Positions 1 through 42,346 of a stretch of 42,346 bases of DNA are shown one piece after another. The stretch is from Candidatus Woesearchaeota archaeon (GTDB lineage: Archaea; Nanobdellota; Nanobdellia; SCGC-AAA011-G17; PNOQ01), in the NCBI GenBank assembly GCA_018663865.1, contig JABJPM010000017.1:1-42346 (forward strand), read 5' to 3'. Numbering within the stretch: position 1 is the first letter of the stretch; every line of letters begins with the position of its first letter. The position numbers and the translations under genes are program-made. Under the pieces are notes generated by a model. That model ran no database searches. It was not told where the DNA came from and was given only the letters and a program-made list of their open reading frames with translations.

Positions 1-1396
1 CGCTCCGCCGAATAATAATAAATTCTTTTTTTTCTTTTTCATAAACATACTCGACTTCGGCAATAAAATTTGTAACAACTAGGGGAGACCATTCAGAAGA
101 ATATTCGGGAACTTCAAAAAAACATTGTAAGTTAACTCCCACCGTATCAAAATCTTTAAGGCAATTGTGTGTTGTAATTCCAGTCCCTTCCAATTTATCC
201 ATTGAACAATCCCTATTAACAATATTGTAAAATGCATGCTCTGTTAAACTATAAATCTTATAACTCCCGTCATATTCTCCAGAAAATTGGAAATCACAGG
301 TTCTACGATCTTCATCCAGTATTATTTCAGATGGAACTTTCAAAGTTAATTTTTTTACTTGTTTTATATTCCCCCTATCTTGTGAAGATAGTGAAACTTG
401 AAAATGATATTTTTCATTCTCTTGATTATAACTTTGTCCACCGACAAATGGTTGAGATGAAGAAGACCCAATGGCCAAATTTACTGGCCCAGGAGTAGTA
501 GTTGAAACCATTACATTCCCTGGCCTTAGATGTGAATCAGAGATCCCATAATAGTTAAATGGATTTTCACCAAGGTCGTATGAAATTCTCTCATATTCTC
601 CCCTTTCCATTAAATAAACATCATAATTTGCAATAGAGTATCCTTCAAATGTCGCAGTAAATTTCATTTCTAAGGAATTCCTCAATTTAGGCAATGAAAT
701 ACTGTCGGCATCTAAAAAACTACATCCTACTGTTTTTTGATATACTTGCCCATTCCCGAAATAATTAATTTCTTCTGGAGTAACCAATTTTTCACCATAA
801 TAATTTTCCAATTCGCAATCAACATCAATCAAGGAGTCCTCTTCAGATAAACTTGCAGCACGAATTACTCCAGTTCCCCGAATAGGTTCCCCTTGAAAAT
901 AATCAGAATTTTTATTCGTTTCGAATTTCACAATATCTACGCCGAGATCCTGATTATTTTCATTAGTTTCGACAACAGATCGATGAGTATTGAGTGTATT
1001 GGGATTTAGCAATTTATTCCATTGTGTTTTAAATCCGCCAAAAACTCCAGCAGTATCAATAGTTTCATCAAGATTATTAAATGCCTGATTGGAATAGATC
1101 TCTGCATTGCCACTGGAAATTTGAATATATCCAATATAGGCGAAAACCCCAATTCCCCCAATAATTAATAATACAAGTAATCCACGAAGAATTAATCCAA
1201 ATATAACTCGGATATTTGGAACTTTCATTTTTTTAAATGGTAACTTGACTTTCTTTTTTGGAAAAGAGTCATTTTCATTCAATTCTTCTTTTTCAGAATC
1301 TTTTTCAGAATCTTTTTCATTCAATTCTTCTTTTTCAGAATCTTTTTCAGAATCTTTTTCAGAATCTTTTTCAGTTGTATTAGAATCTTCCGCCAT
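1..1396 (-). CDS. Membrane-anchored hypothetical protein (3' end runs off window), acidic N-terminal repeats, one TM helix, large Cys-containing domain
   Basis: Not in ORF track. ATG at 1396 opens a frame without a stop to the window edge: MAEDSNTTEKDSEKDS...IFGLILRGLLVLLIIGGIGVFAYIGY...NFIAEVEYVYEKEKKEFIIIRRS. Confidence 0.8.
   Translation of the reverse strand, partial: MAEDSNTTEKDSEKDSEKDSEKEELNEKDSEKDSEKEELNENDSFPKKKVKLPFKKMKVPNIRVIFGLILRGLLVLLIIGGIGVFAYIGYIQISSGNAEIYSNQAFNNLDETIDTAGVFGGFKTQWNKLLNPNTLNTHRSVVETNENNQDLGVDIVKFETNKNSDYFQGEPIRGTGVIRAASLSEEDSLIDVDCELENYYGEKLVTPEEINYFGNGQVYQKTVGCSFLDADSISLPKLRNSLEMKFTATFEGYSIANYDVYLMERGEYERISYDLGENPFNYYGISDSHLRPGNVMVSTTTPGPVNLAIGSSSSQPFVGGQSYNQENEKYHFQVSLSSQDRGNIKQVKKLTLKVPSEIILDEDRRTCDFQFSGEYDGSYKIYSLTEHAFYNIVNRDCSMDKLEGTGITTHNCLKDFDTVGVNLQCFFEVPEYSSEWSPLVVTNFIAEVEYVYEKEKKEFIIIRRS
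1273..1374. repeat. In-frame tandem 12-bp repeat (TTTTTCAGAATC, encoding EKDS) with a duplicated EKEELN block
   Basis: About five 12-bp copies seen directly in the sequence. Confidence 0.85.
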
Positions 1397-1431
1397 TTTA
1401 TTAAATTAAGTTTTTTTATTTATTAATCTTT

Positions 1432-2577
1432 TTATTTATAATCAATCCGGATTTCATCAATTTTTAAACCATTTTCAGGAATAATCTCAATATGATTATT
1501 TCCCTCATTGATAAAAGAAGTAATTTCCTTTTCAAAATAAATCCCATCCTCATTCAAATCGAACTCATAATCATTGATAATAATTTTTGCATGTTTATCT
1601 CCAGCCACCATTTTTAAAGATAAAATATATTTATTTGCAGAATCATAGATTGATTCTTTAACAGAAAATGAATAGGAAGGGTAAACTTCTTGAGTCAAAT
1701 TATTAATAATTGAAACAGGGGACAATAAATAGCTGCCATCATCGATTACAAATAATAATTCATTTTCGCCTATGATCAAAGAAGTTTTATCTAAATTTAA
1801 AGATTTTTTAAAACTTTCACAAGCAATGGACTCGGAAGATATTAAATTATCATTCAAATATATTTTCAAAATACTGAATGATCCTGCTGAACTACAAAAT
1901 ACGGAATAATCCAATCTTGAATTTTCCAAATATTCTTTCTCAACTTCACTAATGAAAAAATTTCGAGATTCCTCATAATGTATTTTTTCATATATTTTTC
2001 TAATTCTTAAATCCTTCATCTCATATTTATTTTTATGCCAAAATTTTAATCCTGGAGAATTAACATATAATTTTAATTTATTTTTTTCTTTTAAATAGGA
2101 TATTGGTAAAGATACAATAATTGATTTAGGCGCATCGACAGTTAATTGTTCAATCATATGCCCATTGAGTTCTACAAATAATTGTCCACTCGCACTAGAA
2201 ACCCTAGTCAAAAAAGAAATTTCCCCCAAATTATCGATATTTTCTAAATTGAAACTTAAATCTTGATCTACATTTCCAAACCAACCACGGTCCGCAAATA
2301 GGGATCCAGCCAAATTTTCTTCTTCTGGTTCTACCCGAATATACAAATTTACTTGTTCTAGTTCATGTGCAATCTCACTTTTTAAATCAATTTCTCCCAA
2401 CTCTTCATAGAACAAAACTCCTTCTAAACTAGAAATCTCACAAACATCGTCACAATCACCTTTATTTAATAATTGACATTTTTCACAGGGAGGCATAACA
2501 AGCATATATAATATTGTAAACATTGCAATAAGAAATACTAATCCGCCTATTGAACTGCCTTTGCCTCCTTTTTCCAT
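1432..2577 (-). CDS. Membrane-anchored or secreted hypothetical protein, possible class III signal peptide
   Basis: MEKGGKG|SSIGGLVFLIAMFTILYMLVM, then a Cys cluster and beta-rich domains; ATG at 2577 preferred over the upstream TTG. Confidence 0.7.
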   Translation of the reverse strand: MEKGGKGSSIGGLVFLIAMFTILYMLVMPPCEKCQLLNKGDCDDVCEISSLEGVLFYEELGEIDLKSEIAHELEQVNLYIRVEPEEENLAGSLFADRGWFGNVDQDLSFNLENIDNLGEISFLTRVSSASGQLFVELNGHMIEQLTVDAPKSIIVSLPISYLKEKNKLKLYVNSPGLKFWHKNKYEMKDLRIRKIYEKIHYEESRNFFISEVEKEYLENSRLDYSVFCSSAGSFSILKIYLNDNLISSESIACESFKKSLNLDKTSLIIGENELLFVIDDGSYLLSPVSIINNLTQEVYPSYSFSVKESIYDSANKYILSLKMVAGDKHAKIIINDYEFDLNEDGIYFEKEITSFINEGNNHIEIIPENGLKIDEIRIDYK

Positions 2578-2611
2578 AAACAAAATAACAGGAAGTAATT
2601 TAAAAGTTTTT

Positions 2612-3025
2612 CTATCCTTTCAACCATGACGAAAGTTCTGGAAATTCAGTTTTCATAGACTTTTTTACTCTTTCTTCGGATTTTAAATTTTCATCTAATC
2701 TATCGCATTTTACCTTAGATTTTAACAAAATATGATAAAATTCATGAATTAATAATGCTTTTACAAAATCCTCTTCATCAGATAATTGATTAAGAACATC
2801 AACACTCATGCAAACTTTATCTTTTTTATTTGAATGAACAACTAATGCTCCAACTAAAACGGGAAAACCCGATTTTATATCTTTTTTAATTATATTACTT
2901 TTCCCTGCCAAATCTAAAAAATCTTTAAATTCCATTAATTCGAAAGAGCAAGTAATTTTATGTTTCTTTGAAAATTCTTTAAATGATTCCTCAAATATCC
3001 TTTTCACATCATTTTCATCAAACAT
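2612..3025 (-). CDS. Small zincin-like putative metalloprotease
   Basis: ALLIHEFYH (HExxH) with downstream E; ATG at 3025 avoids overlap with the divergent peptidase gene. Confidence 0.6.
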   Translation of the reverse strand: MFDENDVKRIFEESFKEFSKKHKITCSFELMEFKDFLDLAGKSNIIKKDIKSGFPVLVGALVVHSNKKDKVCMSVDVLNQLSDEEDFVKALLIHEFYHILLKSKVKCDRLDENLKSEERVKKSMKTEFPELSSWLKG

Positions 3026-3046
3026 ATGGGGACTTAACGAAAAAAC

Positions 3047-3054
3047 TTTATAAA
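3047..3054 (+). promoter_or_regulatory. Archaeal TATA box (TTTATAAA), possibly shared by the divergent genes
   Basis: Palindromic TTTATAAA lies 21 bp from both ATG 3076 (+) and ATG 3025 (-), consistent with leaderless transcripts. Confidence 0.55.
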
Positions 3055-3075
3055 TGTGCTTATTAGAAATTAAAT

Positions 3076-3945
3076 ATGTTTGATTTAATAATAATCGCCA
3101 TTGTTTTGATTGCATTAATATTTGCAGCGATAACAGATATAAAAACAAAAGAAGTTCCAGATTGGTTAACATATAGTTTAATAACGATTGGACTAATAAT
3201 TTTCATATTCAGATCAATACAAGAGAATTCATTCATGCCAATTTTGGAATCATTGAAAGGATTTGCAATATTTTTCGCAATAGGGTCGGCAATGTATTAT
3301 TCTAAACAATGGGGCGGGGGAGATGCAAAACTTCTAATGGGGATGGGCGCAATATTAAATCAATATCCAGAAAAACTATTAAATATTTTTTCTCCAAACC
3401 TAAATATTTACTTCCCATTTATATTATTCATAAACATTTTATTTTTTGGAGCAATATATGGGTTAATAATAAGTATAGCTTTAATAATAAAAAACAAAAA
3501 AGAATTTTTGAAAAAATTTAAAATAATAAATCGGAATTCCAAAAAAATAAGGAATGCCCTGATAATTTTAACCGGAATTATGATAATTTCAAATATGATA
3601 ATTTCAAATCCAAAACAATCAGAATATTTAATATATATTGTAGCAATATTTCCATTGGTCTTCTTTTATTTATTAATCTCAATGAGGACAATAGAACATA
3701 TCTCTATGAGAAAAATAATTCCAGTCAATAAATTAGTAGAAGGTGATTGGATAAACGAAGAAATAAAAATAAATGGAAAAATAATTTATTCTCCTAAATC
3801 ATTGGGAGTAAATAAAAAACAAATAGAATTGATAAAAAAACATAAAAAAACTGTCCAAGTAAGAGAGGGCATCGCATTTGTGCCCGCATTTTTAATTGGA
3901 ACATTAATAAGTTTGATTTGGGGAAATTTAATATTTTTATCCTAA
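3076..3945 (+). CDS. Prepilin/prearchaellin peptidase (A24 family, PibD/FlaK-like)
   Basis: TDIKTKEVPDW and GGGDAKLL catalytic Asp motifs, multiple TM helices, C-terminal IAFVPAFLIG. Confidence 0.92.
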   Translation: MFDLIIIAIVLIALIFAAITDIKTKEVPDWLTYSLITIGLIIFIFRSIQENSFMPILESLKGFAIFFAIGSAMYYSKQWGGGDAKLLMGMGAILNQYPEKLLNIFSPNLNIYFPFILFINILFFGAIYGLIISIALIIKNKKEFLKKFKIINRNSKKIRNALIILTGIMIISNMIISNPKQSEYLIYIVAIFPLVFFYLLISMRTIEHISMRKIIPVNKLVEGDWINEEIKINGKIIYSPKSLGVNKKQIELIKKHKKTVQVREGIAFVPAFLIGTLISLIWGNLIFLS

Positions 3946-4215
3946 TGCTCTTCGCACATCTGAAATTTCCGCAGAATTAACTTCTTCAAACTTATCAACT
4001 ATTTCTGCAACAGGATCTGGTGAACCTTTCGTTTCATCCATAACAAAAATTATATTTAGAGAGTTCAAACCAAATGCAACAGGTTTGATTTCAGTTTTTG
4101 TTTCTCCATCTCCTGCAAATTTAGTAATTTCTTCTTTAACCTTTATTTCTAATTCTTCCAAATTGGTATCTGGAGAAGAAGGCATAACTTTTAACGTGAC
4201 TACTGCAAAGCCCAT
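3937..4215 (-). CDS. ef1b: Translation elongation factor aEF-1beta
   Basis: LKVMPSSP...PVAFGLNSL...SAEISDVRRALG; ATG at 4215. Confidence 0.95.
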   Translation of the reverse strand: MGFAVVTLKVMPSSPDTNLEELEIKVKEEITKFAGDGETKTEIKPVAFGLNSLNIIFVMDETKGSPDPVAEIVDKFEEVNSAEISDVRRALG

Positions 4216-4216
4216 T

Positions 4217-4396
4217 TTAATTAGGACCTTCGAACTCACATTCTGTACAAACATATTTTATACTATTGGTCCTACAGTCTTTACACCTTACAAATCGATA
4301 TTTTCCACAGTTTGGACAATTAAATTCTACTGCGCCATTTGAATTGGCAATATCTACACTACAAGAACTACATTTTGTTATATTATCTTTAACCAT
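4217..4396 (-). CDS. Small Zn-ribbon protein (DUF1610/COG2888-like), 59 aa
   Basis: Not in ORF track: MVKDNITKCSSC...FNCPNCGK...RCKDCR...YVCTECEFEGPN; four CxxC pairs; this family typically sits upstream of aEF-1beta. Confidence 0.92.
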   Translation of the reverse strand: MVKDNITKCSSCSVDIANSNGAVEFNCPNCGKYRFVRCKDCRTNSIKYVCTECEFEGPN

Positions 4397-4492
4397 TTTA
4401 TAAAATTGAGAATTTAAGACATTTATAAACCTTTTTATCTTGAAGAAATAATTAAATTATCTAAAAAAATAAAAAAAAATAAAAATTTAAAA

Positions 4493-5563
4493 TTAATCGT
4501 CCCTTATTCCTTCTTCCTTGACAAAAAACATAGCTTCGGCATCTGGTAAATTGGGAGCATCAACTAGTTTTGCAACTCTTGAACCCTTTTTTCCCCTCCT
4601 AAGATATATTCTAAAAGTTGAATTGTGGCCAACGATATTTCCCCCAATTGCCTCGGTTGGATCCCCAAAAAATGTATCTGGTTTTGCCATTACCTGATTA
4701 GTAACATATACTATCAAATTATGCTTTGATGCTAATCTCATCAGTGCATGCATGTGGTTATTCAATTTTTGTTGCCTTTCACTCAGGGTCCCCCTTCCAA
4801 TAAACTCTGCCCTAAAATGTGAAGTTAATGAATCCACGATAACTAGCTTAATTGGTAAATTATCCTTAGTAATCATTTCATCAACTTTATCGACCAATAT
4901 CATTTGATGGTCTGAATTAAATGCACGAGCAACTTTAATATTTTTCAAAGTTTCATGGGGGTCAAGTCCTGCTCCAGCGGCCAATTGTTTTATTCTTTCT
5001 GGCCTAAATGCTCCCTCCCCATCAATATAGACTGCCATCCCCTCTATGCCGCCTTTATCCTTGGGTAATTGCACATTCACTGCAAGTGCATTAGCAATCT
5101 GAGTTTTACTAGACCCATATTGACCATAACACTCAGAAATGCATCCAGCTTCAAATCCTCCATCTAGGATCTCATCAAATGCTTTACTTCCAGTGGTAAC
5201 CTTGAAAACTTTTTTTCGTTTTTCTAATAACTCTAATCCACTTTCAAAACCCATGTCCATCTCAGATCTTGCAATTTGAATTATTTTTCTAGCTACACTC
5301 TCACTAATGCCTGCTGCATCTGCCAATTGACTATTGCTAGCAACAGAAATACTCAACAAAGTATCAAAACCAGCATCAGATAATTTTTCCGCAGTAGCTG
5401 GCCCAACTCCTGGAAGATCATTTACTGTGAACTCTTTCTTTTCTTCTTCATTTTCTTCTTCTTTTTCTTCTTCTTTTTCTTCTTCTTTTTCTTCTTCTTT
5501 TTCTTCTTCTTGAATATTTTCTTCGACCACTATTTCTTCAACCACCATTTCTTCATTACTCAT
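4493..5563 (-). CDS. radA: DNA repair and recombination protein RadA
   Basis: HhH DLPGVGPATAEKL, Walker A-like GQYGSSKTQ, Walker B LVIVDSL, GRGTLSERQQKL, VTNQV, RVAKLVDAP. Confidence 0.97.
   Translation of the reverse strand: MSNEEMVVEEIVVEENIQEEEKEEEKEEEKEEEKEEENEEEKKEFTVNDLPGVGPATAEKLSDAGFDTLLSISVASNSQLADAAGISESVARKIIQIARSEMDMGFESGLELLEKRKKVFKVTTGSKAFDEILDGGFEAGCISECYGQYGSSKTQIANALAVNVQLPKDKGGIEGMAVYIDGEGAFRPERIKQLAAGAGLDPHETLKNIKVARAFNSDHQMILVDKVDEMITKDNLPIKLVIVDSLTSHFRAEFIGRGTLSERQQKLNNHMHALMRLASKHNLIVYVTNQVMAKPDTFFGDPTEAIGGNIVGHNSTFRIYLRRGKKGSRVAKLVDAPNLPDAEAMFFVKEEGIRDD
5438..5510. repeat. Tandem 12-bp repeat encoding (EEEK)n in the RadA N-terminus
   Basis: About six TTCTTCTTCTTT-like units on the + strand. 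Confidence 0.85.
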
Positions 5564-5807
5564 CTTTCACCCCATCATCATCTAATAATAGATCTTCATT
5601 CGCTTTTTGTAAAACTAAAATTGCCTTAGAAATGTCACTTCTTCTCAAATTTATTGTAGAATCTCTCCAGATATTTTTATCATCTTTCCAAGATTTTCTT
5701 AAACTAACTGTTTTAAATTCGACTTTATTCCCATCTATATCTCGTTCATTAGCCCAGATAGAGCTAGAAATTGCACCAGATTTATACTGTTTTATTGGTT
5801 TATTCAT
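5556..5807 (-). CDS. Small hypothetical protein, possible PC4/Whirly-like nucleic-acid-binding fold
   Basis: GAISSSIWAN...VSLRKSWKD..NIW..S...DI pattern (beta strands plus C-terminal helix), acidic tail, overlaps the radA start. Confidence 0.6.
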   Translation of the reverse strand: MNKPIKQYKSGAISSSIWANERDIDGNKVEFKTVSLRKSWKDDKNIWRDSTINLRRSDISKAILVLQKANEDLLLDDDGVKDE

Positions 5808-5874
5808 TTATACGACCCCCTTGGTTATCCCATCTTATTTCAAATGGAAGCTATAATTAGTAAGTTAGAACTTC

Positions 5875-5913
5875 TTTATAAATTGTATTCTGGTTGTTGG
5901 CAAGCTGGCAAGC
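5875..5913 (-). promoter_or_regulatory. Promoter of the radA operon with upstream GCTTGCCA boxes
   Basis: Minus strand reads GCTTGCCA GCTTGCCAACAACCAGAATACAATTTATAAA; 27/31 identical to the hef promoter. Confidence 0.7.
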
Positions 5914-5935
5914 TTTAATAAAAAAAAGAAAAAAA

Positions 5936-6100
5936 TTATTCTTCTTTAACATCTTTCGCTAATTCTTTAACTTTAGCTTCCAATTCTTCTTCAGTAAATA
6001 CTTTTTTATCAACTAATACATCTATAACCGCATTTAATAAAAAATTGTTATGTTGAGATAGTTCATCAGTACTTATTTCTTCATTTAGTTTTTCTTCCAT
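5936..6100 (-). CDS. Small acidic hypothetical protein, 54 aa
   Basis: Not in ORF track: MEEKLNEEISTDELSQHNNFLLNAVIDVLVDKKVFTEEELEAKVKELAKDVKEE; starts 1 bp after the PPIase stop with GGAGGTGA SD upstream. Confidence 0.75.
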   Translation of the reverse strand: MEEKLNEEISTDELSQHNNFLLNAVIDVLVDKKVFTEEELEAKVKELAKDVKEE

Positions 6101-6101
6101 T

Positions 6102-6632
6102 TTAAGACATCACCTCCGCTTTCTCAATAATAACATCTTCTAAAGGTTTATCTCCAGAATCCGTTTGAACATTAGCAATTTTTTCAACAACATCGTATCC
6201 TTCAATGACTTTTCCAAAAACCGGATGCTTACCATCTAAAAAATTATTATTAACTAAATTAATGAAAAATTGACTTGACCCAGTATTTGGTCCAGCATTT
6301 GCCATAGAAATAGTCCCTTTATCATTTTTTAAAGATCCAAATTCATCCTGAATATTTGGTATATTCGAATCACCAAATCCGGTGCCAGTGGGGTCGCCGC
6401 CTTGGATCATAAATCCATCAATTATTCTATGAAATATAACTCCATCATAAGTTCCCGCTTCGACTAGATTGATAAAATTTCCAGTTGTGATTGGCATATC
6501 TGATGCCAATTCTATTTTGACAGTCCCCATATTAGTCTTTAATATTATAATTTTATTTTTTCCTTCTTCCATTTTGTACATCCCTACGCTAATCACCATG
6601 ATTAAAATCAAGGCGATGATCCATTTTTTCAT
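6102..6632 (-). CDS. Cyclophilin-type peptidyl-prolyl isomerase with N-terminal membrane anchor
   Basis: FHRIIDGFMIQGGDP, SMANAGPNTGSSQFFIN, LDGKHPVFGKV. Confidence 0.96.
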   Translation of the reverse strand: MKKWIIALILIMVISVGMYKMEEGKNKIIILKTNMGTVKIELASDMPITTGNFINLVEAGTYDGVIFHRIIDGFMIQGGDPTGTGFGDSNIPNIQDEFGSLKNDKGTISMANAGPNTGSSQFFINLVNNNFLDGKHPVFGKVIEGYDVVEKIANVQTDSGDKPLEDVIIEKAEVMS

Positions 6633-6663
6633 AATAAGAAGAAAAATCTCGCATATTTAAAGC

Positions 6664-7116
6664 TTATGCCAACATCAATAAAACACTAACTAAAAATAAA
6701 AAGAATAATATCAATTCAAAAATCCCTCCACTTCGAACAATCCCATTTAATTTTGGTTTTAGTGGCCAAAAAGGACGAATTCCTCGAGGCGTGAAAGAAT
6801 CTAAAAATAAATGACTAGAATATCCTATGAAGACTGCCCCTGCATATGTGCTACCAAAAAATAACATAAATAGTATGTATGTAATGAATGCCCCTACAAA
6901 ACTATGGATCATTCCCCTGTGCCCAAATAAAAAATTAAACATAAGTGCAAGTGGTTTAAACCAACTACCAATCTTACTTTTGTGAAAATCAATATCTGGC
7001 AAACTTGAACCAATCATTACCACTAAGATGAATAACCAAGGATTAGAGATTCCAAATACATTCAAAAAAACTAAACCTAATAAAATACTAAAAACTAAGT
7101 GGGTCCTAAACATCAT
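6664..7116 (-). CDS. Membrane-bound metal-dependent hydrolase (YdjM/DUF457-like)
   Basis: TH...LPDID...HRGMIHS...SHLFLDSFT..GI..FWP motifs. Confidence 0.9.
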   Translation of the reverse strand: MMFRTHLVFSILLGLVFLNVFGISNPWLFILVVMIGSSLPDIDFHKSKIGSWFKPLALMFNFLFGHRGMIHSFVGAFITYILFMLFFGSTYAGAVFIGYSSHLFLDSFTPRGIRPFWPLKPKLNGIVRSGGIFELILFFLFLVSVLLMLA

Positions 7117-7142
7117 ATAAATTAATTTATTTTTGAGATTTA

Positions 7143-8138
7143 TTAATGTTTCTTAATCATTTCGACAGGATCCATTTCTTTAATAGATGAAACCATAAAT
7201 TCCAACCTATCCATCATCGCATTCTTATTTACTCTTCCAGTAATTATCAACTGTTTACCGAGCACTAATTTTTTTAAATCTTCGAAATCTTCAGTATTAG
7301 AATCCGCTATATCGGTGGAGCTCTTCCCAAATAATTGTTCGGCTTGATTAGAAAAACAAACTATTCTAATATTGCTAGTCCCATCATCAAAAAACATATT
7401 CACTATGGGGGATTTTTTTGCATCCACAGTCCCATGCCCATTGCACTTAAATCCCTCTCCTTCTGGGGAAACCTTCTTATTACATTCTGGGCAAGCCATA
7501 TAATGCCGTGGTTCGAATAATTGAACAATTGTGCCATGTAATTCAACAAACATGCCCTCTTTTAATTCCGAAATATCTTTTTTCTCAGCACTAGATCGTT
7601 CTGGGGCAACAGTATTTTGTACTTCTCCTATTTTTTCCCCATCTGGATTTATTTCAACTAAAGATTTCCCGCCAAGATGCAATTCATTTCTACCATTATT
7701 TATTTTTGAATAGGCATTTCTTACTTTTAAGATTGAACCTTCTTCGATAGATCCATCCTCTATTTTAGAAATGATGCCTTCATCCCATGCGACTAACCTG
7801 ATTGTTCCAGTTTCGTCACCAATAATCATATTTACTACTTTTCCTTCTTTCCCATTACGATTGAAAGTTACGACTCCAAAAATTTGGACAACTTTTCCCA
7901 GCGCATTAACTGATCCAACACCTTTTGGCAATTCATTAATTTTAAAATTCTTATCACTTACATTCTCCATCACTCTAACACCATATTGATTAGCGACAAT
8001 TTGAGCGGCCCCTTCTTTGCTTATTAAATCAGAAAGTTGTTTTATCTTTGATTCAATTTTTTCTTCAACTTCTTCTTTAGAAACCTTTTTTTCAGTAACA
8101 ATTTTCTCTACAATATCGTCATAAGTTAATCCATACAT
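7143..8138 (-). CDS. rpa: Replication protein A (OB-fold ssDNA-binding protein with Zn finger)
   Basis: OB folds (IGDETGTIRLVAW; FDDGTSNIRIVCF) and CPECNKK...CNGH Zn finger. Confidence 0.9.
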   Translation of the reverse strand: MYGLTYDDIVEKIVTEKKVSKEEVEEKIESKIKQLSDLISKEGAAQIVANQYGVRVMENVSDKNFKINELPKGVGSVNALGKVVQIFGVVTFNRNGKEGKVVNMIIGDETGTIRLVAWDEGIISKIEDGSIEEGSILKVRNAYSKINNGRNELHLGGKSLVEINPDGEKIGEVQNTVAPERSSAEKKDISELKEGMFVELHGTIVQLFEPRHYMACPECNKKVSPEGEGFKCNGHGTVDAKKSPIVNMFFDDGTSNIRIVCFSNQAEQLFGKSSTDIADSNTEDFEDLKKLVLGKQLIITGRVNKNAMMDRLEFMVSSIKEMDPVEMIKKH

Positions 8139-8210
8139 AAATATGAAATCCCAATTTCAATTATAAAGATTTGTATTTTTAATTAATATGGTTCAAAGTA
8201 AAATAAAAAA

Positions 8211-9353
8211 TTAACATGCCCCATAATCATAGGTTTCCAAGTAATCCATGCCTTCTCTTTCATCCATGTTTTCCAATTGTAATCCTATCTCTCGATGATC
8301 CGCATGATATAGCCAATTTCCGCCAGAACCTGCTTCAGCCCATCCATTCCAAATATCAAAGAGTATATGGGAATTTCTTCTCCAAAAATCAAAACTTAAA
8401 TCATAACGATATTTAACTGCAGTAGATCCTTCAAAATCGATCTTATAACAAGAAGGATTTTCCGGTAAATCTTGACAACTTCGACTAGTCTGGAACGACA
8501 TTTCGCCATCACACCAGCTATCCACATTCATCTCTTCATCCCCGCATAAACATGGGAATGGCCCAGTATTAATCTCACCACAGTTTGAATAATCACAAAC
8601 AGGAATAATTGGTTCTTCAACTAGATCCATAGAATTTTCAACAATTGGCGATTCAGAATCAACAACAGAACCATCTAATAAAAAACCAACAGTTACGTCC
8701 AAAGCAATTCCCTCTTTTTCCCCGAACGTATCTGTTATAAATCCGGAAGGTATCTTAACTTTAAATAGATTATTGTTCTCCTCCCAATAGAAATCAGATT
8801 CTTCTTCCCAGCAAGTTTTATCGCCGGCACATAAATCAACAACGTATTTTAAATTTTCAATAGAATCTGCTAATAAACTGAAATCATATCCGAATTCAAA
8901 TTCAAATTCATCTTTTCCAAGTATATTAATATTATAATTGGTTTTTGATAATGAATATTCTTTTGTATTAATTAAATTAACCAATGTGGATCCCGAACTA
9001 AATCTGAATCCAGTATCATATGTTCCCTTTAAATTATCACTTAAATAAATTGCAAATTTCTCTTTTATTTCGTCCAGGGAAGGATATAATGAAGTATCGC
9101 TCCAATCAGAATTCAAATCATTTTCAATAAAATTATTAATGAAATAATTTATTGATTGTTTCAAATCATATTTATCATAAATTACATTTTTTTTATGTTC
9201 ATTTTCAAGAGCTAACAAATCTTGAACAACTACTCCCACGTCGCCTTTTTGATTTTCAACAGCTTCACTAGAATAATATAGTGCTGCCCCAAAAGAAATC
9301 AGAGTAAAAACTAAAACTACTGTTGGCAAAATTCCTTTTTTTCCTAGAAACAT
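8211..9353 (-). CDS. Class III signal-peptide protein, large minor pilin/adhesin-like with Cys-rich C-terminus
   Basis: KKG|ILPTVVLVFTLISFGAAL; last gene of the pilin-like run. Confidence 0.65.
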   Translation of the reverse strand: MFLGKKGILPTVVLVFTLISFGAALYYSSEAVENQKGDVGVVVQDLLALENEHKKNVIYDKYDLKQSINYFINNFIENDLNSDWSDTSLYPSLDEIKEKFAIYLSDNLKGTYDTGFRFSSGSTLVNLINTKEYSLSKTNYNINILGKDEFEFEFGYDFSLLADSIENLKYVVDLCAGDKTCWEEESDFYWEENNNLFKVKIPSGFITDTFGEKEGIALDVTVGFLLDGSVVDSESPIVENSMDLVEEPIIPVCDYSNCGEINTGPFPCLCGDEEMNVDSWCDGEMSFQTSRSCQDLPENPSCYKIDFEGSTAVKYRYDLSFDFWRRNSHILFDIWNGWAEAGSGGNWLYHADHREIGLQLENMDEREGMDYLETYDYGAC

Positions 9354-9817
9354 TTACCTTCCTCCCCAAGAGTCAATCTTTCATCAAATTTTGAAAAATC
9401 GATGCAAATATAAATCTCCTGATTTTCAAAATTTGGATAATCAACGCAAGTAGATCTATGTCCAGTAAAACTAGAATCCCCTATAAAAAATTGACCATTA
9501 TAATCAACAACGTAGCACGCACCATAAATGGGATAAAATATATTTTTTGTTTCTTTGATTAAAAGATCTTTATTTCCAGTTAGTAACCAATCATTAACCA
9601 AATCTCCAATTATTTTATCATCTTCGACAAAAGAATTCAAATAAGATTCTAATACGAATATATTTTCATAAGAATAGATTGCATCATCTACTCCAATTTC
9701 ACTTTCGACATTATCCCCTCCAAATCCAATAAAAATTACCAGCAATATGGCCAATAATACTGCAATAAGAATAAAACTGAATGCATCACTAAGTGTTGTT
9801 TCGCCACGTTTATACAT
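9344..9817 (-). CDS. Pilin-like protein (class III signal peptide)
   Basis: KRG|ETTLSDAFSFILIAVLLAILLV. Confidence 0.7.
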   Translation of the reverse strand: MYKRGETTLSDAFSFILIAVLLAILLVIFIGFGGDNVESEIGVDDAIYSYENIFVLESYLNSFVEDDKIIGDLVNDWLLTGNKDLLIKETKNIFYPIYGACYVVDYNGQFFIGDSSFTGHRSTCVDYPNFENQEIYICIDFSKFDERLTLGEEGKCF

Positions 9818-10280
9818 TTGTAATCACCTTAAAATCCATAAACCCATTTTTCAAATCCCCATTCTCTGAAATTATGACCAATTTTCGAGTATCATAGCAA
9901 TCGTATTTAGCAGTCTTTAAGCCACAAACAATTTTTTGTGCAACCATCTCCTTATTTAATTCAACAATTCTAATTTCGCTCCCATTAAGATGGTATAAAT
10001 TCATCTGTACCCCATTAAAAGTATTGAAACAACTCTTTAATCGCCCCTCATTAAAATTATTTAAATTTAAAATTCCATTTTCTAAACCAATACAAGTTTC
10101 AGAATCCAATAATCGATAAACTATGGAGTGTTGCTCCAAATTAGACGTTTCAACATCTATCTTCACTCCGTGAGTAAAAACTAAAATGATAAATACTACT
10201 ACAAAAATTATCACAAATGCATAAAAAATCATTTTCAATTGCTCTTTCTCATAAACTTGTCCTTTTTTTCCAATATCCAT
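9810..10280 (-). CDS. Pilin-like protein (class III signal peptide)
   Basis: KKG|QVYEKEQLKMIFYAFVIIFVVVF. Confidence 0.7.
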   Translation of the reverse strand: MDIGKKGQVYEKEQLKMIFYAFVIIFVVVFIILVFTHGVKIDVETSNLEQHSIVYRLLDSETCIGLENGILNLNNFNEGRLKSCFNTFNGVQMNLYHLNGSEIRIVELNKEMVAQKIVCGLKTAKYDCYDTRKLVIISENGDLKNGFMDFKVITNV

Positions 10281-10672
10281 TATTCTTCAACTCCTATCGC
10301 AGAAAAACCATATCGGTCTTTTACTAAAAAAATAGAATTATATTTTTTTACATCGAGCGAATAAATCGGCGAGTTCGAATCTTTTGAACAATAATATTTT
10401 GATCCTGCTGTGCCACCGATACTGACAATATATTTACATTCATCTTTGAATCCAACATAATAATCCGCATCATTTAAAAAATATTCAATTGCATAATCCC
10501 CACTATCAAATCCAATCAATAAATCTGTAGCGAGTCCAAAATCATTAACAATTAATTTTTCATTAAATGCGTCACCATTGGAAGATTTTTCCATAACATA
10601 CAGCATTGGGAGAAAAACAACTATAACAATAATAACATACGTGGACCAAAAATATATTCTTTCCTCAGCCAT
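10280..10672 (-). CDS. Membrane-anchored hypothetical protein in the pilin cluster
   Basis: Single N-terminal TM helix; no clear basic-G/A cleavage motif. Confidence 0.65.
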   Translation of the reverse strand: MAEERIYFWSTYVIIVIVVFLPMLYVMEKSSNGDAFNEKLIVNDFGLATDLLIGFDSGDYAIEYFLNDADYYVGFKDECKYIVSIGGTAGSKYYCSKDSNSPIYSLDVKKYNSIFLVKDRYGFSAIGVEE

Positions 10673-10711
10673 ATAATAATTCTTTTGAAATAGGCATTTA
10701 TATTACTTTTC

Positions 10712-11200
10712 CTACACTTCATTCAGTATCAAAGTATTATTGATAATTTCAATACTTAAATCTACATATTCTCCTTGAGTTACAGTCACGATTTTGGAAG
10801 AATGAATAGTATTAATTTCATCAAATTCAAAAGTTGTTATTAATTCTGGGTTTTTGCAAGATTCTGGAGAATTATGCTCATCACATATCACTAAACAAGA
10901 TTTACCAAAACAGGCTGCAGGCCTTTCAAAAATACCTGATTTTTGGTTCTGCCCCATATCAAATGCAACCAAATAATGGCCATTACTCATGTAGAATAAA
11001 AAAGTAGAACTTTCACCATGTTGCATATTGTCTATAGTAGTCGACATAGCTGAAAGTGATTTTTCAGTTAATTGGGAAACATCAGGAAATAAAAATTCAA
11101 AAATTGAACTTCCGACATTAAATAAAAATAATAAAATAATTACTCCAAGTATTAACCCTACAACAGATTTTATACTCATATTTAATTGTGCCTTGCTCAT
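10712..11200 (-). CDS. Pilin-like protein (class III signal peptide)
   Basis: MSKA|QLNMSIKSVVGLILGVIILL. Confidence 0.72.
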   Translation of the reverse strand: MSKAQLNMSIKSVVGLILGVIILLFLFNVGSSIFEFLFPDVSQLTEKSLSAMSTTIDNMQHGESSTFLFYMSNGHYLVAFDMGQNQKSGIFERPAACFGKSCLVICDEHNSPESCKNPELITTFEFDEINTIHSSKIVTVTQGEYVDLSIEIINNTLILNEV

Positions 11201-11415
11201 TATGAAAATCCCGCCGTCAAATTTTTTGGAGTGCTATCTCTTGCAATACCCAAAAAATCGCCAACACTATCAAAAATTATACTAGATTGTCCACTAAATA
11301 TCATGAGAATTATTAATACTACAATAAGGATTATTAATAATTTTACTATATGTTCAATGGACATGCCTTGTCCACGGTTGTTATTCAAAAAAGAATAAAA
11401 AAAATTAAAATTCAT
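11200..11415 (-). CDS. Short pilin-like protein
   Basis: NRG|QGMSIEHIVKLLIILIVVLIIL. Confidence 0.75.
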   Translation of the reverse strand: MNFNFFYSFLNNNRGQGMSIEHIVKLLIILIVVLIILMIFSGQSSIIFDSVGDFLGIARDSTPKNLTAGFS

Positions 11416-11418
11416 TGT

Positions 11419-11763
11419 TTAACAAGATATTGATGAACACGAGACCTTTCCATTAGATACTAATTCAGCACATGTCATCTCTACAACATCCTCTCCGCCG
11501 CCAGAAATTTCAAAAACATTTGTACAGAATTGATTTCTTAAAGATTCATCGCCAACAGTATCGTACCTAGTACATAATCCATCACATTTCAAAATTGCTG
11601 CTTGAGCATCAATTGCTTGAGATTCCCAAATTTCATTCCACCAATCCATGAAATTTCCTGAGCCACCAGCTAATGCAACCACTAAAATAACTAAAACAAA
11701 AATTGCTAAGATCGTAATTATAATAGTATTGATAGAAAGTGTTTGACCTTTTTTATTATTCAT
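11419..11763 (-). CDS. Pilin-like protein (candidate major pilin)
   Basis: MNNKKG|QTLSINTIIITILAIFVLVILV; GAGGTGA SD before ATG 11763 and own TATA-like element upstream; six Cys. Confidence 0.8.
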   Translation of the reverse strand: MNNKKGQTLSINTIIITILAIFVLVILVVALAGGSGNFMDWWNEIWESQAIDAQAAILKCDGLCTRYDTVGDESLRNQFCTNVFEISGGGEDVVEMTCAELVSNGKVSCSSISC

Positions 11764-11816
11764 TATATTATCACCTCTAACCAATTATTATTGGATTATT
11801 TATTTAAATCTTTTGG

Positions 11817-12410
11817 TTAATCACAAATATTATTTGGGCCCTTTATAGAAAGAATTCCCTCACTAACAATGCAAATAGAATCAGAATTGGGTTTATAAAA
11901 AACATAATCTAAATTTACATTTTTCAATCCTTTATCAGAAGAAATTTTAACATTACTAGAAAAAAACAGAGTAATTCTGTCATCCTTAATATTTCCCGGA
12001 AATTCTAAGAAAACCCCATTTTTATCAAAGCAAGGAGTTACATCTCCAATCCATTTTTCTAAAAATTTTCCACCTTGATTATTAATAAAATTAAGGGACA
12101 TATCTCCCGCATCATCATAAAAATTCAAACTATAATCATTGGGAAATGAAAATCCCTCAACTTCACAAAAACAACTTTTCTTTGAACTATCCCTGCAATC
12201 ATATAAACTAGAAATCAATACATCTTCAACAAATTCCACTGAATCATCTTGGGTAGATTGTTCTTCCGCAGTTAAACTAACTTGAAATCCCAACATTTCC
12301 CGAATTTCGGAATATGCAGGCCCGGCCCATGCAAGGACCACTACAATCAAAATCAAAATCAGAATCGGTTTTACTATAGAATTTAAAACCATATCTCCGT
12401 TTTTATTCAT
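11817..12410 (-). CDS. Pilin-like protein (class III signal peptide-like)
   Basis: MNKNG|DMVLNSIVKPILILILIVVVL. Confidence 0.65.
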   Translation of the reverse strand: MNKNGDMVLNSIVKPILILILIVVVLAWAGPAYSEIREMLGFQVSLTAEEQSTQDDSVEFVEDVLISSLYDCRDSSKKSCFCEVEGFSFPNDYSLNFYDDAGDMSLNFINNQGGKFLEKWIGDVTPCFDKNGVFLEFPGNIKDDRITLFFSSNVKISSDKGLKNVNLDYVFYKPNSDSICIVSEGILSIKGPNNICD

Positions 12411-12568
12411 CCTCCGAACCTCACGACAGTTTTTAACTGTTTCAAAATATCTGAAACCCTATCATTTTGGTCCCCGATGATTAATAAAATTAAAATTAAT
12501 AAAATAATTAATAAAATCCAAACTCCCATTTTATCCCAAACAATTTCGGCTTTTTTACCGATTTTCAT
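12407..12568 (-). CDS. Minimal pilin-like protein, 53 aa
   Basis: Not in ORF track: MKIGKKA|EIVWDKMGVWILLIILLILILLIIGDQNDRVSDILKQLKTVVRFGG; overlaps both neighbours (ATGA coupling to the next gene). Confidence 0.78.
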   Translation of the reverse strand: MKIGKKAEIVWDKMGVWILLIILLILILLIIGDQNDRVSDILKQLKTVVRFGG

Positions 12569-13400
12569 TGCACCACTCCTTTATAGAATCTCCCGAACCA
12601 ATATTTAATCCAGCAATGTAATCCTCCTTCACTGTAGACATCATAAGAATAGAACTTCCCACTCCTATAGCCCCTCGAGCACATAATGATGCAACAAGAG
12701 ATGTAGCAATTCCTCCCGACCCATATATGGCCGCGCCGCATACCACAATACTTCCCACTCCAACCCCCAATTCAGTCCAAAATGCCGCATTATATCTTCT
12801 ATCCTTATCAATTAAAAATCCGACATATAGGGGTTCATCAGTACTAAAAACAGAAAAAGAATTTTGTAAATTATCTCCAATTTGGTTTGGCAAACCACCC
12901 CCATAAAAATACTCATAAAAAGTTATTTCTTCAGAAGATAGAGGAAGATTTTCAGTTTTTAAAAAATCATTAAACTCGCCCATTGACAATTCAGAATATT
13001 TATCTTTGACATCCTCATCAAAATCAATTCTGGAACAAACAAAACACCACTCGTCGCTACCCATGAAATCATTGTTATCCAAAAAATCTCGTTTTCCCTC
13101 TCCAAATTGATACCAACAATCATACATTTCATTAGTAATTTCCCCATAAATTTCATTCTTATCAGTAGATTTTATTTCAATCAAATTAGTTTCGCATACA
13201 ACATTATCTATTAATGTATTTCCAAGTATTTTGCTTCGTTCTTTCAACAACACACTATCTCTGCATGCTTCTCGATTCACACTATCCTCTCCGATCTGTA
13301 AAATAGTAGTTGTAGCAAAAAATAATATTCCTGCAACAATTATAACTGGAATAGCCACAACAATAACCCTCATCATTTCTCCTTTTTTATCAAGATACAA
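12555..13400 (-). CDS. Pilin-like protein with an additional C-terminal Gly/Ala-rich hydrophobic region
   Basis: Probable TTG start at 13400 after GAAGGTGG: DKKG|EMMRVIVVAIPVIIV; Cys motifs MYDCW and CFVCSRI. Confidence 0.7.
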   Translation of the reverse strand: MYLDKKGEMMRVIVVAIPVIIVAGILFFATTTILQIGEDSVNREACRDSVLLKERSKILGNTLIDNVVCETNLIEIKSTDKNEIYGEITNEMYDCWYQFGEGKRDFLDNNDFMGSDEWCFVCSRIDFDEDVKDKYSELSMGEFNDFLKTENLPLSSEEITFYEYFYGGGLPNQIGDNLQNSFSVFSTDEPLYVGFLIDKDRRYNAAFWTELGVGVGSIVVCGAAIYGSGGIATSLVASLCARGAIGVGSSILMMSTVKEDYIAGLNIGSGDSIKEWCNENR

Positions 13401-13512
13401 TTGAATCCACCTTCCCAGTAACAAACATATAGAATAAAAAGATAGATACCATTATTAAAACTAAAATGAAAATTTCCTTAAGATATTCATCCAAAACCCC
13501 TTTTTTATTCAT
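13390..13512 (-). CDS. Minimal pilin-like protein, 40 aa
   Basis: Not in ORF track: MNKKG|VLDEYLKEIFILVLIMVSIFLFYMFVTGKVDSIVS; TATA-like TTTATAA upstream. Confidence 0.72.
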   Translation of the reverse strand: MNKKGVLDEYLKEIFILVLIMVSIFLFYMFVTGKVDSIVS

Positions 13513-13543
13513 ACTTTTCATTTTAATTTATTACTTTATAAAT

Positions 13544-15688
13544 TTACCCGCCAACAGCCCCAAGGGTAGTCGCAGCAATCCTTCCGAAAATTAATACTGA
13601 AATTAAAGTAACAACTAAATAAATCATTGTCCCTTTAATGAGATTCTTTCCAACACTATTCTGTTCACTTAATTTATCTACCCCAAATTCTATGCTATTA
13701 GCCAAAACAGTCAAAATATAAATTATCTGAACAACATAAATTCCAACAACAACTTGAAACCAGTATCCTGGAATTGCATCCGCTTTATTGAATAATTCAG
13801 AAAACGTAGATAAGTCCATTCCACCACCTGCAGACAATGCAGAATTATCTTGCAATCCTGATAATCTATCACTTAATTTTGAAATTACTCCTACAATCAT
13901 GCTAGATATTCCTACAACAATTCCAGAAATTACCGGCGCCATAAAATTAATTTGACTCTTCATACTGGATATTATTTCAGACAATAAATCTTTCAATCGT
14001 TCATTAACACTATGGACATTGCTAACATAATTAGATATGCTCGTTAAAGATTGTGCAACAACAGTTGGGCCCTTCCTAGAACTCTCAATTAATACTTCCA
14101 TAGAACTCTCTACAAGAGGACTAGGATAATTTAATAACGCACCATTGTCTGGATTGAAAATCGCTTCCCTTAAGTCCATGCCAGCCTTTGTAAGATTTAA
14201 ATGGATCTTTTCAAAGAATTTTCCAGCAGGGGTGCCACTCATGGTTTTGGCAACATCTTGAAAAGCTAACTCTGAAGGAATACCATCTCCAATCCTTGTG
14301 CCAAGTTGGAATAATGCAGTAGAAAACTCCTTTTCTAATTTTTTAGTTTCATTTCGAATAAACATTGCTTTTTTAGTTTTGGATTTATAATATAGCCCAA
14401 TACTCAACGCAATTCCTAGTGGAATAAACATTCCAAGAATGAGTGCCCCTAAACCAAATGGACCAATACATCCTTTTTCATTACAATCAAAATCCAAAAA
14501 TGATTCTCCGACACCATCTGAATTTTTCCAGAATTCAAAATCATAAGCAGGATTTATTGCATTAACTATAAATGGTGAGATCCCTATTAAAAACAACAAA
14601 ACAAACAACATAACTGAAAAAGTGAATGCTCCTTTTTTTCTAGATAAATCTACATTCATTTCACCATAACTTCCAGGGCGCTTGGACAATATATTAACTC
14701 CAGAATTATATACAATTATTGGCAAAAGAACATTATAAACTGCAAATAAATAATACCACTTAACCCCTGGTATAAATGCCCCAATTAATGGGAAGATGAC
14801 CAAACCTAAGATTGGCAATATTACCCCTAGCATATGTAGCATAGTTATAGGATTTTTTAAATCCTGAGCATAATGCAACATTCTTTCATAAGTTCCATCC
14901 AAAATAACTTTCAAAGATTTATCAAGCAATTCCAATCTTCGGTCTTCACTTGGTTCATACAAACTACTTTCAACTAAATGAAAAGAATTAACAAACTCTA
15001 GATTATATTCTCTCCACTTTCCAAGATAATTTTCCAAAGAATCTTTCAGAGTTGAATACTTTCCAGTCTCAATATCCCAAAATACTTTTTTCAAATCTAA
15101 CGAAAGAGGATCAGAAATATGGTCTGCCGCAAATTTGATCGCGTTTTCCAGATTTGAAGTATGCCTCATATAAATAACAATATATAACAAACATAAAACC
15201 ATCTGATTGCCTGCTGCCAATCTCCACTTATCTGCCAATCGAAGTGGATATCTAGTAATTGGACCAATTATTACAACAGAAATTAAAATAAATACCATTG
15301 ATAATAATAAAAGACCCATCTGGCCTGTTGCAAAATAAGATACTGCTCCAACAATTAAACTAAGAATTACTAATATGGATGCAAAAACCATTGCAAAACT
15401 AGCTGCACCCACTGGAGTCATATTTAAATGTGCAATGGCAATGCTTTCCTCAATTTTTTTAATATCCTTTTCAGAAGGATTTACTTTAATTATATCTTCA
15501 GAAAAATTACAAAATTTTTCATAAGTAGTATTTGTTTTTCCGAGTGCTTCTTTTCTAAAAGCCAAATATTGTTTAGAAAATTTTGGATCAGGAGAATAAC
15601 TTCCAACACCTTCCAAATTAACATTTTTATCTAATTTGGTTTTATATTTATCCAATACTTCATCAATTTCTTTATTTGAAATCGGCAT
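13544..15688 (-). CDS. Type II/IV secretion platform membrane protein (TadC/ArlJ-like, two T2SSF-like halves)
   Basis: Multi-TM protein with two cytoplasmic repeats (SNLENAIKFAA; GIPSELAFQDVA), directly downstream of the ATPase. Confidence 0.85.
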   Translation of the reverse strand: MPISNKEIDEVLDKYKTKLDKNVNLEGVGSYSPDPKFSKQYLAFRKEALGKTNTTYEKFCNFSEDIIKVNPSEKDIKKIEESIAIAHLNMTPVGAASFAMVFASILVILSLIVGAVSYFATGQMGLLLLSMVFILISVVIIGPITRYPLRLADKWRLAAGNQMVLCLLYIVIYMRHTSNLENAIKFAADHISDPLSLDLKKVFWDIETGKYSTLKDSLENYLGKWREYNLEFVNSFHLVESSLYEPSEDRRLELLDKSLKVILDGTYERMLHYAQDLKNPITMLHMLGVILPILGLVIFPLIGAFIPGVKWYYLFAVYNVLLPIIVYNSGVNILSKRPGSYGEMNVDLSRKKGAFTFSVMLFVLLFLIGISPFIVNAINPAYDFEFWKNSDGVGESFLDFDCNEKGCIGPFGLGALILGMFIPLGIALSIGLYYKSKTKKAMFIRNETKKLEKEFSTALFQLGTRIGDGIPSELAFQDVAKTMSGTPAGKFFEKIHLNLTKAGMDLREAIFNPDNGALLNYPSPLVESSMEVLIESSRKGPTVVAQSLTSISNYVSNVHSVNERLKDLLSEIISSMKSQINFMAPVISGIVVGISSMIVGVISKLSDRLSGLQDNSALSAGGGMDLSTFSELFNKADAIPGYWFQVVVGIYVVQIIYILTVLANSIEFGVDKLSEQNSVGKNLIKGTMIYLVVTLISVLIFGRIAATTLGAVGG

Positions 15689-17966
15689 TATTCACCTCTG
15701 TTTCCAACCATTCTTTCCACCTAAATAAGATTCTTTTGGTATTAAGTTCACCGTATTTTGTTAAAACAGAATCGGAAATTTTATGAAACTGATCATTGGC
15801 CGCAATAACAAATGGAGCCTCCAAAATAGACGCTCTTTTTGTTTTATGATAACTCTTTAATAATTCCTCTTTTATAGTTTTCCTAAGTATGATGTTTTCC
15901 CATACTGCATCCCAATCTCCTGCCCACTCTTTAACATTACCTGCAATTTGTTTTATGATTTCAGAATCCCCATTTAGTAAACTATCCGTGGGTTCCAATT
16001 CATCTGTTTCGGGATTATAAAGCATAAGATCTACAAATCCCCCTTCTTTTTGAGGATCATCATCCCATTCTTTTCTTACTTCAGTAATACTCAAAACTCT
16101 CCTCAATTTTTTTAAACCATCTGGAGATTTGATGGGGTTAGAAACCACAATTATATCTGTTGCTTTAAAACTTGTTCGTGGAACTCCCAAATCATTTACA
16201 ACCCTGTCAAAGATAGAATACGGGCTACCACCATGAATCGTTCCTGCAACAACATTCGCCAATGCGCCAACCCTCATGGCCTCATAAAGTGCTAATGCCT
16301 CTTTACTTCTTACTTCACCAACAATTAAACTACTATCTCCCAATCTTAAACTTGTTCTAATTCCTTCTTCCGCAGATAATTCCGTTCCGCCTTCCATTAA
16401 TGCGGAACGCACTTTCAGAGGCTGTATATTATATCCTAATTTTCTTAATGAACCTACTGGCAACTCCAAAGTATCTTCCACAGTAATTACTCTTGCCTTT
16501 CGCATAATCTCCACCATTGCAGCCCCCAATAATGAAGTTTTACCGCTACTCCGGGTTCCAGCGAATAACATTGTTCTTCCACCATCTATAAAAAAACTAA
16601 GTAATGCGGCCCCCATTGAATTTATCATTTTTTTGTCCATAAATAATGGGAATGTCCATGGATTGTCCCTATGCCTCCTAAAAGCATATCCTAATCCAAC
16701 CGGATTCAGGGGGGAAGTAATTATTGCCACTCTCGCCCGTGCGCCCGGAATAATTAATTCAGTATCTAAAACTGGATTTGCCTCATCGAGTGGCCTTCCG
16801 GAAATTAATCTAAATTTTGTAGCCCATCCCTCTCCATCCCTTTTACTAGGAATGATATTTGTCGAACAATCACCATAATCTTGATGAACTATATAGATTG
16901 GGCTTTCACCAATCGGACCATTAACTACAATATCCTGTATTTTTTCATCTGCCAAGATTATTTCCAGCAACCCAAATCCAACAGTATATCTTACCAAAAT
17001 TTTAGCTAATTTTTCAACTGTAGAATATTCAAGATCAATTCCTTTTCTTTGTGCCAACTCCCCAATAAGGTCCCTCCCAATATTAAAAAAGGTCTCCCTC
17101 GTCCTTTCAGGATTGGTAAATTCTTCAGCAACAGGTTCGTGTTCAGCTAAAACCGTTCGAGCAAGATCCAATAATTCTAGATAATCTTCACTCAAATTGA
17201 ACTCGGGTGGCGTCAAATGATACCTTGGTTTAATATCATCATCCAAATCAAAAATCATAACTGATGCATCATCATTCAAAAGATAGCTATCTATTTCTCC
17301 TGCATTCATCGGCGGTTCAGCCATCATCCGTGTGTGCATAAAATTTGGCGAAATTAGAGGTTTGAAATAATTTGAGTAAATTTTTCTATCCCCTATAACA
17401 AATCCATCTAATTCATCTTTTGTAAGAGAAATTAATTTTGTTTTTTCAATTAAATCAAACATTTCTTGTAATGTTTTCAAATAAGTATCTTCTTGGGTTT
17501 TTTCAAAATCAGATTCGATTTTGGTTAATTTAATCTTTTGTTCTCGAATCAATCTTTTTAATTCAACATATGCACCAATAGGATCGGACCTAATTAAATT
17601 CGTAACAATATATTGTAGTTCCCCAAACCTATTAGAAACAGAATTTGAATATCCCGGATCCATCCCTGTAGAGTATAAACTAATAACTTTTTTTTGTTTT
17701 GTTAAATAAACATAAATATTTGCAATTTCCCTCAACATTTTAGTTTGTTCTACATCATATAAATAATTCTTGTCTGCAGAAAGAACTAATCTAGAAATAT
17801 TTGGACTTTCAACAATCCTATCAATTATAGATGCCATACATAATTTATTATTTTCAATTGAAGGCGGATACGACAATCCAATGAAATTCACTTTCATAAT
17901 ATGGTCATCGCCCTCTTGTACGATTTCATATTCCCCGGGTTTCAATTTTTTTCTAGAAATTGACAT
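15672..17966 (-). CDS. Type II/IV secretion ATPase (TadA/ArlI/VirB11-like) with N-terminal extension
   Basis: Walker A GTRSSGKTS, ITVEDTLEL, SLRLGDSSLIVGEVR, GTIHG; start 17966 (GGTGA SD) or 17990. Confidence 0.95.
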   Translation of the reverse strand: MSISRKKLKPGEYEIVQEGDDHIMKVNFIGLSYPPSIENNKLCMASIIDRIVESPNISRLVLSADKNYLYDVEQTKMLREIANIYVYLTKQKKVISLYSTGMDPGYSNSVSNRFGELQYIVTNLIRSDPIGAYVELKRLIREQKIKLTKIESDFEKTQEDTYLKTLQEMFDLIEKTKLISLTKDELDGFVIGDRKIYSNYFKPLISPNFMHTRMMAEPPMNAGEIDSYLLNDDASVMIFDLDDDIKPRYHLTPPEFNLSEDYLELLDLARTVLAEHEPVAEEFTNPERTRETFFNIGRDLIGELAQRKGIDLEYSTVEKLAKILVRYTVGFGLLEIILADEKIQDIVVNGPIGESPIYIVHQDYGDCSTNIIPSKRDGEGWATKFRLISGRPLDEANPVLDTELIIPGARARVAIITSPLNPVGLGYAFRRHRDNPWTFPLFMDKKMINSMGAALLSFFIDGGRTMLFAGTRSSGKTSLLGAAMVEIMRKARVITVEDTLELPVGSLRKLGYNIQPLKVRSALMEGGTELSAEEGIRTSLRLGDSSLIVGEVRSKEALALYEAMRVGALANVVAGTIHGGSPYSIFDRVVNDLGVPRTSFKATDIIVVSNPIKSPDGLKKLRRVLSITEVRKEWDDDPQKEGGFVDLMLYNPETDELEPTDSLLNGDSEIIKQIAGNVKEWAGDWDAVWENIILRKTIKEELLKSYHKTKRASILEAPFVIAANDQFHKISDSVLTKYGELNTKRILFRWKEWLETEVNNADFK

Positions 17967-18052
17967 ATCACCACTCCCCTTTGACAACATAACTTTTAAT
18001 ATACATCTATGTAAATAAATACATAGTATTATTAAATACTTTTCGATTTAAA

Positions 18053-18439
18053 ATGACACAACCAATCCCTGTACAACCAAATTATGTAAATCCGAATGAA
18101 TTGAATACGAGAATCAGAATTTTAGAAGGGAAATATAATTTAACAAGAGAGCGAATGTTATTAATAAATCAGAATATGGTTGACCATTATAAAACATTAA
18201 ACGATGAAATACGAATAATAAAAAAAGATTTAAAAGAAATAAAGGAGACCATGGAGACAATAAAAGATACAAATAGAAACATGATTAAAGAAATGTCTTT
18301 TTTTGCCAGAAAAGAACAACTAAAAGTTTTAGAAAAATATATTAACATGTGGAATCCATTGAACTTTGTAACAAAAGAAGAAGTATTAGAATTAATAAAT
18401 AAAAAAGGTGATAAACATGATTCCAGAAAGAAAAAATGA
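18053..18439 (+). CDS. Coiled-coil hypothetical protein
   Basis: Heptad pattern; C-terminal KVLEKYINMWNPLNFVT. Confidence 0.75.
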   Translation: MTQPIPVQPNYVNPNELNTRIRILEGKYNLTRERMLLINQNMVDHYKTLNDEIRIIKKDLKEIKETMETIKDTNRNMIKEMSFFARKEQLKVLEKYINMWNPLNFVTKEEVLELINKKGDKHDSRKKK

Positions 18440-19049
18440 TGCTACAAAAAGGGTCCTTGATTTACAAAAAAATGGTATGCAAGGAAAAGACATTGAGAAT
18501 ACTATGCAACAAGAAAAATTTAATTCTGGCGATATTTCAGCAGGAATAGATCAGGCGGCAGTAAAAAATGAAATTGCCCCGGTAAGAGAACCCTTAAATT
18601 TAGATAGTGTTCCCTCTCCCCAGAATGCTCCTTTAGAGACTGCACAACCTCCTGCAATTCCACAACAAACTGCGCCAGGAATACCTAGCACCACGTCTTT
18701 TGCACCAGAACCAGTAGGAAGGGCAAATTATGAAGCAATCGAGGAAATCGCAGAATCGGTAATTTCGGAAAAATGGGAAGAAATGATTTCTAACATTGGA
18801 GATTTAAGATTATGGAAAGAAAAAGTAGAGACTGATCTTTCTGGAGTAAAACAAGAAATTTTAAGAATTGAATCAAGATTCGAAAATTTACAAAAAGCAG
18901 TTTTGGGTAAAGTTGGAGAGTATAGTGAAGGCGTTACAAATCTAACTACTGAAATGAAGGCAATGGAAAAAGTTTTTGAAAAGATTTTAGAACCATTGAC
19001 TAGAAATGTGAAAGAACTTGATGAGATCACTAAAAAAATGAAAAAATAA
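18417..19049 (+). CDS. Coiled-coil hypothetical protein with Pro-rich linker
   Basis: AGGTGA SD before ATG 18417; PxP-rich middle; long C-terminal coiled coil. Confidence 0.78.
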   Translation: MIPERKNDATKRVLDLQKNGMQGKDIENTMQQEKFNSGDISAGIDQAAVKNEIAPVREPLNLDSVPSPQNAPLETAQPPAIPQQTAPGIPSTTSFAPEPVGRANYEAIEEIAESVISEKWEEMISNIGDLRLWKEKVETDLSGVKQEILRIESRFENLQKAVLGKVGEYSEGVTNLTTEMKAMEKVFEKILEPLTRNVKELDEITKKMKK

Positions 19050-19056
19050 TTTTTTT

Positions 19057-19551
19057 TTATTCTCTTAATTTATTTATTAAAATTGTAGCCAATAAAAATA
19101 TAAATACTACTCCAAAAACTTTTGGATGAAAAATAGTTCTTAATGTTTCCCAGCCAGGATCTGCCCCTGCAGAATATGGATTAAAAACAGGCCCAAATGT
19201 AGATGAAATTACAATCATTAAAACTATTACTGAAACATAAAGCAAAATACTTTTTCCAATTGGCATTTCCGTTATTTCTCCAACATTGCCAGTAGAGATC
19301 ATTAGTGTCATCATAACAACTGCAACGGTTATCAAAACATACCAAACACTCAATGTACCAACAAAACTCGCAGCATTCTCAGATATTAAAGTTAATAGTG
19401 CCACAATTAATGCAGCAATAAAATCTAATTTTTGCACCCCTCCAAGAATTTTACTCTTTTGTAAAAGGGCATAAATAATAACAAAAATTAAAATAAAAAC
19501 TAAAACCGGAGCAAGATATTGTATTAACCCTGCATCCCATAATGTGGCCAT
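19057..19551 (-). CDS. Multi-pass membrane protein (paralogue 3 of 3)
   Basis: GLIQYLAPVLVFILIFVIIYALLQKSKILG motif. Confidence 0.8.
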   Translation of the reverse strand: MATLWDAGLIQYLAPVLVFILIFVIIYALLQKSKILGGVQKLDFIAALIVALLTLISENAASFVGTLSVWYVLITVAVVMMTLMISTGNVGEITEMPIGKSILLYVSVIVLMIVISSTFGPVFNPYSAGADPGWETLRTIFHPKVFGVVFIFLLATILINKLRE

Positions 19552-19554
19552 TTA

Positions 19555-20106
19555 TTAATCCCCTGAATCCCTTCGCGTTCTTGCTTTTTTAGCATCATCC
19601 TTGCTAGCATAAGCAACTAACCAGATGAATCCCGCAAAAACCCCTACAACCAATAAAGTGGATAAATAAGATTCCAGATAATAAAACCAATGTGGAGTTG
19701 AAAGTCCGTATGTTCCAGAAGATAAAGACCAAAATAATGCGATAAGAGTGATAATTATTCCCAAAATAGCCCCTCCACCGGATCCAAAATCACTATCGCC
19801 TCCAAACATTGAAACAACTAACATCATCATTATACCAAGCACAATGAAAAATGCCATCCGGGATAAATATGCATTCATCCACATGATAATTGCAGGTTCG
19901 GACAATATTAAAAATCCAATTATTAAAGAAACTACTACATTAATATTTGTTTTCGCAGCAGGATTATCTCCATCCCCTACTTTTCCAAAGATCTTAGTTT
20001 TTTCAAGTATTGCAAAAACAACTACAAAAACTAACATGAAGGGTAAAACATACTCATAAAAACCCATGCTCTCTAACTCATAAAATAGTGATCTCATATC
20101 AATCAT
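19555..20106 (-). CDS. Multi-pass membrane protein (paralogue 2 of 3)
   Basis: GFYEYVLPFMLVFVVVFAILEKTKIFG motif. Confidence 0.8.
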   Translation of the reverse strand: MIDMRSLFYELESMGFYEYVLPFMLVFVVVFAILEKTKIFGKVGDGDNPAAKTNINVVVSLIIGFLILSEPAIIMWMNAYLSRMAFFIVLGIMMMLVVSMFGGDSDFGSGGGAILGIIITLIALFWSLSSGTYGLSTPHWFYYLESYLSTLLVVGVFAGFIWLVAYASKDDAKKARTRRDSGD

Positions 20107-20660
20107 TAATCATCATCTCCCTTTGGTTGTTTAGTAATAAACACTATCAATCCGATTATTACTCCAACAACAGCGACTCCAATGAAAATTTCTTGCATCG
20201 CCCCTCCGCTAACCGAACTAAATAATTTTGATAATAATGAAACTCCGGGCGAGACCATATATGCACCCATAAAAATTAAAGCTAAAGCAATAAACATTAC
20301 AAATGAAAAAAATATGTACCATTTAGATTCATTTTCTTTAAAATCGAATTCTTCTGTTTTCCAAAAAATACCCAACATCAATAAAAAGGACATTGCAATA
20401 ACAATCATTAATGCTATATTTGGTAATGCTGAAGTGATTATATTTACTGCCTTATTTGCAGAAACAAATAATAATGCAACAACTAATGCTACAATAGAAT
20501 TTAAATTTTTCTTTGGTTCACCAGAACTTTCTTTACCTAAAATTAAAGTCTTCTCTAATATTGCAAAAATAATTGCAAAAATAAGTAAAAATGGCAAGAC
20601 AACATCAAATAGTCCAAAGTCCTGCAAAAATTCTATTGATCCTCTTAAAACTGATGTCAT
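20106..20660 (-). CDS. Multi-pass membrane protein (paralogue 1 of 3)
   Basis: GLFDVVLPFLLIFAIIFAILEKTLILG motif. Confidence 0.8.
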   Translation of the reverse strand: MTSVLRGSIEFLQDFGLFDVVLPFLLIFAIIFAILEKTLILGKESSGEPKKNLNSIVALVVALLFVSANKAVNIITSALPNIALMIVIAMSFLLMLGIFWKTEEFDFKENESKWYIFFSFVMFIALALIFMGAYMVSPGVSLLSKLFSSVSGGAMQEIFIGVAVVGVIIGLIVFITKQPKGDDD

Positions 20661-20701
20661 TGAACAAAAAATGAAGATGGGAGTATTTAAAAGTTATGTT
20701 T

Positions 20702-20983
20702 TTACTCCTCTTCTGGCATCGGCGCCTCATCATTATATGTTGGTACTGCGGCCTTACTAATAATCATTATATCTCCGATCGACTTAACAAGTTGCTGGGG
20801 TACAATAACTCCTTTTGCTCCGCCCAAGATTTTATTCAAATAAGAACGTTTTGTTGCCCTAACTCTCCATCCGAAAACTTTATTAGATGCCAAAATTGAC
20901 TCTTCAACATCTCCGAAATAATCACCAGAATCGGTATAAACTTCCATACTATAAATATCGCTTATTTTTTTAGTCTTTAACAT
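20702..20983 (-). CDS. PRC-barrel protein, CdpB2-like cell-division factor
   Basis: VYTDSGDYFGDVEE...AKGVIVPQQLVKSIGDIMII; ATG 20983 with AAGGAGG SD. Confidence 0.85.
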   Translation of the reverse strand: MLKTKKISDIYSMEVYTDSGDYFGDVEESILASNKVFGWRVRATKRSYLNKILGGAKGVIVPQQLVKSIGDIMIISKAAVPTYNDEAPMPEEE

Positions 20984-21046
20984 TATAATCCTCCTTTTTA
21001 CAAAATTAAGAAGTCTTTTAAACTTTATATACTTTTCTTTTCTAAA

Positions 21047-21715
21047 ATGCAATATAATAATTTATCTATAATCGGCACATCACATATTTCAAAACATAGT
21101 GTTGAAGAAGTAAAAGATCATATCTTAACCAAAAATCCAGATATAATTGCAATAGAGTTAGATAGGTCGAGAGCACACGCATTACTTAGTAAAAAAAAGA
21201 AAATTAAATTAAAAGATATAAAAAAAATAGGCGTAACAGGGATAATATTCGGTTTGATTGCAGGATATATCGAAAAAAAATTAGGCAAATTAGTAAAAAC
21301 AAAACCTGGATCTGAAATGTTGATTGCAATAAAATTAGCAAAAAAAGAAAATATCCCTATTTTATTAATGGATCAAGACATAAGGATTACTCTAAAAAAA
21401 ATATCAAAAGGAATGCCCTTAAAAGAAAAACTAAAATTTTTAAAAGACCTCATATTTTCAAAAACTAATCAGAAAGAATTAGAAAAAATAGATATATCTA
21501 AAGTGCCAACAGATAAAATAATTGAAGAAATGACTAAAGAATTCAAAAAAAGATATCCAACACTTTACAAAATATTAATTACTGAACGAAATGAAATAAT
21601 GGCAAAAAACTTAAATAATCTAATAATAAATAATAAAGATAAAAAAATACTTGCAATTATGGGTGCAGGGCATAAAAAAGAAATAGAAAAAATATTAAAA
21701 AATGGAAATATATAA
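21047..21715 (+). CDS. TraB/PrgY/GumN family protein (soluble domain only)
   Basis: IIGTSHIS, PDIIAIELD..R, PGSEM, DQDIRITL, ERNEIMA, MGAGH. Confidence 0.92.
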   Translation: MQYNNLSIIGTSHISKHSVEEVKDHILTKNPDIIAIELDRSRAHALLSKKKKIKLKDIKKIGVTGIIFGLIAGYIEKKLGKLVKTKPGSEMLIAIKLAKKENIPILLMDQDIRITLKKISKGMPLKEKLKFLKDLIFSKTNQKELEKIDISKVPTDKIIEEMTKEFKKRYPTLYKILITERNEIMAKNLNNLIINNKDKKILAIMGAGHKKEIEKILKNGNI

Positions 21716-22427
21716 TAAAAAAGAAATATTGAACCTATTTTTAGGGGCGATTATTCTTGGATTTATATTTTCTGCCAGAGGGTGGGGCCATTCAACATTT
21801 AATTTTGGAATTGGATTTTCAAATTTGATTCGGATGTCGATTTTATCATTCATAGTATTGTTAACCTACCAAACTTCCCATAAATTAATTGCAAAAAAAT
21901 ATCATGCACATTCCACATTTAGATTATGGTCGATGAGGAGATGGGGGTTTACAAAAAATGCTAAATTTAAGAGGCCATTCCTAGCAGGGATCATAATTCC
22001 CTTATTTTTTTCATTAATATCAAATGGATTTCTAAATTTTGCGGCAATTGGAAGTTCCGAAATAACTACAATTAATAAAAAAAGAATTGGCAAAAAATAT
22101 AAGCACATCTCAGAACAAGAATTGGCAAAAATACATTTAGTTGGACCACTAACAATATTATTGTTATCTTTGATTTTAATACAATTTCCGAGCTTTGAAG
22201 AAATTGTAAAAATCTCCTACACACTTGCAATATTTTCAATGTTGCCAATTTCTGGCTTGGATGGCGGGAAAATATTTTTTAGTTCACTGCCATTATACAT
22301 TTTTGGATTTGGATTCATTTGTTTGGCTACAATTTTAATTCAATTTTTAGCGCCAGTATGGACCTTGATAATCTCAATAATAACTGCAATAATCCTTTTA
22401 TCGATATTCTTAGAAAGTAATTTTTAA
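21702..22427 (+). CDS. M50 (site-2 protease)-like membrane protein with degenerate active site
   Basis: HK.IA after YQTS, VGPL, SMLPISGLDGGKI; canonical HExxH absent. Confidence 0.75.
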   Translation: MEIYNKKEILNLFLGAIILGFIFSARGWGHSTFNFGIGFSNLIRMSILSFIVLLTYQTSHKLIAKKYHAHSTFRLWSMRRWGFTKNAKFKRPFLAGIIIPLFFSLISNGFLNFAAIGSSEITTINKKRIGKKYKHISEQELAKIHLVGPLTILLLSLILIQFPSFEEIVKISYTLAIFSMLPISGLDGGKIFFSSLPLYIFGFGFICLATILIQFLAPVWTLIISIITAIILLSIFLESNF

Positions 22428-22428
22428 T

Positions 22429-22459
22429 GCTTGCCAAACACTAGAAAACAATTTATAAA
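22429..22459 (+). promoter_or_regulatory. hef promoter with GCTTGCCAA box
   Basis: GCTTGCCAAACACTAGAAAACAATTTATAAA, 21 bp before ATG 22481. Confidence 0.7.
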
Positions 22460-22480
22460 TAAATGATTATATGCAAAAAG

Positions 22481-24667
22481 ATGCACAATATAAAAAATTT
22501 CAAACCTAGGCGATATCAAGAAACAATTCTAAATACGTGTACAAATAAAAATACATTGGTTGTATTGCCCACAGGACTAGGAAAAACAAAAATAGCTATA
22601 TTAACAGCAATTACAAGATTAAATCAATATCCCGATTCAAAAATATTATTTTTAACGCCAACAAAACCTTTGGCAAATCAAATATATGAAGAATTCAAAG
22701 AGTCTACGAATGTCTCAGAAATATCCCTGTTTACGGGGGCAGTCCCTCCAAAAAAAAGAAAAGAATTGTATGAAACTGCAAAAATAATTATAAGTACTCC
22801 CCAGGGGATTGAAAATGACATAATAAATAATTCAATAGATATAAAAAAAATATCTCTACTTGCGATAGATGAAGCTCACCGCGCAGTAAAGGATTACTCA
22901 TATACCTGGATTGCAAAACAGTACAGGAATAATGCAAATTCAGAACGAATAATTGGATTGACTGCTTCTCCTGGATCCGAATTAGAAACAATAAATGAGG
23001 TTTGTGAAAATTTATTTAGTGAAGAGATAGAATTAAGGACTGAATCGGATGAAGATGTTAAACCCTATATCCACAAAACAAAAGTTGAAAATATAAAGGT
23101 AGAATTACCAGAAGATTTTAAAAAAATAAAAAAATATTTGGAGGATTCTTTTAATTCTAAAAAAATTAAATTGAAAAATAAAGGGTATGCATTAACCCAG
23201 AATACTAAAAAAGAAATACTTAACCTACAATTTTTATTGCAGAAACAAATTACAAAGGGAGAAAAGGATTATGAAATTTTCCAATCGATATCGTTAGTTG
23301 CCGAATTACTAAAGATAAATCATGCAATTGAAATGTTAGAAACTCAAGGTTTAGAAAGTTTAAACAATTATTTATCCCCTTTATTCGAAAAGGCATCAAT
23401 GCAAAAATCGAAAGCAGTAAAAAATATGATTATGGATCCAAATATGGTAGCAGCATACCAAAAAACTAAATTATCAATAGATATGAAAATAAAACATCCA
23501 AAAAAAATTAAATTGTTAGAAATTATAAAAAAAGAAATTTCTGAAAATCCCTCCATAAGGATAATAATATTTAATCAATATAGGGATTCTGCAAAATCGA
23601 TAGAAAATGAATTAAACGAAATAGAAGATATAAATGCAAAATTATTTGTAGGGCAAACAAAAAAGAATGGGACAGGGTTAACTCAAAAAAAACAAATAGA
23701 GATAATAAATGATTTTGAAAAAAATAAATATAATTGCCTAGTATCCACTTCAATTGGCGAAGAAGGATTGGATATTCCAAAAGTAGACTTGGTCATATTC
23801 TATGAACCAATACCTTCTGCAATACGATCAATCCAAAGGAGAGGTAGAACTGCAAGGCATGCTTCAGGAAAATTAATAGTTTTAATAACAAAAAACACAA
23901 GAGATGAGGCATATCACTGGACCGCATACCATAAAGAAAAGCGGATGCACAAGGTATTGCAAGATATTAAAAACAAAAGAATAGAGGTGAAACAACCGAC
24001 CTTGGACAAATTTATACATGAAAAAGAAGATTTGATTATTTTTGCAGATAGTAGGGAGGGCGGATCAAGAGTTATTAAAAAAATAAAAGAGATGGGAGTG
24101 AATATTCAATTGAAAACGATGACTACTGCAGATTTTGTAGTTTCTTCAAGGGTTGCGATAGAACGGAAAACAACCAGGGATTTTGTAGATTCAATAATAG
24201 ATAAAAGATTACTTAGCCAATTGAAAGATTTGAAACAATATTATGAAAGGCCACTAATAATAATCGAGGGTGAAGAAGATATCTACTCAGTAAGAAAAAT
24301 TCACCCAAATGCCATAAGGGGCATGTTATCTACAATTGCAATATCATACGGCATACCGATATTACACACAAAATCTCCGGGAGAAACGGCTGAGTTAATA
24401 AAATCAATTGCAAAAAAAGAACAAAATTATGTAAAAAAAGATTTTGGTATAAGGGTAGACAAAAAACCATTAACAACAAAAGAACAACAAGAATTTATAA
24501 TCGAATCATTGCCGGGAATAGGGCCATCATTAGCAAAATCACTATTAAATAAATTTGGTTCGGTTGAAAAAATAATAAATGCTGATCAAAAAAATCTGAT
24601 AAATATAGATCAATTGGGTGAAAAAAAAGCAGAAGAGATTATTAAAATTATAAAAGAAGAATATTAA
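22481..24667 (+). CDS. hef: Hef helicase-nuclease (SF2 DEAH helicase + ERCC4 nuclease + HhH)
   Basis: PTGLGKT, DEAH, TASPG, QRRGRTAR, ADSRE, ERKT, LPGIGP; PIP-like QPTLDKF in the linker. Confidence 0.96.
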   Translation: MHNIKNFKPRRYQETILNTCTNKNTLVVLPTGLGKTKIAILTAITRLNQYPDSKILFLTPTKPLANQIYEEFKESTNVSEISLFTGAVPPKKRKELYETAKIIISTPQGIENDIINNSIDIKKISLLAIDEAHRAVKDYSYTWIAKQYRNNANSERIIGLTASPGSELETINEVCENLFSEEIELRTESDEDVKPYIHKTKVENIKVELPEDFKKIKKYLEDSFNSKKIKLKNKGYALTQNTKKEILNLQFLLQKQITKGEKDYEIFQSISLVAELLKINHAIEMLETQGLESLNNYLSPLFEKASMQKSKAVKNMIMDPNMVAAYQKTKLSIDMKIKHPKKIKLLEIIKKEISENPSIRIIIFNQYRDSAKSIENELNEIEDINAKLFVGQTKKNGTGLTQKKQIEIINDFEKNKYNCLVSTSIGEEGLDIPKVDLVIFYEPIPSAIRSIQRRGRTARHASGKLIVLITKNTRDEAYHWTAYHKEKRMHKVLQDIKNKRIEVKQPTLDKFIHEKEDLIIFADSREGGSRVIKKIKEMGVNIQLKTMTTADFVVSSRVAIERKTTRDFVDSIIDKRLLSQLKDLKQYYERPLIIIEGEEDIYSVRKIHPNAIRGMLSTIAISYGIPILHTKSPGETAELIKSIAKKEQNYVKKDFGIRVDKKPLTTKEQQEFIIESLPGIGPSLAKSLLNKFGSVEKIINADQKNLINIDQLGEKKAEEIIKIIKEEY

Positions 24668-25866
24668 AATATTTCTGGAATATTTATGATCTTTCCATCA
24701 GATACACCCGAAATATCATAATCATTTAAATTGTGGCTACTAACTATCTTGTCATCCATTTTAACAATTATTTTTTCTGAGTCTTCTAAAATCGGTAATC
24801 CCACCATATAACTGGATCCTTCAATTATTATATTTGAATAATCTGGTTTTGAATCTTTATCATGCCCACATGAAAATAATATCGGTGATTTTAAACTAAC
24901 ACTTGCAAGGGAATTTCCAGAAGAATCAATAATCTCAATTAAATCACCATCGTTTGAAAATTGATCTGCAAATCCCTCTCCTTCTGTGACAGAAATAATA
25001 TTCCAATTTCCCATAGAATATTGGAGTTCAACATAATTTAATGGAGATTTTTGAAGTTCTGATGTTTGAGGGCGACTATCTTCTTCGATTATTTCTCTCA
25101 AAATAGCCTCATTATAATTCCCATAAACTTTAGATTTCCAATAATCTCTCATAATCCCCGTATGTATTGAACGCGCATGATCCCTATTGACACAACCAAG
25201 TATACACTCATGATCATCAACAATATCAAATTTTGAGCAAGAACTCAAATCAGAATCACAATTGGGTGCACTCCAGTCAACATCGCCTTCGAATTCGTAT
25301 TCATCTGCAAAATCTGCAAACAAATGTGCAAATTCGTGAGTAAATACTAAAGGATCATCATCCGAATTCAGAGATGCAGTTCCCATCCATGCACTAGATC
25401 TTAAATGTTGAAATAATTTTTGAATTCCTGAAACATCGACCAAAACAATTGGATAATCATTAGGGCAACTAGCTGCTGCACGTTTTATATTCCCGGGTTT
25501 ACACACAATTGCATCCCCACCATAATTATAATCGCAATTATAATCATTATCTAATTTTTCAATTCTGAAAAAATTAAATCTATCCTTATATTCATCATAT
25601 GGCGTGGTTTCAAAAAATGATTTAACCATTTCATCGGAGATTTTTCTAAATTTATCTAAATTTTCAAAATTGTCTGCTAAAAAGACAATATCTATACTTT
25701 CCGCGTAATTGCCATCATTTTTCATTTCCACACATCCTGGCAAGGGTTGAGAAGGAGATCTTACCCCCGTGGAAAAATTATCTTTAAAAATAAGAAATGT
25801 AAAAGTGGATACTATGATAATTATCAATATAACCACTGGCACCCATGATTTAGAAAAATCAACCAT
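24664..25866 (-). CDS. Membrane-anchored or secreted zinc metallopeptidase (M64-like)
   Basis: N-terminal TM, IDIVFLAD, PYDEYKDRFNF, THEFAHLFADFADEY. Confidence 0.8.
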   Translation of the reverse strand: MVDFSKSWVPVVILIIIIVSTFTFLIFKDNFSTGVRSPSQPLPGCVEMKNDGNYAESIDIVFLADNFENLDKFRKISDEMVKSFFETTPYDEYKDRFNFFRIEKLDNDYNCDYNYGGDAIVCKPGNIKRAAASCPNDYPIVLVDVSGIQKLFQHLRSSAWMGTASLNSDDDPLVFTHEFAHLFADFADEYEFEGDVDWSAPNCDSDLSSCSKFDIVDDHECILGCVNRDHARSIHTGIMRDYWKSKVYGNYNEAILREIIEEDSRPQTSELQKSPLNYVELQYSMGNWNIISVTEGEGFADQFSNDGDLIEIIDSSGNSLASVSLKSPILFSCGHDKDSKPDYSNIIIEGSSYMVGLPILEDSEKIIVKMDDKIVSSHNLNDYDISGVSDGKIINIPEIF

Positions 25867-25897
25867 ATTAAAAAATATGCGGGGAGATATATAAATA

Positions 25898-26431
25898 TTA
25901 TGATTTATATTCTTTCAAAACAATATATTTTGATCCATCTTTACTAAGTTTGCTTTGCATTAATTGGAAAGAATTAACCTCAAATTCAATTGGTTTGATT
26001 GAGATATCATTGCGAATTAATTTATGAAATTCATTTACTTTTTTTATTTTCTTAATTCTGCCCAACGTTAAATGGGGAGAAAACATTTGATATTCATTAG
26101 TAAACCCCAATAATTCAGAATCTATCTCTTGTTGCAGTTCAATAATTTTTTTATGCGGCACCAAATCTGCCCACAATACCTTGACATTTAATAAATTTGG
26201 AAATGTACCAAAATCGCCCAACCTGGCCAGGAAAGGGATAATTTCAATGCCTTTTAATTTGTCATGAATTTCCTCAAAGTTGTCAACATCACCAATAAAT
26301 TTGAGGGTTAGATGTAAATTTTTTTTAGGAACCCATTTTATTTTGGCCAAACCGGGATTTATTAATTTTTGAACCCTATATAACTCATTTTTGACTTCCA
26401 ACGGTAATTTGATTGCTGTAAAAACCCTCAT
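25898..26431 (-). CDS. thpR: RNA 2',3'-cyclic phosphodiesterase (2'-5' RNA ligase, 2H family)
   Basis: Two HxT motifs: HLTLKFIG and PHLTLGR. Confidence 0.95.
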   Translation of the reverse strand: MRVFTAIKLPLEVKNELYRVQKLINPGLAKIKWVPKKNLHLTLKFIGDVDNFEEIHDKLKGIEIIPFLARLGDFGTFPNLLNVKVLWADLVPHKKIIELQQEIDSELLGFTNEYQMFSPHLTLGRIKKIKKVNEFHKLIRNDISIKPIEFEVNSFQLMQSKLSKDGSKYIVLKEYKS

Positions 26432-26550
26432 GATAATAAATAAAATCTAAATTACTTAAACATTTCCTTATATTTCGTTTCTCCGAACAGCACCCAATAG
26501 ACTATTGCCATTGAAGTGAAGCTCATAAAAAGTAATAACCAATCATTCAT

Positions 26551-27672
26551 TTAACCAAACATCCTGGCAGGGTTTTCTTCATCAATTTCATCCCCTTTCC
26601 TTACTTTATTTATGGCAACTAAAAAATCTTTATGATCAATATATGTTCTTTTTTCCCGTATTGCAAAATATCCTGCTTCAGTGCAAACGGATTTTATTTC
26701 TGCACCAGAGAATGAATTTGTTAAAGCGGCCACCTCCCTAAAATCTATATTTTTTATATTCATATTTTTTGTATGGACTTTGAATATTTCTGATCTCCCT
26801 TTTTCTTCTGGCAGAGGGATATGTACCAACCTATCCAATCTTCCAGGGCGAATGATCGCTTGATCCAAAACATCAATTCGATTTGTGGCGCCGATTATTT
26901 TAACATTATCAAGATGATTGAAACCATCTATTTCATTCAATAATTGCATAAAAGTTCGTTGCACTTCCCTTTCCCCACTAGTTCCGATATCAACCCTTTC
27001 TGATGCAATTGAATCAATTTCATCAATAAAAATTATTGCAGGTGCATTTTCTCTTGCCAATTTAAAAATATCTTTTACTAATTTAGCCCCTTCTCCGATG
27101 AACTTTTGAACTAGCTCACTCCCCACTATCTGAATAAATGCCGCATTAGTACTTGCTGCAATAGCTTTGGCCAAAACAGTTTTTCCTGTTCCAGATGCCC
27201 CATACAGTAAAACTCCTTTTGGAGGTTCGATACCCATTTTTTTAAATAATTTTGGTTTTTTTAAGGGTAGTTCAATAACCTCATACAATTCTCTGATCTG
27301 ATTTTTTAATCCACCAATTTCTGACCAACTAATATCTGGTTTTTGCATTATTACAAAATTTTCAACACCGAATTGTTTAGATTTACCAATTGTGTCCACC
27401 ACTGTGAGTGATTTTTGTTCTGCTAAAACTCTGTCACCAACATTTAATCTTTCAATTAAATTGGGGGAAACATTTACAAAAAAACTATTCCCATTAGAAA
27501 GCCTGACAATTATTTTTTCTTTGAACATTTTAACAACATCGCAAACAACAAGAGGGGGCTCCTTCATAGAATTTAATTCTTTCTTTAAAGAAAAAACAGT
27601 CTCCTTTAATTTTTTATTCTCTTCAATGATAGAGTAATCACTATCACCACCCCTCTTGGAAATAAACTCCAT
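26551..27672 (-). CDS. pan: Proteasome-activating nucleotidase (AAA+)
   Basis: N-terminal coiled coil + OB, GASGTGKT, IFIDEID, ATNRID..RPGRLDR, C-terminal MFG. Confidence 0.95.
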   Translation of the reverse strand: MEFISKRGGDSDYSIIEENKKLKETVFSLKKELNSMKEPPLVVCDVVKMFKEKIIVRLSNGNSFFVNVSPNLIERLNVGDRVLAEQKSLTVVDTIGKSKQFGVENFVIMQKPDISWSEIGGLKNQIRELYEVIELPLKKPKLFKKMGIEPPKGVLLYGASGTGKTVLAKAIAASTNAAFIQIVGSELVQKFIGEGAKLVKDIFKLARENAPAIIFIDEIDSIASERVDIGTSGEREVQRTFMQLLNEIDGFNHLDNVKIIGATNRIDVLDQAIIRPGRLDRLVHIPLPEEKGRSEIFKVHTKNMNIKNIDFREVAALTNSFSGAEIKSVCTEAGYFAIREKRTYIDHKDFLVAINKVRKGDEIDEENPARMFG

Positions 27673-27757
27673 ACAAAAGGTATATTAATTTTATTTATAA
27701 AAATTACCCTCATAAAAAACATAAGTTTATATTATAACCAATAAATCTCCTATAATA

Positions 27758-28114
27758 ATGAAAGATAATACTTTATTGAAAATATCTCTTTGTTGCACAT
27801 TATTGGGGATATTGGTAATCCTATTCATTGTTGAAAATTCGGAAATACCGGAATCGAATATATCGAATTTGACTAAAGATAATCTTGGGACAACGGTTTC
27901 AGTATCAGGAAAAATAACCCGTATTACTGAAACCCCGGGACTTTTAATTTTAGATTTGAGTGATTCGACAGGAAAAATAACGGCAATCATATTTAAGGAA
28001 GGGAATATGACTCTTCAAAAAAATCAAATAGTCACAATAGAAGGAAAATTGATAGAATATGAAGACAAATTAGAAATTCAGGCAAATATATTAAAAATAA
28101 GAAAGTGGACATAA
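27758..28114 (+). CDS. Membrane-anchored OB-fold protein
   Basis: N-terminal TM; VSVSGKI...LSDSTGKITAIIF...VTIEGKL..YEDKLEI. Confidence 0.85.
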   Translation: MKDNTLLKISLCCTLLGILVILFIVENSEIPESNISNLTKDNLGTTVSVSGKITRITETPGLLILDLSDSTGKITAIIFKEGNMTLQKNQIVTIEGKLIEYEDKLEIQANILKIRKWT

Positions 28115-29313
28115 TGTTATTTGAAATTTTAATAGCGATCATTTTGGGATGTATAGCCGGAATAATTACTGGGTTAATCCCTGGAATTCATATAAATTTA
28201 GTTTCAGTTTTAATTTTGTCATTTTCAGTTTCATTATTAGAAATAACATCTCCAATAATTGTATCAATATTCATAATTTCGATGGCAATAACCCATACAT
28301 TTCTAGATACAATACCTGCAATTTTTTTGGGTGCACCAGAGGCTGATACCGCATTATCAATTTTGCCAGGCCATAAATTACTTTCAGAAGGCAGAGGATA
28401 TCATGCAGTAATTTTAACATTAATAGGAAGTTTATTTAGCATAATCCTTGCAATAATCTTTGCACCAATAATTGCAATAATAATAAACAAAATATATCCC
28501 TACTTATCAAAAATTATGGGGCACATATTAATTGTGACCTCAATTTTTTTAATTTCAAAAGATTCGAAATCTAAATATTGGGCATTTATCATTTTTATGT
28601 TGGCAGGAGTATTGGGGATTGCAACTTTAAATTTTCCAAATTTAGAAAACCCCTTATTTCCTTTATTATCTGGCATGTTTGGTACAAGTGGATTGATAAT
28701 AAGTTTAAATCAGAAAGTGAAAATCCCTGCCCAAATAATTTCTGAATTAAAAATAAAAAAGAAAACAATTTCTCAAGCAGTTGGGGCATCATTTGTTGCA
28801 GGTAGTTTATGTTCATTTATGCCTGGGCTTGGGCCATCTCAAGCAGCCATCATAGGATCACAATTAACAAAGAAAATGGAGCGCGAAGGATTTCTAATAT
28901 TGATTGGAGGGTTAAATACAATAAATATAATCATGTCATTCATTGCACTGTATATTTTAGATAAGGCTAGAAATGGTGCAATAATTACTGTTTCAAAAAT
29001 AATGGGGTCCTTTTCATTATCTAATTTAATTTTATTTTTGGGTGTAGCGCTTGTAGTCGCAGGAATAGCAACATTTTTAACAATAAACTTGACGAAGATA
29101 TTTTCAAAAATAATGACAAAGGTTAATTATACTAAACTTTGCATTTCCATCATTATCTTAATATTTGGATTGACAATATTTTTATCAGGAAAATATGGGT
29201 TGTTAATATTGACTGTGTCCACTGCATTAGGCATCGTACCCCCCTTGATTGGGGTTGGAAGGAATCACCTGATGGGTTGTTTGTTATTACCTGTGATTCT
29301 TTATTTTATATAA
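28114..29313 (+). CDS. TctA-like (DUF112) membrane transporter
   Basis: GLIPGIHIN, FLDTIPAIFLGAP...LPGH..L..GRG; internal repeat FMPGLG. Confidence 0.9.
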   Translation: MLFEILIAIILGCIAGIITGLIPGIHINLVSVLILSFSVSLLEITSPIIVSIFIISMAITHTFLDTIPAIFLGAPEADTALSILPGHKLLSEGRGYHAVILTLIGSLFSIILAIIFAPIIAIIINKIYPYLSKIMGHILIVTSIFLISKDSKSKYWAFIIFMLAGVLGIATLNFPNLENPLFPLLSGMFGTSGLIISLNQKVKIPAQIISELKIKKKTISQAVGASFVAGSLCSFMPGLGPSQAAIIGSQLTKKMEREGFLILIGGLNTINIIMSFIALYILDKARNGAIITVSKIMGSFSLSNLILFLGVALVVAGIATFLTINLTKIFSKIMTKVNYTKLCISIIILIFGLTIFLSGKYGLLILTVSTALGIVPPLIGVGRNHLMGCLLLPVILYFI

Positions 29314-29318
29314 TTAAC

Positions 29319-32300
29319 CTACATAAATTCATTAAGGGCGGATTGTATTTCTGGATCTTTCATAAAAACACTCTCCAACCTTTTTTTTAAAATATCAATG
29401 GACTGCTGAGAATATACTGGTAACTTATATTCATCTGATAATTTCACAATTTTGTCCCAATATTTTACTACTGATCCCTCTGAAATTGTAAATAATAGTC
29501 TTCCCCCGCATGCAGTGCAATTTCCTGCAAGAGGTGGACGCCTAAATTTTTCATTGCAGGCAACACACCTAAATTGTTGCATACTGAATTTACGTAAATT
29601 TCCTTTTAAATCCCTAAGAAAATGCCTCTCGATAACTAATCTAGCAACATCATCCTCATCTACCGCACGGATTTTGCATGCAAGGGACATTTGACCTTTT
29701 ACTTTTTCCCCCATTGTTGGCAAAAATTTATAAGCACTATAAATTACTCCTGAATTAATATTTTTTACAGGATGAGTATATCCGTATTGGGTGAATTCCT
29801 TCGGGGAACCAAGATTATCCTTTAATTGTTCAATTTTAATATCATAAGGCTCTTTGAATTTTTCACAGGCCTCATAGAATTCTAAGGGATAACTCCAAAC
29901 CACATCCATGTTAAAAACCATATCATCCACCTCACTAGGGATTAATTTAGATGATAAAACTAGGCATGCGTCCTGGGTTGCACCCCTGTGGGCAGGTAAA
30001 AAGTGCCTTGAAAAATTTAAAAATCCATCCATCATAAGCATAATCCCATTTTCATCACCATCGCAATCTCTCCTCTGTGCACTATGCCACAAAGGATGTG
30101 CATAACAGCCTTGAGTATCAGAAAATCCCACTATCCTACCAATTATTCCTGCAGAAGTATGGGGGGCTAAACTGATTATTAAATGCCCAATAATATCTTT
30201 TTTATTTTTCAGGTTATAATAGGGTTTGAGCCCATAAAAATTTACCAATAAATCATCAATAAAATTGGCAATCTTGAACATTGCCACATCTGCCCCCTCC
30301 TCAGGAGATCCTGTGCAACCCGGCAATACTACGTCCTGTGGCTTCAGCAATAATATTTGATTATCGTCCACAAGTTCATTACCATATATATCCTTGTCGT
30401 ACCCCAACTCCCTAAGTTTTGCAACAGGTGTATAGACTTCATTTGGTTTAAATTGTGTGAGGGACATTTCAGACATATCATATCGGATTGTACCATCTTT
30501 ATTGACATTCAAATTATGTACTGCCCTCAAAACCCCTTTTGATAAGTGTTCAGATAGATGATTTTGATTTGTAGTCTCCCTTAATCCCTTGATTATTGAA
30601 GGAAATTCAGGGAGGGATAACCTCTTTTTAACATTATCAAGATGATTAGTTATATTTATTTCTCTGACACCATAGCTTTTTACTTTCTCATATTTATTTT
30701 CAACATTCTTATGTAACTCACAAATATCCCCTTCAATATTTTTTTCACATTTTGGACAAAAATATTTTAATTCTGTTTTAGAATTACAACTCTCACATAA
30801 AGGGTAAATTTCATCAGAATCACATTTAGCACAATAATAATTCGGAAATGCAGCAGTTATTTTTCCATTCTCCATCGCTGCCTGAAATGATTTAAATCTT
30901 CCCCCCTCTTCCCCCACAGGAAATAGTGCATGAGGACTGCCAGTTAATTTTCGCAATTTTGCTTTTTCTGGCCGACCCATTCTAGCCCCAATAAAAGTTC
31001 CAGATTTATCCTTTATCTTTGCAAAAGAAAATTTATTTATTATATTTAAAATTTCTTTTTTATCAGATGCATACTGTGTGATTTTTTTAAAATCCATATT
31101 ATTATTATCTATCCCGAGATTCGCCATTAATGCTGCAGCAGTATCACCCTCAATCATTATAAATTCATTATTTGTGATTTTGTGAGGAATGCCCAAATTT
31201 TCCAAAATTACTTTCGGGATTTCACATTCTGCTGTAGAATAATTAATTGGTAAAATAATCTTTGATTCTTTAACATTTATGGCGGAATGCAATAGCCAAT
31301 CAATAAAAATTAAAAATTCTTTGATTGAAACTTCATTCCAGAAAAAAATATATCGGGGGTGTAAGGGGATGCCCATAGTTTCTGAAAGTTTTAGTGCATC
31401 TCTAAAAGAGATTTTTGCAGAGAGGGGATTATTAAATATATTTTTGATAGATATATTTTCGATTCCAGTTAACCTACATATCTCCTCTTGTGTTTTACTT
31501 TTTGATTCTAATTCTTTGAACCACCATTCCTCGCAATAACCTGCTGGAACCAACTTATGTGCCCGATCATAAAAATCACCGTATGGCACAAGGATATCCC
31601 CGAGATATATTATTTTTTCAATATTTTTTTTGTGAGTTTCAATATTGTCCTCGGTTAAATAGACGACCTCACCAGTATCCAATTTAACAATGGGGCCATC
31701 AATACTATCACATGAACTAAGTGCAGTTCCCTTACTTGGGCGTTCCCATTTCAATTGGGTGCCAATCCCAATATAATCTTCTAATATTTTCATGGTTACT
31801 GGACTTATTGCAGTAGAACTAAGGCCAGTATTTCGTGCACGACCATATCTTAATCTGAATCCTCCGCTACGCATTGGATGAGACAATATTGGCCGACCTG
31901 CAACTAAATCTTTGATATATGTATAATCCGGTTTTATTAATTCGCCAGAATTTCCAACAGACTTACCCTTAGATTTTATTTTTTTTTGTAATTTTACGAA
32001 CTCCTCCAAAAATTCCCAATGATCCATATCAAATTCGCCATACCATTTAGAAAATTTTCCCCAAAATTTGGCAAATTTTTGGGCTAGCCCCTCTGCATAA
32101 ACTAAGCAAAATCCATTCCTAAGGACATCTGTACTTACCCTATCCAACCCTTTGTAATTCGGAACATCTAATTTCTCGCTAGGATCACCCTCAATTTGTA
32201 TTGGTAAATGGGTGGATAAAAATTTAACTTCCTCTTCAGAAGGCATATATTGTAAGTTGGTTATCCTATCATGGAAAAAATCCAATTCTGAAAAAGTTCT

Positions 32301-32852
32301 ATTTATCTCGTCTGGAGTAGGATCATATTCTGCATATCCCATTTTTTTCCGGACATAATCACAAACAGCAACAAAAATACAGGTCGCAGTAGTTCCCGCA
32401 CTTCGAATTGGCCCTCCGAAGTATAATGAAAAAAATTGCCCTTGCCCATCCAATCTATCTTTTAATTCCAATCGAATGAAACCTTCTAATGGACTAGCTA
32501 CAACGCCATTTGTAATATATGCTAATCCGACCCTTAATGCAATTTCCATTGCCTCATGTTTATCTTTGAATTTACAAAATTTCTCTTTTGCTACTTCTTC
32601 CGAAATAACAAAACTAATTCTCCAGTCTTGAGATCCCCATTTTTTTTCTAATTCGAGTATTCTCTCACTTAATCCGGACCCCATGATCTGCGGTGCAACT
32701 ACACTAATTAATCCCTCTACCCTTTCGGCCATATTCTTTGCTAAAGGAATTTCAACACTCTCAGAAGGATCGTGCCCTTTGGATCTCGCATTCTGTGCAA
32801 CACTATATCCTTTTGCTACTTCCCCTTCCAATAATTCAAAATATTTTTCCAT
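29319..32852 (-). CDS. polC: DNA polymerase D large subunit DP2
   Basis: GPIRSAGT, GGFRLRYGR, RRDCDGDE catalytic motif, Zn fingers, C-terminal PIP box QSALNEFM; no intein seen. Confidence 0.98.
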   Translation of the reverse strand: MEKYFELLEGEVAKGYSVAQNARSKGHDPSESVEIPLAKNMAERVEGLISVVAPQIMGSGLSERILELEKKWGSQDWRISFVISEEVAKEKFCKFKDKHEAMEIALRVGLAYITNGVVASPLEGFIRLELKDRLDGQGQFFSLYFGGPIRSAGTTATCIFVAVCDYVRKKMGYAEYDPTPDEINRTFSELDFFHDRITNLQYMPSEEEVKFLSTHLPIQIEGDPSEKLDVPNYKGLDRVSTDVLRNGFCLVYAEGLAQKFAKFWGKFSKWYGEFDMDHWEFLEEFVKLQKKIKSKGKSVGNSGELIKPDYTYIKDLVAGRPILSHPMRSGGFRLRYGRARNTGLSSTAISPVTMKILEDYIGIGTQLKWERPSKGTALSSCDSIDGPIVKLDTGEVVYLTEDNIETHKKNIEKIIYLGDILVPYGDFYDRAHKLVPAGYCEEWWFKELESKSKTQEEICRLTGIENISIKNIFNNPLSAKISFRDALKLSETMGIPLHPRYIFFWNEVSIKEFLIFIDWLLHSAINVKESKIILPINYSTAECEIPKVILENLGIPHKITNNEFIMIEGDTAAALMANLGIDNNNMDFKKITQYASDKKEILNIINKFSFAKIKDKSGTFIGARMGRPEKAKLRKLTGSPHALFPVGEEGGRFKSFQAAMENGKITAAFPNYYCAKCDSDEIYPLCESCNSKTELKYFCPKCEKNIEGDICELHKNVENKYEKVKSYGVREINITNHLDNVKKRLSLPEFPSIIKGLRETTNQNHLSEHLSKGVLRAVHNLNVNKDGTIRYDMSEMSLTQFKPNEVYTPVAKLRELGYDKDIYGNELVDDNQILLLKPQDVVLPGCTGSPEEGADVAMFKIANFIDDLLVNFYGLKPYYNLKNKKDIIGHLIISLAPHTSAGIIGRIVGFSDTQGCYAHPLWHSAQRRDCDGDENGIMLMMDGFLNFSRHFLPAHRGATQDACLVLSSKLIPSEVDDMVFNMDVVWSYPLEFYEACEKFKEPYDIKIEQLKDNLGSPKEFTQYGYTHPVKNINSGVIYSAYKFLPTMGEKVKGQMSLACKIRAVDEDDVARLVIERHFLRDLKGNLRKFSMQQFRCVACNEKFRRPPLAGNCTACGGRLLFTISEGSVVKYWDKIVKLSDEYKLPVYSQQSIDILKKRLESVFMKDPEIQSALNEFM

Positions 32853-34325
32853 TTATTCACAAAATTTCATTAATTTAACATCTCTAGTTTGTAGACTTAC
32901 CAATGGGACTCTGCAGGGTTCAGGATGGTGTCCGACTTTTTCCTGAAATTTAGTAATAGCTTGCCAACAACTTCCAGAAATTAAAGTTGTTTTACCATAA
33001 TGGCTGACGCTTGATTTATGGATGTGCCCTGAAGCAAAAAAATCAGGGACATCTTTGATTATTAAATCATCTCTGTCGGGTTCAACTACGAATAATGTTG
33101 AACCATGGGATGGCGCAAGGTGCCTTTTTTTCATTAAAAATTTCATAACTAAATCTGCACGATCATATCCTCCTTGTTCCCTGATACTTTCAACCTGGTC
33201 AATATAATAATCAAAACTATATCCATGATACATTAAAACATTAAAACCCTCAAAATTATCTTTTGATCCGATATTGACTACAGCGGGATTACTTACAATA
33301 TGGACATTATCCATTGCGTAAAGATTACTTGCAAATTCCTCATCGAGAACTGGTTGAGGTTCGGCCAATCTTAGTGCGTCATGATTTCCGGGGCAAACAA
33401 TAATTTGTAAATCGCTCCGCATTTTGGAAAAATAGTGCGCACATTGATCATATTGATCTTTTATGTTGGGAATGGATAATTCTGCCTCCTGATTAGGATA
33501 GATCCCTGCACCATCTACAATGTCACCTATAACAAATAAATATTTGACAGATTTTGCCATTTTTTGTTGCTCTTCACTACCAGAATTACCATTTATCCAA
33601 TCTATGAATTTTTCAAATTCCTTTTCCAAAAACATATCGGACCCGACATGTATATCGGAAATAAATGCGGCATGCTCATTAATTATAGATTTTTTCATAA
33701 TATTATCTTCGATTTTGACATCGGGAAAAAATAATTCATTTACAAATACAATCTTGTTCCCCATGTTGCCAACCAGCCCTATTACTTCATCGGGCACTAT
33801 ATCCTTCGCCATATCAAAAATTTCTTTTTTTGTTGAATTTATTAAAACTTTTATTTTTCCAGTTGGATCTTCAATTTCTAACATTACATTGCCATTTTTT
33901 GTCATTTTTTTACTATATACTAATCCAATCAAGGACACCTTTTCTCTTTGCATTTTAGAAAATGTCCTACTAACAGACATAACATCTGTCAATTCAATTC
34001 TGCCCTGCAATAATTTACTCATAAATTTATATCTTGTCCTGTAATGTTCGATAAAATGCCCGATTTCTATTTTACTTAATTTATCTTCATATGAATCTAT
34101 AATTTTAACATTCCCAATTAAAGGAGATTCACCCTGTGAACTTGAATTTTCACATTTTAAATATTTTAATTTTAATTTGTCTAATATGGACTTATTCAAT
34201 ACTTGACCCCTAATCTCATTGGCATGGCCATTGATTAAATCAAAAGAGGAATCATCAATCAAACTAATCACATCGGGATCAAGAAATATCCCCTCATCCA
34301 TCAAATTTTTTATTTTTTCATTCAT
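32853..34325 (-). CDS. polB: DNA polymerase D small subunit DP1 (proofreading exonuclease)
   Basis: SDIHVGS, GDIVDG, PGNHD, YHG, RHLAP, GHIH; ATG 34325 overlaps the cdc6 stop (ATGA). Confidence 0.97.
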   Translation of the reverse strand: MNEKIKNLMDEGIFLDPDVISLIDDSSFDLINGHANEIRGQVLNKSILDKLKLKYLKCENSSSQGESPLIGNVKIIDSYEDKLSKIEIGHFIEHYRTRYKFMSKLLQGRIELTDVMSVSRTFSKMQREKVSLIGLVYSKKMTKNGNVMLEIEDPTGKIKVLINSTKKEIFDMAKDIVPDEVIGLVGNMGNKIVFVNELFFPDVKIEDNIMKKSIINEHAAFISDIHVGSDMFLEKEFEKFIDWINGNSGSEEQQKMAKSVKYLFVIGDIVDGAGIYPNQEAELSIPNIKDQYDQCAHYFSKMRSDLQIIVCPGNHDALRLAEPQPVLDEEFASNLYAMDNVHIVSNPAVVNIGSKDNFEGFNVLMYHGYSFDYYIDQVESIREQGGYDRADLVMKFLMKKRHLAPSHGSTLFVVEPDRDDLIIKDVPDFFASGHIHKSSVSHYGKTTLISGSCWQAITKFQEKVGHHPEPCRVPLVSLQTRDVKLMKFCE

Positions 34326-35536
34326 ATACTGAGCCACCCACGCAATTGAGAAATTAATCCAGGTATACTTGACTGCGGCATGGCAAGACCAATTTCCTTT
34401 GTACGCCCATATCGCCCCTTACTAATAACTTTAGCATTGATTATACCCAACATGTCTAATTCTGCAATTAGGTCTGACAATCTCCTTTGTGTTAAAGGTT
34501 TTAATCCGCATTTTATGCAGAGGTTCATATATACCTCATATACATCTCCAGTAAAAAATTTCTCATTACCTTTTTTTTCATATAGATCAAAAATCGCCAA
34601 TAAAGTTAATTGTGATTGTTTAGGCAAGGTATTTATTACCTCTACAACTAAATCATTTTCTATTTTTGATTCAGCCTCATCAATATGCACTATATCCACT
34701 TTCAAATCATTTTTTCGTTCAGCTAGCTCCCCTGCAACCCTCAATAGATCTAAGGCCCTCCTGGCATCACCATGCTCCCTTGCGGCATAGGCAGCACATT
34801 TTTCAATTACTCCCTCAGAGATAGAGCCATCTTTGAATGCACCTTTTGATCTTTCAAGTAAAATATCTTGCAATTGTAATGCATTATATGATGGAAAATT
34901 TAAATCCTCCTCTGCGAGAGAAGATTTTATTCTCGGATCAAGATCGTTTGCAAACCGGAGATCGTTTGATACCCCTACAAATGTCACCTGAGTATTTTTT
35001 AATTCTGCATTCATCCGGGTTAAATTATAGAGAATTTCATCTCCTGCCTTTTTTACTAGTTGATCAATTTCATCAAGAATTAAAATTATTTGATTAGGGC
35101 CAGCCTCAATATTTTTTATGAATAATCGGTAGACTTCATCAGTAGGTAATCCTGTGACAGGAATATTCTTTTGCCCAAACTCTCTAGCCAAACTAGCAAT
35201 GAGCCTATATTCTGTATCTGCAACCCTTTTTAATTTACAATTAATATAAACTACTTTTAAGGGTAAATCCTTACTATTGGAAATCTCCCTAAGATTATTT
35301 GTTACATGCAATACTGACAAAGTTTTTCCAGTACCAGTTTTACCATATAGAAATAAATTTGAAGGTTTCTCATTTCTAAGTACTGGGGCAAGGACACCTG
35401 CAATCTCATTAATCTGCTCATCCCTGTGAGGGATAGTGTCCGGAGTATAACTTGTTTGCAAAATCTTTTTATTTTTGAAAATCGATTCTTTTCCAAGGTA
35501 ATCTTCAAAAAAATTTTTTATCCCATCTTTTGTCAT
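34322..35536 (-). CDS. cdc6: Cdc6/Orc1 replication initiator
   Basis: GKTGTGKT, ILDEID, HGDARRALDLLR, C-terminal wHTH with KGRYGRT. Confidence 0.97.
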   Translation of the reverse strand: MTKDGIKNFFEDYLGKESIFKNKKILQTSYTPDTIPHRDEQINEIAGVLAPVLRNEKPSNLFLYGKTGTGKTLSVLHVTNNLREISNSKDLPLKVVYINCKLKRVADTEYRLIASLAREFGQKNIPVTGLPTDEVYRLFIKNIEAGPNQIILILDEIDQLVKKAGDEILYNLTRMNAELKNTQVTFVGVSNDLRFANDLDPRIKSSLAEEDLNFPSYNALQLQDILLERSKGAFKDGSISEGVIEKCAAYAAREHGDARRALDLLRVAGELAERKNDLKVDIVHIDEAESKIENDLVVEVINTLPKQSQLTLLAIFDLYEKKGNEKFFTGDVYEVYMNLCIKCGLKPLTQRRLSDLIAELDMLGIINAKVISKGRYGRTKEIGLAMPQSSIPGLISQLRGWLSI

Positions 35537-35598
35537 TTTATTTTTCAAAATAGAAAATATCTATTTAAACATTGTTATATTTGAAAATAGACTCCTAG

Positions 35599-35618
35599 CC
35601 CTTCATTTCCTTTGGAAC
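35599..35618 (-). promoter_or_regulatory. Origin recognition box (ORB)
   Basis: Minus strand GTTCCAAAGGAAATGAAGGG, similar to the archaeal consensus GTTCCAGTGGAAAC...GGGG. Confidence 0.8.
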
Positions 35619-35640
35619 AATAAATTTAGAAAAAAGCATA

Positions 35641-35667
35641 CCCTTGAATTTTTATTTCTAGTAGAAA
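35641..35667 (-). promoter_or_regulatory. Degenerate ORB/mini-ORB
   Basis: Minus strand TTTCTACTAGAAATAAAAATTCAAGGG. Confidence 0.5.
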
Positions 35668-35688
35668 AATGCCCTGAATACAATTGAA

Positions 35689-35895
35689 ATATATATACTA
35701 TATAATATATTTATATAATATATATATAATATAATAATAAAACTTAAAAACAAAAATTTAATTAAAAATTAAAAATTTTTCAAATATATGCCAATACAAA
35801 CCTCCTACTGCCATAATAATATAATATAATATAATATAATATAATTATTATCGAAGATAAAACAAAAACAAAAACAAAAACAAAAAAATAAAATG
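35689..35895. repeat. AT-rich DNA-unwinding element with (ATAAT)n and (AAAAAC)n microrepeats
   Basis: TA-rich run 35689-35742, about six ATAAT units near 35816-35845, about four AAAAAC units near 35858-35887. Confidence 0.75.
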
Positions 35896-35910
35896 GACTC
35901 CATTAGAAAT
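35896..35910 (+). promoter_or_regulatory. Mini-ORB-like element
   Basis: GACTCCATTAGAAAT. Confidence 0.5.
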
Positions 35911-35926
35911 TTTAATAATTAAACAT

Positions 35927-35955
35927 CTCCACTGGCAACAAAGGTCCGGGGGGGT
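35927..35955 (+). promoter_or_regulatory. ORB with G-string
   Basis: CTCCACTGGCAACAAAGGTCCGGGGGGGT. Confidence 0.75.
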
Positions 35956-35995
35956 AAACCATAATTTTATATATTAATTAAAATATTAATAATAT

Positions 35996-36289
35996 ATGAA
36001 TCTAATAATGTTACTAATTATTGTAGGGATCACAATCTTTGTATTAGAAATGGCAAAACATGTAGTATTCAAATCATTCTCAAAAACAATGATAATGATC
36101 ATAATGGTTTTAGGTGTTTTTTTTGTGATAATTGCAACACTATATAGCCAAAATGATATAGAAACTGATAATCCTGCCATAATCTCTGGCGCAGCAATAA
36201 TAAATACATTAAACGAAGACGGATATTTTGAAAATTTAAATGAAAAATTTGAAGGGATAAAACAAGATCTAAGTGACTCATTTAGTTAG
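35996..36289 (+). CDS. Small two-TM hypothetical protein
   Basis: Two hydrophobic helices and an acidic tail. Confidence 0.7.
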   Translation: MNLIMLLIIVGITIFVLEMAKHVVFKSFSKTMIMIIMVLGVFFVIIATLYSQNDIETDNPAIISGAAIINTLNEDGYFENLNEKFEGIKQDLSDSFS

Positions 36290-36345
36290 GAAATTTTTAT
36301 AAACATATGCCTAATTACAATATATAATAAGGAGGATTGCCCAAA

Positions 36346-36606
36346 ATGGTTGATGATAAAAAATATGCAAAACAAATTTTAGGGAAAGTGGTAGTGAGTA
36401 AGGCCGGAAAAAGATTCGGAGAAGTAGGTAATTTAGTTTTTGAAACAAGGACTGGAGAATTATTACAAATTATCTTAAAAAATCCAACTGGTTTTACAGA
36501 AGGATTGGATTTAGAAAAAGATGCCACTGGAAATCTATTAATACCTCATAGCTCCGTCATAGCAGTAGGGGATTTTATAGTAGTAGCGGAAGAAGATATA
36601 ATCTAG
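36346..36606 (+). CDS. PRC-barrel protein, CdpB1-like cell-division factor
   Basis: ILGKVVVSKAGKRFGEVGNLVFETRTGEL...LLIPHSSVIAVGDFIVV. Confidence 0.85.
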   Translation: MVDDKKYAKQILGKVVVSKAGKRFGEVGNLVFETRTGELLQIILKNPTGFTEGLDLEKDATGNLLIPHSSVIAVGDFIVVAEEDII

Positions 36607-36649
36607 AAAGTTTTATAAATAACATGATAACATCAGGAAGGTGATAACA

Positions 36650-37054
36650 ATGTCAATAGTAGGATTCAATTTTGAAAAAATAATGGTAGAAAAAAAGAAT
36701 AAGGTTAGCTCTAATTTGAAAATCAAGAGCAATCTATCAATAGTGGACATAGAGAAAGAAAACTTGAATTTAACAAGTGCAGGAGATGTATTAAAATTCA
36801 ATTTCGAATATGGAGTGGATTACGAACCAGAGATTGGGAAAATTGTCCTAAATGGTAATTTATTATATATGGAAGATCCAGAAAATATTAAAAAAATATT
36901 GGAAGATTGGAAAAAAGATAAAAAATTGCCCAAACCATTAATGGCACAAATATTCAATACCATTTTGGCAAAGAGTAATATCAAAGCACTTTCCTTGACT
37001 CAAGAGGTTAATCTGCCACCGCATATAAAATTACCAATTTTAAAGAATAAATAA
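36650..37054 (+). CDS. Conserved archaeal hypothetical protein (possibly SecB-like fold)
   Basis: Four beta-strand-like segments, helix, and NLPPHIKLP end; AGGTGA SD. Confidence 0.7.
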   Translation: MSIVGFNFEKIMVEKKNKVSSNLKIKSNLSIVDIEKENLNLTSAGDVLKFNFEYGVDYEPEIGKIVLNGNLLYMEDPENIKKILEDWKKDKKLPKPLMAQIFNTILAKSNIKALSLTQEVNLPPHIKLPILKNK

Positions 37055-37058
37055 ATTT

Positions 37059-37166
37059 TTAAAAAAAATCATTTAATGATTTTATTTCTTTTTCTTTTTC
37101 TAATGCGTCTTCCCAACAACATTTCTCACTATCCATTATTTTCAACACGGTCAATTCTCTATTCAT
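37059..37166 (-). CDS. Possible 35-aa small protein with PIP-like C-terminus
   Basis: MNRELTVLKIMDSEKCCWEDALEKEKEIKSLNDFF; TTTAAA about 21 bp upstream. Confidence 0.4.
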   Translation of the reverse strand: MNRELTVLKIMDSEKCCWEDALEKEKEIKSLNDFF

Positions 37167-37334
37167 ATTATAAATTTTAATTATACATTTAAATATATTG
37201 ATGCCATAAATAATATTCTTTGCCACATGTATTTTCTATCCCGATACCACTACAAAATTATTTTGGCAATTTTTCTTTTTAGTTGTAACAACACATATAG
37301 AAAGGTATATAATCCTAAATTATATTAAAGTAAT

Positions 37335-38024
37335 ATGGCAATCACAACAATAATTATTTTAACAATATTATTATTTATTTTTTACAAGATAACACATATA
37401 ATCTGGAAAGCAATAATATATACTTTGATTATATTGCTCGTTATCATGGGGACTACAACATATCTGGTGTATAATGATGTTCAAAAAATAATATCTGATG
37501 ACAAAATTATTATTATTTCAAATGAAAATGAAGTTTTAACCGGGGCAATATTTTCGAATAACAATGAAAAGATGACATATTTGGATCAAAACGAGATTGA
37601 CAATTATTCGATATTATTGGGACAAGGGAATATGGGTGCAATAAAAGGTGAAAAATACATCTTAGCAAGGTTAGATATTTCTAATTTATCTGACATGGGG
37701 AATATTAGTTATTCAAACATAACGATGAATCTTGATGAAGTAAAACAATTAATGTTGGCAAGAACTCTCGACGAATTCCCAATTAATTTTAATGATTTAT
37801 CGGAATTTGAGGATGATCAAGTTTTAGAGGATACTGATAAATTGATAAAATGCAAAATGCGCCTTTCAATGCTATTGATGAGGGGGATGATGGTAAAAAG
37901 CATACTATTTGATAATTTATCAATATATCCTGAACGAATAACCTCGAAACTAATTGAAGAATTTCCAAAAATATCTCTGTTGGCAAAAAATAAACTGGAC
38001 GAACATACATTAAAAAATGGATGA
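37335..38024 (+). CDS. Membrane-anchored hypothetical protein
   Basis: Two N-terminal TM helices followed by a soluble domain. Confidence 0.7.
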   Translation: MAITTIIILTILLFIFYKITHIIWKAIIYTLIILLVIMGTTTYLVYNDVQKIISDDKIIIISNENEVLTGAIFSNNNEKMTYLDQNEIDNYSILLGQGNMGAIKGEKYILARLDISNLSDMGNISYSNITMNLDEVKQLMLARTLDEFPINFNDLSEFEDDQVLEDTDKLIKCKMRLSMLLMRGMMVKSILFDNLSIYPERITSKLIEEFPKISLLAKNKLDEHTLKNG

Positions 38025-38550
38025 TCTGTCAATAATCTCGGATGACGGGGAATATCAAACAATAAACAAAAGGAAGAAAAAGATAATGGGCCTAACAATT
38101 ATCTTATTAATTAGTTCTTATTTTTTATTGGGCAATGCCGCATTCCCATTTCTGGCAAGCATGTCCGAATCAATTGAAATAGATAACAATAGGATACACG
38201 TCGGGCCCAATCTAACAATAATATTTGAGGACAACACCTATGGGGTCATTCAAAATATGTACTTGCAAAGCCAATCAGTAGAATTTGCAGTATGTCTATT
38301 CGGGGATGTCCGTGGTGGAAATTACATTATCGATGAAGTGTATGCGCCTCAAGCAATCGATCAATCATTCAATCACATAAAATTTAAATCTTGCCCCCTA
38401 GATACATTGATACTGTTACACTCTCACCCTCATAAGAAGTGTATAGCATCCAATCAAGACATAAATACTTTACAAACAATAAAAGAAAGGAATAATGATT
38501 CTCTAATAGTGGTCATGTGCGACACCAATAAATTTTCAGTTTATGATTAA
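38017..38550 (+). CDS. Membrane-anchored JAMM/MPN+ metalloprotease-like protein
   Basis: E(FAVCL)...HSH-x7-S-x2-D (HSHPHKKCIASNQD); TM after KRKKK. Confidence 0.8.
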   Translation: MDDLSIISDDGEYQTINKRKKKIMGLTIILLISSYFLLGNAAFPFLASMSESIEIDNNRIHVGPNLTIIFEDNTYGVIQNMYLQSQSVEFAVCLFGDVRGGNYIIDEVYAPQAIDQSFNHIKFKSCPLDTLILLHSHPHKKCIASNQDINTLQTIKERNNDSLIVVMCDTNKFSVYD

Positions 38551-38600
38551 CAAATCCTTCTAACCGAATAACTTAAATAGTGGTATTGAAAACAAGGTAT

Positions 38601-38876
38601 ATGCCAAAAATAAGCGATAAAAAAATAGAAAGAATAAAAGAAGGAATAATCTCTTACCTTTATGATCACCCTGCAAAACCATTATTTACTTCTCAAATAG
38701 CGGAAGAAATGATAAGGGACGAGGAATTTATTTTGAGATTGTTGAATGAGCTCTATGCTTCAAAATTAATAAAAAAAATATCTTCAAATTCAAAAGGAAA
38801 GGAATTTTTATCGAGGAGAAAATGGACCTTAAGGGCAGAAGTATATACAAAATATAGTGAATTGGTAAATAACTAA
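38601..38876 (+). CDS. Small winged-helix DNA-binding protein
   Basis: IISYLY..PLFTSQIAEEMIRDEEFILRLLNEL..KLI...RRKWTL. Confidence 0.72.
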   Translation: MPKISDKKIERIKEGIISYLYDHPAKPLFTSQIAEEMIRDEEFILRLLNELYASKLIKKISSNSKGKEFLSRRKWTLRAEVYTKYSELVNN

Positions 38877-38931
38877 TTAGTTATATTTCTCACTTTATTT
38901 CTTTTGTTAATCAATTGCTTCTTGAGAGATT

Positions 38932-39001
38932 CAATTCATTACTAATCAATAACCGATCAATCAATCACCAATCAATCACTAATTAATCACTAATTAATCA
39001 C
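38932..39001 (+). repeat. Intergenic direct-repeat array, 11-bp unit YAATYAATCAC
   Basis: Four exact tandem units at 38958, 38969, 38980 and 38991; two degenerate units at 38932 and 38943. Confidence 0.9.
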
Positions 39002-39174
39002 GCACCATGGATACTCATATTTACTTGCCTAATCAACATAAAACTAGATCAAACGTTCTTATTTTCTGGCTTTCTCACAAATACACTTAGAAATCGGGCC
39101 TAACTTTCACTTAATACATATATTAATCTCATAAAACTATAAAAATGAACCCTCACTCTTTATTTTTGAGATAG

Positions 39175-39864
39175 ATGGATGAAAAAATTCTAAAAAAAGC
39201 TTTTGTAAAAGTAAAATCAGATATTGAAAATTTAAATAATAGGTTGGAAAATATTGAAAATACCCTGAATTTACTCATTTCTATCAAAAATAATCAAAAA
39301 AACACTAAAAACGATGGAAGTTCCAGTGGAAATGAAGGGGTCCGATCAATCAATCATTCAACAAACAATCAATCAATCACTAATCAATCACGTGCTGAGC
39401 ACAAAATCGGGCAGTATACCCCTCAAATAAGCCATAATTATGATAATTTGGAACGATCTGATCAATCACTGAGCAATCAATCACTGAGCAATCAATCCCT
39501 TTCTAAACACTCACTAAGCACTCAAAAATTAAATATTCAATCACTCAAGAAGGATCTAGAAAATCGATTTAATGCCCTCACTAGTCAAGAATTTCTAGTA
39601 TTTCTTACAATATATCAAATGGAGGAGGACCTTAAACGGCCAGTGACTTATAATGATCTATCTGAACGTTTAAACCTCACTTCTGGATGTATTAGGGGGT
39701 ATGTAAGTGCATTAATCAGGAAGAATTTACCCCTCACAAAGGCAAAAATAAACAACAGAACATTGACATTATCCATAAAATCTGATTTCAAAGAGTTAAA
39801 TCTCAAACAAAAATTAACAAATATCTACTATGATCAAGATCCAGATCAAACAAAACTATTTTAA
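39175..39864 (+). CDS. Coiled-coil + repeat linker + winged-helix protein
   Basis: N-terminal heptads; S/N/Q-rich linker; LTSQEFLVFLTIY...VTYNDLSERLNLTSGCIRGYVSALIRK wHTH. Confidence 0.8.
   Translation: MDEKILKKAFVKVKSDIENLNNRLENIENTLNLLISIKNNQKNTKNDGSSSGNEGVRSINHSTNNQSITNQSRAEHKIGQYTPQISHNYDNLERSDQSLSNQSLSNQSLSKHSLSTQKLNIQSLKKDLENRFNALTSQEFLVFLTIYQMEEDLKRPVTYNDLSERLNLTSGCIRGYVSALIRKNLPLTKAKINNRTLTLSIKSDFKELNLKQKLTNIYYDQDPDQTKLF
39320..39341 (+). promoter_or_regulatory. ORB element embedded in coding sequence
   Basis: GTTCCAGTGGAAATGAAGGGGT; 18/20 identical to the ORB at 35599-35618. Confidence 0.7.
39347..39544 (+). repeat. Intragenic copies of the CAATCAATCAC motif
   Basis: Copies at 39347, 39370, 39381, 39459, 39474, 39489; degenerate at 39504 and 39534. 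Confidence 0.85.
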
Positions 39865-39933
39865 TTATGATTTCTAGTAAAAATTATTAATTGTTGCTAA
39901 TAAATTATTCATCGTCGATAAAACTACAATATA

Positions 39934-40004
39934 ATCGTTCACCGAACGTTCGGTGAACGTTCACCGAACTGTCTATAGACGTCACCGAACGTTCGGTGAA
40001 CGAT
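39934..40004. repeat. Palindromic array of GTTCACCGAAC/GTTCGGTGAAC 11-mers
   Basis: Units at 39937, 39948, 39959, 39980 (1 mismatch) and 39991; 24-bp perfect palindrome at 39936-39959; 23-bp perfect terminal inverted repeats. Confidence 0.92.
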
Positions 40005-40041
40005 GCAAAACGTTTATATAGGGGTAATATCAAATATAGGT

Positions 40042-40641
40042 ATGTTTAATTTTTTTAAAAGAGGAAAAAATGATCCAAGGCTCGCTGAAACTATTTCAAC
40101 AATGCAGGAGAGTTTAAAAAAATCATTTACAAATATAAAGAAAGATTTTTCGATGATGGATGGCCATAATAAAACATTCCATGAAAAGCATGAAAAACAC
40201 ACAATTGATCATGGGGAGCATCGAAAAAATATCCAATTGCTTGGTGAGAGGTTAAAATCAATTGAAGAGTCACTGGGCATACTAAAGGAGATAGAAATAG
40301 TGAATGAGGAAGTGAGTGGCGAAGTTGAGGCAGATTTTGGAAATTTAGAGGATATGACTGGGGTATCTCAGAAAATATGTTATGTTCTAGCAGCATTACA
40401 AAAAGAGAACAAAGGCATGGTGACCCTAAAAACCCTTGCAGAAGAAATGTATCCTGGAAAAGAGTATGCAAAAATTAGGTCAACAATATCGCAGTATACT
40501 ACGGAGTTAGAAGAATTGGGCTATGTCCAAAAAAAGAAAAAAGGAAAACAAGTATACATCAAATCTACTGAAAAAAACCCATTTCTAAGTGAGAAGTTAA
40601 CTCCGAAAAAGGTAACAAAAAAAATCAAAATAAAAAAATAA
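40042..40641 (+). CDS. Coiled-coil + winged-helix protein
   Basis: TTTATATA at 40013-40020 then ATG 40042; VTLKTLAEEMYPGKEYAKIRSTISQYTTELEELGYVQKKKKGKQVYI; Lys-rich tail. Confidence 0.8.
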   Translation: MFNFFKRGKNDPRLAETISTMQESLKKSFTNIKKDFSMMDGHNKTFHEKHEKHTIDHGEHRKNIQLLGERLKSIEESLGILKEIEIVNEEVSGEVEADFGNLEDMTGVSQKICYVLAALQKENKGMVTLKTLAEEMYPGKEYAKIRSTISQYTTELEELGYVQKKKKGKQVYIKSTEKNPFLSEKLTPKKVTKKIKIKK

Positions 40642-40642
40642 T

Positions 40643-40840
40643 ATGGTAAGAACAAAGAAAAAAGGAAAAAATAGGAAATATGTTTTTTCATTTGAGGATC
40701 CAGTAAACTTAATGTTGCATTTTATAGGGTTAATCATAATCATTTATGGGGCTTGGTTCCATAATGTTGCTTGGGCAGTTACAGGATTCATTCCAATGTT
40801 GGTTGGAGATTTATGGTTAAAAATACATTCAAAAGTCTAA
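40643..40840 (+). CDS. Small two-TM membrane protein
   Basis: Basic N-terminus and two hydrophobic segments; starts 1 bp after the upstream stop. Confidence 0.65.
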   Translation: MVRTKKKGKNRKYVFSFEDPVNLMLHFIGLIIIIYGAWFHNVAWAVTGFIPMLVGDLWLKIHSKV

Positions 40841-41056
40841 AAACTTTAATCAAATCTTAATACTTTATTTTTATGCATCCATAATAAATCTTTTTTCCAC
40901 ACTGTACAAATTAAGTTTATTGGATTAGTTTTCAACTTTTAATTTCCAATGGCGTGCCATTTAGATTATCTAACACATTTGAAAACAATTTATCATTCAA
41001 ATATTATCTTCTTAATTTTTCTAAAATAAAATATTTATTTACAAATCAATTATACA

Positions 41057-41359
41057 TCATATCTTTATAATTCCTCGAATCTTAGAAACCAAATCTTCCT
41101 TCCCAAGGGGCATATCTTTAAATTTATGTGTACTGATTGGGTGAGTCCCACGTTTTAATAATTTCTCTGTTTCTCGTTTAGATTTAGGAGTATGGGAAAC
41201 TTGGAAATAATATGTCCCTTTGCCATAGGATGCGACAACATCTGCCTTGTGATATCCGCAATCCTCTTCCCTAGTGGCCATCCTAGCAGAGACGCCATTC
41301 AATGAATTCGCTAATTCGCAAACATATCTTTCGTCCCAATTATTATGGCCATATTTCAT
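41057..41359 (-). CDS. Small hypothetical protein, possible PD-(D/E)xK nuclease-like fold
   Basis: E...EEDCGYHKADVV...YYFQVS resembles the D-x(n)-QxK/S motif; ATG 41359 with TATA upstream. Confidence 0.5.
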   Translation of the reverse strand: MKYGHNNWDERYVCELANSLNGVSARMATREEDCGYHKADVVASYGKGTYYFQVSHTPKSKRETEKLLKRGTHPISTHKFKDMPLGKEDLVSKIRGIIKI

Positions 41360-41531
41360 AGTATAATCTAGAAAAAATATTATATAAATGTTTCCATTTT
41401 GACTACTTCCCAGAAATAACACTATATCAAATAAATATTACAATCAAAAACTAAAAAATTCAATCAAAATCAAAATCAAAATCGAAATTTAAGATACATT
41501 TTTATACATTTTTCCAATAAGGTCAGTTATT

Positions 41532-41561
41532 GATTCCAATAAGGGTTCCCTTAATAGAATC
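41532..41561. other. Imperfect inverted repeat centred on TT, candidate recombination or binding site
   Basis: GATTC-caa-TAAGGG-TT-CCCTTA-ata-GAATC, 33 bp upstream of the recombinase ATG. Confidence 0.5.
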
Positions 41562-41594
41562 TAAAATCGTAAAATATGCCAAATTCAACCAAAA

Positions 41595-42346
41595 ATGGTC
41601 GAAAATAAATTAAAAACTGCAATCTATGTAAGGGTATCTACCGATGAACAAGCAAAAGAGGGGATCTCAATATCTGCTCAAATCGATAGGTGTCAAAACT
41701 ATTGCAAAGCGCGATCTTGGAAAGTAATTAATATTTATACTGATGCAGGATATTCTGCTGGTTCAATGAAGCGTCCAGCCGTCCAACAATTATTTCAAGA
41801 TCTACGTGAAAATAAATTTGAAAATATTTTAGTCTATAAATTTGATAGGTTCTCGAGAAATGTCAGAGACTTAATAACTTTTTTAGATAATCTGAAAGCT
41901 CAAGAAGTAAATTTTACATCTGTTACGGAAAATATAGATACTACGACTGCAATGGGGGAAGCATTTTTTCAGATGATTGGTGTTTTTGCACAATTGGAGA
42001 GGGGGATGGTAAAAGAACGAGTAAAGTTAGCATTCGATAAGAAAATTAGCGATGGAGAATCATTAAGTCGTGCACCAAAAGGATATATGTATAATAATGG
42101 GAAATTAATCGTCGACAAAAAAAATTCAAACGAAATAAAACAAATTTTTGATATGAGGGCGGCAGGAATACATTATAAAATAATCTCGGACAAATTCAAT
42201 ATTCCCATATCTACATTGTATAACATAATAAAAAATCCAACCTATGCTGGAAAAATAAAGTATAATGGTGAAATATATGAGGGAACTCATAGCGCAATCA
42301 TAGATCCCGCATTATTCAACAATCTAAATCCCTTGCAATCTATAAA
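41595..42346 (+). CDS. Serine recombinase (resolvase catalytic domain + recombinase domain), runs off window
   Basis: Not in ORF track: MVENKLKTAIYVRVSTDEQ...SAGSMKRP...YKFDRFSRN...AQLER...APKGY...KNPTYAG...GTHSAII. Confidence 0.95.
   Translation, partial: MVENKLKTAIYVRVSTDEQAKEGISISAQIDRCQNYCKARSWKVINIYTDAGYSAGSMKRPAVQQLFQDLRENKFENILVYKFDRFSRNVRDLITFLDNLKAQEVNFTSVTENIDTTTAMGEAFFQMIGVFAQLERGMVKERVKLAFDKKISDGESLSRAPKGYMYNNGKLIVDKKNSNEIKQIFDMRAAGIHYKIISDKFNIPISTLYNIIKNPTYAGKIKYNGEIYEGTHSAIIDPALFNNLNPLQSI

What the first reader, a model, noticed from the sequence alone, without database searches (positions are those of the whole stretch)
38601..40641. Origin-proximal module of three winged-helix genes interleaved with two 11-bp-periodic DNA arrays: candidate undescribed replication-control or segregation system
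Seen: 2.6-4.7 kb from oriC, three co-oriented wHTH genes (two with N-terminal coiled coils) are separated by a direct-repeat array (YAATYAATCAC) and a palindromic array (GTTCACCGAAC). Both units are about one helical turn long, and an ORB lies inside the middle gene. Known: helically phased arrays next to DNA-binding genes characterise plasmid centromeres (parC/parH/tubC), iterons and Sulfolobus SegB/AspA sites. Inference: these proteins may bind the arrays to organise or segregate the origin, or to regulate initiation. No ParA/SegA ATPase is present in this window.
Basis: partly seen in the sequence, partly recalled or inferred. Interest (0 to 1): 0.85.

Follow-up and report, generated by a model that had tools for sequence, protein, structure and literature searches.

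The report
Replication-initiator box hidden inside a gene
Next to the replication origin of a tiny marine archaeon lie three DNA-binding genes, one of which carries inside its own coding sequence a strictly conserved docking site for the replication initiator, which suggests an undescribed control point for genome copying.

Summary
Three co-oriented winged-helix genes (g1 38601-38876, g2 39175-39864, g3 40042-40641) lie 2.6-4.6 kb from the cdc6-adjacent oriC. An 11-bp direct-repeat array, an 11-bp palindromic array and an ORB inside g2 are all present. The block cdc6-oriC-PRC-o137-g1-g2-g3 is syntenic across the order and in a family (f50) outside it.

The main result is the ORB. Its codons TCC/GGA/AAT/GGG are invariant in 21 of 21 orthologues (GGA 20 of 20), while conserved residues elsewhere vary synonymously. 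The 20-nt pattern occurs in 122 of 201 order genomes and 141 of 301 class genomes, and its reversed control in none. One genus keeps a second copy upstream of g2, outside its reading frame. It is therefore a DNA element, most likely an extra-origin Orc1/Cdc6 site.

The palindromic array abuts the TATA box of g3, is the only such cluster in the genome and is conserved, so it is probably the g3 operator. The direct-repeat array is a diverged copy of the repeat tract that follows the in-gene ORB.

No NTPase partner is linked, so a segregation system is unsupported. Function is inferred, not shown. This is a new variant of a known kind: ORBs inside dp1 of Thermococcales.

The parts
34322..35548 (-). 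orc1/cdc6 initiator gene (408 aa)
   Evidence: ORF. Orthologues found in 40 of 41 related genomes.
35549..35995 (.). oriC spacer: AT-rich tract flanked by inverted ORB-like boxes (35599-35617 on the minus strand, 35928-35955 on the plus strand)
   Evidence: The cumulative GC-skew minimum lies here. Relatives show the same inverted layout.
36337..37054 (+). PRC-barrel gene (36337-36606) and the conserved hypothetical gene o137 (36641-37054). Both belong to the conserved origin-side block.
   Evidence: Pfam PRC, E 1.5e-7. Synteny. o137 has no family.
38601..38876 (+). g1: 91-aa small putative winged-helix protein
   Evidence: Found in 26 of 41 relatives. Its promoter TTAACCGAATAACTTAAATAG is conserved.
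38944..39001 (+). Direct-repeat array X1 (4 x 11 bp, CAATCAATCAC / TAATTAATCAC). It is a diverged copy of the in-gene tract X2.
   Evidence: Local alignment to 39342-39393 scores 58 against a shuffle maximum of 25.
39138..39145 (+). TATA box of g2 (TATAAAAA)
   Evidence: Sequence. CATAAAACTATAAAAAT is conserved in relatives directly behind their X1 arrays. The promoter geometry is recalled knowledge.
39175..39864 (+). g2: N-terminal helix (residues 3-43), disordered linker (43-116) and MarR-like winged helix (112-219)
   Evidence: Found in 36 of 41 relatives. No curated family.
39320..39343 (+). ORB (origin recognition box) embedded in the g2 linker: GTTCCAGTGGAAATGAAGGGGTCC, read as SSGNEGV
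   Evidence: Unique in the genome. Synonymous sites are invariant in 21 orthologues. The pattern occurs in 122 of 201 and 141 of 301 genomes with 0 control hits. A second copy upstream of g2, outside its reading frame, is seen in L008.
39342..39500 (+). In-gene repeat tract X2: (AATC)-type repeats at 39342-39393 and ATCAATCACTGAGCA x 2.5 at 39461-39497, read as NQS-type peptide repeats
   Evidence: The repeat type differs between lineages (AATC, ATTC, CACT, CAAA, CAGA, CCAA).
39934..40004 (.). Palindromic array: GTTCNNNGAAC x 3, then GTCTATAGAC, then 2 more units, at 11-bp spacing
   Evidence: Conserved in 6 of 6 close orthologous loci, with diverged versions in L040, L041, L042 and L043.
40013..40020 (+). 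TATA box of g3 (TTTATATA), 22 nt before the ATG at 40042
   Evidence: Sequence. AAAACGTTTATATA is conserved in relatives.
40042..40641 (+). g3: conserved MFxFFKK N-terminus, 66-residue helix, and winged helix (residues 107-175)
   Evidence: The g2 and g3 winged helices are homologous (hhalign probability 95.9%, E 6e-9).
40643..40840 (+). tm65: small protein with two hydrophobic stretches (read by eye as transmembrane). It starts 2 nt after the g3 stop and stays next to g3 or g3-like genes in relatives.

Best explanation
This is the far end of a conserved origin-side gene block (cdc6 - oriC - PRC barrel - o137 - g1 - g2 - g3/g3-like - tm65) of a marine Woesearchaeota-type DPANN archaeon. g1, g2 and g3 are winged-helix DNA-binding proteins with no curated family.

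The DNA encoding the disordered linker of g2 contains a true origin recognition box. This box is kept by selection on the DNA itself, and it is followed by a lineage-specific short-repeat tract (X2). I infer that Orc1/Cdc6 binds there. That would make g2 a satellite Orc1 site of oriC that couples initiator occupancy to g2 transcription and/or to a higher-order origin complex. The ORB cluster inside dp1 of Thermococcales offers a precedent, and bacterial extra-origin DnaA-box clusters work in a comparable way.

The upstream 'direct-repeat array' (X1) is a diverged duplicate of X2, and ancestrally of ORB+X2. It normally sits directly upstream of the g2 TATA box.

The palindromic 11-bp array abuts the BRE/TATA of leaderless g3. 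It is most likely the operator on which dimeric g3 binds cooperatively, on one face of the helix, to control its own g3-tm65 operon.

Shown: the anatomy, its conservation, DNA-level constraint on the ORB, origin linkage, and the folds. Inferred: who binds what, and the regulatory outcome.
For: (1) Codons. At the motif, TCC is used in 21/21 orthologues, GGA in 20/20, AAT in 21/21 and GGG in 21/21. Conserved residues in the wHTH vary synonymously: Gly at column 239 uses GGA 4, GGC 3, GGG 8, GGT 3; Ser at column 246 uses AGT 9, AGC 8, TCC 2; Leu at column 212 uses five codons. The base before TCC is T in 19/21 although that codon's amino acid varies.

(2) Disorder. The motif lies in a segment modelled as disordered (pLDDT below 50 for residues 43-116).

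(3) Same box at oriC. GTTCCAAAGGAAATGAAGGG stands in the cdc6-upstream spacer of this genome. ORB-like boxes of the same type lie in inverted pairs in the cdc6 spacers of relatives. It also matches the Pyrococcus 13-mer TTCCAGTGGAACT and the 'TTCC'/'GAA' core quoted in PMC1904270.

(4) Breadth. The 20-nt pattern occurs in 122/201 order genomes and 141/301 class genomes, mostly once per genome, while the reversed control occurs in 0. In 9 of 12 fetched loci it is in frame inside a g2-like ORF.

(5) Copy outside g2. In G034 an almost identical ORB+X unit lies upstream of g2, outside its reading frame. Six genomes of that genus show two hits 326-348 nt apart.

(6) Origin linkage. 24 of 24 same-contig cases are 3.6-14.5 kb apart, and in family f50 5/5 are 1.7-6.4 kb.

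(7) X1/X2 likeness. The similarity is lineage-specific, with longest common substrings of 15-23 nt on the diagonal for the WIN block, L040, L042 and L044. The alignments start directly behind GGGGT.

(8) The g3 array. It ends 10 nt before the TATA box, is the only such cluster in the genome, is conserved in 6/6 close loci, and occurs as variant arrays before more distant g3 and g3-like genes.

(9) Stability. The stretch is identical in contigs from other samples (records 20 and 26).
Against: No binding was measured and no expression data exist.

A single ORB bound Pyrococcus Cdc6 well in vitro, but isolated 13-bp mini-ORBs were not bound in vivo (PMC1904270), so occupancy of a lone site is not certain.

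79 of 201 order genomes and 160 of 301 class genomes lack the exact 20-mer. Some carry near variants (L033, L040).

The recognition helices of g1 and g2 are too conserved to track the fast-changing X tracts. X may therefore be a slippage-prone, nearly neutral linker homogenised by gene conversion rather than a binding array. In family f50 no upstream X copy is detectable: 0 of 5 loci score above shuffles.

The g3 array lies upstream of BRE/TATA, which fits activation as well as repression. Its only target being its own promoter is also what a centromere-binding protein would show.

Origin linkage could be passive synteny in small, slowly rearranging genomes.
Confidence: 0.6

Rival explanations
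1. Centromere-like segregation or tethering module. g3 would bind its helically phased, origin-proximal array as ParR binds parC, TubR binds tubC or AspA binds its site, and would organise or anchor the origin region. The anchor might be its conserved MFxFFKK N-terminus, its long coiled coil and the co-transcribed small membrane protein tm65. The array would double as the operator, as in plasmid partition cassettes.
For: There are five to six sites at 11-bp spacing, and this is the only such cluster in the assembly. It is origin-proximal and conserved. g3 has a 66-residue helix plus a wHTH. The best PDB profile hit of g3 is AspA, though only at E 0.008. TubR and AspA appear among the fold matches (ranks 10, 35 and 39). 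The N-terminal hydrophobic-basic motif is conserved in g3 and g3-like proteins of two families. tm65 stays adjacent to g3.
Against: No ParA, ParM or TubZ-type gene lies in the block in any of the 25 loci examined. The one ParA/MinD-like gene and the SMC gene are on other contigs with unrelated neighbours. The AspA and TubR matches are no better than those to ordinary ArsR/MarR repressors, and none reaches E 0.001. There is a single array rather than several dispersed sites.
Confidence: 0.17
2. Ordinary transcription-factor cassette with neutral repeats. The three genes would be regulators unrelated to replication. The AATC-type arrays would be microsatellite slippage and gene-conversion products in an unconstrained linker and spacer, and origin proximity would be inherited synteny. 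Only the ORB-like box would need a special explanation.
For: The X tracts are tetranucleotide repeats whose sequence changes between lineages, while the peptide merely reads them out (NQSI, IHSF, HSLT, QTNK). Family f50 lacks the upstream copy. The 11-bp phasing of X1 is peculiar to this genome. The whole neighbourhood, not only the three genes, is syntenic.
Against: It does not explain the invariant synonymous sites of the ORB, the conserved second copy outside g2, or the match to the oriC boxes. It also does not explain the strict conservation of the GTTCN3GAAC/GTCTATAGAC array at the g3 promoter.
Confidence: 0.15
3. Second replication origin, or part of a bipartite origin. The ORB plus flanking repeats in and before g2 (two direct ORB+X units in one genus) would mark a site where unwinding or MCM loading happens. 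g2 would be an origin-specific accessory factor, as the winged-helix protein WhiP is at Sulfolobus oriC3 (recalled).
For: The ORB is better conserved than the oriC boxes themselves. The stretch between X1 and the ORB is AT-rich promoter and 5' coding DNA. Genus g17 has two full boxes about 330 bp apart. In family f50 only three short genes (PRC, o137, g1; about 1.4 kb in L057) separate cdc6 from g2.
Against: There is only one box in most genomes, and where there are two they are direct, not inverted. A complete canonical origin (inverted boxes around an AT-rich tract) already exists beside cdc6. The GC-skew minimum is at the cdc6 spacer.
Confidence: 0.08

Closest known systems
ORB / mini-ORB cluster inside the dp1 gene of Pyrococcus and Thermococcus (Matsunaga et al. 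2007, PMC1904270; passages read)
   Same: Origin recognition boxes lie inside a protein-coding gene a few kb from oriC and cdc6, and are conserved across an order. In Pyrococcus they are bound by Cdc6/Orc1 in vivo and in vitro. The core TTCC...GAA is the same, and the 13-mer differs at one position.
   Different: Here there is one long box rather than a cluster. It sits in a winged-helix gene of unknown function, not in the polymerase gene. It lies in the part that encodes a disordered linker and is followed by a variable short-repeat tract. It is seen class-wide in DPANN genomes, and binding is untested. I found no ORB-like cluster in the dp1 gene of this window.
Bacterial extra-origin initiator-box loci (datA, DARS, DnaA boxes in the dnaA promoter); recalled, not from a call
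   Same: High-affinity initiator sites outside the unwinding region but near the origin. They serve to titrate or regulate the initiator, or to couple a gene's expression to initiator level.
   Different: A different initiator (DnaA, not Orc1/Cdc6) and non-coding locations. This is a working analogy only, and no homology is implied.
Plasmid partition centromeres with their binding proteins (ParR/parC, TubR/tubC, pNOB8 AspA); recalled, plus PDB hits
   Same: An array of short sites about 11 bp apart lies directly before the gene of a small DNA-binding protein, where it also acts as the operator. TubR and AspA are winged-helix proteins.
   Different: No NTPase or adaptor gene is present in the cassette. 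The locus is chromosomal and conserved class-wide. Similarity to AspA and TubR is at the level of any winged helix.
MarR-family regulators (ST1710, MepR, MexR)
   Same: The g2 C-terminal domain superposes on MarR-family structures (Foldseek E 4e-4 to 2e-3). A dimeric wHTH acting on a palindromic operator near its own promoter is the expected behaviour for g3.
   Different: Neither protein reaches any Pfam or NCBIfam cut-off. Both carry a long extra N-terminal helix and a disordered linker that MarR proteins lack.

Membership tests
Archaeal origin recognition box (ORB) | Core TTCC ... GAA with a short dyad (TTCCAGTGGAA-type 13-mer) | tested here: met
   39321-39333 reads TTCCAGTGGAAAT. The Pyrococcus 13-mer TTCCAGTGGAACT and the 'TTCC'/'GAA' core are quoted in PMC1904270.
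Archaeal origin recognition box (ORB) | G-rich stretch a few bases 3' of the dyad in the long form of the box (recalled from the Sulfolobus and haloarchaeal literature) | tested here: met
   GGGG lies at 39337-39340 and is invariant as codon GGG plus the G of the next codon in 21/21 orthologues. That this feature defines the family is recalled, not taken from a call.
Archaeal origin recognition box (ORB) | The same box type occurs in inverted copies around an AT-rich tract next to orc1/cdc6 | tested here: met
   This holds for the oriC copies of this genome and of relatives. The g2 copy itself is single and inside a gene.
Archaeal origin recognition box (ORB) | Specific binding by Orc1/Cdc6 | not testable with these tools
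   Needs EMSA, footprinting or DAP-seq.
Partition (segregation) cassette of ParR/parC, TubR/tubC or AspA-ParB-ParA type | A motor NTPase gene (ParA, ParM or TubZ) in the same cassette | tested here: not met
   None was found in the window or in 25 orthologous loci. The ParA/MinD-like gene is at C23:6576-7340 and SMC is on C21, both unlinked.
Partition (segregation) cassette of ParR/parC, TubR/tubC or AspA-ParB-ParA type | Array of phased short repeats at the promoter of the DNA-binding gene | tested here: met
   Array 39934-40004 has units at 11-bp spacing and ends 10 nt before the g3 TATA box.
Partition (segregation) cassette of ParR/parC, TubR/tubC or AspA-ParB-ParA type | Sequence or fold kinship of the binding protein with ParR, TubR or AspA beyond a generic winged helix | tested here: not met
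   The AspA profile hit has E 0.008 over 43 residues. For TubR, the g1 profile hit has E 0.28. Foldseek gives no match at E 0.001 or better, and ArsR-type repressors rank first.
MarR family (Pfam PF01047 / PF12802) | Score above the curated Pfam cut-off | tested here: not met
   MarR_2 scores 12.8 bits (g1) and 14.5 bits (g3) against a cut-off of 27. Only 1 of 17 g2 homologues hits MarR, at E 0.0035.
MarR family (Pfam PF01047 / PF12802) | Winged-helix fold with flanking dimerisation helices | tested here: met
   The g2 model (residues 112-219) matches ST1710, MepR and MexR at E 4e-4 to 2e-3.

The most novel reading that the evidence does not exclude
g2 with its embedded box would be a class-wide, dedicated initiator-control locus of Nanobdellota. 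A top-affinity Orc1/Cdc6 site is written into the gene of an origin-associated winged-helix protein, so that initiator occupancy and g2 synthesis gate each other. This would be an archaeal counterpart of datA or dnaA autoregulation. The adjacent G-poor short-repeat tract would serve as a binding or melting platform. Alongside, g3-tm65 would hold the unique origin-proximal palindromic array at the membrane.
Probability: 0.2. Interest if true: 0.85.

Novelty: new variant of a known kind. Interest (0 to 1): 0.7.

Why it matters
How archaea with a single Orc1/Cdc6-dependent origin limit initiation to once per cycle is largely unknown, and nothing is known for the uncultured DPANN archaea.

A coding-embedded initiator box kept letter for letter across a whole class, inside a core gene that stays beside the origin, gives a concrete and cheaply testable candidate for such control. 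Only three recombinant proteins and two short DNA probes are needed.

It is also a clean natural example of a DNA signal overriding synonymous codon choice and dictating a conserved peptide in a disordered linker. This is a caution for anyone who reads conserved short linear motifs as protein features.

It extends the unexplained dp1-ORB observation of Thermococcales to a distant lineage, which suggests that satellite ORBs near origins are a general archaeal feature.

Tried and rejected
Peptide-motif reading of SxGNxGV: rejected because the synonymous sites are invariant and a second copy lies outside g2's reading frame. Overlapping-gene explanation for that invariance: no ORF of 40 aa or more in another frame or strand covers 39321-39343. 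Internal Shine-Dalgarno reading of GGGGT: no in-frame start codon follows.

Rfam and tRNA scans of the window found nothing. The third genomic hit of the loose ORB pattern (C30:8352) lies at the start of a 372-aa gene and was set aside as chance. The motif CTCTCACTTT, repeated in the long g2-g3 spacers of L028-L030, is rare in this genome (2-8 copies) and was not pursued. I looked for an ORB cluster in the dp1 gene of this window, as in Pyrococcus, and found none.

Curated families: Pfam and NCBIfam give no hit above cut-off for g1, g2, g3 or o137. All 49 g2 homologues from the large protein search are unnamed or 'hypothetical'. The ESM Atlas gave only unnamed Woesearchaeota and Nanobdellota clusters.

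Idea that the g3 N-terminus (MFxFFKK) is a PCNA-interacting motif: the complex job of G003 PCNA with g3 residues 1-80 returned 'no answer'. This is no evidence either way. The PCNA gene of G000 is cut by a contig end, so the same-genus genome G003 was used.

Expression: no RNA holder was listed. Contigs of four DNA runs were laid instead. They show the stretch unchanged in other samples, with short high-depth contigs on the AATC array that probably come from relatives.

Upstream X copy in family f50: not found, 0 of 5 above shuffles.

Literature. 'origin recognition box' + 'DPANN' gave 0 papers. Searches on Woesearchaeota/replication origin/Orc1 and on DPANN/Cdc6/oriC/ORB listed nothing on this element (listings only). 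The Nanobdellota complete-genome preprint 10.64898/2026.05.13.725050 has 0 occurrences of 'ORB' or 'origin recognition'. It names a single-copy winged-helix marker OG0000296 that may be g1 or g2 (passages only); its OG tables and all supplements were not visible to me.

Full report
WHAT IS THERE. The window is the whole contig C6 of a 594,504-base, 31-contig assembly (93% complete, about 31% G+C). Protein names of close homologues point to Woesearchaeota. The orc1/cdc6 gene (34322-35548, minus strand) and the PolD small-subunit gene lie to its left. The 447-bp spacer 35549-35995 has the anatomy of an archaeal origin: an AT-rich tract with simple repeats, flanked by ORB-like boxes in inverted orientation (35599-35617 minus, 35928-35955 plus). 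The cumulative GC skew has its minimum there. To the right, all on the plus strand, follow a small membrane protein, a PRC-barrel protein, the conserved hypothetical o137, two further genes, then g1 (38601-38876), g2 (39175-39864), g3 (40042-40641) and the small gene tm65, which has two hydrophobic stretches. The contig ends inside a serine recombinase gene.

Tandem Repeats Finder reports the direct array (38958-39001, period 11, 4.0 copies, 93% matches) and the palindromic array (39936-40002, periods 11 and 22). The latter also holds 23-nt perfect inverted arms. All four exact GTTCACCGAAC copies of the assembly lie in this one array. So do 4 of the 8 GTTCN3GAAC sites, which form the only cluster; the shuffle mean is 5.5 for the whole genome. 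Five of the nine AATCAATCAC copies lie in this locus. TTCCAGTGGAAA occurs once in the assembly, inside g2.

The proteins reach no curated family cut-off. AlphaFold2 models give g3 a 66-residue helix plus a classical winged helix. g2 gets an N-terminal helix, a disordered stretch (residues 43-116) and a winged helix with flanking helices that matches MarR-family structures at E 4e-4 to 2e-3. The g2 and g3 DNA-binding domains are homologous (hhalign 95.9%, E 6e-9). For g1 the winged-helix call rests on weak profile hits only.

CONSERVATION AND ORIGIN LINKAGE. Among 41 genomes (own genome, genus, family, order), g2 is found in 36, g1 in 26, g3 in 21 and cdc6 in 40. In 24 of the 36 genomes with g2, g2 and cdc6 share a contig, and in all 24 they are 3.6-14.5 kb apart. 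In the other 12 they lie on different contigs or the origin-type cdc6 was not found. In five of these 12 the cdc6 hit starts within 230 nt of a contig end.

I fetched 20 of the 40 relatives' loci. tblastn shows the whole run tm97-PRC-o137-(tm229-JAB)-g1-g2-g3-tm65 in the same order. Genomes that seemed to lack g3 carry a g3-like gene on the opposite strand between g2 and tm65. It has the same N-terminal motif and helix but another HTH type, and was found in 7 of 7 such loci examined. In five genomes of family f50, which lies outside the window's order in the class-level sample, the block is cdc6, oriC, PRC, o137, g1, g2, with a convergent g3-like gene. There the in-gene box is 1.7-6.4 kb from cdc6.

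THE KEY FINDING: THE BOX INSIDE g2 IS A DNA ELEMENT. The box GTTCCAGTGGAAATGAAGGGGTCC is read as SSGNEGV. In 21 orthologues collected by protein similarity, not by the motif, the codons are TCC 21/21, GGA 20/20, AAT 21/21 and GGG 21/21. Equally conserved residues in the DNA-binding domain use two to five synonymous codons: one Gly uses GGA 4, GGC 3, GGG 8, GGT 3, and one Ser uses AGT 9, AGC 8, TCC 2. The base before TCC is T in 19 of 21 although that codon encodes S, F, I, N, T or V. The variable positions coincide with those that vary between the oriC boxes. The peptide lies in the segment modelled as disordered.

The 20-nt pattern TCCANNGGAAATNANGGGGT occurs in 122 of 201 genomes sampled over the order and in 141 of 301 sampled over the class, mostly once per genome. 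The same pattern read backwards occurs in none. One of the 141 is the unpublished genome G404, on which nothing depends. Of 12 loci fetched, nine have the box in frame in a g2-like ORF with the coiled-coil N-terminus and the winged helix, and three do not (L045-L047). In G034 an almost identical box plus flanking repeats stands a second time upstream of g2, outside its reading frame. Six genomes of that genus show two hits 326-348 nt apart.

The box matches the box in this genome's oriC spacer (GTTCCAAAGGAAATGAAGGG). It also matches the Pyrococcus 13-mer and the TTCC/GAA core quoted by Matsunaga et al. 2007. Those authors showed that an ORB cluster inside the dp1 gene is bound by Cdc6/Orc1 and conserved in Thermococcales. 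I conclude with high confidence (about 0.9) that the box is kept by selection on the DNA. With less confidence (about 0.7) I conclude that Orc1/Cdc6 is what reads it.

THE DIRECT-REPEAT ARRAY. Behind the box every lineage has a short-repeat tract whose unit differs: AATC, ATTC, CACT, CAAA, CAGA, CCAA, or a 30-nt unit. The protein simply reads it out as NQSI, IHSF, HSLT, QTNK and so on.

Longest common substrings are 15-23 nt on the diagonal of a cross-genome matrix for the window's group, L040, L042 and L044, against 5-14 nt for unrelated pairs. Local alignments exceed the best of 50 shuffles in 14 of 17 genomes, clearly so in 9; L035, L039 and L041 do not. The alignments start directly behind GGGGT.

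In relatives the copy ends at the g2 TATA box. In this window about 135 bp, including a degenerate second copy of the promoter, separate them. The regular 11-bp phasing is peculiar to this genome. Family f50 has no detectable upstream copy (0 of 5). The recognition helices of g1 and g2 are too constant to follow these changes. The array is thus best seen as the remnant of a duplicated box-plus-tract unit kept similar by conversion. Whether any protein uses it is open.

THE PALINDROMIC ARRAY. Units GTTCNNNGAAC start at 39937, 39948 and 39959. A conserved GTCTATAGAC follows, and then two more units, all at 11-bp (once 10-bp) spacing. The last unit ends 10 nt before TTTATATA (40013-40020), which lies 22 nt before the ATG of g3, so the mRNA is leaderless or nearly so (promoter geometry is recalled knowledge).

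The same layout is present in 6 of 6 close orthologous loci. More distant g3 genes have variant arrays in the same place: GTTCAC-type in L040, L041 and L043, and a different repeat where the recognition helix differs in L042. g3-like genes with another HTH have TTGAAC/GTTCAA or TGTTTAAACA arrays. This qualitative covariation, and the uniqueness of the cluster in the genome, fit an autoregulatory operator bound cooperatively by a dimeric winged-helix protein. They would fit a centromere-like site equally well.

SEGREGATION. No NTPase gene lies in the block in the window or in 25 orthologous loci. The only ParA/MinD-like gene (C23:6576-7340) and the SMC gene (C21) are on other contigs among unrelated genes. 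Similarity of g3 to AspA (E 0.008 over 43 residues) and the TubR and AspA fold matches are at the level of any winged helix, and none reaches E 0.001. A defining feature of partition cassettes is therefore not met. A tethering role for g3-tm65 remains a possibility.

KNOWN OR NEW. ORBs inside a coding gene near oriC are known from Thermococcales dp1. Operators on the promoters of winged-helix genes are commonplace. New here are four things: the host gene, the position in a disordered-linker coding segment, the letter-perfect conservation across a DPANN class, and the coupled repeat tract. My searches found no description. Supplements and the orthogroup tables of the Nanobdellota preprint were not visible.

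VERDICT. The best reading has confidence 0.6, interest is 0.7, and this is a new variant of a known kind.

Noticed in passing
window 41595-42346 (+), and 41462-41488: The contig ends inside a large serine recombinase gene (Resolvase E 2e-41, Recombinase E 8e-7). It follows 750 bp of non-coding AT-rich DNA that holds an (AATCAA)4.5 repeat. This may be the edge of an integrated element or the cause of the assembly break.
   Followed up: no
window 36337-37054; loci L057-L061: A PRC-barrel protein and the 137-aa hypothetical o137 always lie between oriC and g1-g2, also in family f50. o137 has look-alikes in Aenigmatarchaeota, Methanobacteriota and Thermoplasmatota but no named family.
   Followed up: partly
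window 38551-38600 and orthologous loci: The g1 promoter TTAACCGAATAACTTAAATAG is almost invariant across the order. Its ACCGAA matches a half-unit of the g3 array (TTCACCGAAT in L026). It could be a shared operator half-site or just the local BRE.
   Followed up: partly
window 40042-40068; g3 and g3-like genes in L025-L061: A conserved N-terminus MF-x-(F/W)-F-F-K-K precedes the long helix in both g3 subfamilies. It may be a membrane-targeting or short docking motif, and its meaning is unknown.
   Followed up: partly
L028, L029, L030 (g2-g3 spacers of about 490-510 bp): These relatives have a much longer g2-g3 spacer with 3-4 copies of ACTCTCACTTTT about 80 bp apart. The motif is rare in the window's genome.
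   Followed up: partly
window 39002-39137: About 135 bp lie between the X1 array and the g2 TATA box that relatives lack. They include a degenerate copy of the promoter (AATCAACATAAAACTAGATCAAAC against AATCTCATAAAACTATAAAAATG) and a 27-codon ORF starting at 39008.
   Followed up: no
L053 / L061 (G402) g2 gene; L047 (G423): Some g2 genes outside the order carry a second, partial box inside the linker (GCACTGGAAATGAAGGGGTTCC after a CCAA tract). L047 has a full box just before a partial one.
   Followed up: no
G000 contig C15:25889-26695: A second, divergent orc1/cdc6 paralogue (35% identity) is present in this genome and in most relatives. Which paralogue would read the g2 box is unknown.
   Followed up: no
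window 38905-39066 in runs X7, X8, X10, X12: Short 41-nt contigs of very high depth (100-400x) match the AATC array with 4 differences. Similar repeats are therefore abundant in the same seawater communities, probably from related archaea.
   Followed up: no

What the first reader, a model, noticed from the sequence alone, without database searches (positions are those of the whole stretch)
39320..39341. Near-consensus ORB with G-string embedded inside a protein-coding gene
Seen: GTTCCAGTGGAAATGAAGGGGT, read as SSGNEGV in the low-complexity linker, matches the oriC ORB at 18/20 and is closer to the archaeal consensus than the intergenic boxes. The repeat array starts 6 bp downstream. Inference: this is dual-coding DNA, acting as a Cdc6 titration site (datA-like), a second arm of a bipartite origin, or a Cdc6-controlled transcriptional roadblock. 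Any apparent peptide conservation here may reflect selection on the DNA.
Basis: partly seen in the sequence, partly recalled or inferred. Interest (0 to 1): 0.8.

Follow-up and report, generated by a model that had tools for sequence, protein, structure and literature searches.

The report
Origin-recognition box conserved inside a gene
A 22-base binding site for the archaeal replication initiator sits inside a protein-coding gene a few kilobases from the replication origin and has been preserved as DNA, not as protein, across two orders of tiny DPANN archaea.

Summary
GTTCCAGTGGAAATGAAGGGGT lies at 39320-39341 (+), in the disordered linker of ORF 39175..39864 (N-terminal helix plus C-terminal MarR-like winged helix), 3.8 kb from the cdc6/orc1 start.

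- **ORB identity:** it is letter-for-letter a published ORB (PMC4153887, Table 2). A matrix built from its orthologous copies finds only two strong sites in the 594-kb assembly: this one, and one 70 bp upstream of cdc6.
- **Conservation:** the motif is present with at most 2 mismatches in 54 of 54 orthologous genes of the same order, and with at most 1 mismatch in 20 of 20 from another order.
- **DNA-level selection:** the four motif codons show almost no synonymous change (TCC 47/47, GGG 49/49). Thirty-four other conserved codons of the same gene vary freely.
- **Frame independence:** 7 of 74 orthologues read the same DNA in another frame.

So the selection is on nucleotides. Best reading: an outlying, high-affinity Orc1/Cdc6 box linked to oriC. 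Initiator binding and the exact role (gating the host gene, or origin control) remain untested. In-gene ORBs are known in Thermococcales dp1, so this is a new variant of a known kind.

The parts
39320..39341 (+). Gene-embedded ORB: dyad TTCCAGTGGAA, A-rich spacer, G-string GGGGT
   Evidence: Matrix score 40.3 bits, the top site in the genome. Identical to a published ORB. Conserved in 74 of 74 orthologues.
39175..39864 (+). Host gene, 229 aa: N-terminal long helix (residues 3-41), disordered linker (43-118, which carries the ORB at residues 49-56), C-terminal winged-helix domain (113-221)
   Evidence: AlphaFold2; linker pLDDT below 50. (MarR-like folds, E about 3e-4). No Pfam or NCBIfam family at cut-off. 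Found in 54 of 61 relatives.
39345..39390 (+). G-poor period-4 tandem array (ATCA/CAAT units) directly after the ORB
   Evidence: Orthologues carry lineage-specific 4-nt arrays (CAAT, CATT, CAAA, GACA, CACT) at the same place.
38944..39001 (+). Upstream intergenic array of the same unit (CAATCAATCAC x4, period 11)
   Evidence: The same unit appears upstream and in the gene in 7 of 52 loci.
35597..35618 (-). cdc6-proximal oriC ORB (GTTCCAAAGGAAATGAAGGGCT), 70 bp upstream of the cdc6 start
   Evidence: (27.3 bits). Relatives have a box 52-78 bp upstream in 20 hits.
35699..35898 (.). AT-rich stretch between the two oriC boxes (80-98% A+T), a candidate unwinding element
35926..35955 (+). Candidate distal oriC ORB (TCTCCACTGGCAAC...GGGGGGGT). 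Inverted relative to the proximal box; same polarity as the in-gene ORB
   Evidence: 7.5 bits; one of 9 positions scoring 0 or more in the window. Distal boxes in relatives lie 268-489 bp upstream of cdc6.
34322..35548 (-). orc1/cdc6 initiator gene (AAA+, lid and Cdc6_C winged-helix domains)
29319..34337 (-). PolD small (32853..34337) and large (29319..32852) subunit genes downstream of cdc6

Best explanation
The 22-mer is a genuine origin recognition box (ORB), a DNA site for the Orc1/Cdc6 initiator encoded 3.8 kb away. Purifying selection on the nucleotides keeps it inside the linker-coding part of a conserved coiled-coil/winged-helix gene.

Inferred mechanism: one Orc1/Cdc6 monomer binds with its winged helix on the TTCCAnnGGAA dyad and its AAA+ initiator-specific motif on the GGGGT side, as on canonical ORBs.

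The box lies outside the oriC core. It has the polarity of the distal oriC box, with the G-string pointing away from the origin. It is therefore an outlying, origin-linked initiator site.

My preferred role, inferred and not shown, is that initiator occupancy inside the ORF gates transcription of the host gene (an intragenic roadblock), so that the level of this DNA-binding protein follows Orc1 status. A direct effect on origin firing is the close second.

Shown: the sequence identity to ORBs, its rarity, the DNA-level selection, the frame independence, and the linkage and polarity relative to cdc6/oriC.

Inferred: Orc1 binding and the functional consequence.
For: ORB identity:
- The motif equals a published ORB and is near the archaeal consensus (PMC4153887 Table 2, passage read).
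- The same motif class sits 52-125 bp and 268-489 bp upstream of cdc6 in relatives, in inverted orientation.
- In single-contig G025, the only two sites at up to 2 mismatches are the cdc6-upstream box and the gene.

Rarity:
- Two sites above 11 bits in the 594-kb assembly.
- 45 pattern hits in 61 genomes against 0 for the reversed control. By my cross-reading, 39 of the 45 lie inside this gene.
- Class-wide, 151 of 201 genomes have a hit, against 2 control hits.

DNA-level selection:
- Positions 0-4, 7-12, 14 and 16-20 are near-invariant with no 3-nt periodicity. This includes positions 19-20, which were not part of the search pattern.
- Motif codons: TCC 47/47, GGA 44/46, AAT 43/44, GGG 49/49. 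At 34 other conserved codons the top-codon fraction is 0.31-0.82, and the next codon, Val, is 0.49.
- TCC makes up 9.7% of Ser codons and GGG 16.9% of Gly codons in this genome.
- 5 of 54 and 2 of 20 orthologues read the box in another frame, as V-P-x-E-x-x-G.
- The encoded residues lie in a predicted disordered linker.

Linkage:
- The gene and the cdc6-1 orthologue share a contig, 3.6-16 kb apart, in the window and in 33 fetched loci. The G-string points away from oriC in all 34.

Precedent:
- Cdc6 binds an ORB cluster inside the dp1 gene of Pyrococcus in vivo and in vitro (PMC1904270, passages read).
Against: - No binding data exist for this clade. Orc1 binding is inferred from sequence alone.
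- The box always lies on the sense strand of the gene, so an RNA-level reading is not excluded by the codon and frame evidence.
- The roadblock role has no direct support. No RNA run holding the locus was listed (see Tried and rejected).
- The distance to oriC varies from 3.6 to 16 kb, which argues against a fixed architectural role in the origin.
- G027 (estimated 100% complete) keeps the gene and the box, but no cdc6-1 orthologue was found there. Two further genomes estimated at about 90% complete are similar: G029 (92%) and G041 (89%).
- The matrix was built from the in-gene copies, so their high scores are partly by construction.
- The genomes compared are related, so the counts are not independent events.
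Confidence: 0.7

Rival explanations
1. The box binds Orc1/Cdc6, but its role is in origin control and not in regulating the host gene. It could be an outlying second arm, a weak sink, or a fork or MCM-positioning site, and it merely happens to be lodged in this linker.
For: - Linkage to cdc6/oriC and constant polarity relative to oriC in 34 of 34 loci.
- Precedents: the dp1 ORB cluster in Thermococcales and the ORB-rich oriC2D region that negatively controls oriC2 in Haloarcula (PMC3936714, passages read).
- Other orders of the class, which lack this gene, also carry lone consensus ORBs near or away from their ORB clusters.
Against: - A single box has little titrating capacity. oriC2D has 11 ORBs.
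- The distance to oriC varies more than four-fold.
- The box has stayed in this one gene across two orders while the intervening genes changed.
Confidence: 0.25
2. The site is bound by the gene's own winged-helix product, either alone or in competition with Orc1. It would be an autoregulatory or parS-in-parB-like arrangement, and the ORB likeness would reflect competition for ORBs.
For: - The site and the gene are co-inherited in 74 of 74 orthologues.
- The recognition-helix region is nearly invariant (G171, C172, I173, R174, Y176), although the adjacent repeat units differ between lineages. The protein's target should therefore be a conserved sequence.
- Genus g13 lacks the gene, the box and the cdc6-1 orthologue together.
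Against: - The conserved block is asymmetric (dyad, A-rich spacer, one-sided G-string). That fits a monomeric bipartite Orc1 contact, not a coiled-coil dimer of winged helices.
- The same motif marks cdc6-upstream origins in orders where the gene was not found.
- The fold is generic MarR-like.
Confidence: 0.1
3. The element acts in the mRNA, as a protein-binding or structural RNA motif, and not in DNA.
For: It lies on the sense strand in every orthologue. Codon invariance and frame independence fit RNA-level selection as well as DNA-level selection.
Against: - No Rfam match.
- The local RNA fold is no better than shuffles: z = +1.42, with 187 of 200 shuffles folding at least as well.
- The stem-forming letters never covary and are simply invariant.
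- The same motif occurs on either strand in non-transcribed cdc6-upstream DNA and equals the pan-archaeal ORB.
Confidence: 0.05
4. It is a conserved peptide motif (S-x-G-N-x-G-V) under protein-level selection, and the likeness to an ORB is coincidence.
For: S50, G52, N53 and G55 are invariant in the 31-sequence protein alignment.
Against: - 7 of 74 orthologues encode a different peptide from the same DNA.
- Rare codons are fixed, while other conserved residues of the same gene use 2-6 codons.
- Non-synonymous change is tolerated at the ORB-variable positions.
- The residues lie in a region with pLDDT below 50.
Confidence: 0.02

Closest known systems
ORB3 and mini-ORB cluster inside the dp1 (PolD small subunit) gene of Pyrococcus/Thermococcales (Matsunaga et al. 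2007, PMC1904270; passages read)
   Same: - Initiator boxes embedded in a protein-coding gene within a few kb of cdc6/oriC.
- Conserved across an order.
- There shown to bind Cdc6 by ChIP and gel shift.
   Different: - Here there is a single consensus box, not a cluster.
- It lies on the far side of oriC from cdc6 in 31 of 34 loci, in a winged-helix gene's disordered linker rather than in dp1.
- No ORB-grade site was found in the window's dp1 or dp2 (best 9.0 bits).
- Binding is untested here.
oriC2D, the ORB-rich region downstream of cdc6E in Haloarcula hispanica (Wu et al. 2014, PMC3936714; passages read)
   Same: ORBs outside the origin core that act on the origin (negative control, 'likely via Cdc6E-titrating').
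   Different: oriC2D is intergenic and holds 11 ORBs in 722 bp. Here there is one box inside a coding sequence.
Orphan ORB3 of 'Ca. Methanomassiliicoccus intestinalis' (PMC4153887, Table 2; passage read)
   Same: Identical 22 letters. Listed there as not closely associated with another ORB.
   Different: - That one is described as lying downstream of ftsZ, far from orc1/cdc6.
- No conservation or coding-overlap analysis is given in the passage I read.
Canonical oriC ORBs bound by Orc1-1 with defined polarity (summarised in PMC12141716, and PMC3089459; passages read)
   Same: Dyad plus one-sided G-rich element. The same motif class as the cdc6-upstream boxes of this genome.
   Different: It does not flank the AT-rich unwinding element. 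It lies 3.4 kb beyond the distal box.

Membership tests
Archaeal origin recognition box (ORB; Orc1/Cdc6 site) | Sequence: TTCC-N3-GGAA dyad, A-rich spacer, G-string, matching published ORBs | tested here: met
   Identical to a listed ORB. Against the printed archaeal consensus it differs at 2 positions plus a 1-nt gap, by my own comparison with the table.
Archaeal origin recognition box (ORB; Orc1/Cdc6 site) | Same motif class present at the cdc6-adjacent origin of the same genome and of its relatives | tested here: met
   35597-35618 (-) scores 27.3 bits. Boxes lie upstream of cdc6 in 29 of the 33 relatives' loci scanned, plus the window (4 loci had no hit at 8 bits or more, one of them with only 198 nt available).
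Archaeal origin recognition box (ORB; Orc1/Cdc6 site) | Rare in the genome (specific, not a common word) | tested here: met
   Two sites above 11 bits in 594 kb. Reversed-pattern controls gave 0 hits in 61 genomes and 2 in 201 genomes.
Archaeal origin recognition box (ORB; Orc1/Cdc6 site) | Bound by Orc1/Cdc6 | not testable with these tools
   No DNA-protein assay or model was available. This needs a gel shift or a footprint.
Archaeal origin recognition box (ORB; Orc1/Cdc6 site) | Member of an inverted pair that directly flanks the AT-rich unwinding element | tested here: not met
   This copy lies 3.4 kb beyond the distal box, inside an ORF. It is an outlying ORB, not a core-origin ORB.
Initiator-titration locus (datA-like / oriC2D-like) | A cluster of many initiator boxes with high binding capacity | tested here: not met
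   There is one box. No further core matches lie within the gene, and there are no other matrix hits. Two genomes of genus g17 have two boxes.
In-gene ORB cluster of the Thermococcales dp1 type | ORB plus several mini-ORBs inside a gene next to cdc6 | tested here: not met
   In-gene and origin-linked: yes. A cluster of mini-ORBs: no. The host gene is different.
MarR-type winged-helix regulators (host protein) | Winged-helix fold and a family profile match | tested here: inconclusive
   Foldseek's best hits are MarR-family chains at E about 3e-4, with target-normalised TM 0.34-0.60. No Pfam family reaches cut-off (HTH_11 at 16.7 bits against a cut-off of 25). No NCBIfam hit. No solved relative by sequence.

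The most novel reading that the evidence does not exclude
The winged-helix gene, the ORB inside it and the flanking iteron-like 4-nt/11-nt repeats together form an Orc1-coupled origin-control module in these DPANN archaea.

In this reading the gene product is an origin-associated regulator. Its synthesis is gated by initiator binding within its own reading frame, and it may itself act at the repeats or at ORBs. The result is a feedback loop between initiator occupancy and a second DNA-binding factor.

The disordered linker would serve mainly as a carrier for DNA elements. Its 4-nt repeats encode the same peptide in all three frames, which buffers frame shifts.
Probability: 0.2. Interest if true: 0.8.

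Novelty: new variant of a known kind. Interest (0 to 1): 0.62.

Why it matters
Replication control in DPANN archaea is essentially unstudied. I found no paper that reports ORBs in these lineages. The 2026 Nanobdellota preprint has no occurrence of 'origin recognition' in its main text.

This site is more conserved than the origin's own boxes. It is kept across two orders and in two reading frames, so it is a clean case of a protein-coding sequence constrained by a DNA-binding site.

It also offers a concrete, cheap entry point: one duplex, one recombinant initiator, one winged-helix protein. With these one can ask how an organism with a 0.6-Mb genome regulates initiation.

For annotation and evolutionary analysis it is a warning. 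'Conserved peptide motifs' in linkers can be shadows of DNA elements.

Tried and rejected
- **RNA readings.** Rfam found no match at gathering score on the whole window. A permissive scan of 38800-40100 gave only spurious miRNA-model hits on the palindromes at 39930-40009. The RNA fold of 39290-39380 was no better than shuffles.
- **Protein identity.** There was no NCBIfam family and no solved relative by sequence. The fold search gave only generic MarR-like similarity.
- **Complex prediction**, Orc1/Cdc6 alignment A2 against host-protein alignment A1: the verdict was 'no answer'. This is not evidence either way.
- **The look-up of sequencing runs**: 20 DNA holders (marine or seawater metagenomes) and no RNA holder listed. 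This says nothing about expression.
- **Read laying** on 4 runs: only short, low-depth contigs. Two contigs covered the box without differences. The CAAT arrays attracted high-depth short contigs that run on into unlike sequence, probably from other organisms. No usable population variation or repeat-length polymorphism came out of it.
- **Mobile-element idea.** I considered that the region from 38.9 kb onward might be a mobile element bringing its own origin, given the serine recombinase at the contig end. I rejected this for the ORB host gene, because the gene is found in 54 of 61 relatives in conserved linkage to cdc6.
- **G035.** It has a consensus box but no detectable orthologue around it, so that lone ORB sits in another context.
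- **Supplements.** Supplementary files of the papers were not opened. Supplementary Figure 1 of PMC1904270 (the genome-wide map of mini-ORBs) could bear on how common orphan boxes are.

Full report
**What is there.** The window is a whole 42,346-base contig (C6) of a 594,504-base, 31-contig assembly at about 31% G+C, estimated 93% complete. A 57%-identical homologue of the host protein carries the NCBI label 'Candidatus Woesearchaeota archaeon', and the holders of the DNA are marine metagenomes. The motif GTTCCAGTGGAAATGAAGGGGT is at 39320-39341 on the + strand. It lies inside ORF 39175..39864 (229 aa), where it reads S-S-G-N-E-G-V.

**The origin neighbourhood.**
- ORF 34322..35548 (-) is Orc1/Cdc6, with AAA+, lid and Cdc6_C domains. 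It is followed on the same strand by the PolD small and large subunit genes.
- The 447-nt region upstream of cdc6 holds a box at 35597-35618 (-) that differs from the finding's motif at 3 of 22 positions.
- It also holds a stretch of 80-98% A+T.
- A weaker, inverted box lies at 35926-35955 (+).
- This is the usual anatomy of a cdc6-adjacent archaeal origin as described in the reviews and papers I read in part.
- The gene-embedded box lies 3.4 kb beyond the distal box and has the same polarity as it.

**Is it an ORB, and is it more than chance?**
- Table 2 of PMC4153887 prints 'Ca. M. intestinalis ORB3' with the same 22 letters. It also prints an 'Archaea consensus ORB' that, by my comparison, differs at two positions and a one-base gap.
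- PMC1904270 states that TTCC and GAA are the perfectly conserved core of Pyrococcus ORBs and mini-ORBs.
- The exact 12-nt core occurs once in the assembly.
- A weight matrix built from 54 orthologous copies gives 40.3 bits here and 27.3 bits at the cdc6-proximal box. Nothing else in 594 kb scores above 10.7 bits.
- In the single-contig relative G025, the only two sites at up to 2 mismatches are 0.4 kb upstream of cdc6 and in the orthologous gene.

**Conservation.**
- The host gene was found in 54 of 61 genomes of the same order.
- I extracted 54 orthologous ORFs from 53 of these genomes. G005 has two copies. G021's copy was seen only.
- All 54 carry the motif: 38 with no mismatch, 11 with one and 5 with two, against a pattern of 14 specified positions.
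- The pattern TTCCANNGGAAATNNNGGG has 45 matches in 40 of the 61 genomes, and none for the reversed control. By comparing coordinates, 39 of the 45 lie in this gene.
- The other six are: the two cdc6-upstream boxes (G000, G025), two boxes just upstream of the gene (G034, G060), one elsewhere in G052, and one in G035, where no orthologue was detectable.
- At class level the motif (at most 1 mismatch) is in 151 of 201 genomes, with 2 control hits.
- A profile of the gene finds strong matches (E at or below 1e-23) in 51 of the 201. By my count, 24 of these come from families outside G000's order.
- I fetched 20 of those 24. All 20 carry the box with at most 1 mismatch. For the 4 not fetched, one search lists a box inside the gene's coordinates.

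**DNA or peptide?** Three lines agree.
1. The information profile has no codon periodicity. Positions 0-4, 7-12, 14 and 16-20 are near-invariant. The dyad centre (positions 5, 6), the spacer positions (13, 15) and position 21 vary. Positions 19-20 were not in the pattern used to locate the sites, yet G is 54/54 and T is 52/54.
2. There is a control within the same 54 genes. The four motif codons have a top-codon fraction of 0.96-1.0 (TCC 47/47, GGA 44/46, AAT 43/44, GGG 49/49). Thirty-four other columns with a conserved residue have 0.31-0.82; for example, the invariant Pro186 uses CCT 27, CCA 15 and CCC 12. The very next codon, Val, has 0.49. TCC and GGG are minor codons in this genome, at 9.7% and 16.9%. 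Changes that do occur inside the box are mostly non-synonymous and fall at the ORB-variable positions.
3. Seven orthologues read the same DNA one base out of register, as V-P-x-E-x-x-G, in an uninterrupted ORF. These are 5 of 54 from four families and 2 of 20 from one genus of the other order.

The residues lie in a linker with pLDDT below 50, between an N-terminal helix and a C-terminal winged-helix domain. The selection is therefore on nucleotides. The genomes are related, so these counts are not independent events. The within-gene control shares the same phylogeny, however, and still varies.

**Linkage and polarity.**
- In the window and in 33 fetched loci, the gene and the cdc6-1 orthologue share a contig, 3.6-16 kb apart.
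- In 31 of the 34 the gene is on the far side of oriC from cdc6. In 3 (G017, G025, G053) it is on the cdc6 side.
- In all 34 the G-string points away from oriC, and the gene is transcribed away from it. Polarity relative to the origin and relative to transcription are therefore confounded.
- In the remaining genomes that have the gene, the two lie on different contigs or no cdc6-1 orthologue was found. These are fragmented assemblies.
- The cdc6-upstream boxes of the clade are recognisably the same motif but carry GGT[C/G]T, often followed by a second G-run. The in-gene copy is therefore the most consensus-like box these genomes have.

**Co-occurrence.**
- Genus g13 (G030, 2 contigs, 97% complete; G057, 4 contigs, 93% complete) has no cdc6-1 orthologue, only the paralogue. 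It also lacks the gene and has no box at up to 2 mismatches (HMM for G030).
- This is one evolutionary event, and it is suggestive only.
- Against it: G027 (estimated 100% complete, 70 contigs), G029 (92%) and G041 (89%) keep the gene and the box, but no cdc6-1 orthologue was found in them.

**Flanking repeats.**
- Four nucleotides after the box begins a period-4, G-poor array (39345-39390).
- Orthologues have arrays at the same place with lineage-specific units: CAAT, CATT, CAAA, GACA, CACT.
- A 4-nt repeat encodes the same cyclic peptide in all three frames and contains no stop codon. That fits the observed frame changes.
- The same unit also forms an 11-nt-period array upstream of the gene (38958-39001). 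In 7 of 52 loci the upstream and in-gene units coincide, including lineages with other units.
- I could not decide whether these are protein-binding sites or slippage products.

**Interpretation.** The best-supported reading is an outlying ORB bound by the origin's Orc1/Cdc6.
- The asymmetry of the conserved block (dyad, spacer, one-sided G-string) matches the bipartite, polar, monomeric contact described for Orc1 on ORBs. It fits a dimeric winged-helix protein less well.
- A datA-like sink is unlikely for a single box.
- Between 'gates its host gene' and 'acts on the origin' the sequence evidence does not decide. I favour the first, because the box has remained in this gene while the distance and the intervening genes changed, and because of the g13 co-loss. 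This is inference.
- An RNA-level function is not excluded by the codon and frame data. It has no positive support, and it would not explain the same motif in cdc6-upstream DNA on either strand.

**Relation to what is known.**
- ORBs inside a coding gene next to cdc6 are established in Thermococcales. There, a cluster in dp1 binds Cdc6 in vivo and in vitro.
- ORB-rich DNA outside an origin core negatively controls oriC2 in Haloarcula.
- An orphan ORB with these same 22 letters is tabulated for a Methanomassiliicoccales genome.
- What is new here: the host gene and its position in a disordered linker, the single consensus box, the depth of conservation across two orders of a DPANN class, and the demonstration of frame-independent, synonymous-site-level constraint.
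- I found no report of this in two literature searches or in the passages of the 2026 Nanobdellota preprint.

Noticed in passing
window 39936-40002, with ORF 40003..40641: Three copies of a 22-nt palindromic unit (CGTTCACCGAACGTTCGGTGAA) sit directly upstream of a second coiled-coil/winged-helix ORF (212 aa; weak DUF6293_C hit). This looks like an operator for that protein. It produced spurious miRNA-model hits in Rfam.
   Followed up: partly
window 41595-42344 (+), running off the contig end: The N-terminal 250 aa of a large serine recombinase (best matches to the CcrB, CcrC and XisF models, all below their cut-offs). This may be the edge of an integrated element.
   Followed up: no
window 38958-39001 and 39345-39390; loci L003, L018, L038, L044, L050, L054: The 4-nt repeat unit after the in-gene ORB recurs in the 300 nt upstream of the gene in 7 of 52 loci. 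These include lineages whose unit is ACAA or CAAA instead of CAAT. That hints at iteron-like sites or at concerted evolution.
   Followed up: partly
L055, L034, L036, L040, L030, L085, L097 (orthologous genes): Some relatives carry long exact tetranucleotide arrays inside the ORF, for example (CAAA)7, (TTCA)5-6, (TCAC)n and (GACA)n. Slippage by one unit would shift the reading frame, so the gene could be phase-variable in those lineages.
   Followed up: no
G034:C24:5406-5426, G060:C31:454-472, G045:C3:18939-18959: Extra consensus-grade ORBs lie just outside the host gene in some lineages. In genus g17 one sits 335 nt upstream of the in-gene box. In G045 one sits about 150 nt after the gene's end.
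   Followed up: no
L068-L077 (other orders of the class); G061:C9: Genomes without the host gene also have lone consensus ORBs in varied contexts: intergenic, upstream of a release-factor-like ORF, and inside another ORF. In G061 two lone boxes, at 43533 (-) and 60243 (+), bracket an inverted pair at 46877/47200.
   Followed up: partly
G030 and G057 (genus g13): Two near-closed genomes lack the oriC-adjacent cdc6-1 orthologue and keep only the second Orc1/Cdc6 paralogue. They also lack the host gene and any ORB-pattern site. How they initiate replication is open.
   Followed up: partly
G005: C2:3297-4022 and C12:1868-2524: One same-genus relative has two copies of the host gene, about 31% identical in their matches to the query. 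Each has its own in-frame ORB.
   Followed up: no
window 38017-38550 (+): A 177-aa ORF with no Pfam or NCBIfam hit contains an H-S-H-P-H stretch. It reminded me of JAMM/MPN metalloprotease motifs. The motif name is recalled, not tested.
   Followed up: no

Follow-up and report, generated by a model that had tools for sequence, protein, structure and literature searches.

What does a 71-bp array of nested palindromes do beside a replication origin, directly upstream of a gene for a coiled-coil/winged-helix protein? The question is posed by a contig of 42,346 nucleotides from a Candidatus Woesearchaeota archaeon (the window), in which this element, array B, occupies positions 39934–40004, with no strand assigned. 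An earlier note on the same DNA had described a GC-richer island, bounded by 23-bp perfect inverted repeats and stopping 8 bp short of a TATA box, and each of these points is confirmed. The G+C content is 51%, against 31% genome-wide. No other perfect inverted repeat in the 594.5-kb genome whose arms are 100 bp apart or less has arms as long as these, of 23 nt each (39934–39956 and 39982–40004); the runner-up is a 15-nt, A/T-only repeat. The TATA box, TTTATATA, lies at 40013–40020. The count of five alternating 11-mers plus a palindrome holds for the alternation and the palindrome, but there are four perfect 11-mers and one 10-mer that lacks a T. Units 1–3 start at 39937, 39948 and 39959 (GTTCACCGAAC, GTTCGGTGAAC and GTTCACCGAAC) and units 4–6 at 39970, 39981 and 39991 (T plus GTCTATAGAC; GTCACCGAAC; GTTCGGTGAAC). 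The GTCTATAGAC palindrome is itself the sixth unit and shares a register of about 10.8 bp with the other five. Array B can be described as six phased quasi-palindromic units, of the GTTC-N3-GAAC type plus GTCTATAGAC, and is likely to be a binding array of the adjacent protein, B.

The worry, voiced earlier, that so long a palindrome might be an artefact of assembly is dispelled by Logan contigs from four of four runs, which belong to four studies, none of them flagged as the source sample. All bridge array B without a gap, with no listed difference inside it, and orthologous arrays are present in relatives, so the further fear that relatives would lack any such array is also unfounded. The stretch is present in marine metagenomes; no RNA dataset was found among the listed datasets that contain it, and Logan contig depth over 39000–40900 showed no usable step. 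The genome search proposed in the earlier note gave four copies of GTTCACCGAAC on either strand, all inside array B, and eight matches to GTTC-N3-GAAC, four in the array and four isolated. The latter motif is therefore rejected as the mark of a regulon or of scattered parS sites. Array B is a genuine, conserved element that occupies a single locus in its genome.

The neighbourhood is that of an origin. Pfam matches in the window include radA, RPA, PAN, DP2, DP1 and cdc6. The cdc6/orc1 gene (34322–35548, minus strand, identified by Pfam and followed by DP1 and DP2) has on its 5' side a canonical-looking oriC (35549–35995, no strand assigned), where origin recognition boxes (ORBs) flank an A+T-rich core, one on the minus strand at 35598–35617 and a weaker ORB-like box on the plus strand at 35927–35946. 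Gene A (39175–39864, plus strand, 229 aa) starts 3.6 kb from cdc6; then follow array B, the promoter of gene B and gene B itself. A and B are paralogous, their profiles converging on the identical 111 ORFs, and A too encodes a coiled coil, a repeat-encoded linker and a winged helix-turn-helix (wHTH). Within gene A lies an ORB with a G-string (39321–39340, plus strand), read in frame as SSGNEGV; by eye, its first 17 nt, reverse-complemented, are identical to a segment of the Pyrococcus ORB1 oligonucleotide given in the available text of PMC1904270. The ORB consensus with G-string is matched at 39321–39340 and 35598–35617 and not by array B.

Two further sets of repeats accompany gene A. Array A (38943–39545, plus strand) consists of TCAATCA/ATCACTAA repeats 5' of and within the gene and is likely to be read by protein A. 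By eye, the recognition helix of A appears to track the repeat word: GCIRGY occurs with CAATCA, GCIRSY or GCIRTY mostly with CATTCA, and SSVRD or SAVRD with CGACA or CAGACA repeats. Four polar CTCAC-type boxes, at 39151, 39576, 39675 and 39732 (39151–39738, plus strand), are degenerate copies of YYCTCACTTT. Pooled over 53 loci, this motif is strictly polar at +500 to +1000 of the A frame start, with 68 strict copies on the plus strand and 0 on the minus strand, and it is a candidate polar element between the ORB and array B. As a genome-wide KOPS-like word it was rejected, having 12 copies in a single-contig relative (G025) and falling outside the top skewed octamers. On the 5' side of A lies gene C (38601–38876, plus strand), which encodes a small conserved protein with 37 homologues in the fetched stretches.

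Several other features of the region deserve mention. A PRC-barrel gene and an unannotated 137-aa gene (window 36337–37054) stand between oriC and A in most relatives (41 and 47 matches). A second ORB occurs just 5' of gene A in G060 and G034, or between A and B in G045 (loci L075, L077 and L058). Farther away, a type II/IV secretion ATPase is followed by a run of unannotated genes (8211–17990), and together with a prepilin peptidase (3076–3945) this is probably a pilus locus.

Gene B (40042–40641, plus strand) encodes 199 residues, which were examined through an AF2 model, fold searches and homologues. Its ATG, at 40042, is preceded by the TATA box and by a purine-rich stretch, GCAAAACG, which we take to be a BRE (BRE-like stretch and TATA box together, 40005–40020, plus strand). 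The predicted structure (mean pLDDT 74.5) has a short hydrophobic and basic N-terminus (MFNFFKR), a long helix (residues 12–77), an acidic disordered linker and a winged helix (107–175), the recognition helix of which reads IRSTISQY. Pfam, NCBIfam and PDB sequence searches gave no family assignment, the last yielding coiled-coil noise only. The fold matches are generic wHTH proteins tied at Z 9–11: RosR, kleisin C-termini, MarR, TubR and Cdc6/ORC. RTP, a winged-helix protein, is absent from the fold matches listed.

A single-query search of 61 relatives found B in 35; A was found in 54 of the 61. The locus set consists of 58 fetched stretches, minus one without A and B, plus the window. The module is widespread in this large group of uncultured archaea: 227 of the 301 class genomes gave a match to gene A, some of the weaker matches perhaps being remote paralogues outside the module. 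Three of 40 gene B homologues bear a Woesearchaeota name. The layout is notably constant. An ORB lies inside one of the two paralogues in all 55 A-bearing stretches, cdc6 is upstream of A in all 34 in which it is on the same stretch, and B adjoins A in 53 of the 55, the remaining two ending close to A. B is in tandem with A in 27 loci and convergent in 26. By repeat score, the array is upstream of B in 26 of the 27 tandem loci, the lone miss being an A/T-rich array visible by eye, and within the coding linker of B in 26 of the 26 convergent loci, where it encodes peptides such as VQTAVQT and FMNVQ. This link between the orientation of B and the position of the array is a single event on the B tree. 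In both orientations the array is downstream of the ORB of A, the median distance being 760 bp in the 27 tandem loci and 805 bp in the 26 convergent ones.

The relatives' arrays are made of phased units, often direct repeats without long perfect arms, and the upstream arrays have periods of 11, 21–22 and 32. A universal array consensus, GT-N7-AC, failed for many relatives. A second A/B module, of type I (see below), is present in a genome from the same genus as the window (G005, contig C12, locus L079) and represents either contamination or a second cassette. Remote A-like genes without an ORB lie 200–400 kb from cdc6 in three genomes (G163, G100 and G129; loci L167, L168 and L169); two of them have a B-like hydrophobic and basic N-terminus. 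B itself gave no match in G100 and G129 and a weak one in G163.

Which protein reads the array is suggested by comparison of the B proteins. Their tree, computed with linker columns kept in the alignment, falls into three monophyletic types with full support, each with its own array motif: an STVRGQ-type helix goes with GTCCAAAC (17 loci), a VTVRRH-type helix with GAACGTTCAATC (11 loci), and an RST/RSM-type helix, that of type III and of the window, with the 11-bp array (28 loci). Within type III, a threonine after Arg/Lys-Ser in the helix accompanies CGAAC, CGAC or CTAC arrays (17 loci) and a hydrophobic residue accompanies TCACT-like arrays (11 loci), with no exception among 28. Helix residue and array class each change four times on the type III tree, and the helix of A is unlinked to array class (a 6/5/11/5 split). 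The classes were defined post hoc, and only two independent pairs fall on supported branches (p 0.5); the covariation is strong pattern evidence, not a significant test. Array B is very probably the cognate binding site of the winged-helix protein B, and the cooperative operator suggested earlier for the adjacent wHTH protein survives as a helically phased binding array, well supported by comparison of period and of sequence with the B helix.

The B types are dispersed over the cdc6 tree (34 rows), which rejects a type III clade (p-AU 8e-5), and the window's own family contains all three types. Thus B and its array travel as one exchangeable cassette. The cassette also persists away from the origin. 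One family (f7, seen in G030 and G057; loci L086, 8144–8829, and L087, 9977–10757) keeps B and its internal array and has several AACTCTCACTTT repeats where A stood; no match to A, no ORB in the place of A and no Cdc6_C match were found there. It is a candidate origin-less Woesearchaeota lineage, and B must therefore have a use without this origin.

On the far side of the module, many relatives carry the machinery of chromosome dimer resolution. Of 53 stretches, 26 have XerA downstream of the module and none has it upstream, and all four of the XerA proteins tested exceed the NCBIfam cut-off. Sites resembling dif, of 11-6-11 form and 1.7–5.3 kb past the start of A, are downstream in 22 of the 53 and upstream in three, a weak tendency; the consensus derives from these same loci, and many right flanks are short. 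The order oriC/cdc6, gene A with its ORB, array, XerA/dif is fixed. In the window's genome neither dif nor XerA was found in the 1.7 kb from B to the contig end, and XerA is on contig C15. A candidate dif at about 41509–41536 was rejected as lying outside the relatives' consensus. This TAA-N6-TTA inverted repeat stands just 5' of a large serine recombinase gene (41595–42346; CcrB-like, below the cut-off), which takes the place that XerA/dif have elsewhere, on the downstream side of the module, and may be that recombinase's site or operator. A downstream large serine recombinase is also present in L031, L032, L050, L069, L072 and L074.

A new and surprising addition to this picture is the one-signed skew of the chromosome; the earlier note had made no link to it, to the gene A ORB or to XerA/dif. 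G–C and T–A skew were measured at four-fold degenerate sites, per gene strand, and coding-strand bias therefore cancels. In G025, a single contig of 737 kb, each skew keeps a single sign over all 30 bins. The sampled bins of other relatives agree: 10 of 10 in G003, on both sides of cdc6; 12 of 12 for G–C and 8 of 12 for T–A in G058; 7 of 7 for T–A and 6 of 7 for G–C in G052. In the window's genome, each of nine contigs of at least 20 kb is one-signed in T–A, with a polarity that agrees with synteny to G003 in six of six. Skew polarity follows the orientation of gene A, the strand of which is always C/A-rich, even in G025, whose cdc6/oriC is inverted with respect to A. An excess of G over C marks the leading strand, according to the available text of PMC7858055. 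With the G/T-rich strand taken as leading, the fork would head toward the upstream side of A. Replication of the chromosome is probably mostly one-way in this lineage, although skew is an indirect measure of replication and the genomes concerned are kin, none of them B-less with the origin kept.

Where initiation might occur is constrained by the segment between oriC and A. Its skew has the sign of the rest of the chromosome in 28 of 31 loci; pooled, its plus-strand genes have G–C −0.215 and T–A −0.212, its minus-strand genes G–C +0.115 and T–A +0.217. This rejects a cdc6-adjacent oriC that fires in both directions and has its right-going fork stopped only at the module, and leaves initiation at the ORB of A or a one-way oriC with its direction set by the module. 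Evidence that the skew step lies at the module and not at oriC is marginal (12 of 15 genera, p 0.048; 15 of 22 loci, p 0.053). In six of six relatives with signal (G003, G058, G052, G018, G025 and G301), T–A skew upstream of A exceeds that downstream, which is what a leaky block predicts.

Not every carrier conforms. G196, assembled as one contig, carries the full module, yet its skew is not one-signed (G–C 0.008 ± 0.016) and shows a weak switch of the opposite sense, +0.069 upstream and −0.040 downstream. In G301, which has the full module and belongs to another order, skew is weak (G–C −0.079 ± 0.022, T–A −0.022 ± 0.015) and not clearly different from that of the module-less G057 (G–C −0.054 ± 0.024, T–A 0.006 ± 0.009). 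One-way replication is therefore not general among carriers of the module, or it has not marked every genome.

We tentatively favour the idea that the B-bound array acts as a barrier to replication forks behind the ORB of gene A, which would make replication mostly one-directional. Dimers or oligomers of B, joined through the long predicted coiled coil, might coat the six phased units. Cdc6 would load MCM at the gene A ORB, at the cdc6-adjacent oriC, or at both; the fork heading upstream of A would circle the chromosome, and the opposite fork would be stopped, leakily, some 0.5–1.2 kb past the gene A ORB. Termination and dimer resolution would consequently fall beside the origin, in one small region. 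In type III loci, the array abutting the promoter might double as an operator of B, by analogy with the ter sites of rtp and tus.

The barrier idea gains from the placement of the array downstream of the ORB of A in both orientations of B, and from family f7, where A, its ORB and Cdc6_C are missing together and G057 has no T–A skew. It also resembles a fork trap in having tandem sites that include one at the promoter of the putative terminator gene itself. The expected location at the end of replication fits G025, G003, G058, G052 and the position of dif/XerA; it does not fit G196 and is weak in G301, and the skews of these two genomes weaken the case. So does the near symmetry of array B, which has no evident polarity while a separate polar motif, YYCTCACTTT, sits between ORB and array. 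A further weakness is that the type III array is tied tightly to the TATA box and only loosely to the ORB (501–1207 bp).

This last property leads to the strongest alternative, that the array is only an autoregulatory operator of B. One-way replication, where present, would then be due to another part of the module: the polar CTCACTTT boxes, protein A and its repeats, or a lone gene A ORB that loads just one helicase. Only 8 bp separate the array from the TATA box, a BRE/TATA-like match lies 33–39 nt 5' of the gene B ATG in 25 of the 28 type III loci, and the site beside it has a sequence that tracks the recognition helix, albeit through few independent contrasts. RosR and MarR-type regulators are among the best fold matches of B, and B persists in f7 without the origin parts. 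According to the available text of PMC6742236, ORB orientation directs Cdc6 binding and MCM loading. Initiation at the ORB of A would fit the shared skew sign between oriC and A with no further block. Autoregulation, as the earlier note had proposed, is plausible in this B clade, given that BRE/TATA directly adjoins the array, but it cannot account for everything: 22 of the 28 type I/II loci have the motif only inside the gene, with no copy 5' of the B promoter, the other six having promoter-side copies too. Moreover, the array occurs once per genome here and in G025, so that B would regulate only itself, and the near-constant pairing of B with A counts against a purely regulatory role. As a complete account, an operator is on balance somewhat unlikely.

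The parS-like site of the earlier note remains as a rival in modified form, in which the array is centromere-like and B polymerises on it and ties the junction of origin and terminus to the membrane or a segregation machine, in the manner of TubR–tubC. RacA and Noc are analogues for such anchoring. The helical phasing, the single locus between origin and dif and the long predicted coiled coil would all suit this function; so would the hydrophobic and basic N-terminus, which is present in 48 of 56 B proteins and in only 10 of 541 long ORFs of this genome, and cassette swapping resembles the behaviour of incompatibility types. As in TubR–tubC (PDB 4asn and 6aht are among the fold matches), the gene of a wHTH protein is accompanied by a phased repeat array. 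TubR and kleisin winged helices (Z 9.5–10.7, TubR at 9.5) rank among many tied matches, however, within a background of unrelated wHTH proteins. The partition NTPase that accompanies binder and site in ParABS and TubZRC is missing near the module: Pfam matches among the 46 window proteins include no ParA or TubZ, the contig ending 1.7 kb past B. An anchor alone does not explain the skew. A centromere is thus a quite unlikely reading of the array.

Much less probable is an element that acts as DNA or RNA structure, either a cruciform, as had been suggested, or a hairpin terminator for gene A. The predicted fold is strong (z = −7.4, with no equally stable sequence among 200 shuffles) and the minus strand has a terminator-like stem at 39959–39936. 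A terminator-like site on the strand of gene A was not found here, though, and cruciform extrusion is unsupported in that relatives retain the repeats mostly without long perfect arms, while the array sequence tracks the helix of B. That the element is an assembly artefact or a chance palindrome is barely conceivable: palindromes are prone to mis-assembly and the check used contigs rather than raw reads, but the runs that span it come from other studies and orthologous arrays occur in many families.

If the fork-barrier interpretation is extended, a wider proposal, speculative but possible, is that essentially a single fork copies the main chromosome of many Woesearchaeota, with origin, terminus and dif within a few kilobases, and that a DPANN-specific coiled-coil/winged-helix pair sets the direction, the array being an archaeal counterpart of Ter with interchangeable protein–array specificity types. 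A main archaeal chromosome with one-signed skew, dif by the origin and a dedicated protein–array module would then be a new replication layout, and protein B would be the first candidate for an archaeal fork-barrier protein. The natural specificity types, in which a single helix residue corresponds to array class, allow binding to be probed directly on short oligonucleotides.

In the available text of a 2023 review (PMC10331603), chromosome replication in bacteria, archaea and eukaryotes is described as bidirectional, and the one-way cases given there and in PMC7858055 are plasmids and chromids. Titles and the opening parts of abstracts, in a literature sample that covered subscription journals thinly and excluded supplements, held no description of the module or of one-way replication in DPANN archaea. 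The accessible portion of the 2026 Ori-Finder-Arch preprint mentions Nanobdellota once and contains neither “skew” nor “unidirection”.

Known systems, as represented in the available parts of the sources cited, offer partial likenesses. In Thermococcales, an intragenic ORB3/mini-ORB cluster in dp1 likewise places a conserved Cdc6-type box within a gene a few kilobases from oriC (PMC1904270). That likeness concerns the ORB of gene A and not the array; the host gene there is a polymerase gene, and no cognate wHTH arrays accompany it. Archaeal XerA/dif shares with the loci described here the 11-6-11 inverted repeat and a XerA above the NCBIfam cut-off (PMC2958812), but dif lies 120–142 degrees from oriC in Thermococcales (PMC2958812) and 1.7–5.3 kb from gene A here. 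Closer to the array itself is RTP–Ter of Bacillus subtilis, with tandem sites for dimers, one of them in the promoter of its own gene (PMC10331603); indeed both rtp and tus have a ter site in their own promoter and are autoregulated (PMC10331603; PMC7858055). Array B differs in having six phased units rather than two half-sites and in forming a single locus by the origin, protein B differs in its N-terminal coiled coil, and the barrier role is here a proposal. In layout, the closest parallels are plasmid R1, where terRL/terRR adjoin oriR, and the Pseudoalteromonas chromid, in which ori2 has tus and dif as neighbours (PMC10331603; PMC7858055). In R1, ter sites beside the origin enforce one-way replication (PMC10331603). 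Those replicons are bacterial plasmids or secondary replicons that use Tus, whereas here an archaeal main chromosome is concerned, initiation is of the Cdc6/ORB kind and the coiled-coil/wHTH protein is unrelated, with one-way copying read from skew rather than from coverage. What the two have in common is a skew of one sign, a dif near the origin and, also near the origin, a terminator gene, for which B would here be the candidate.
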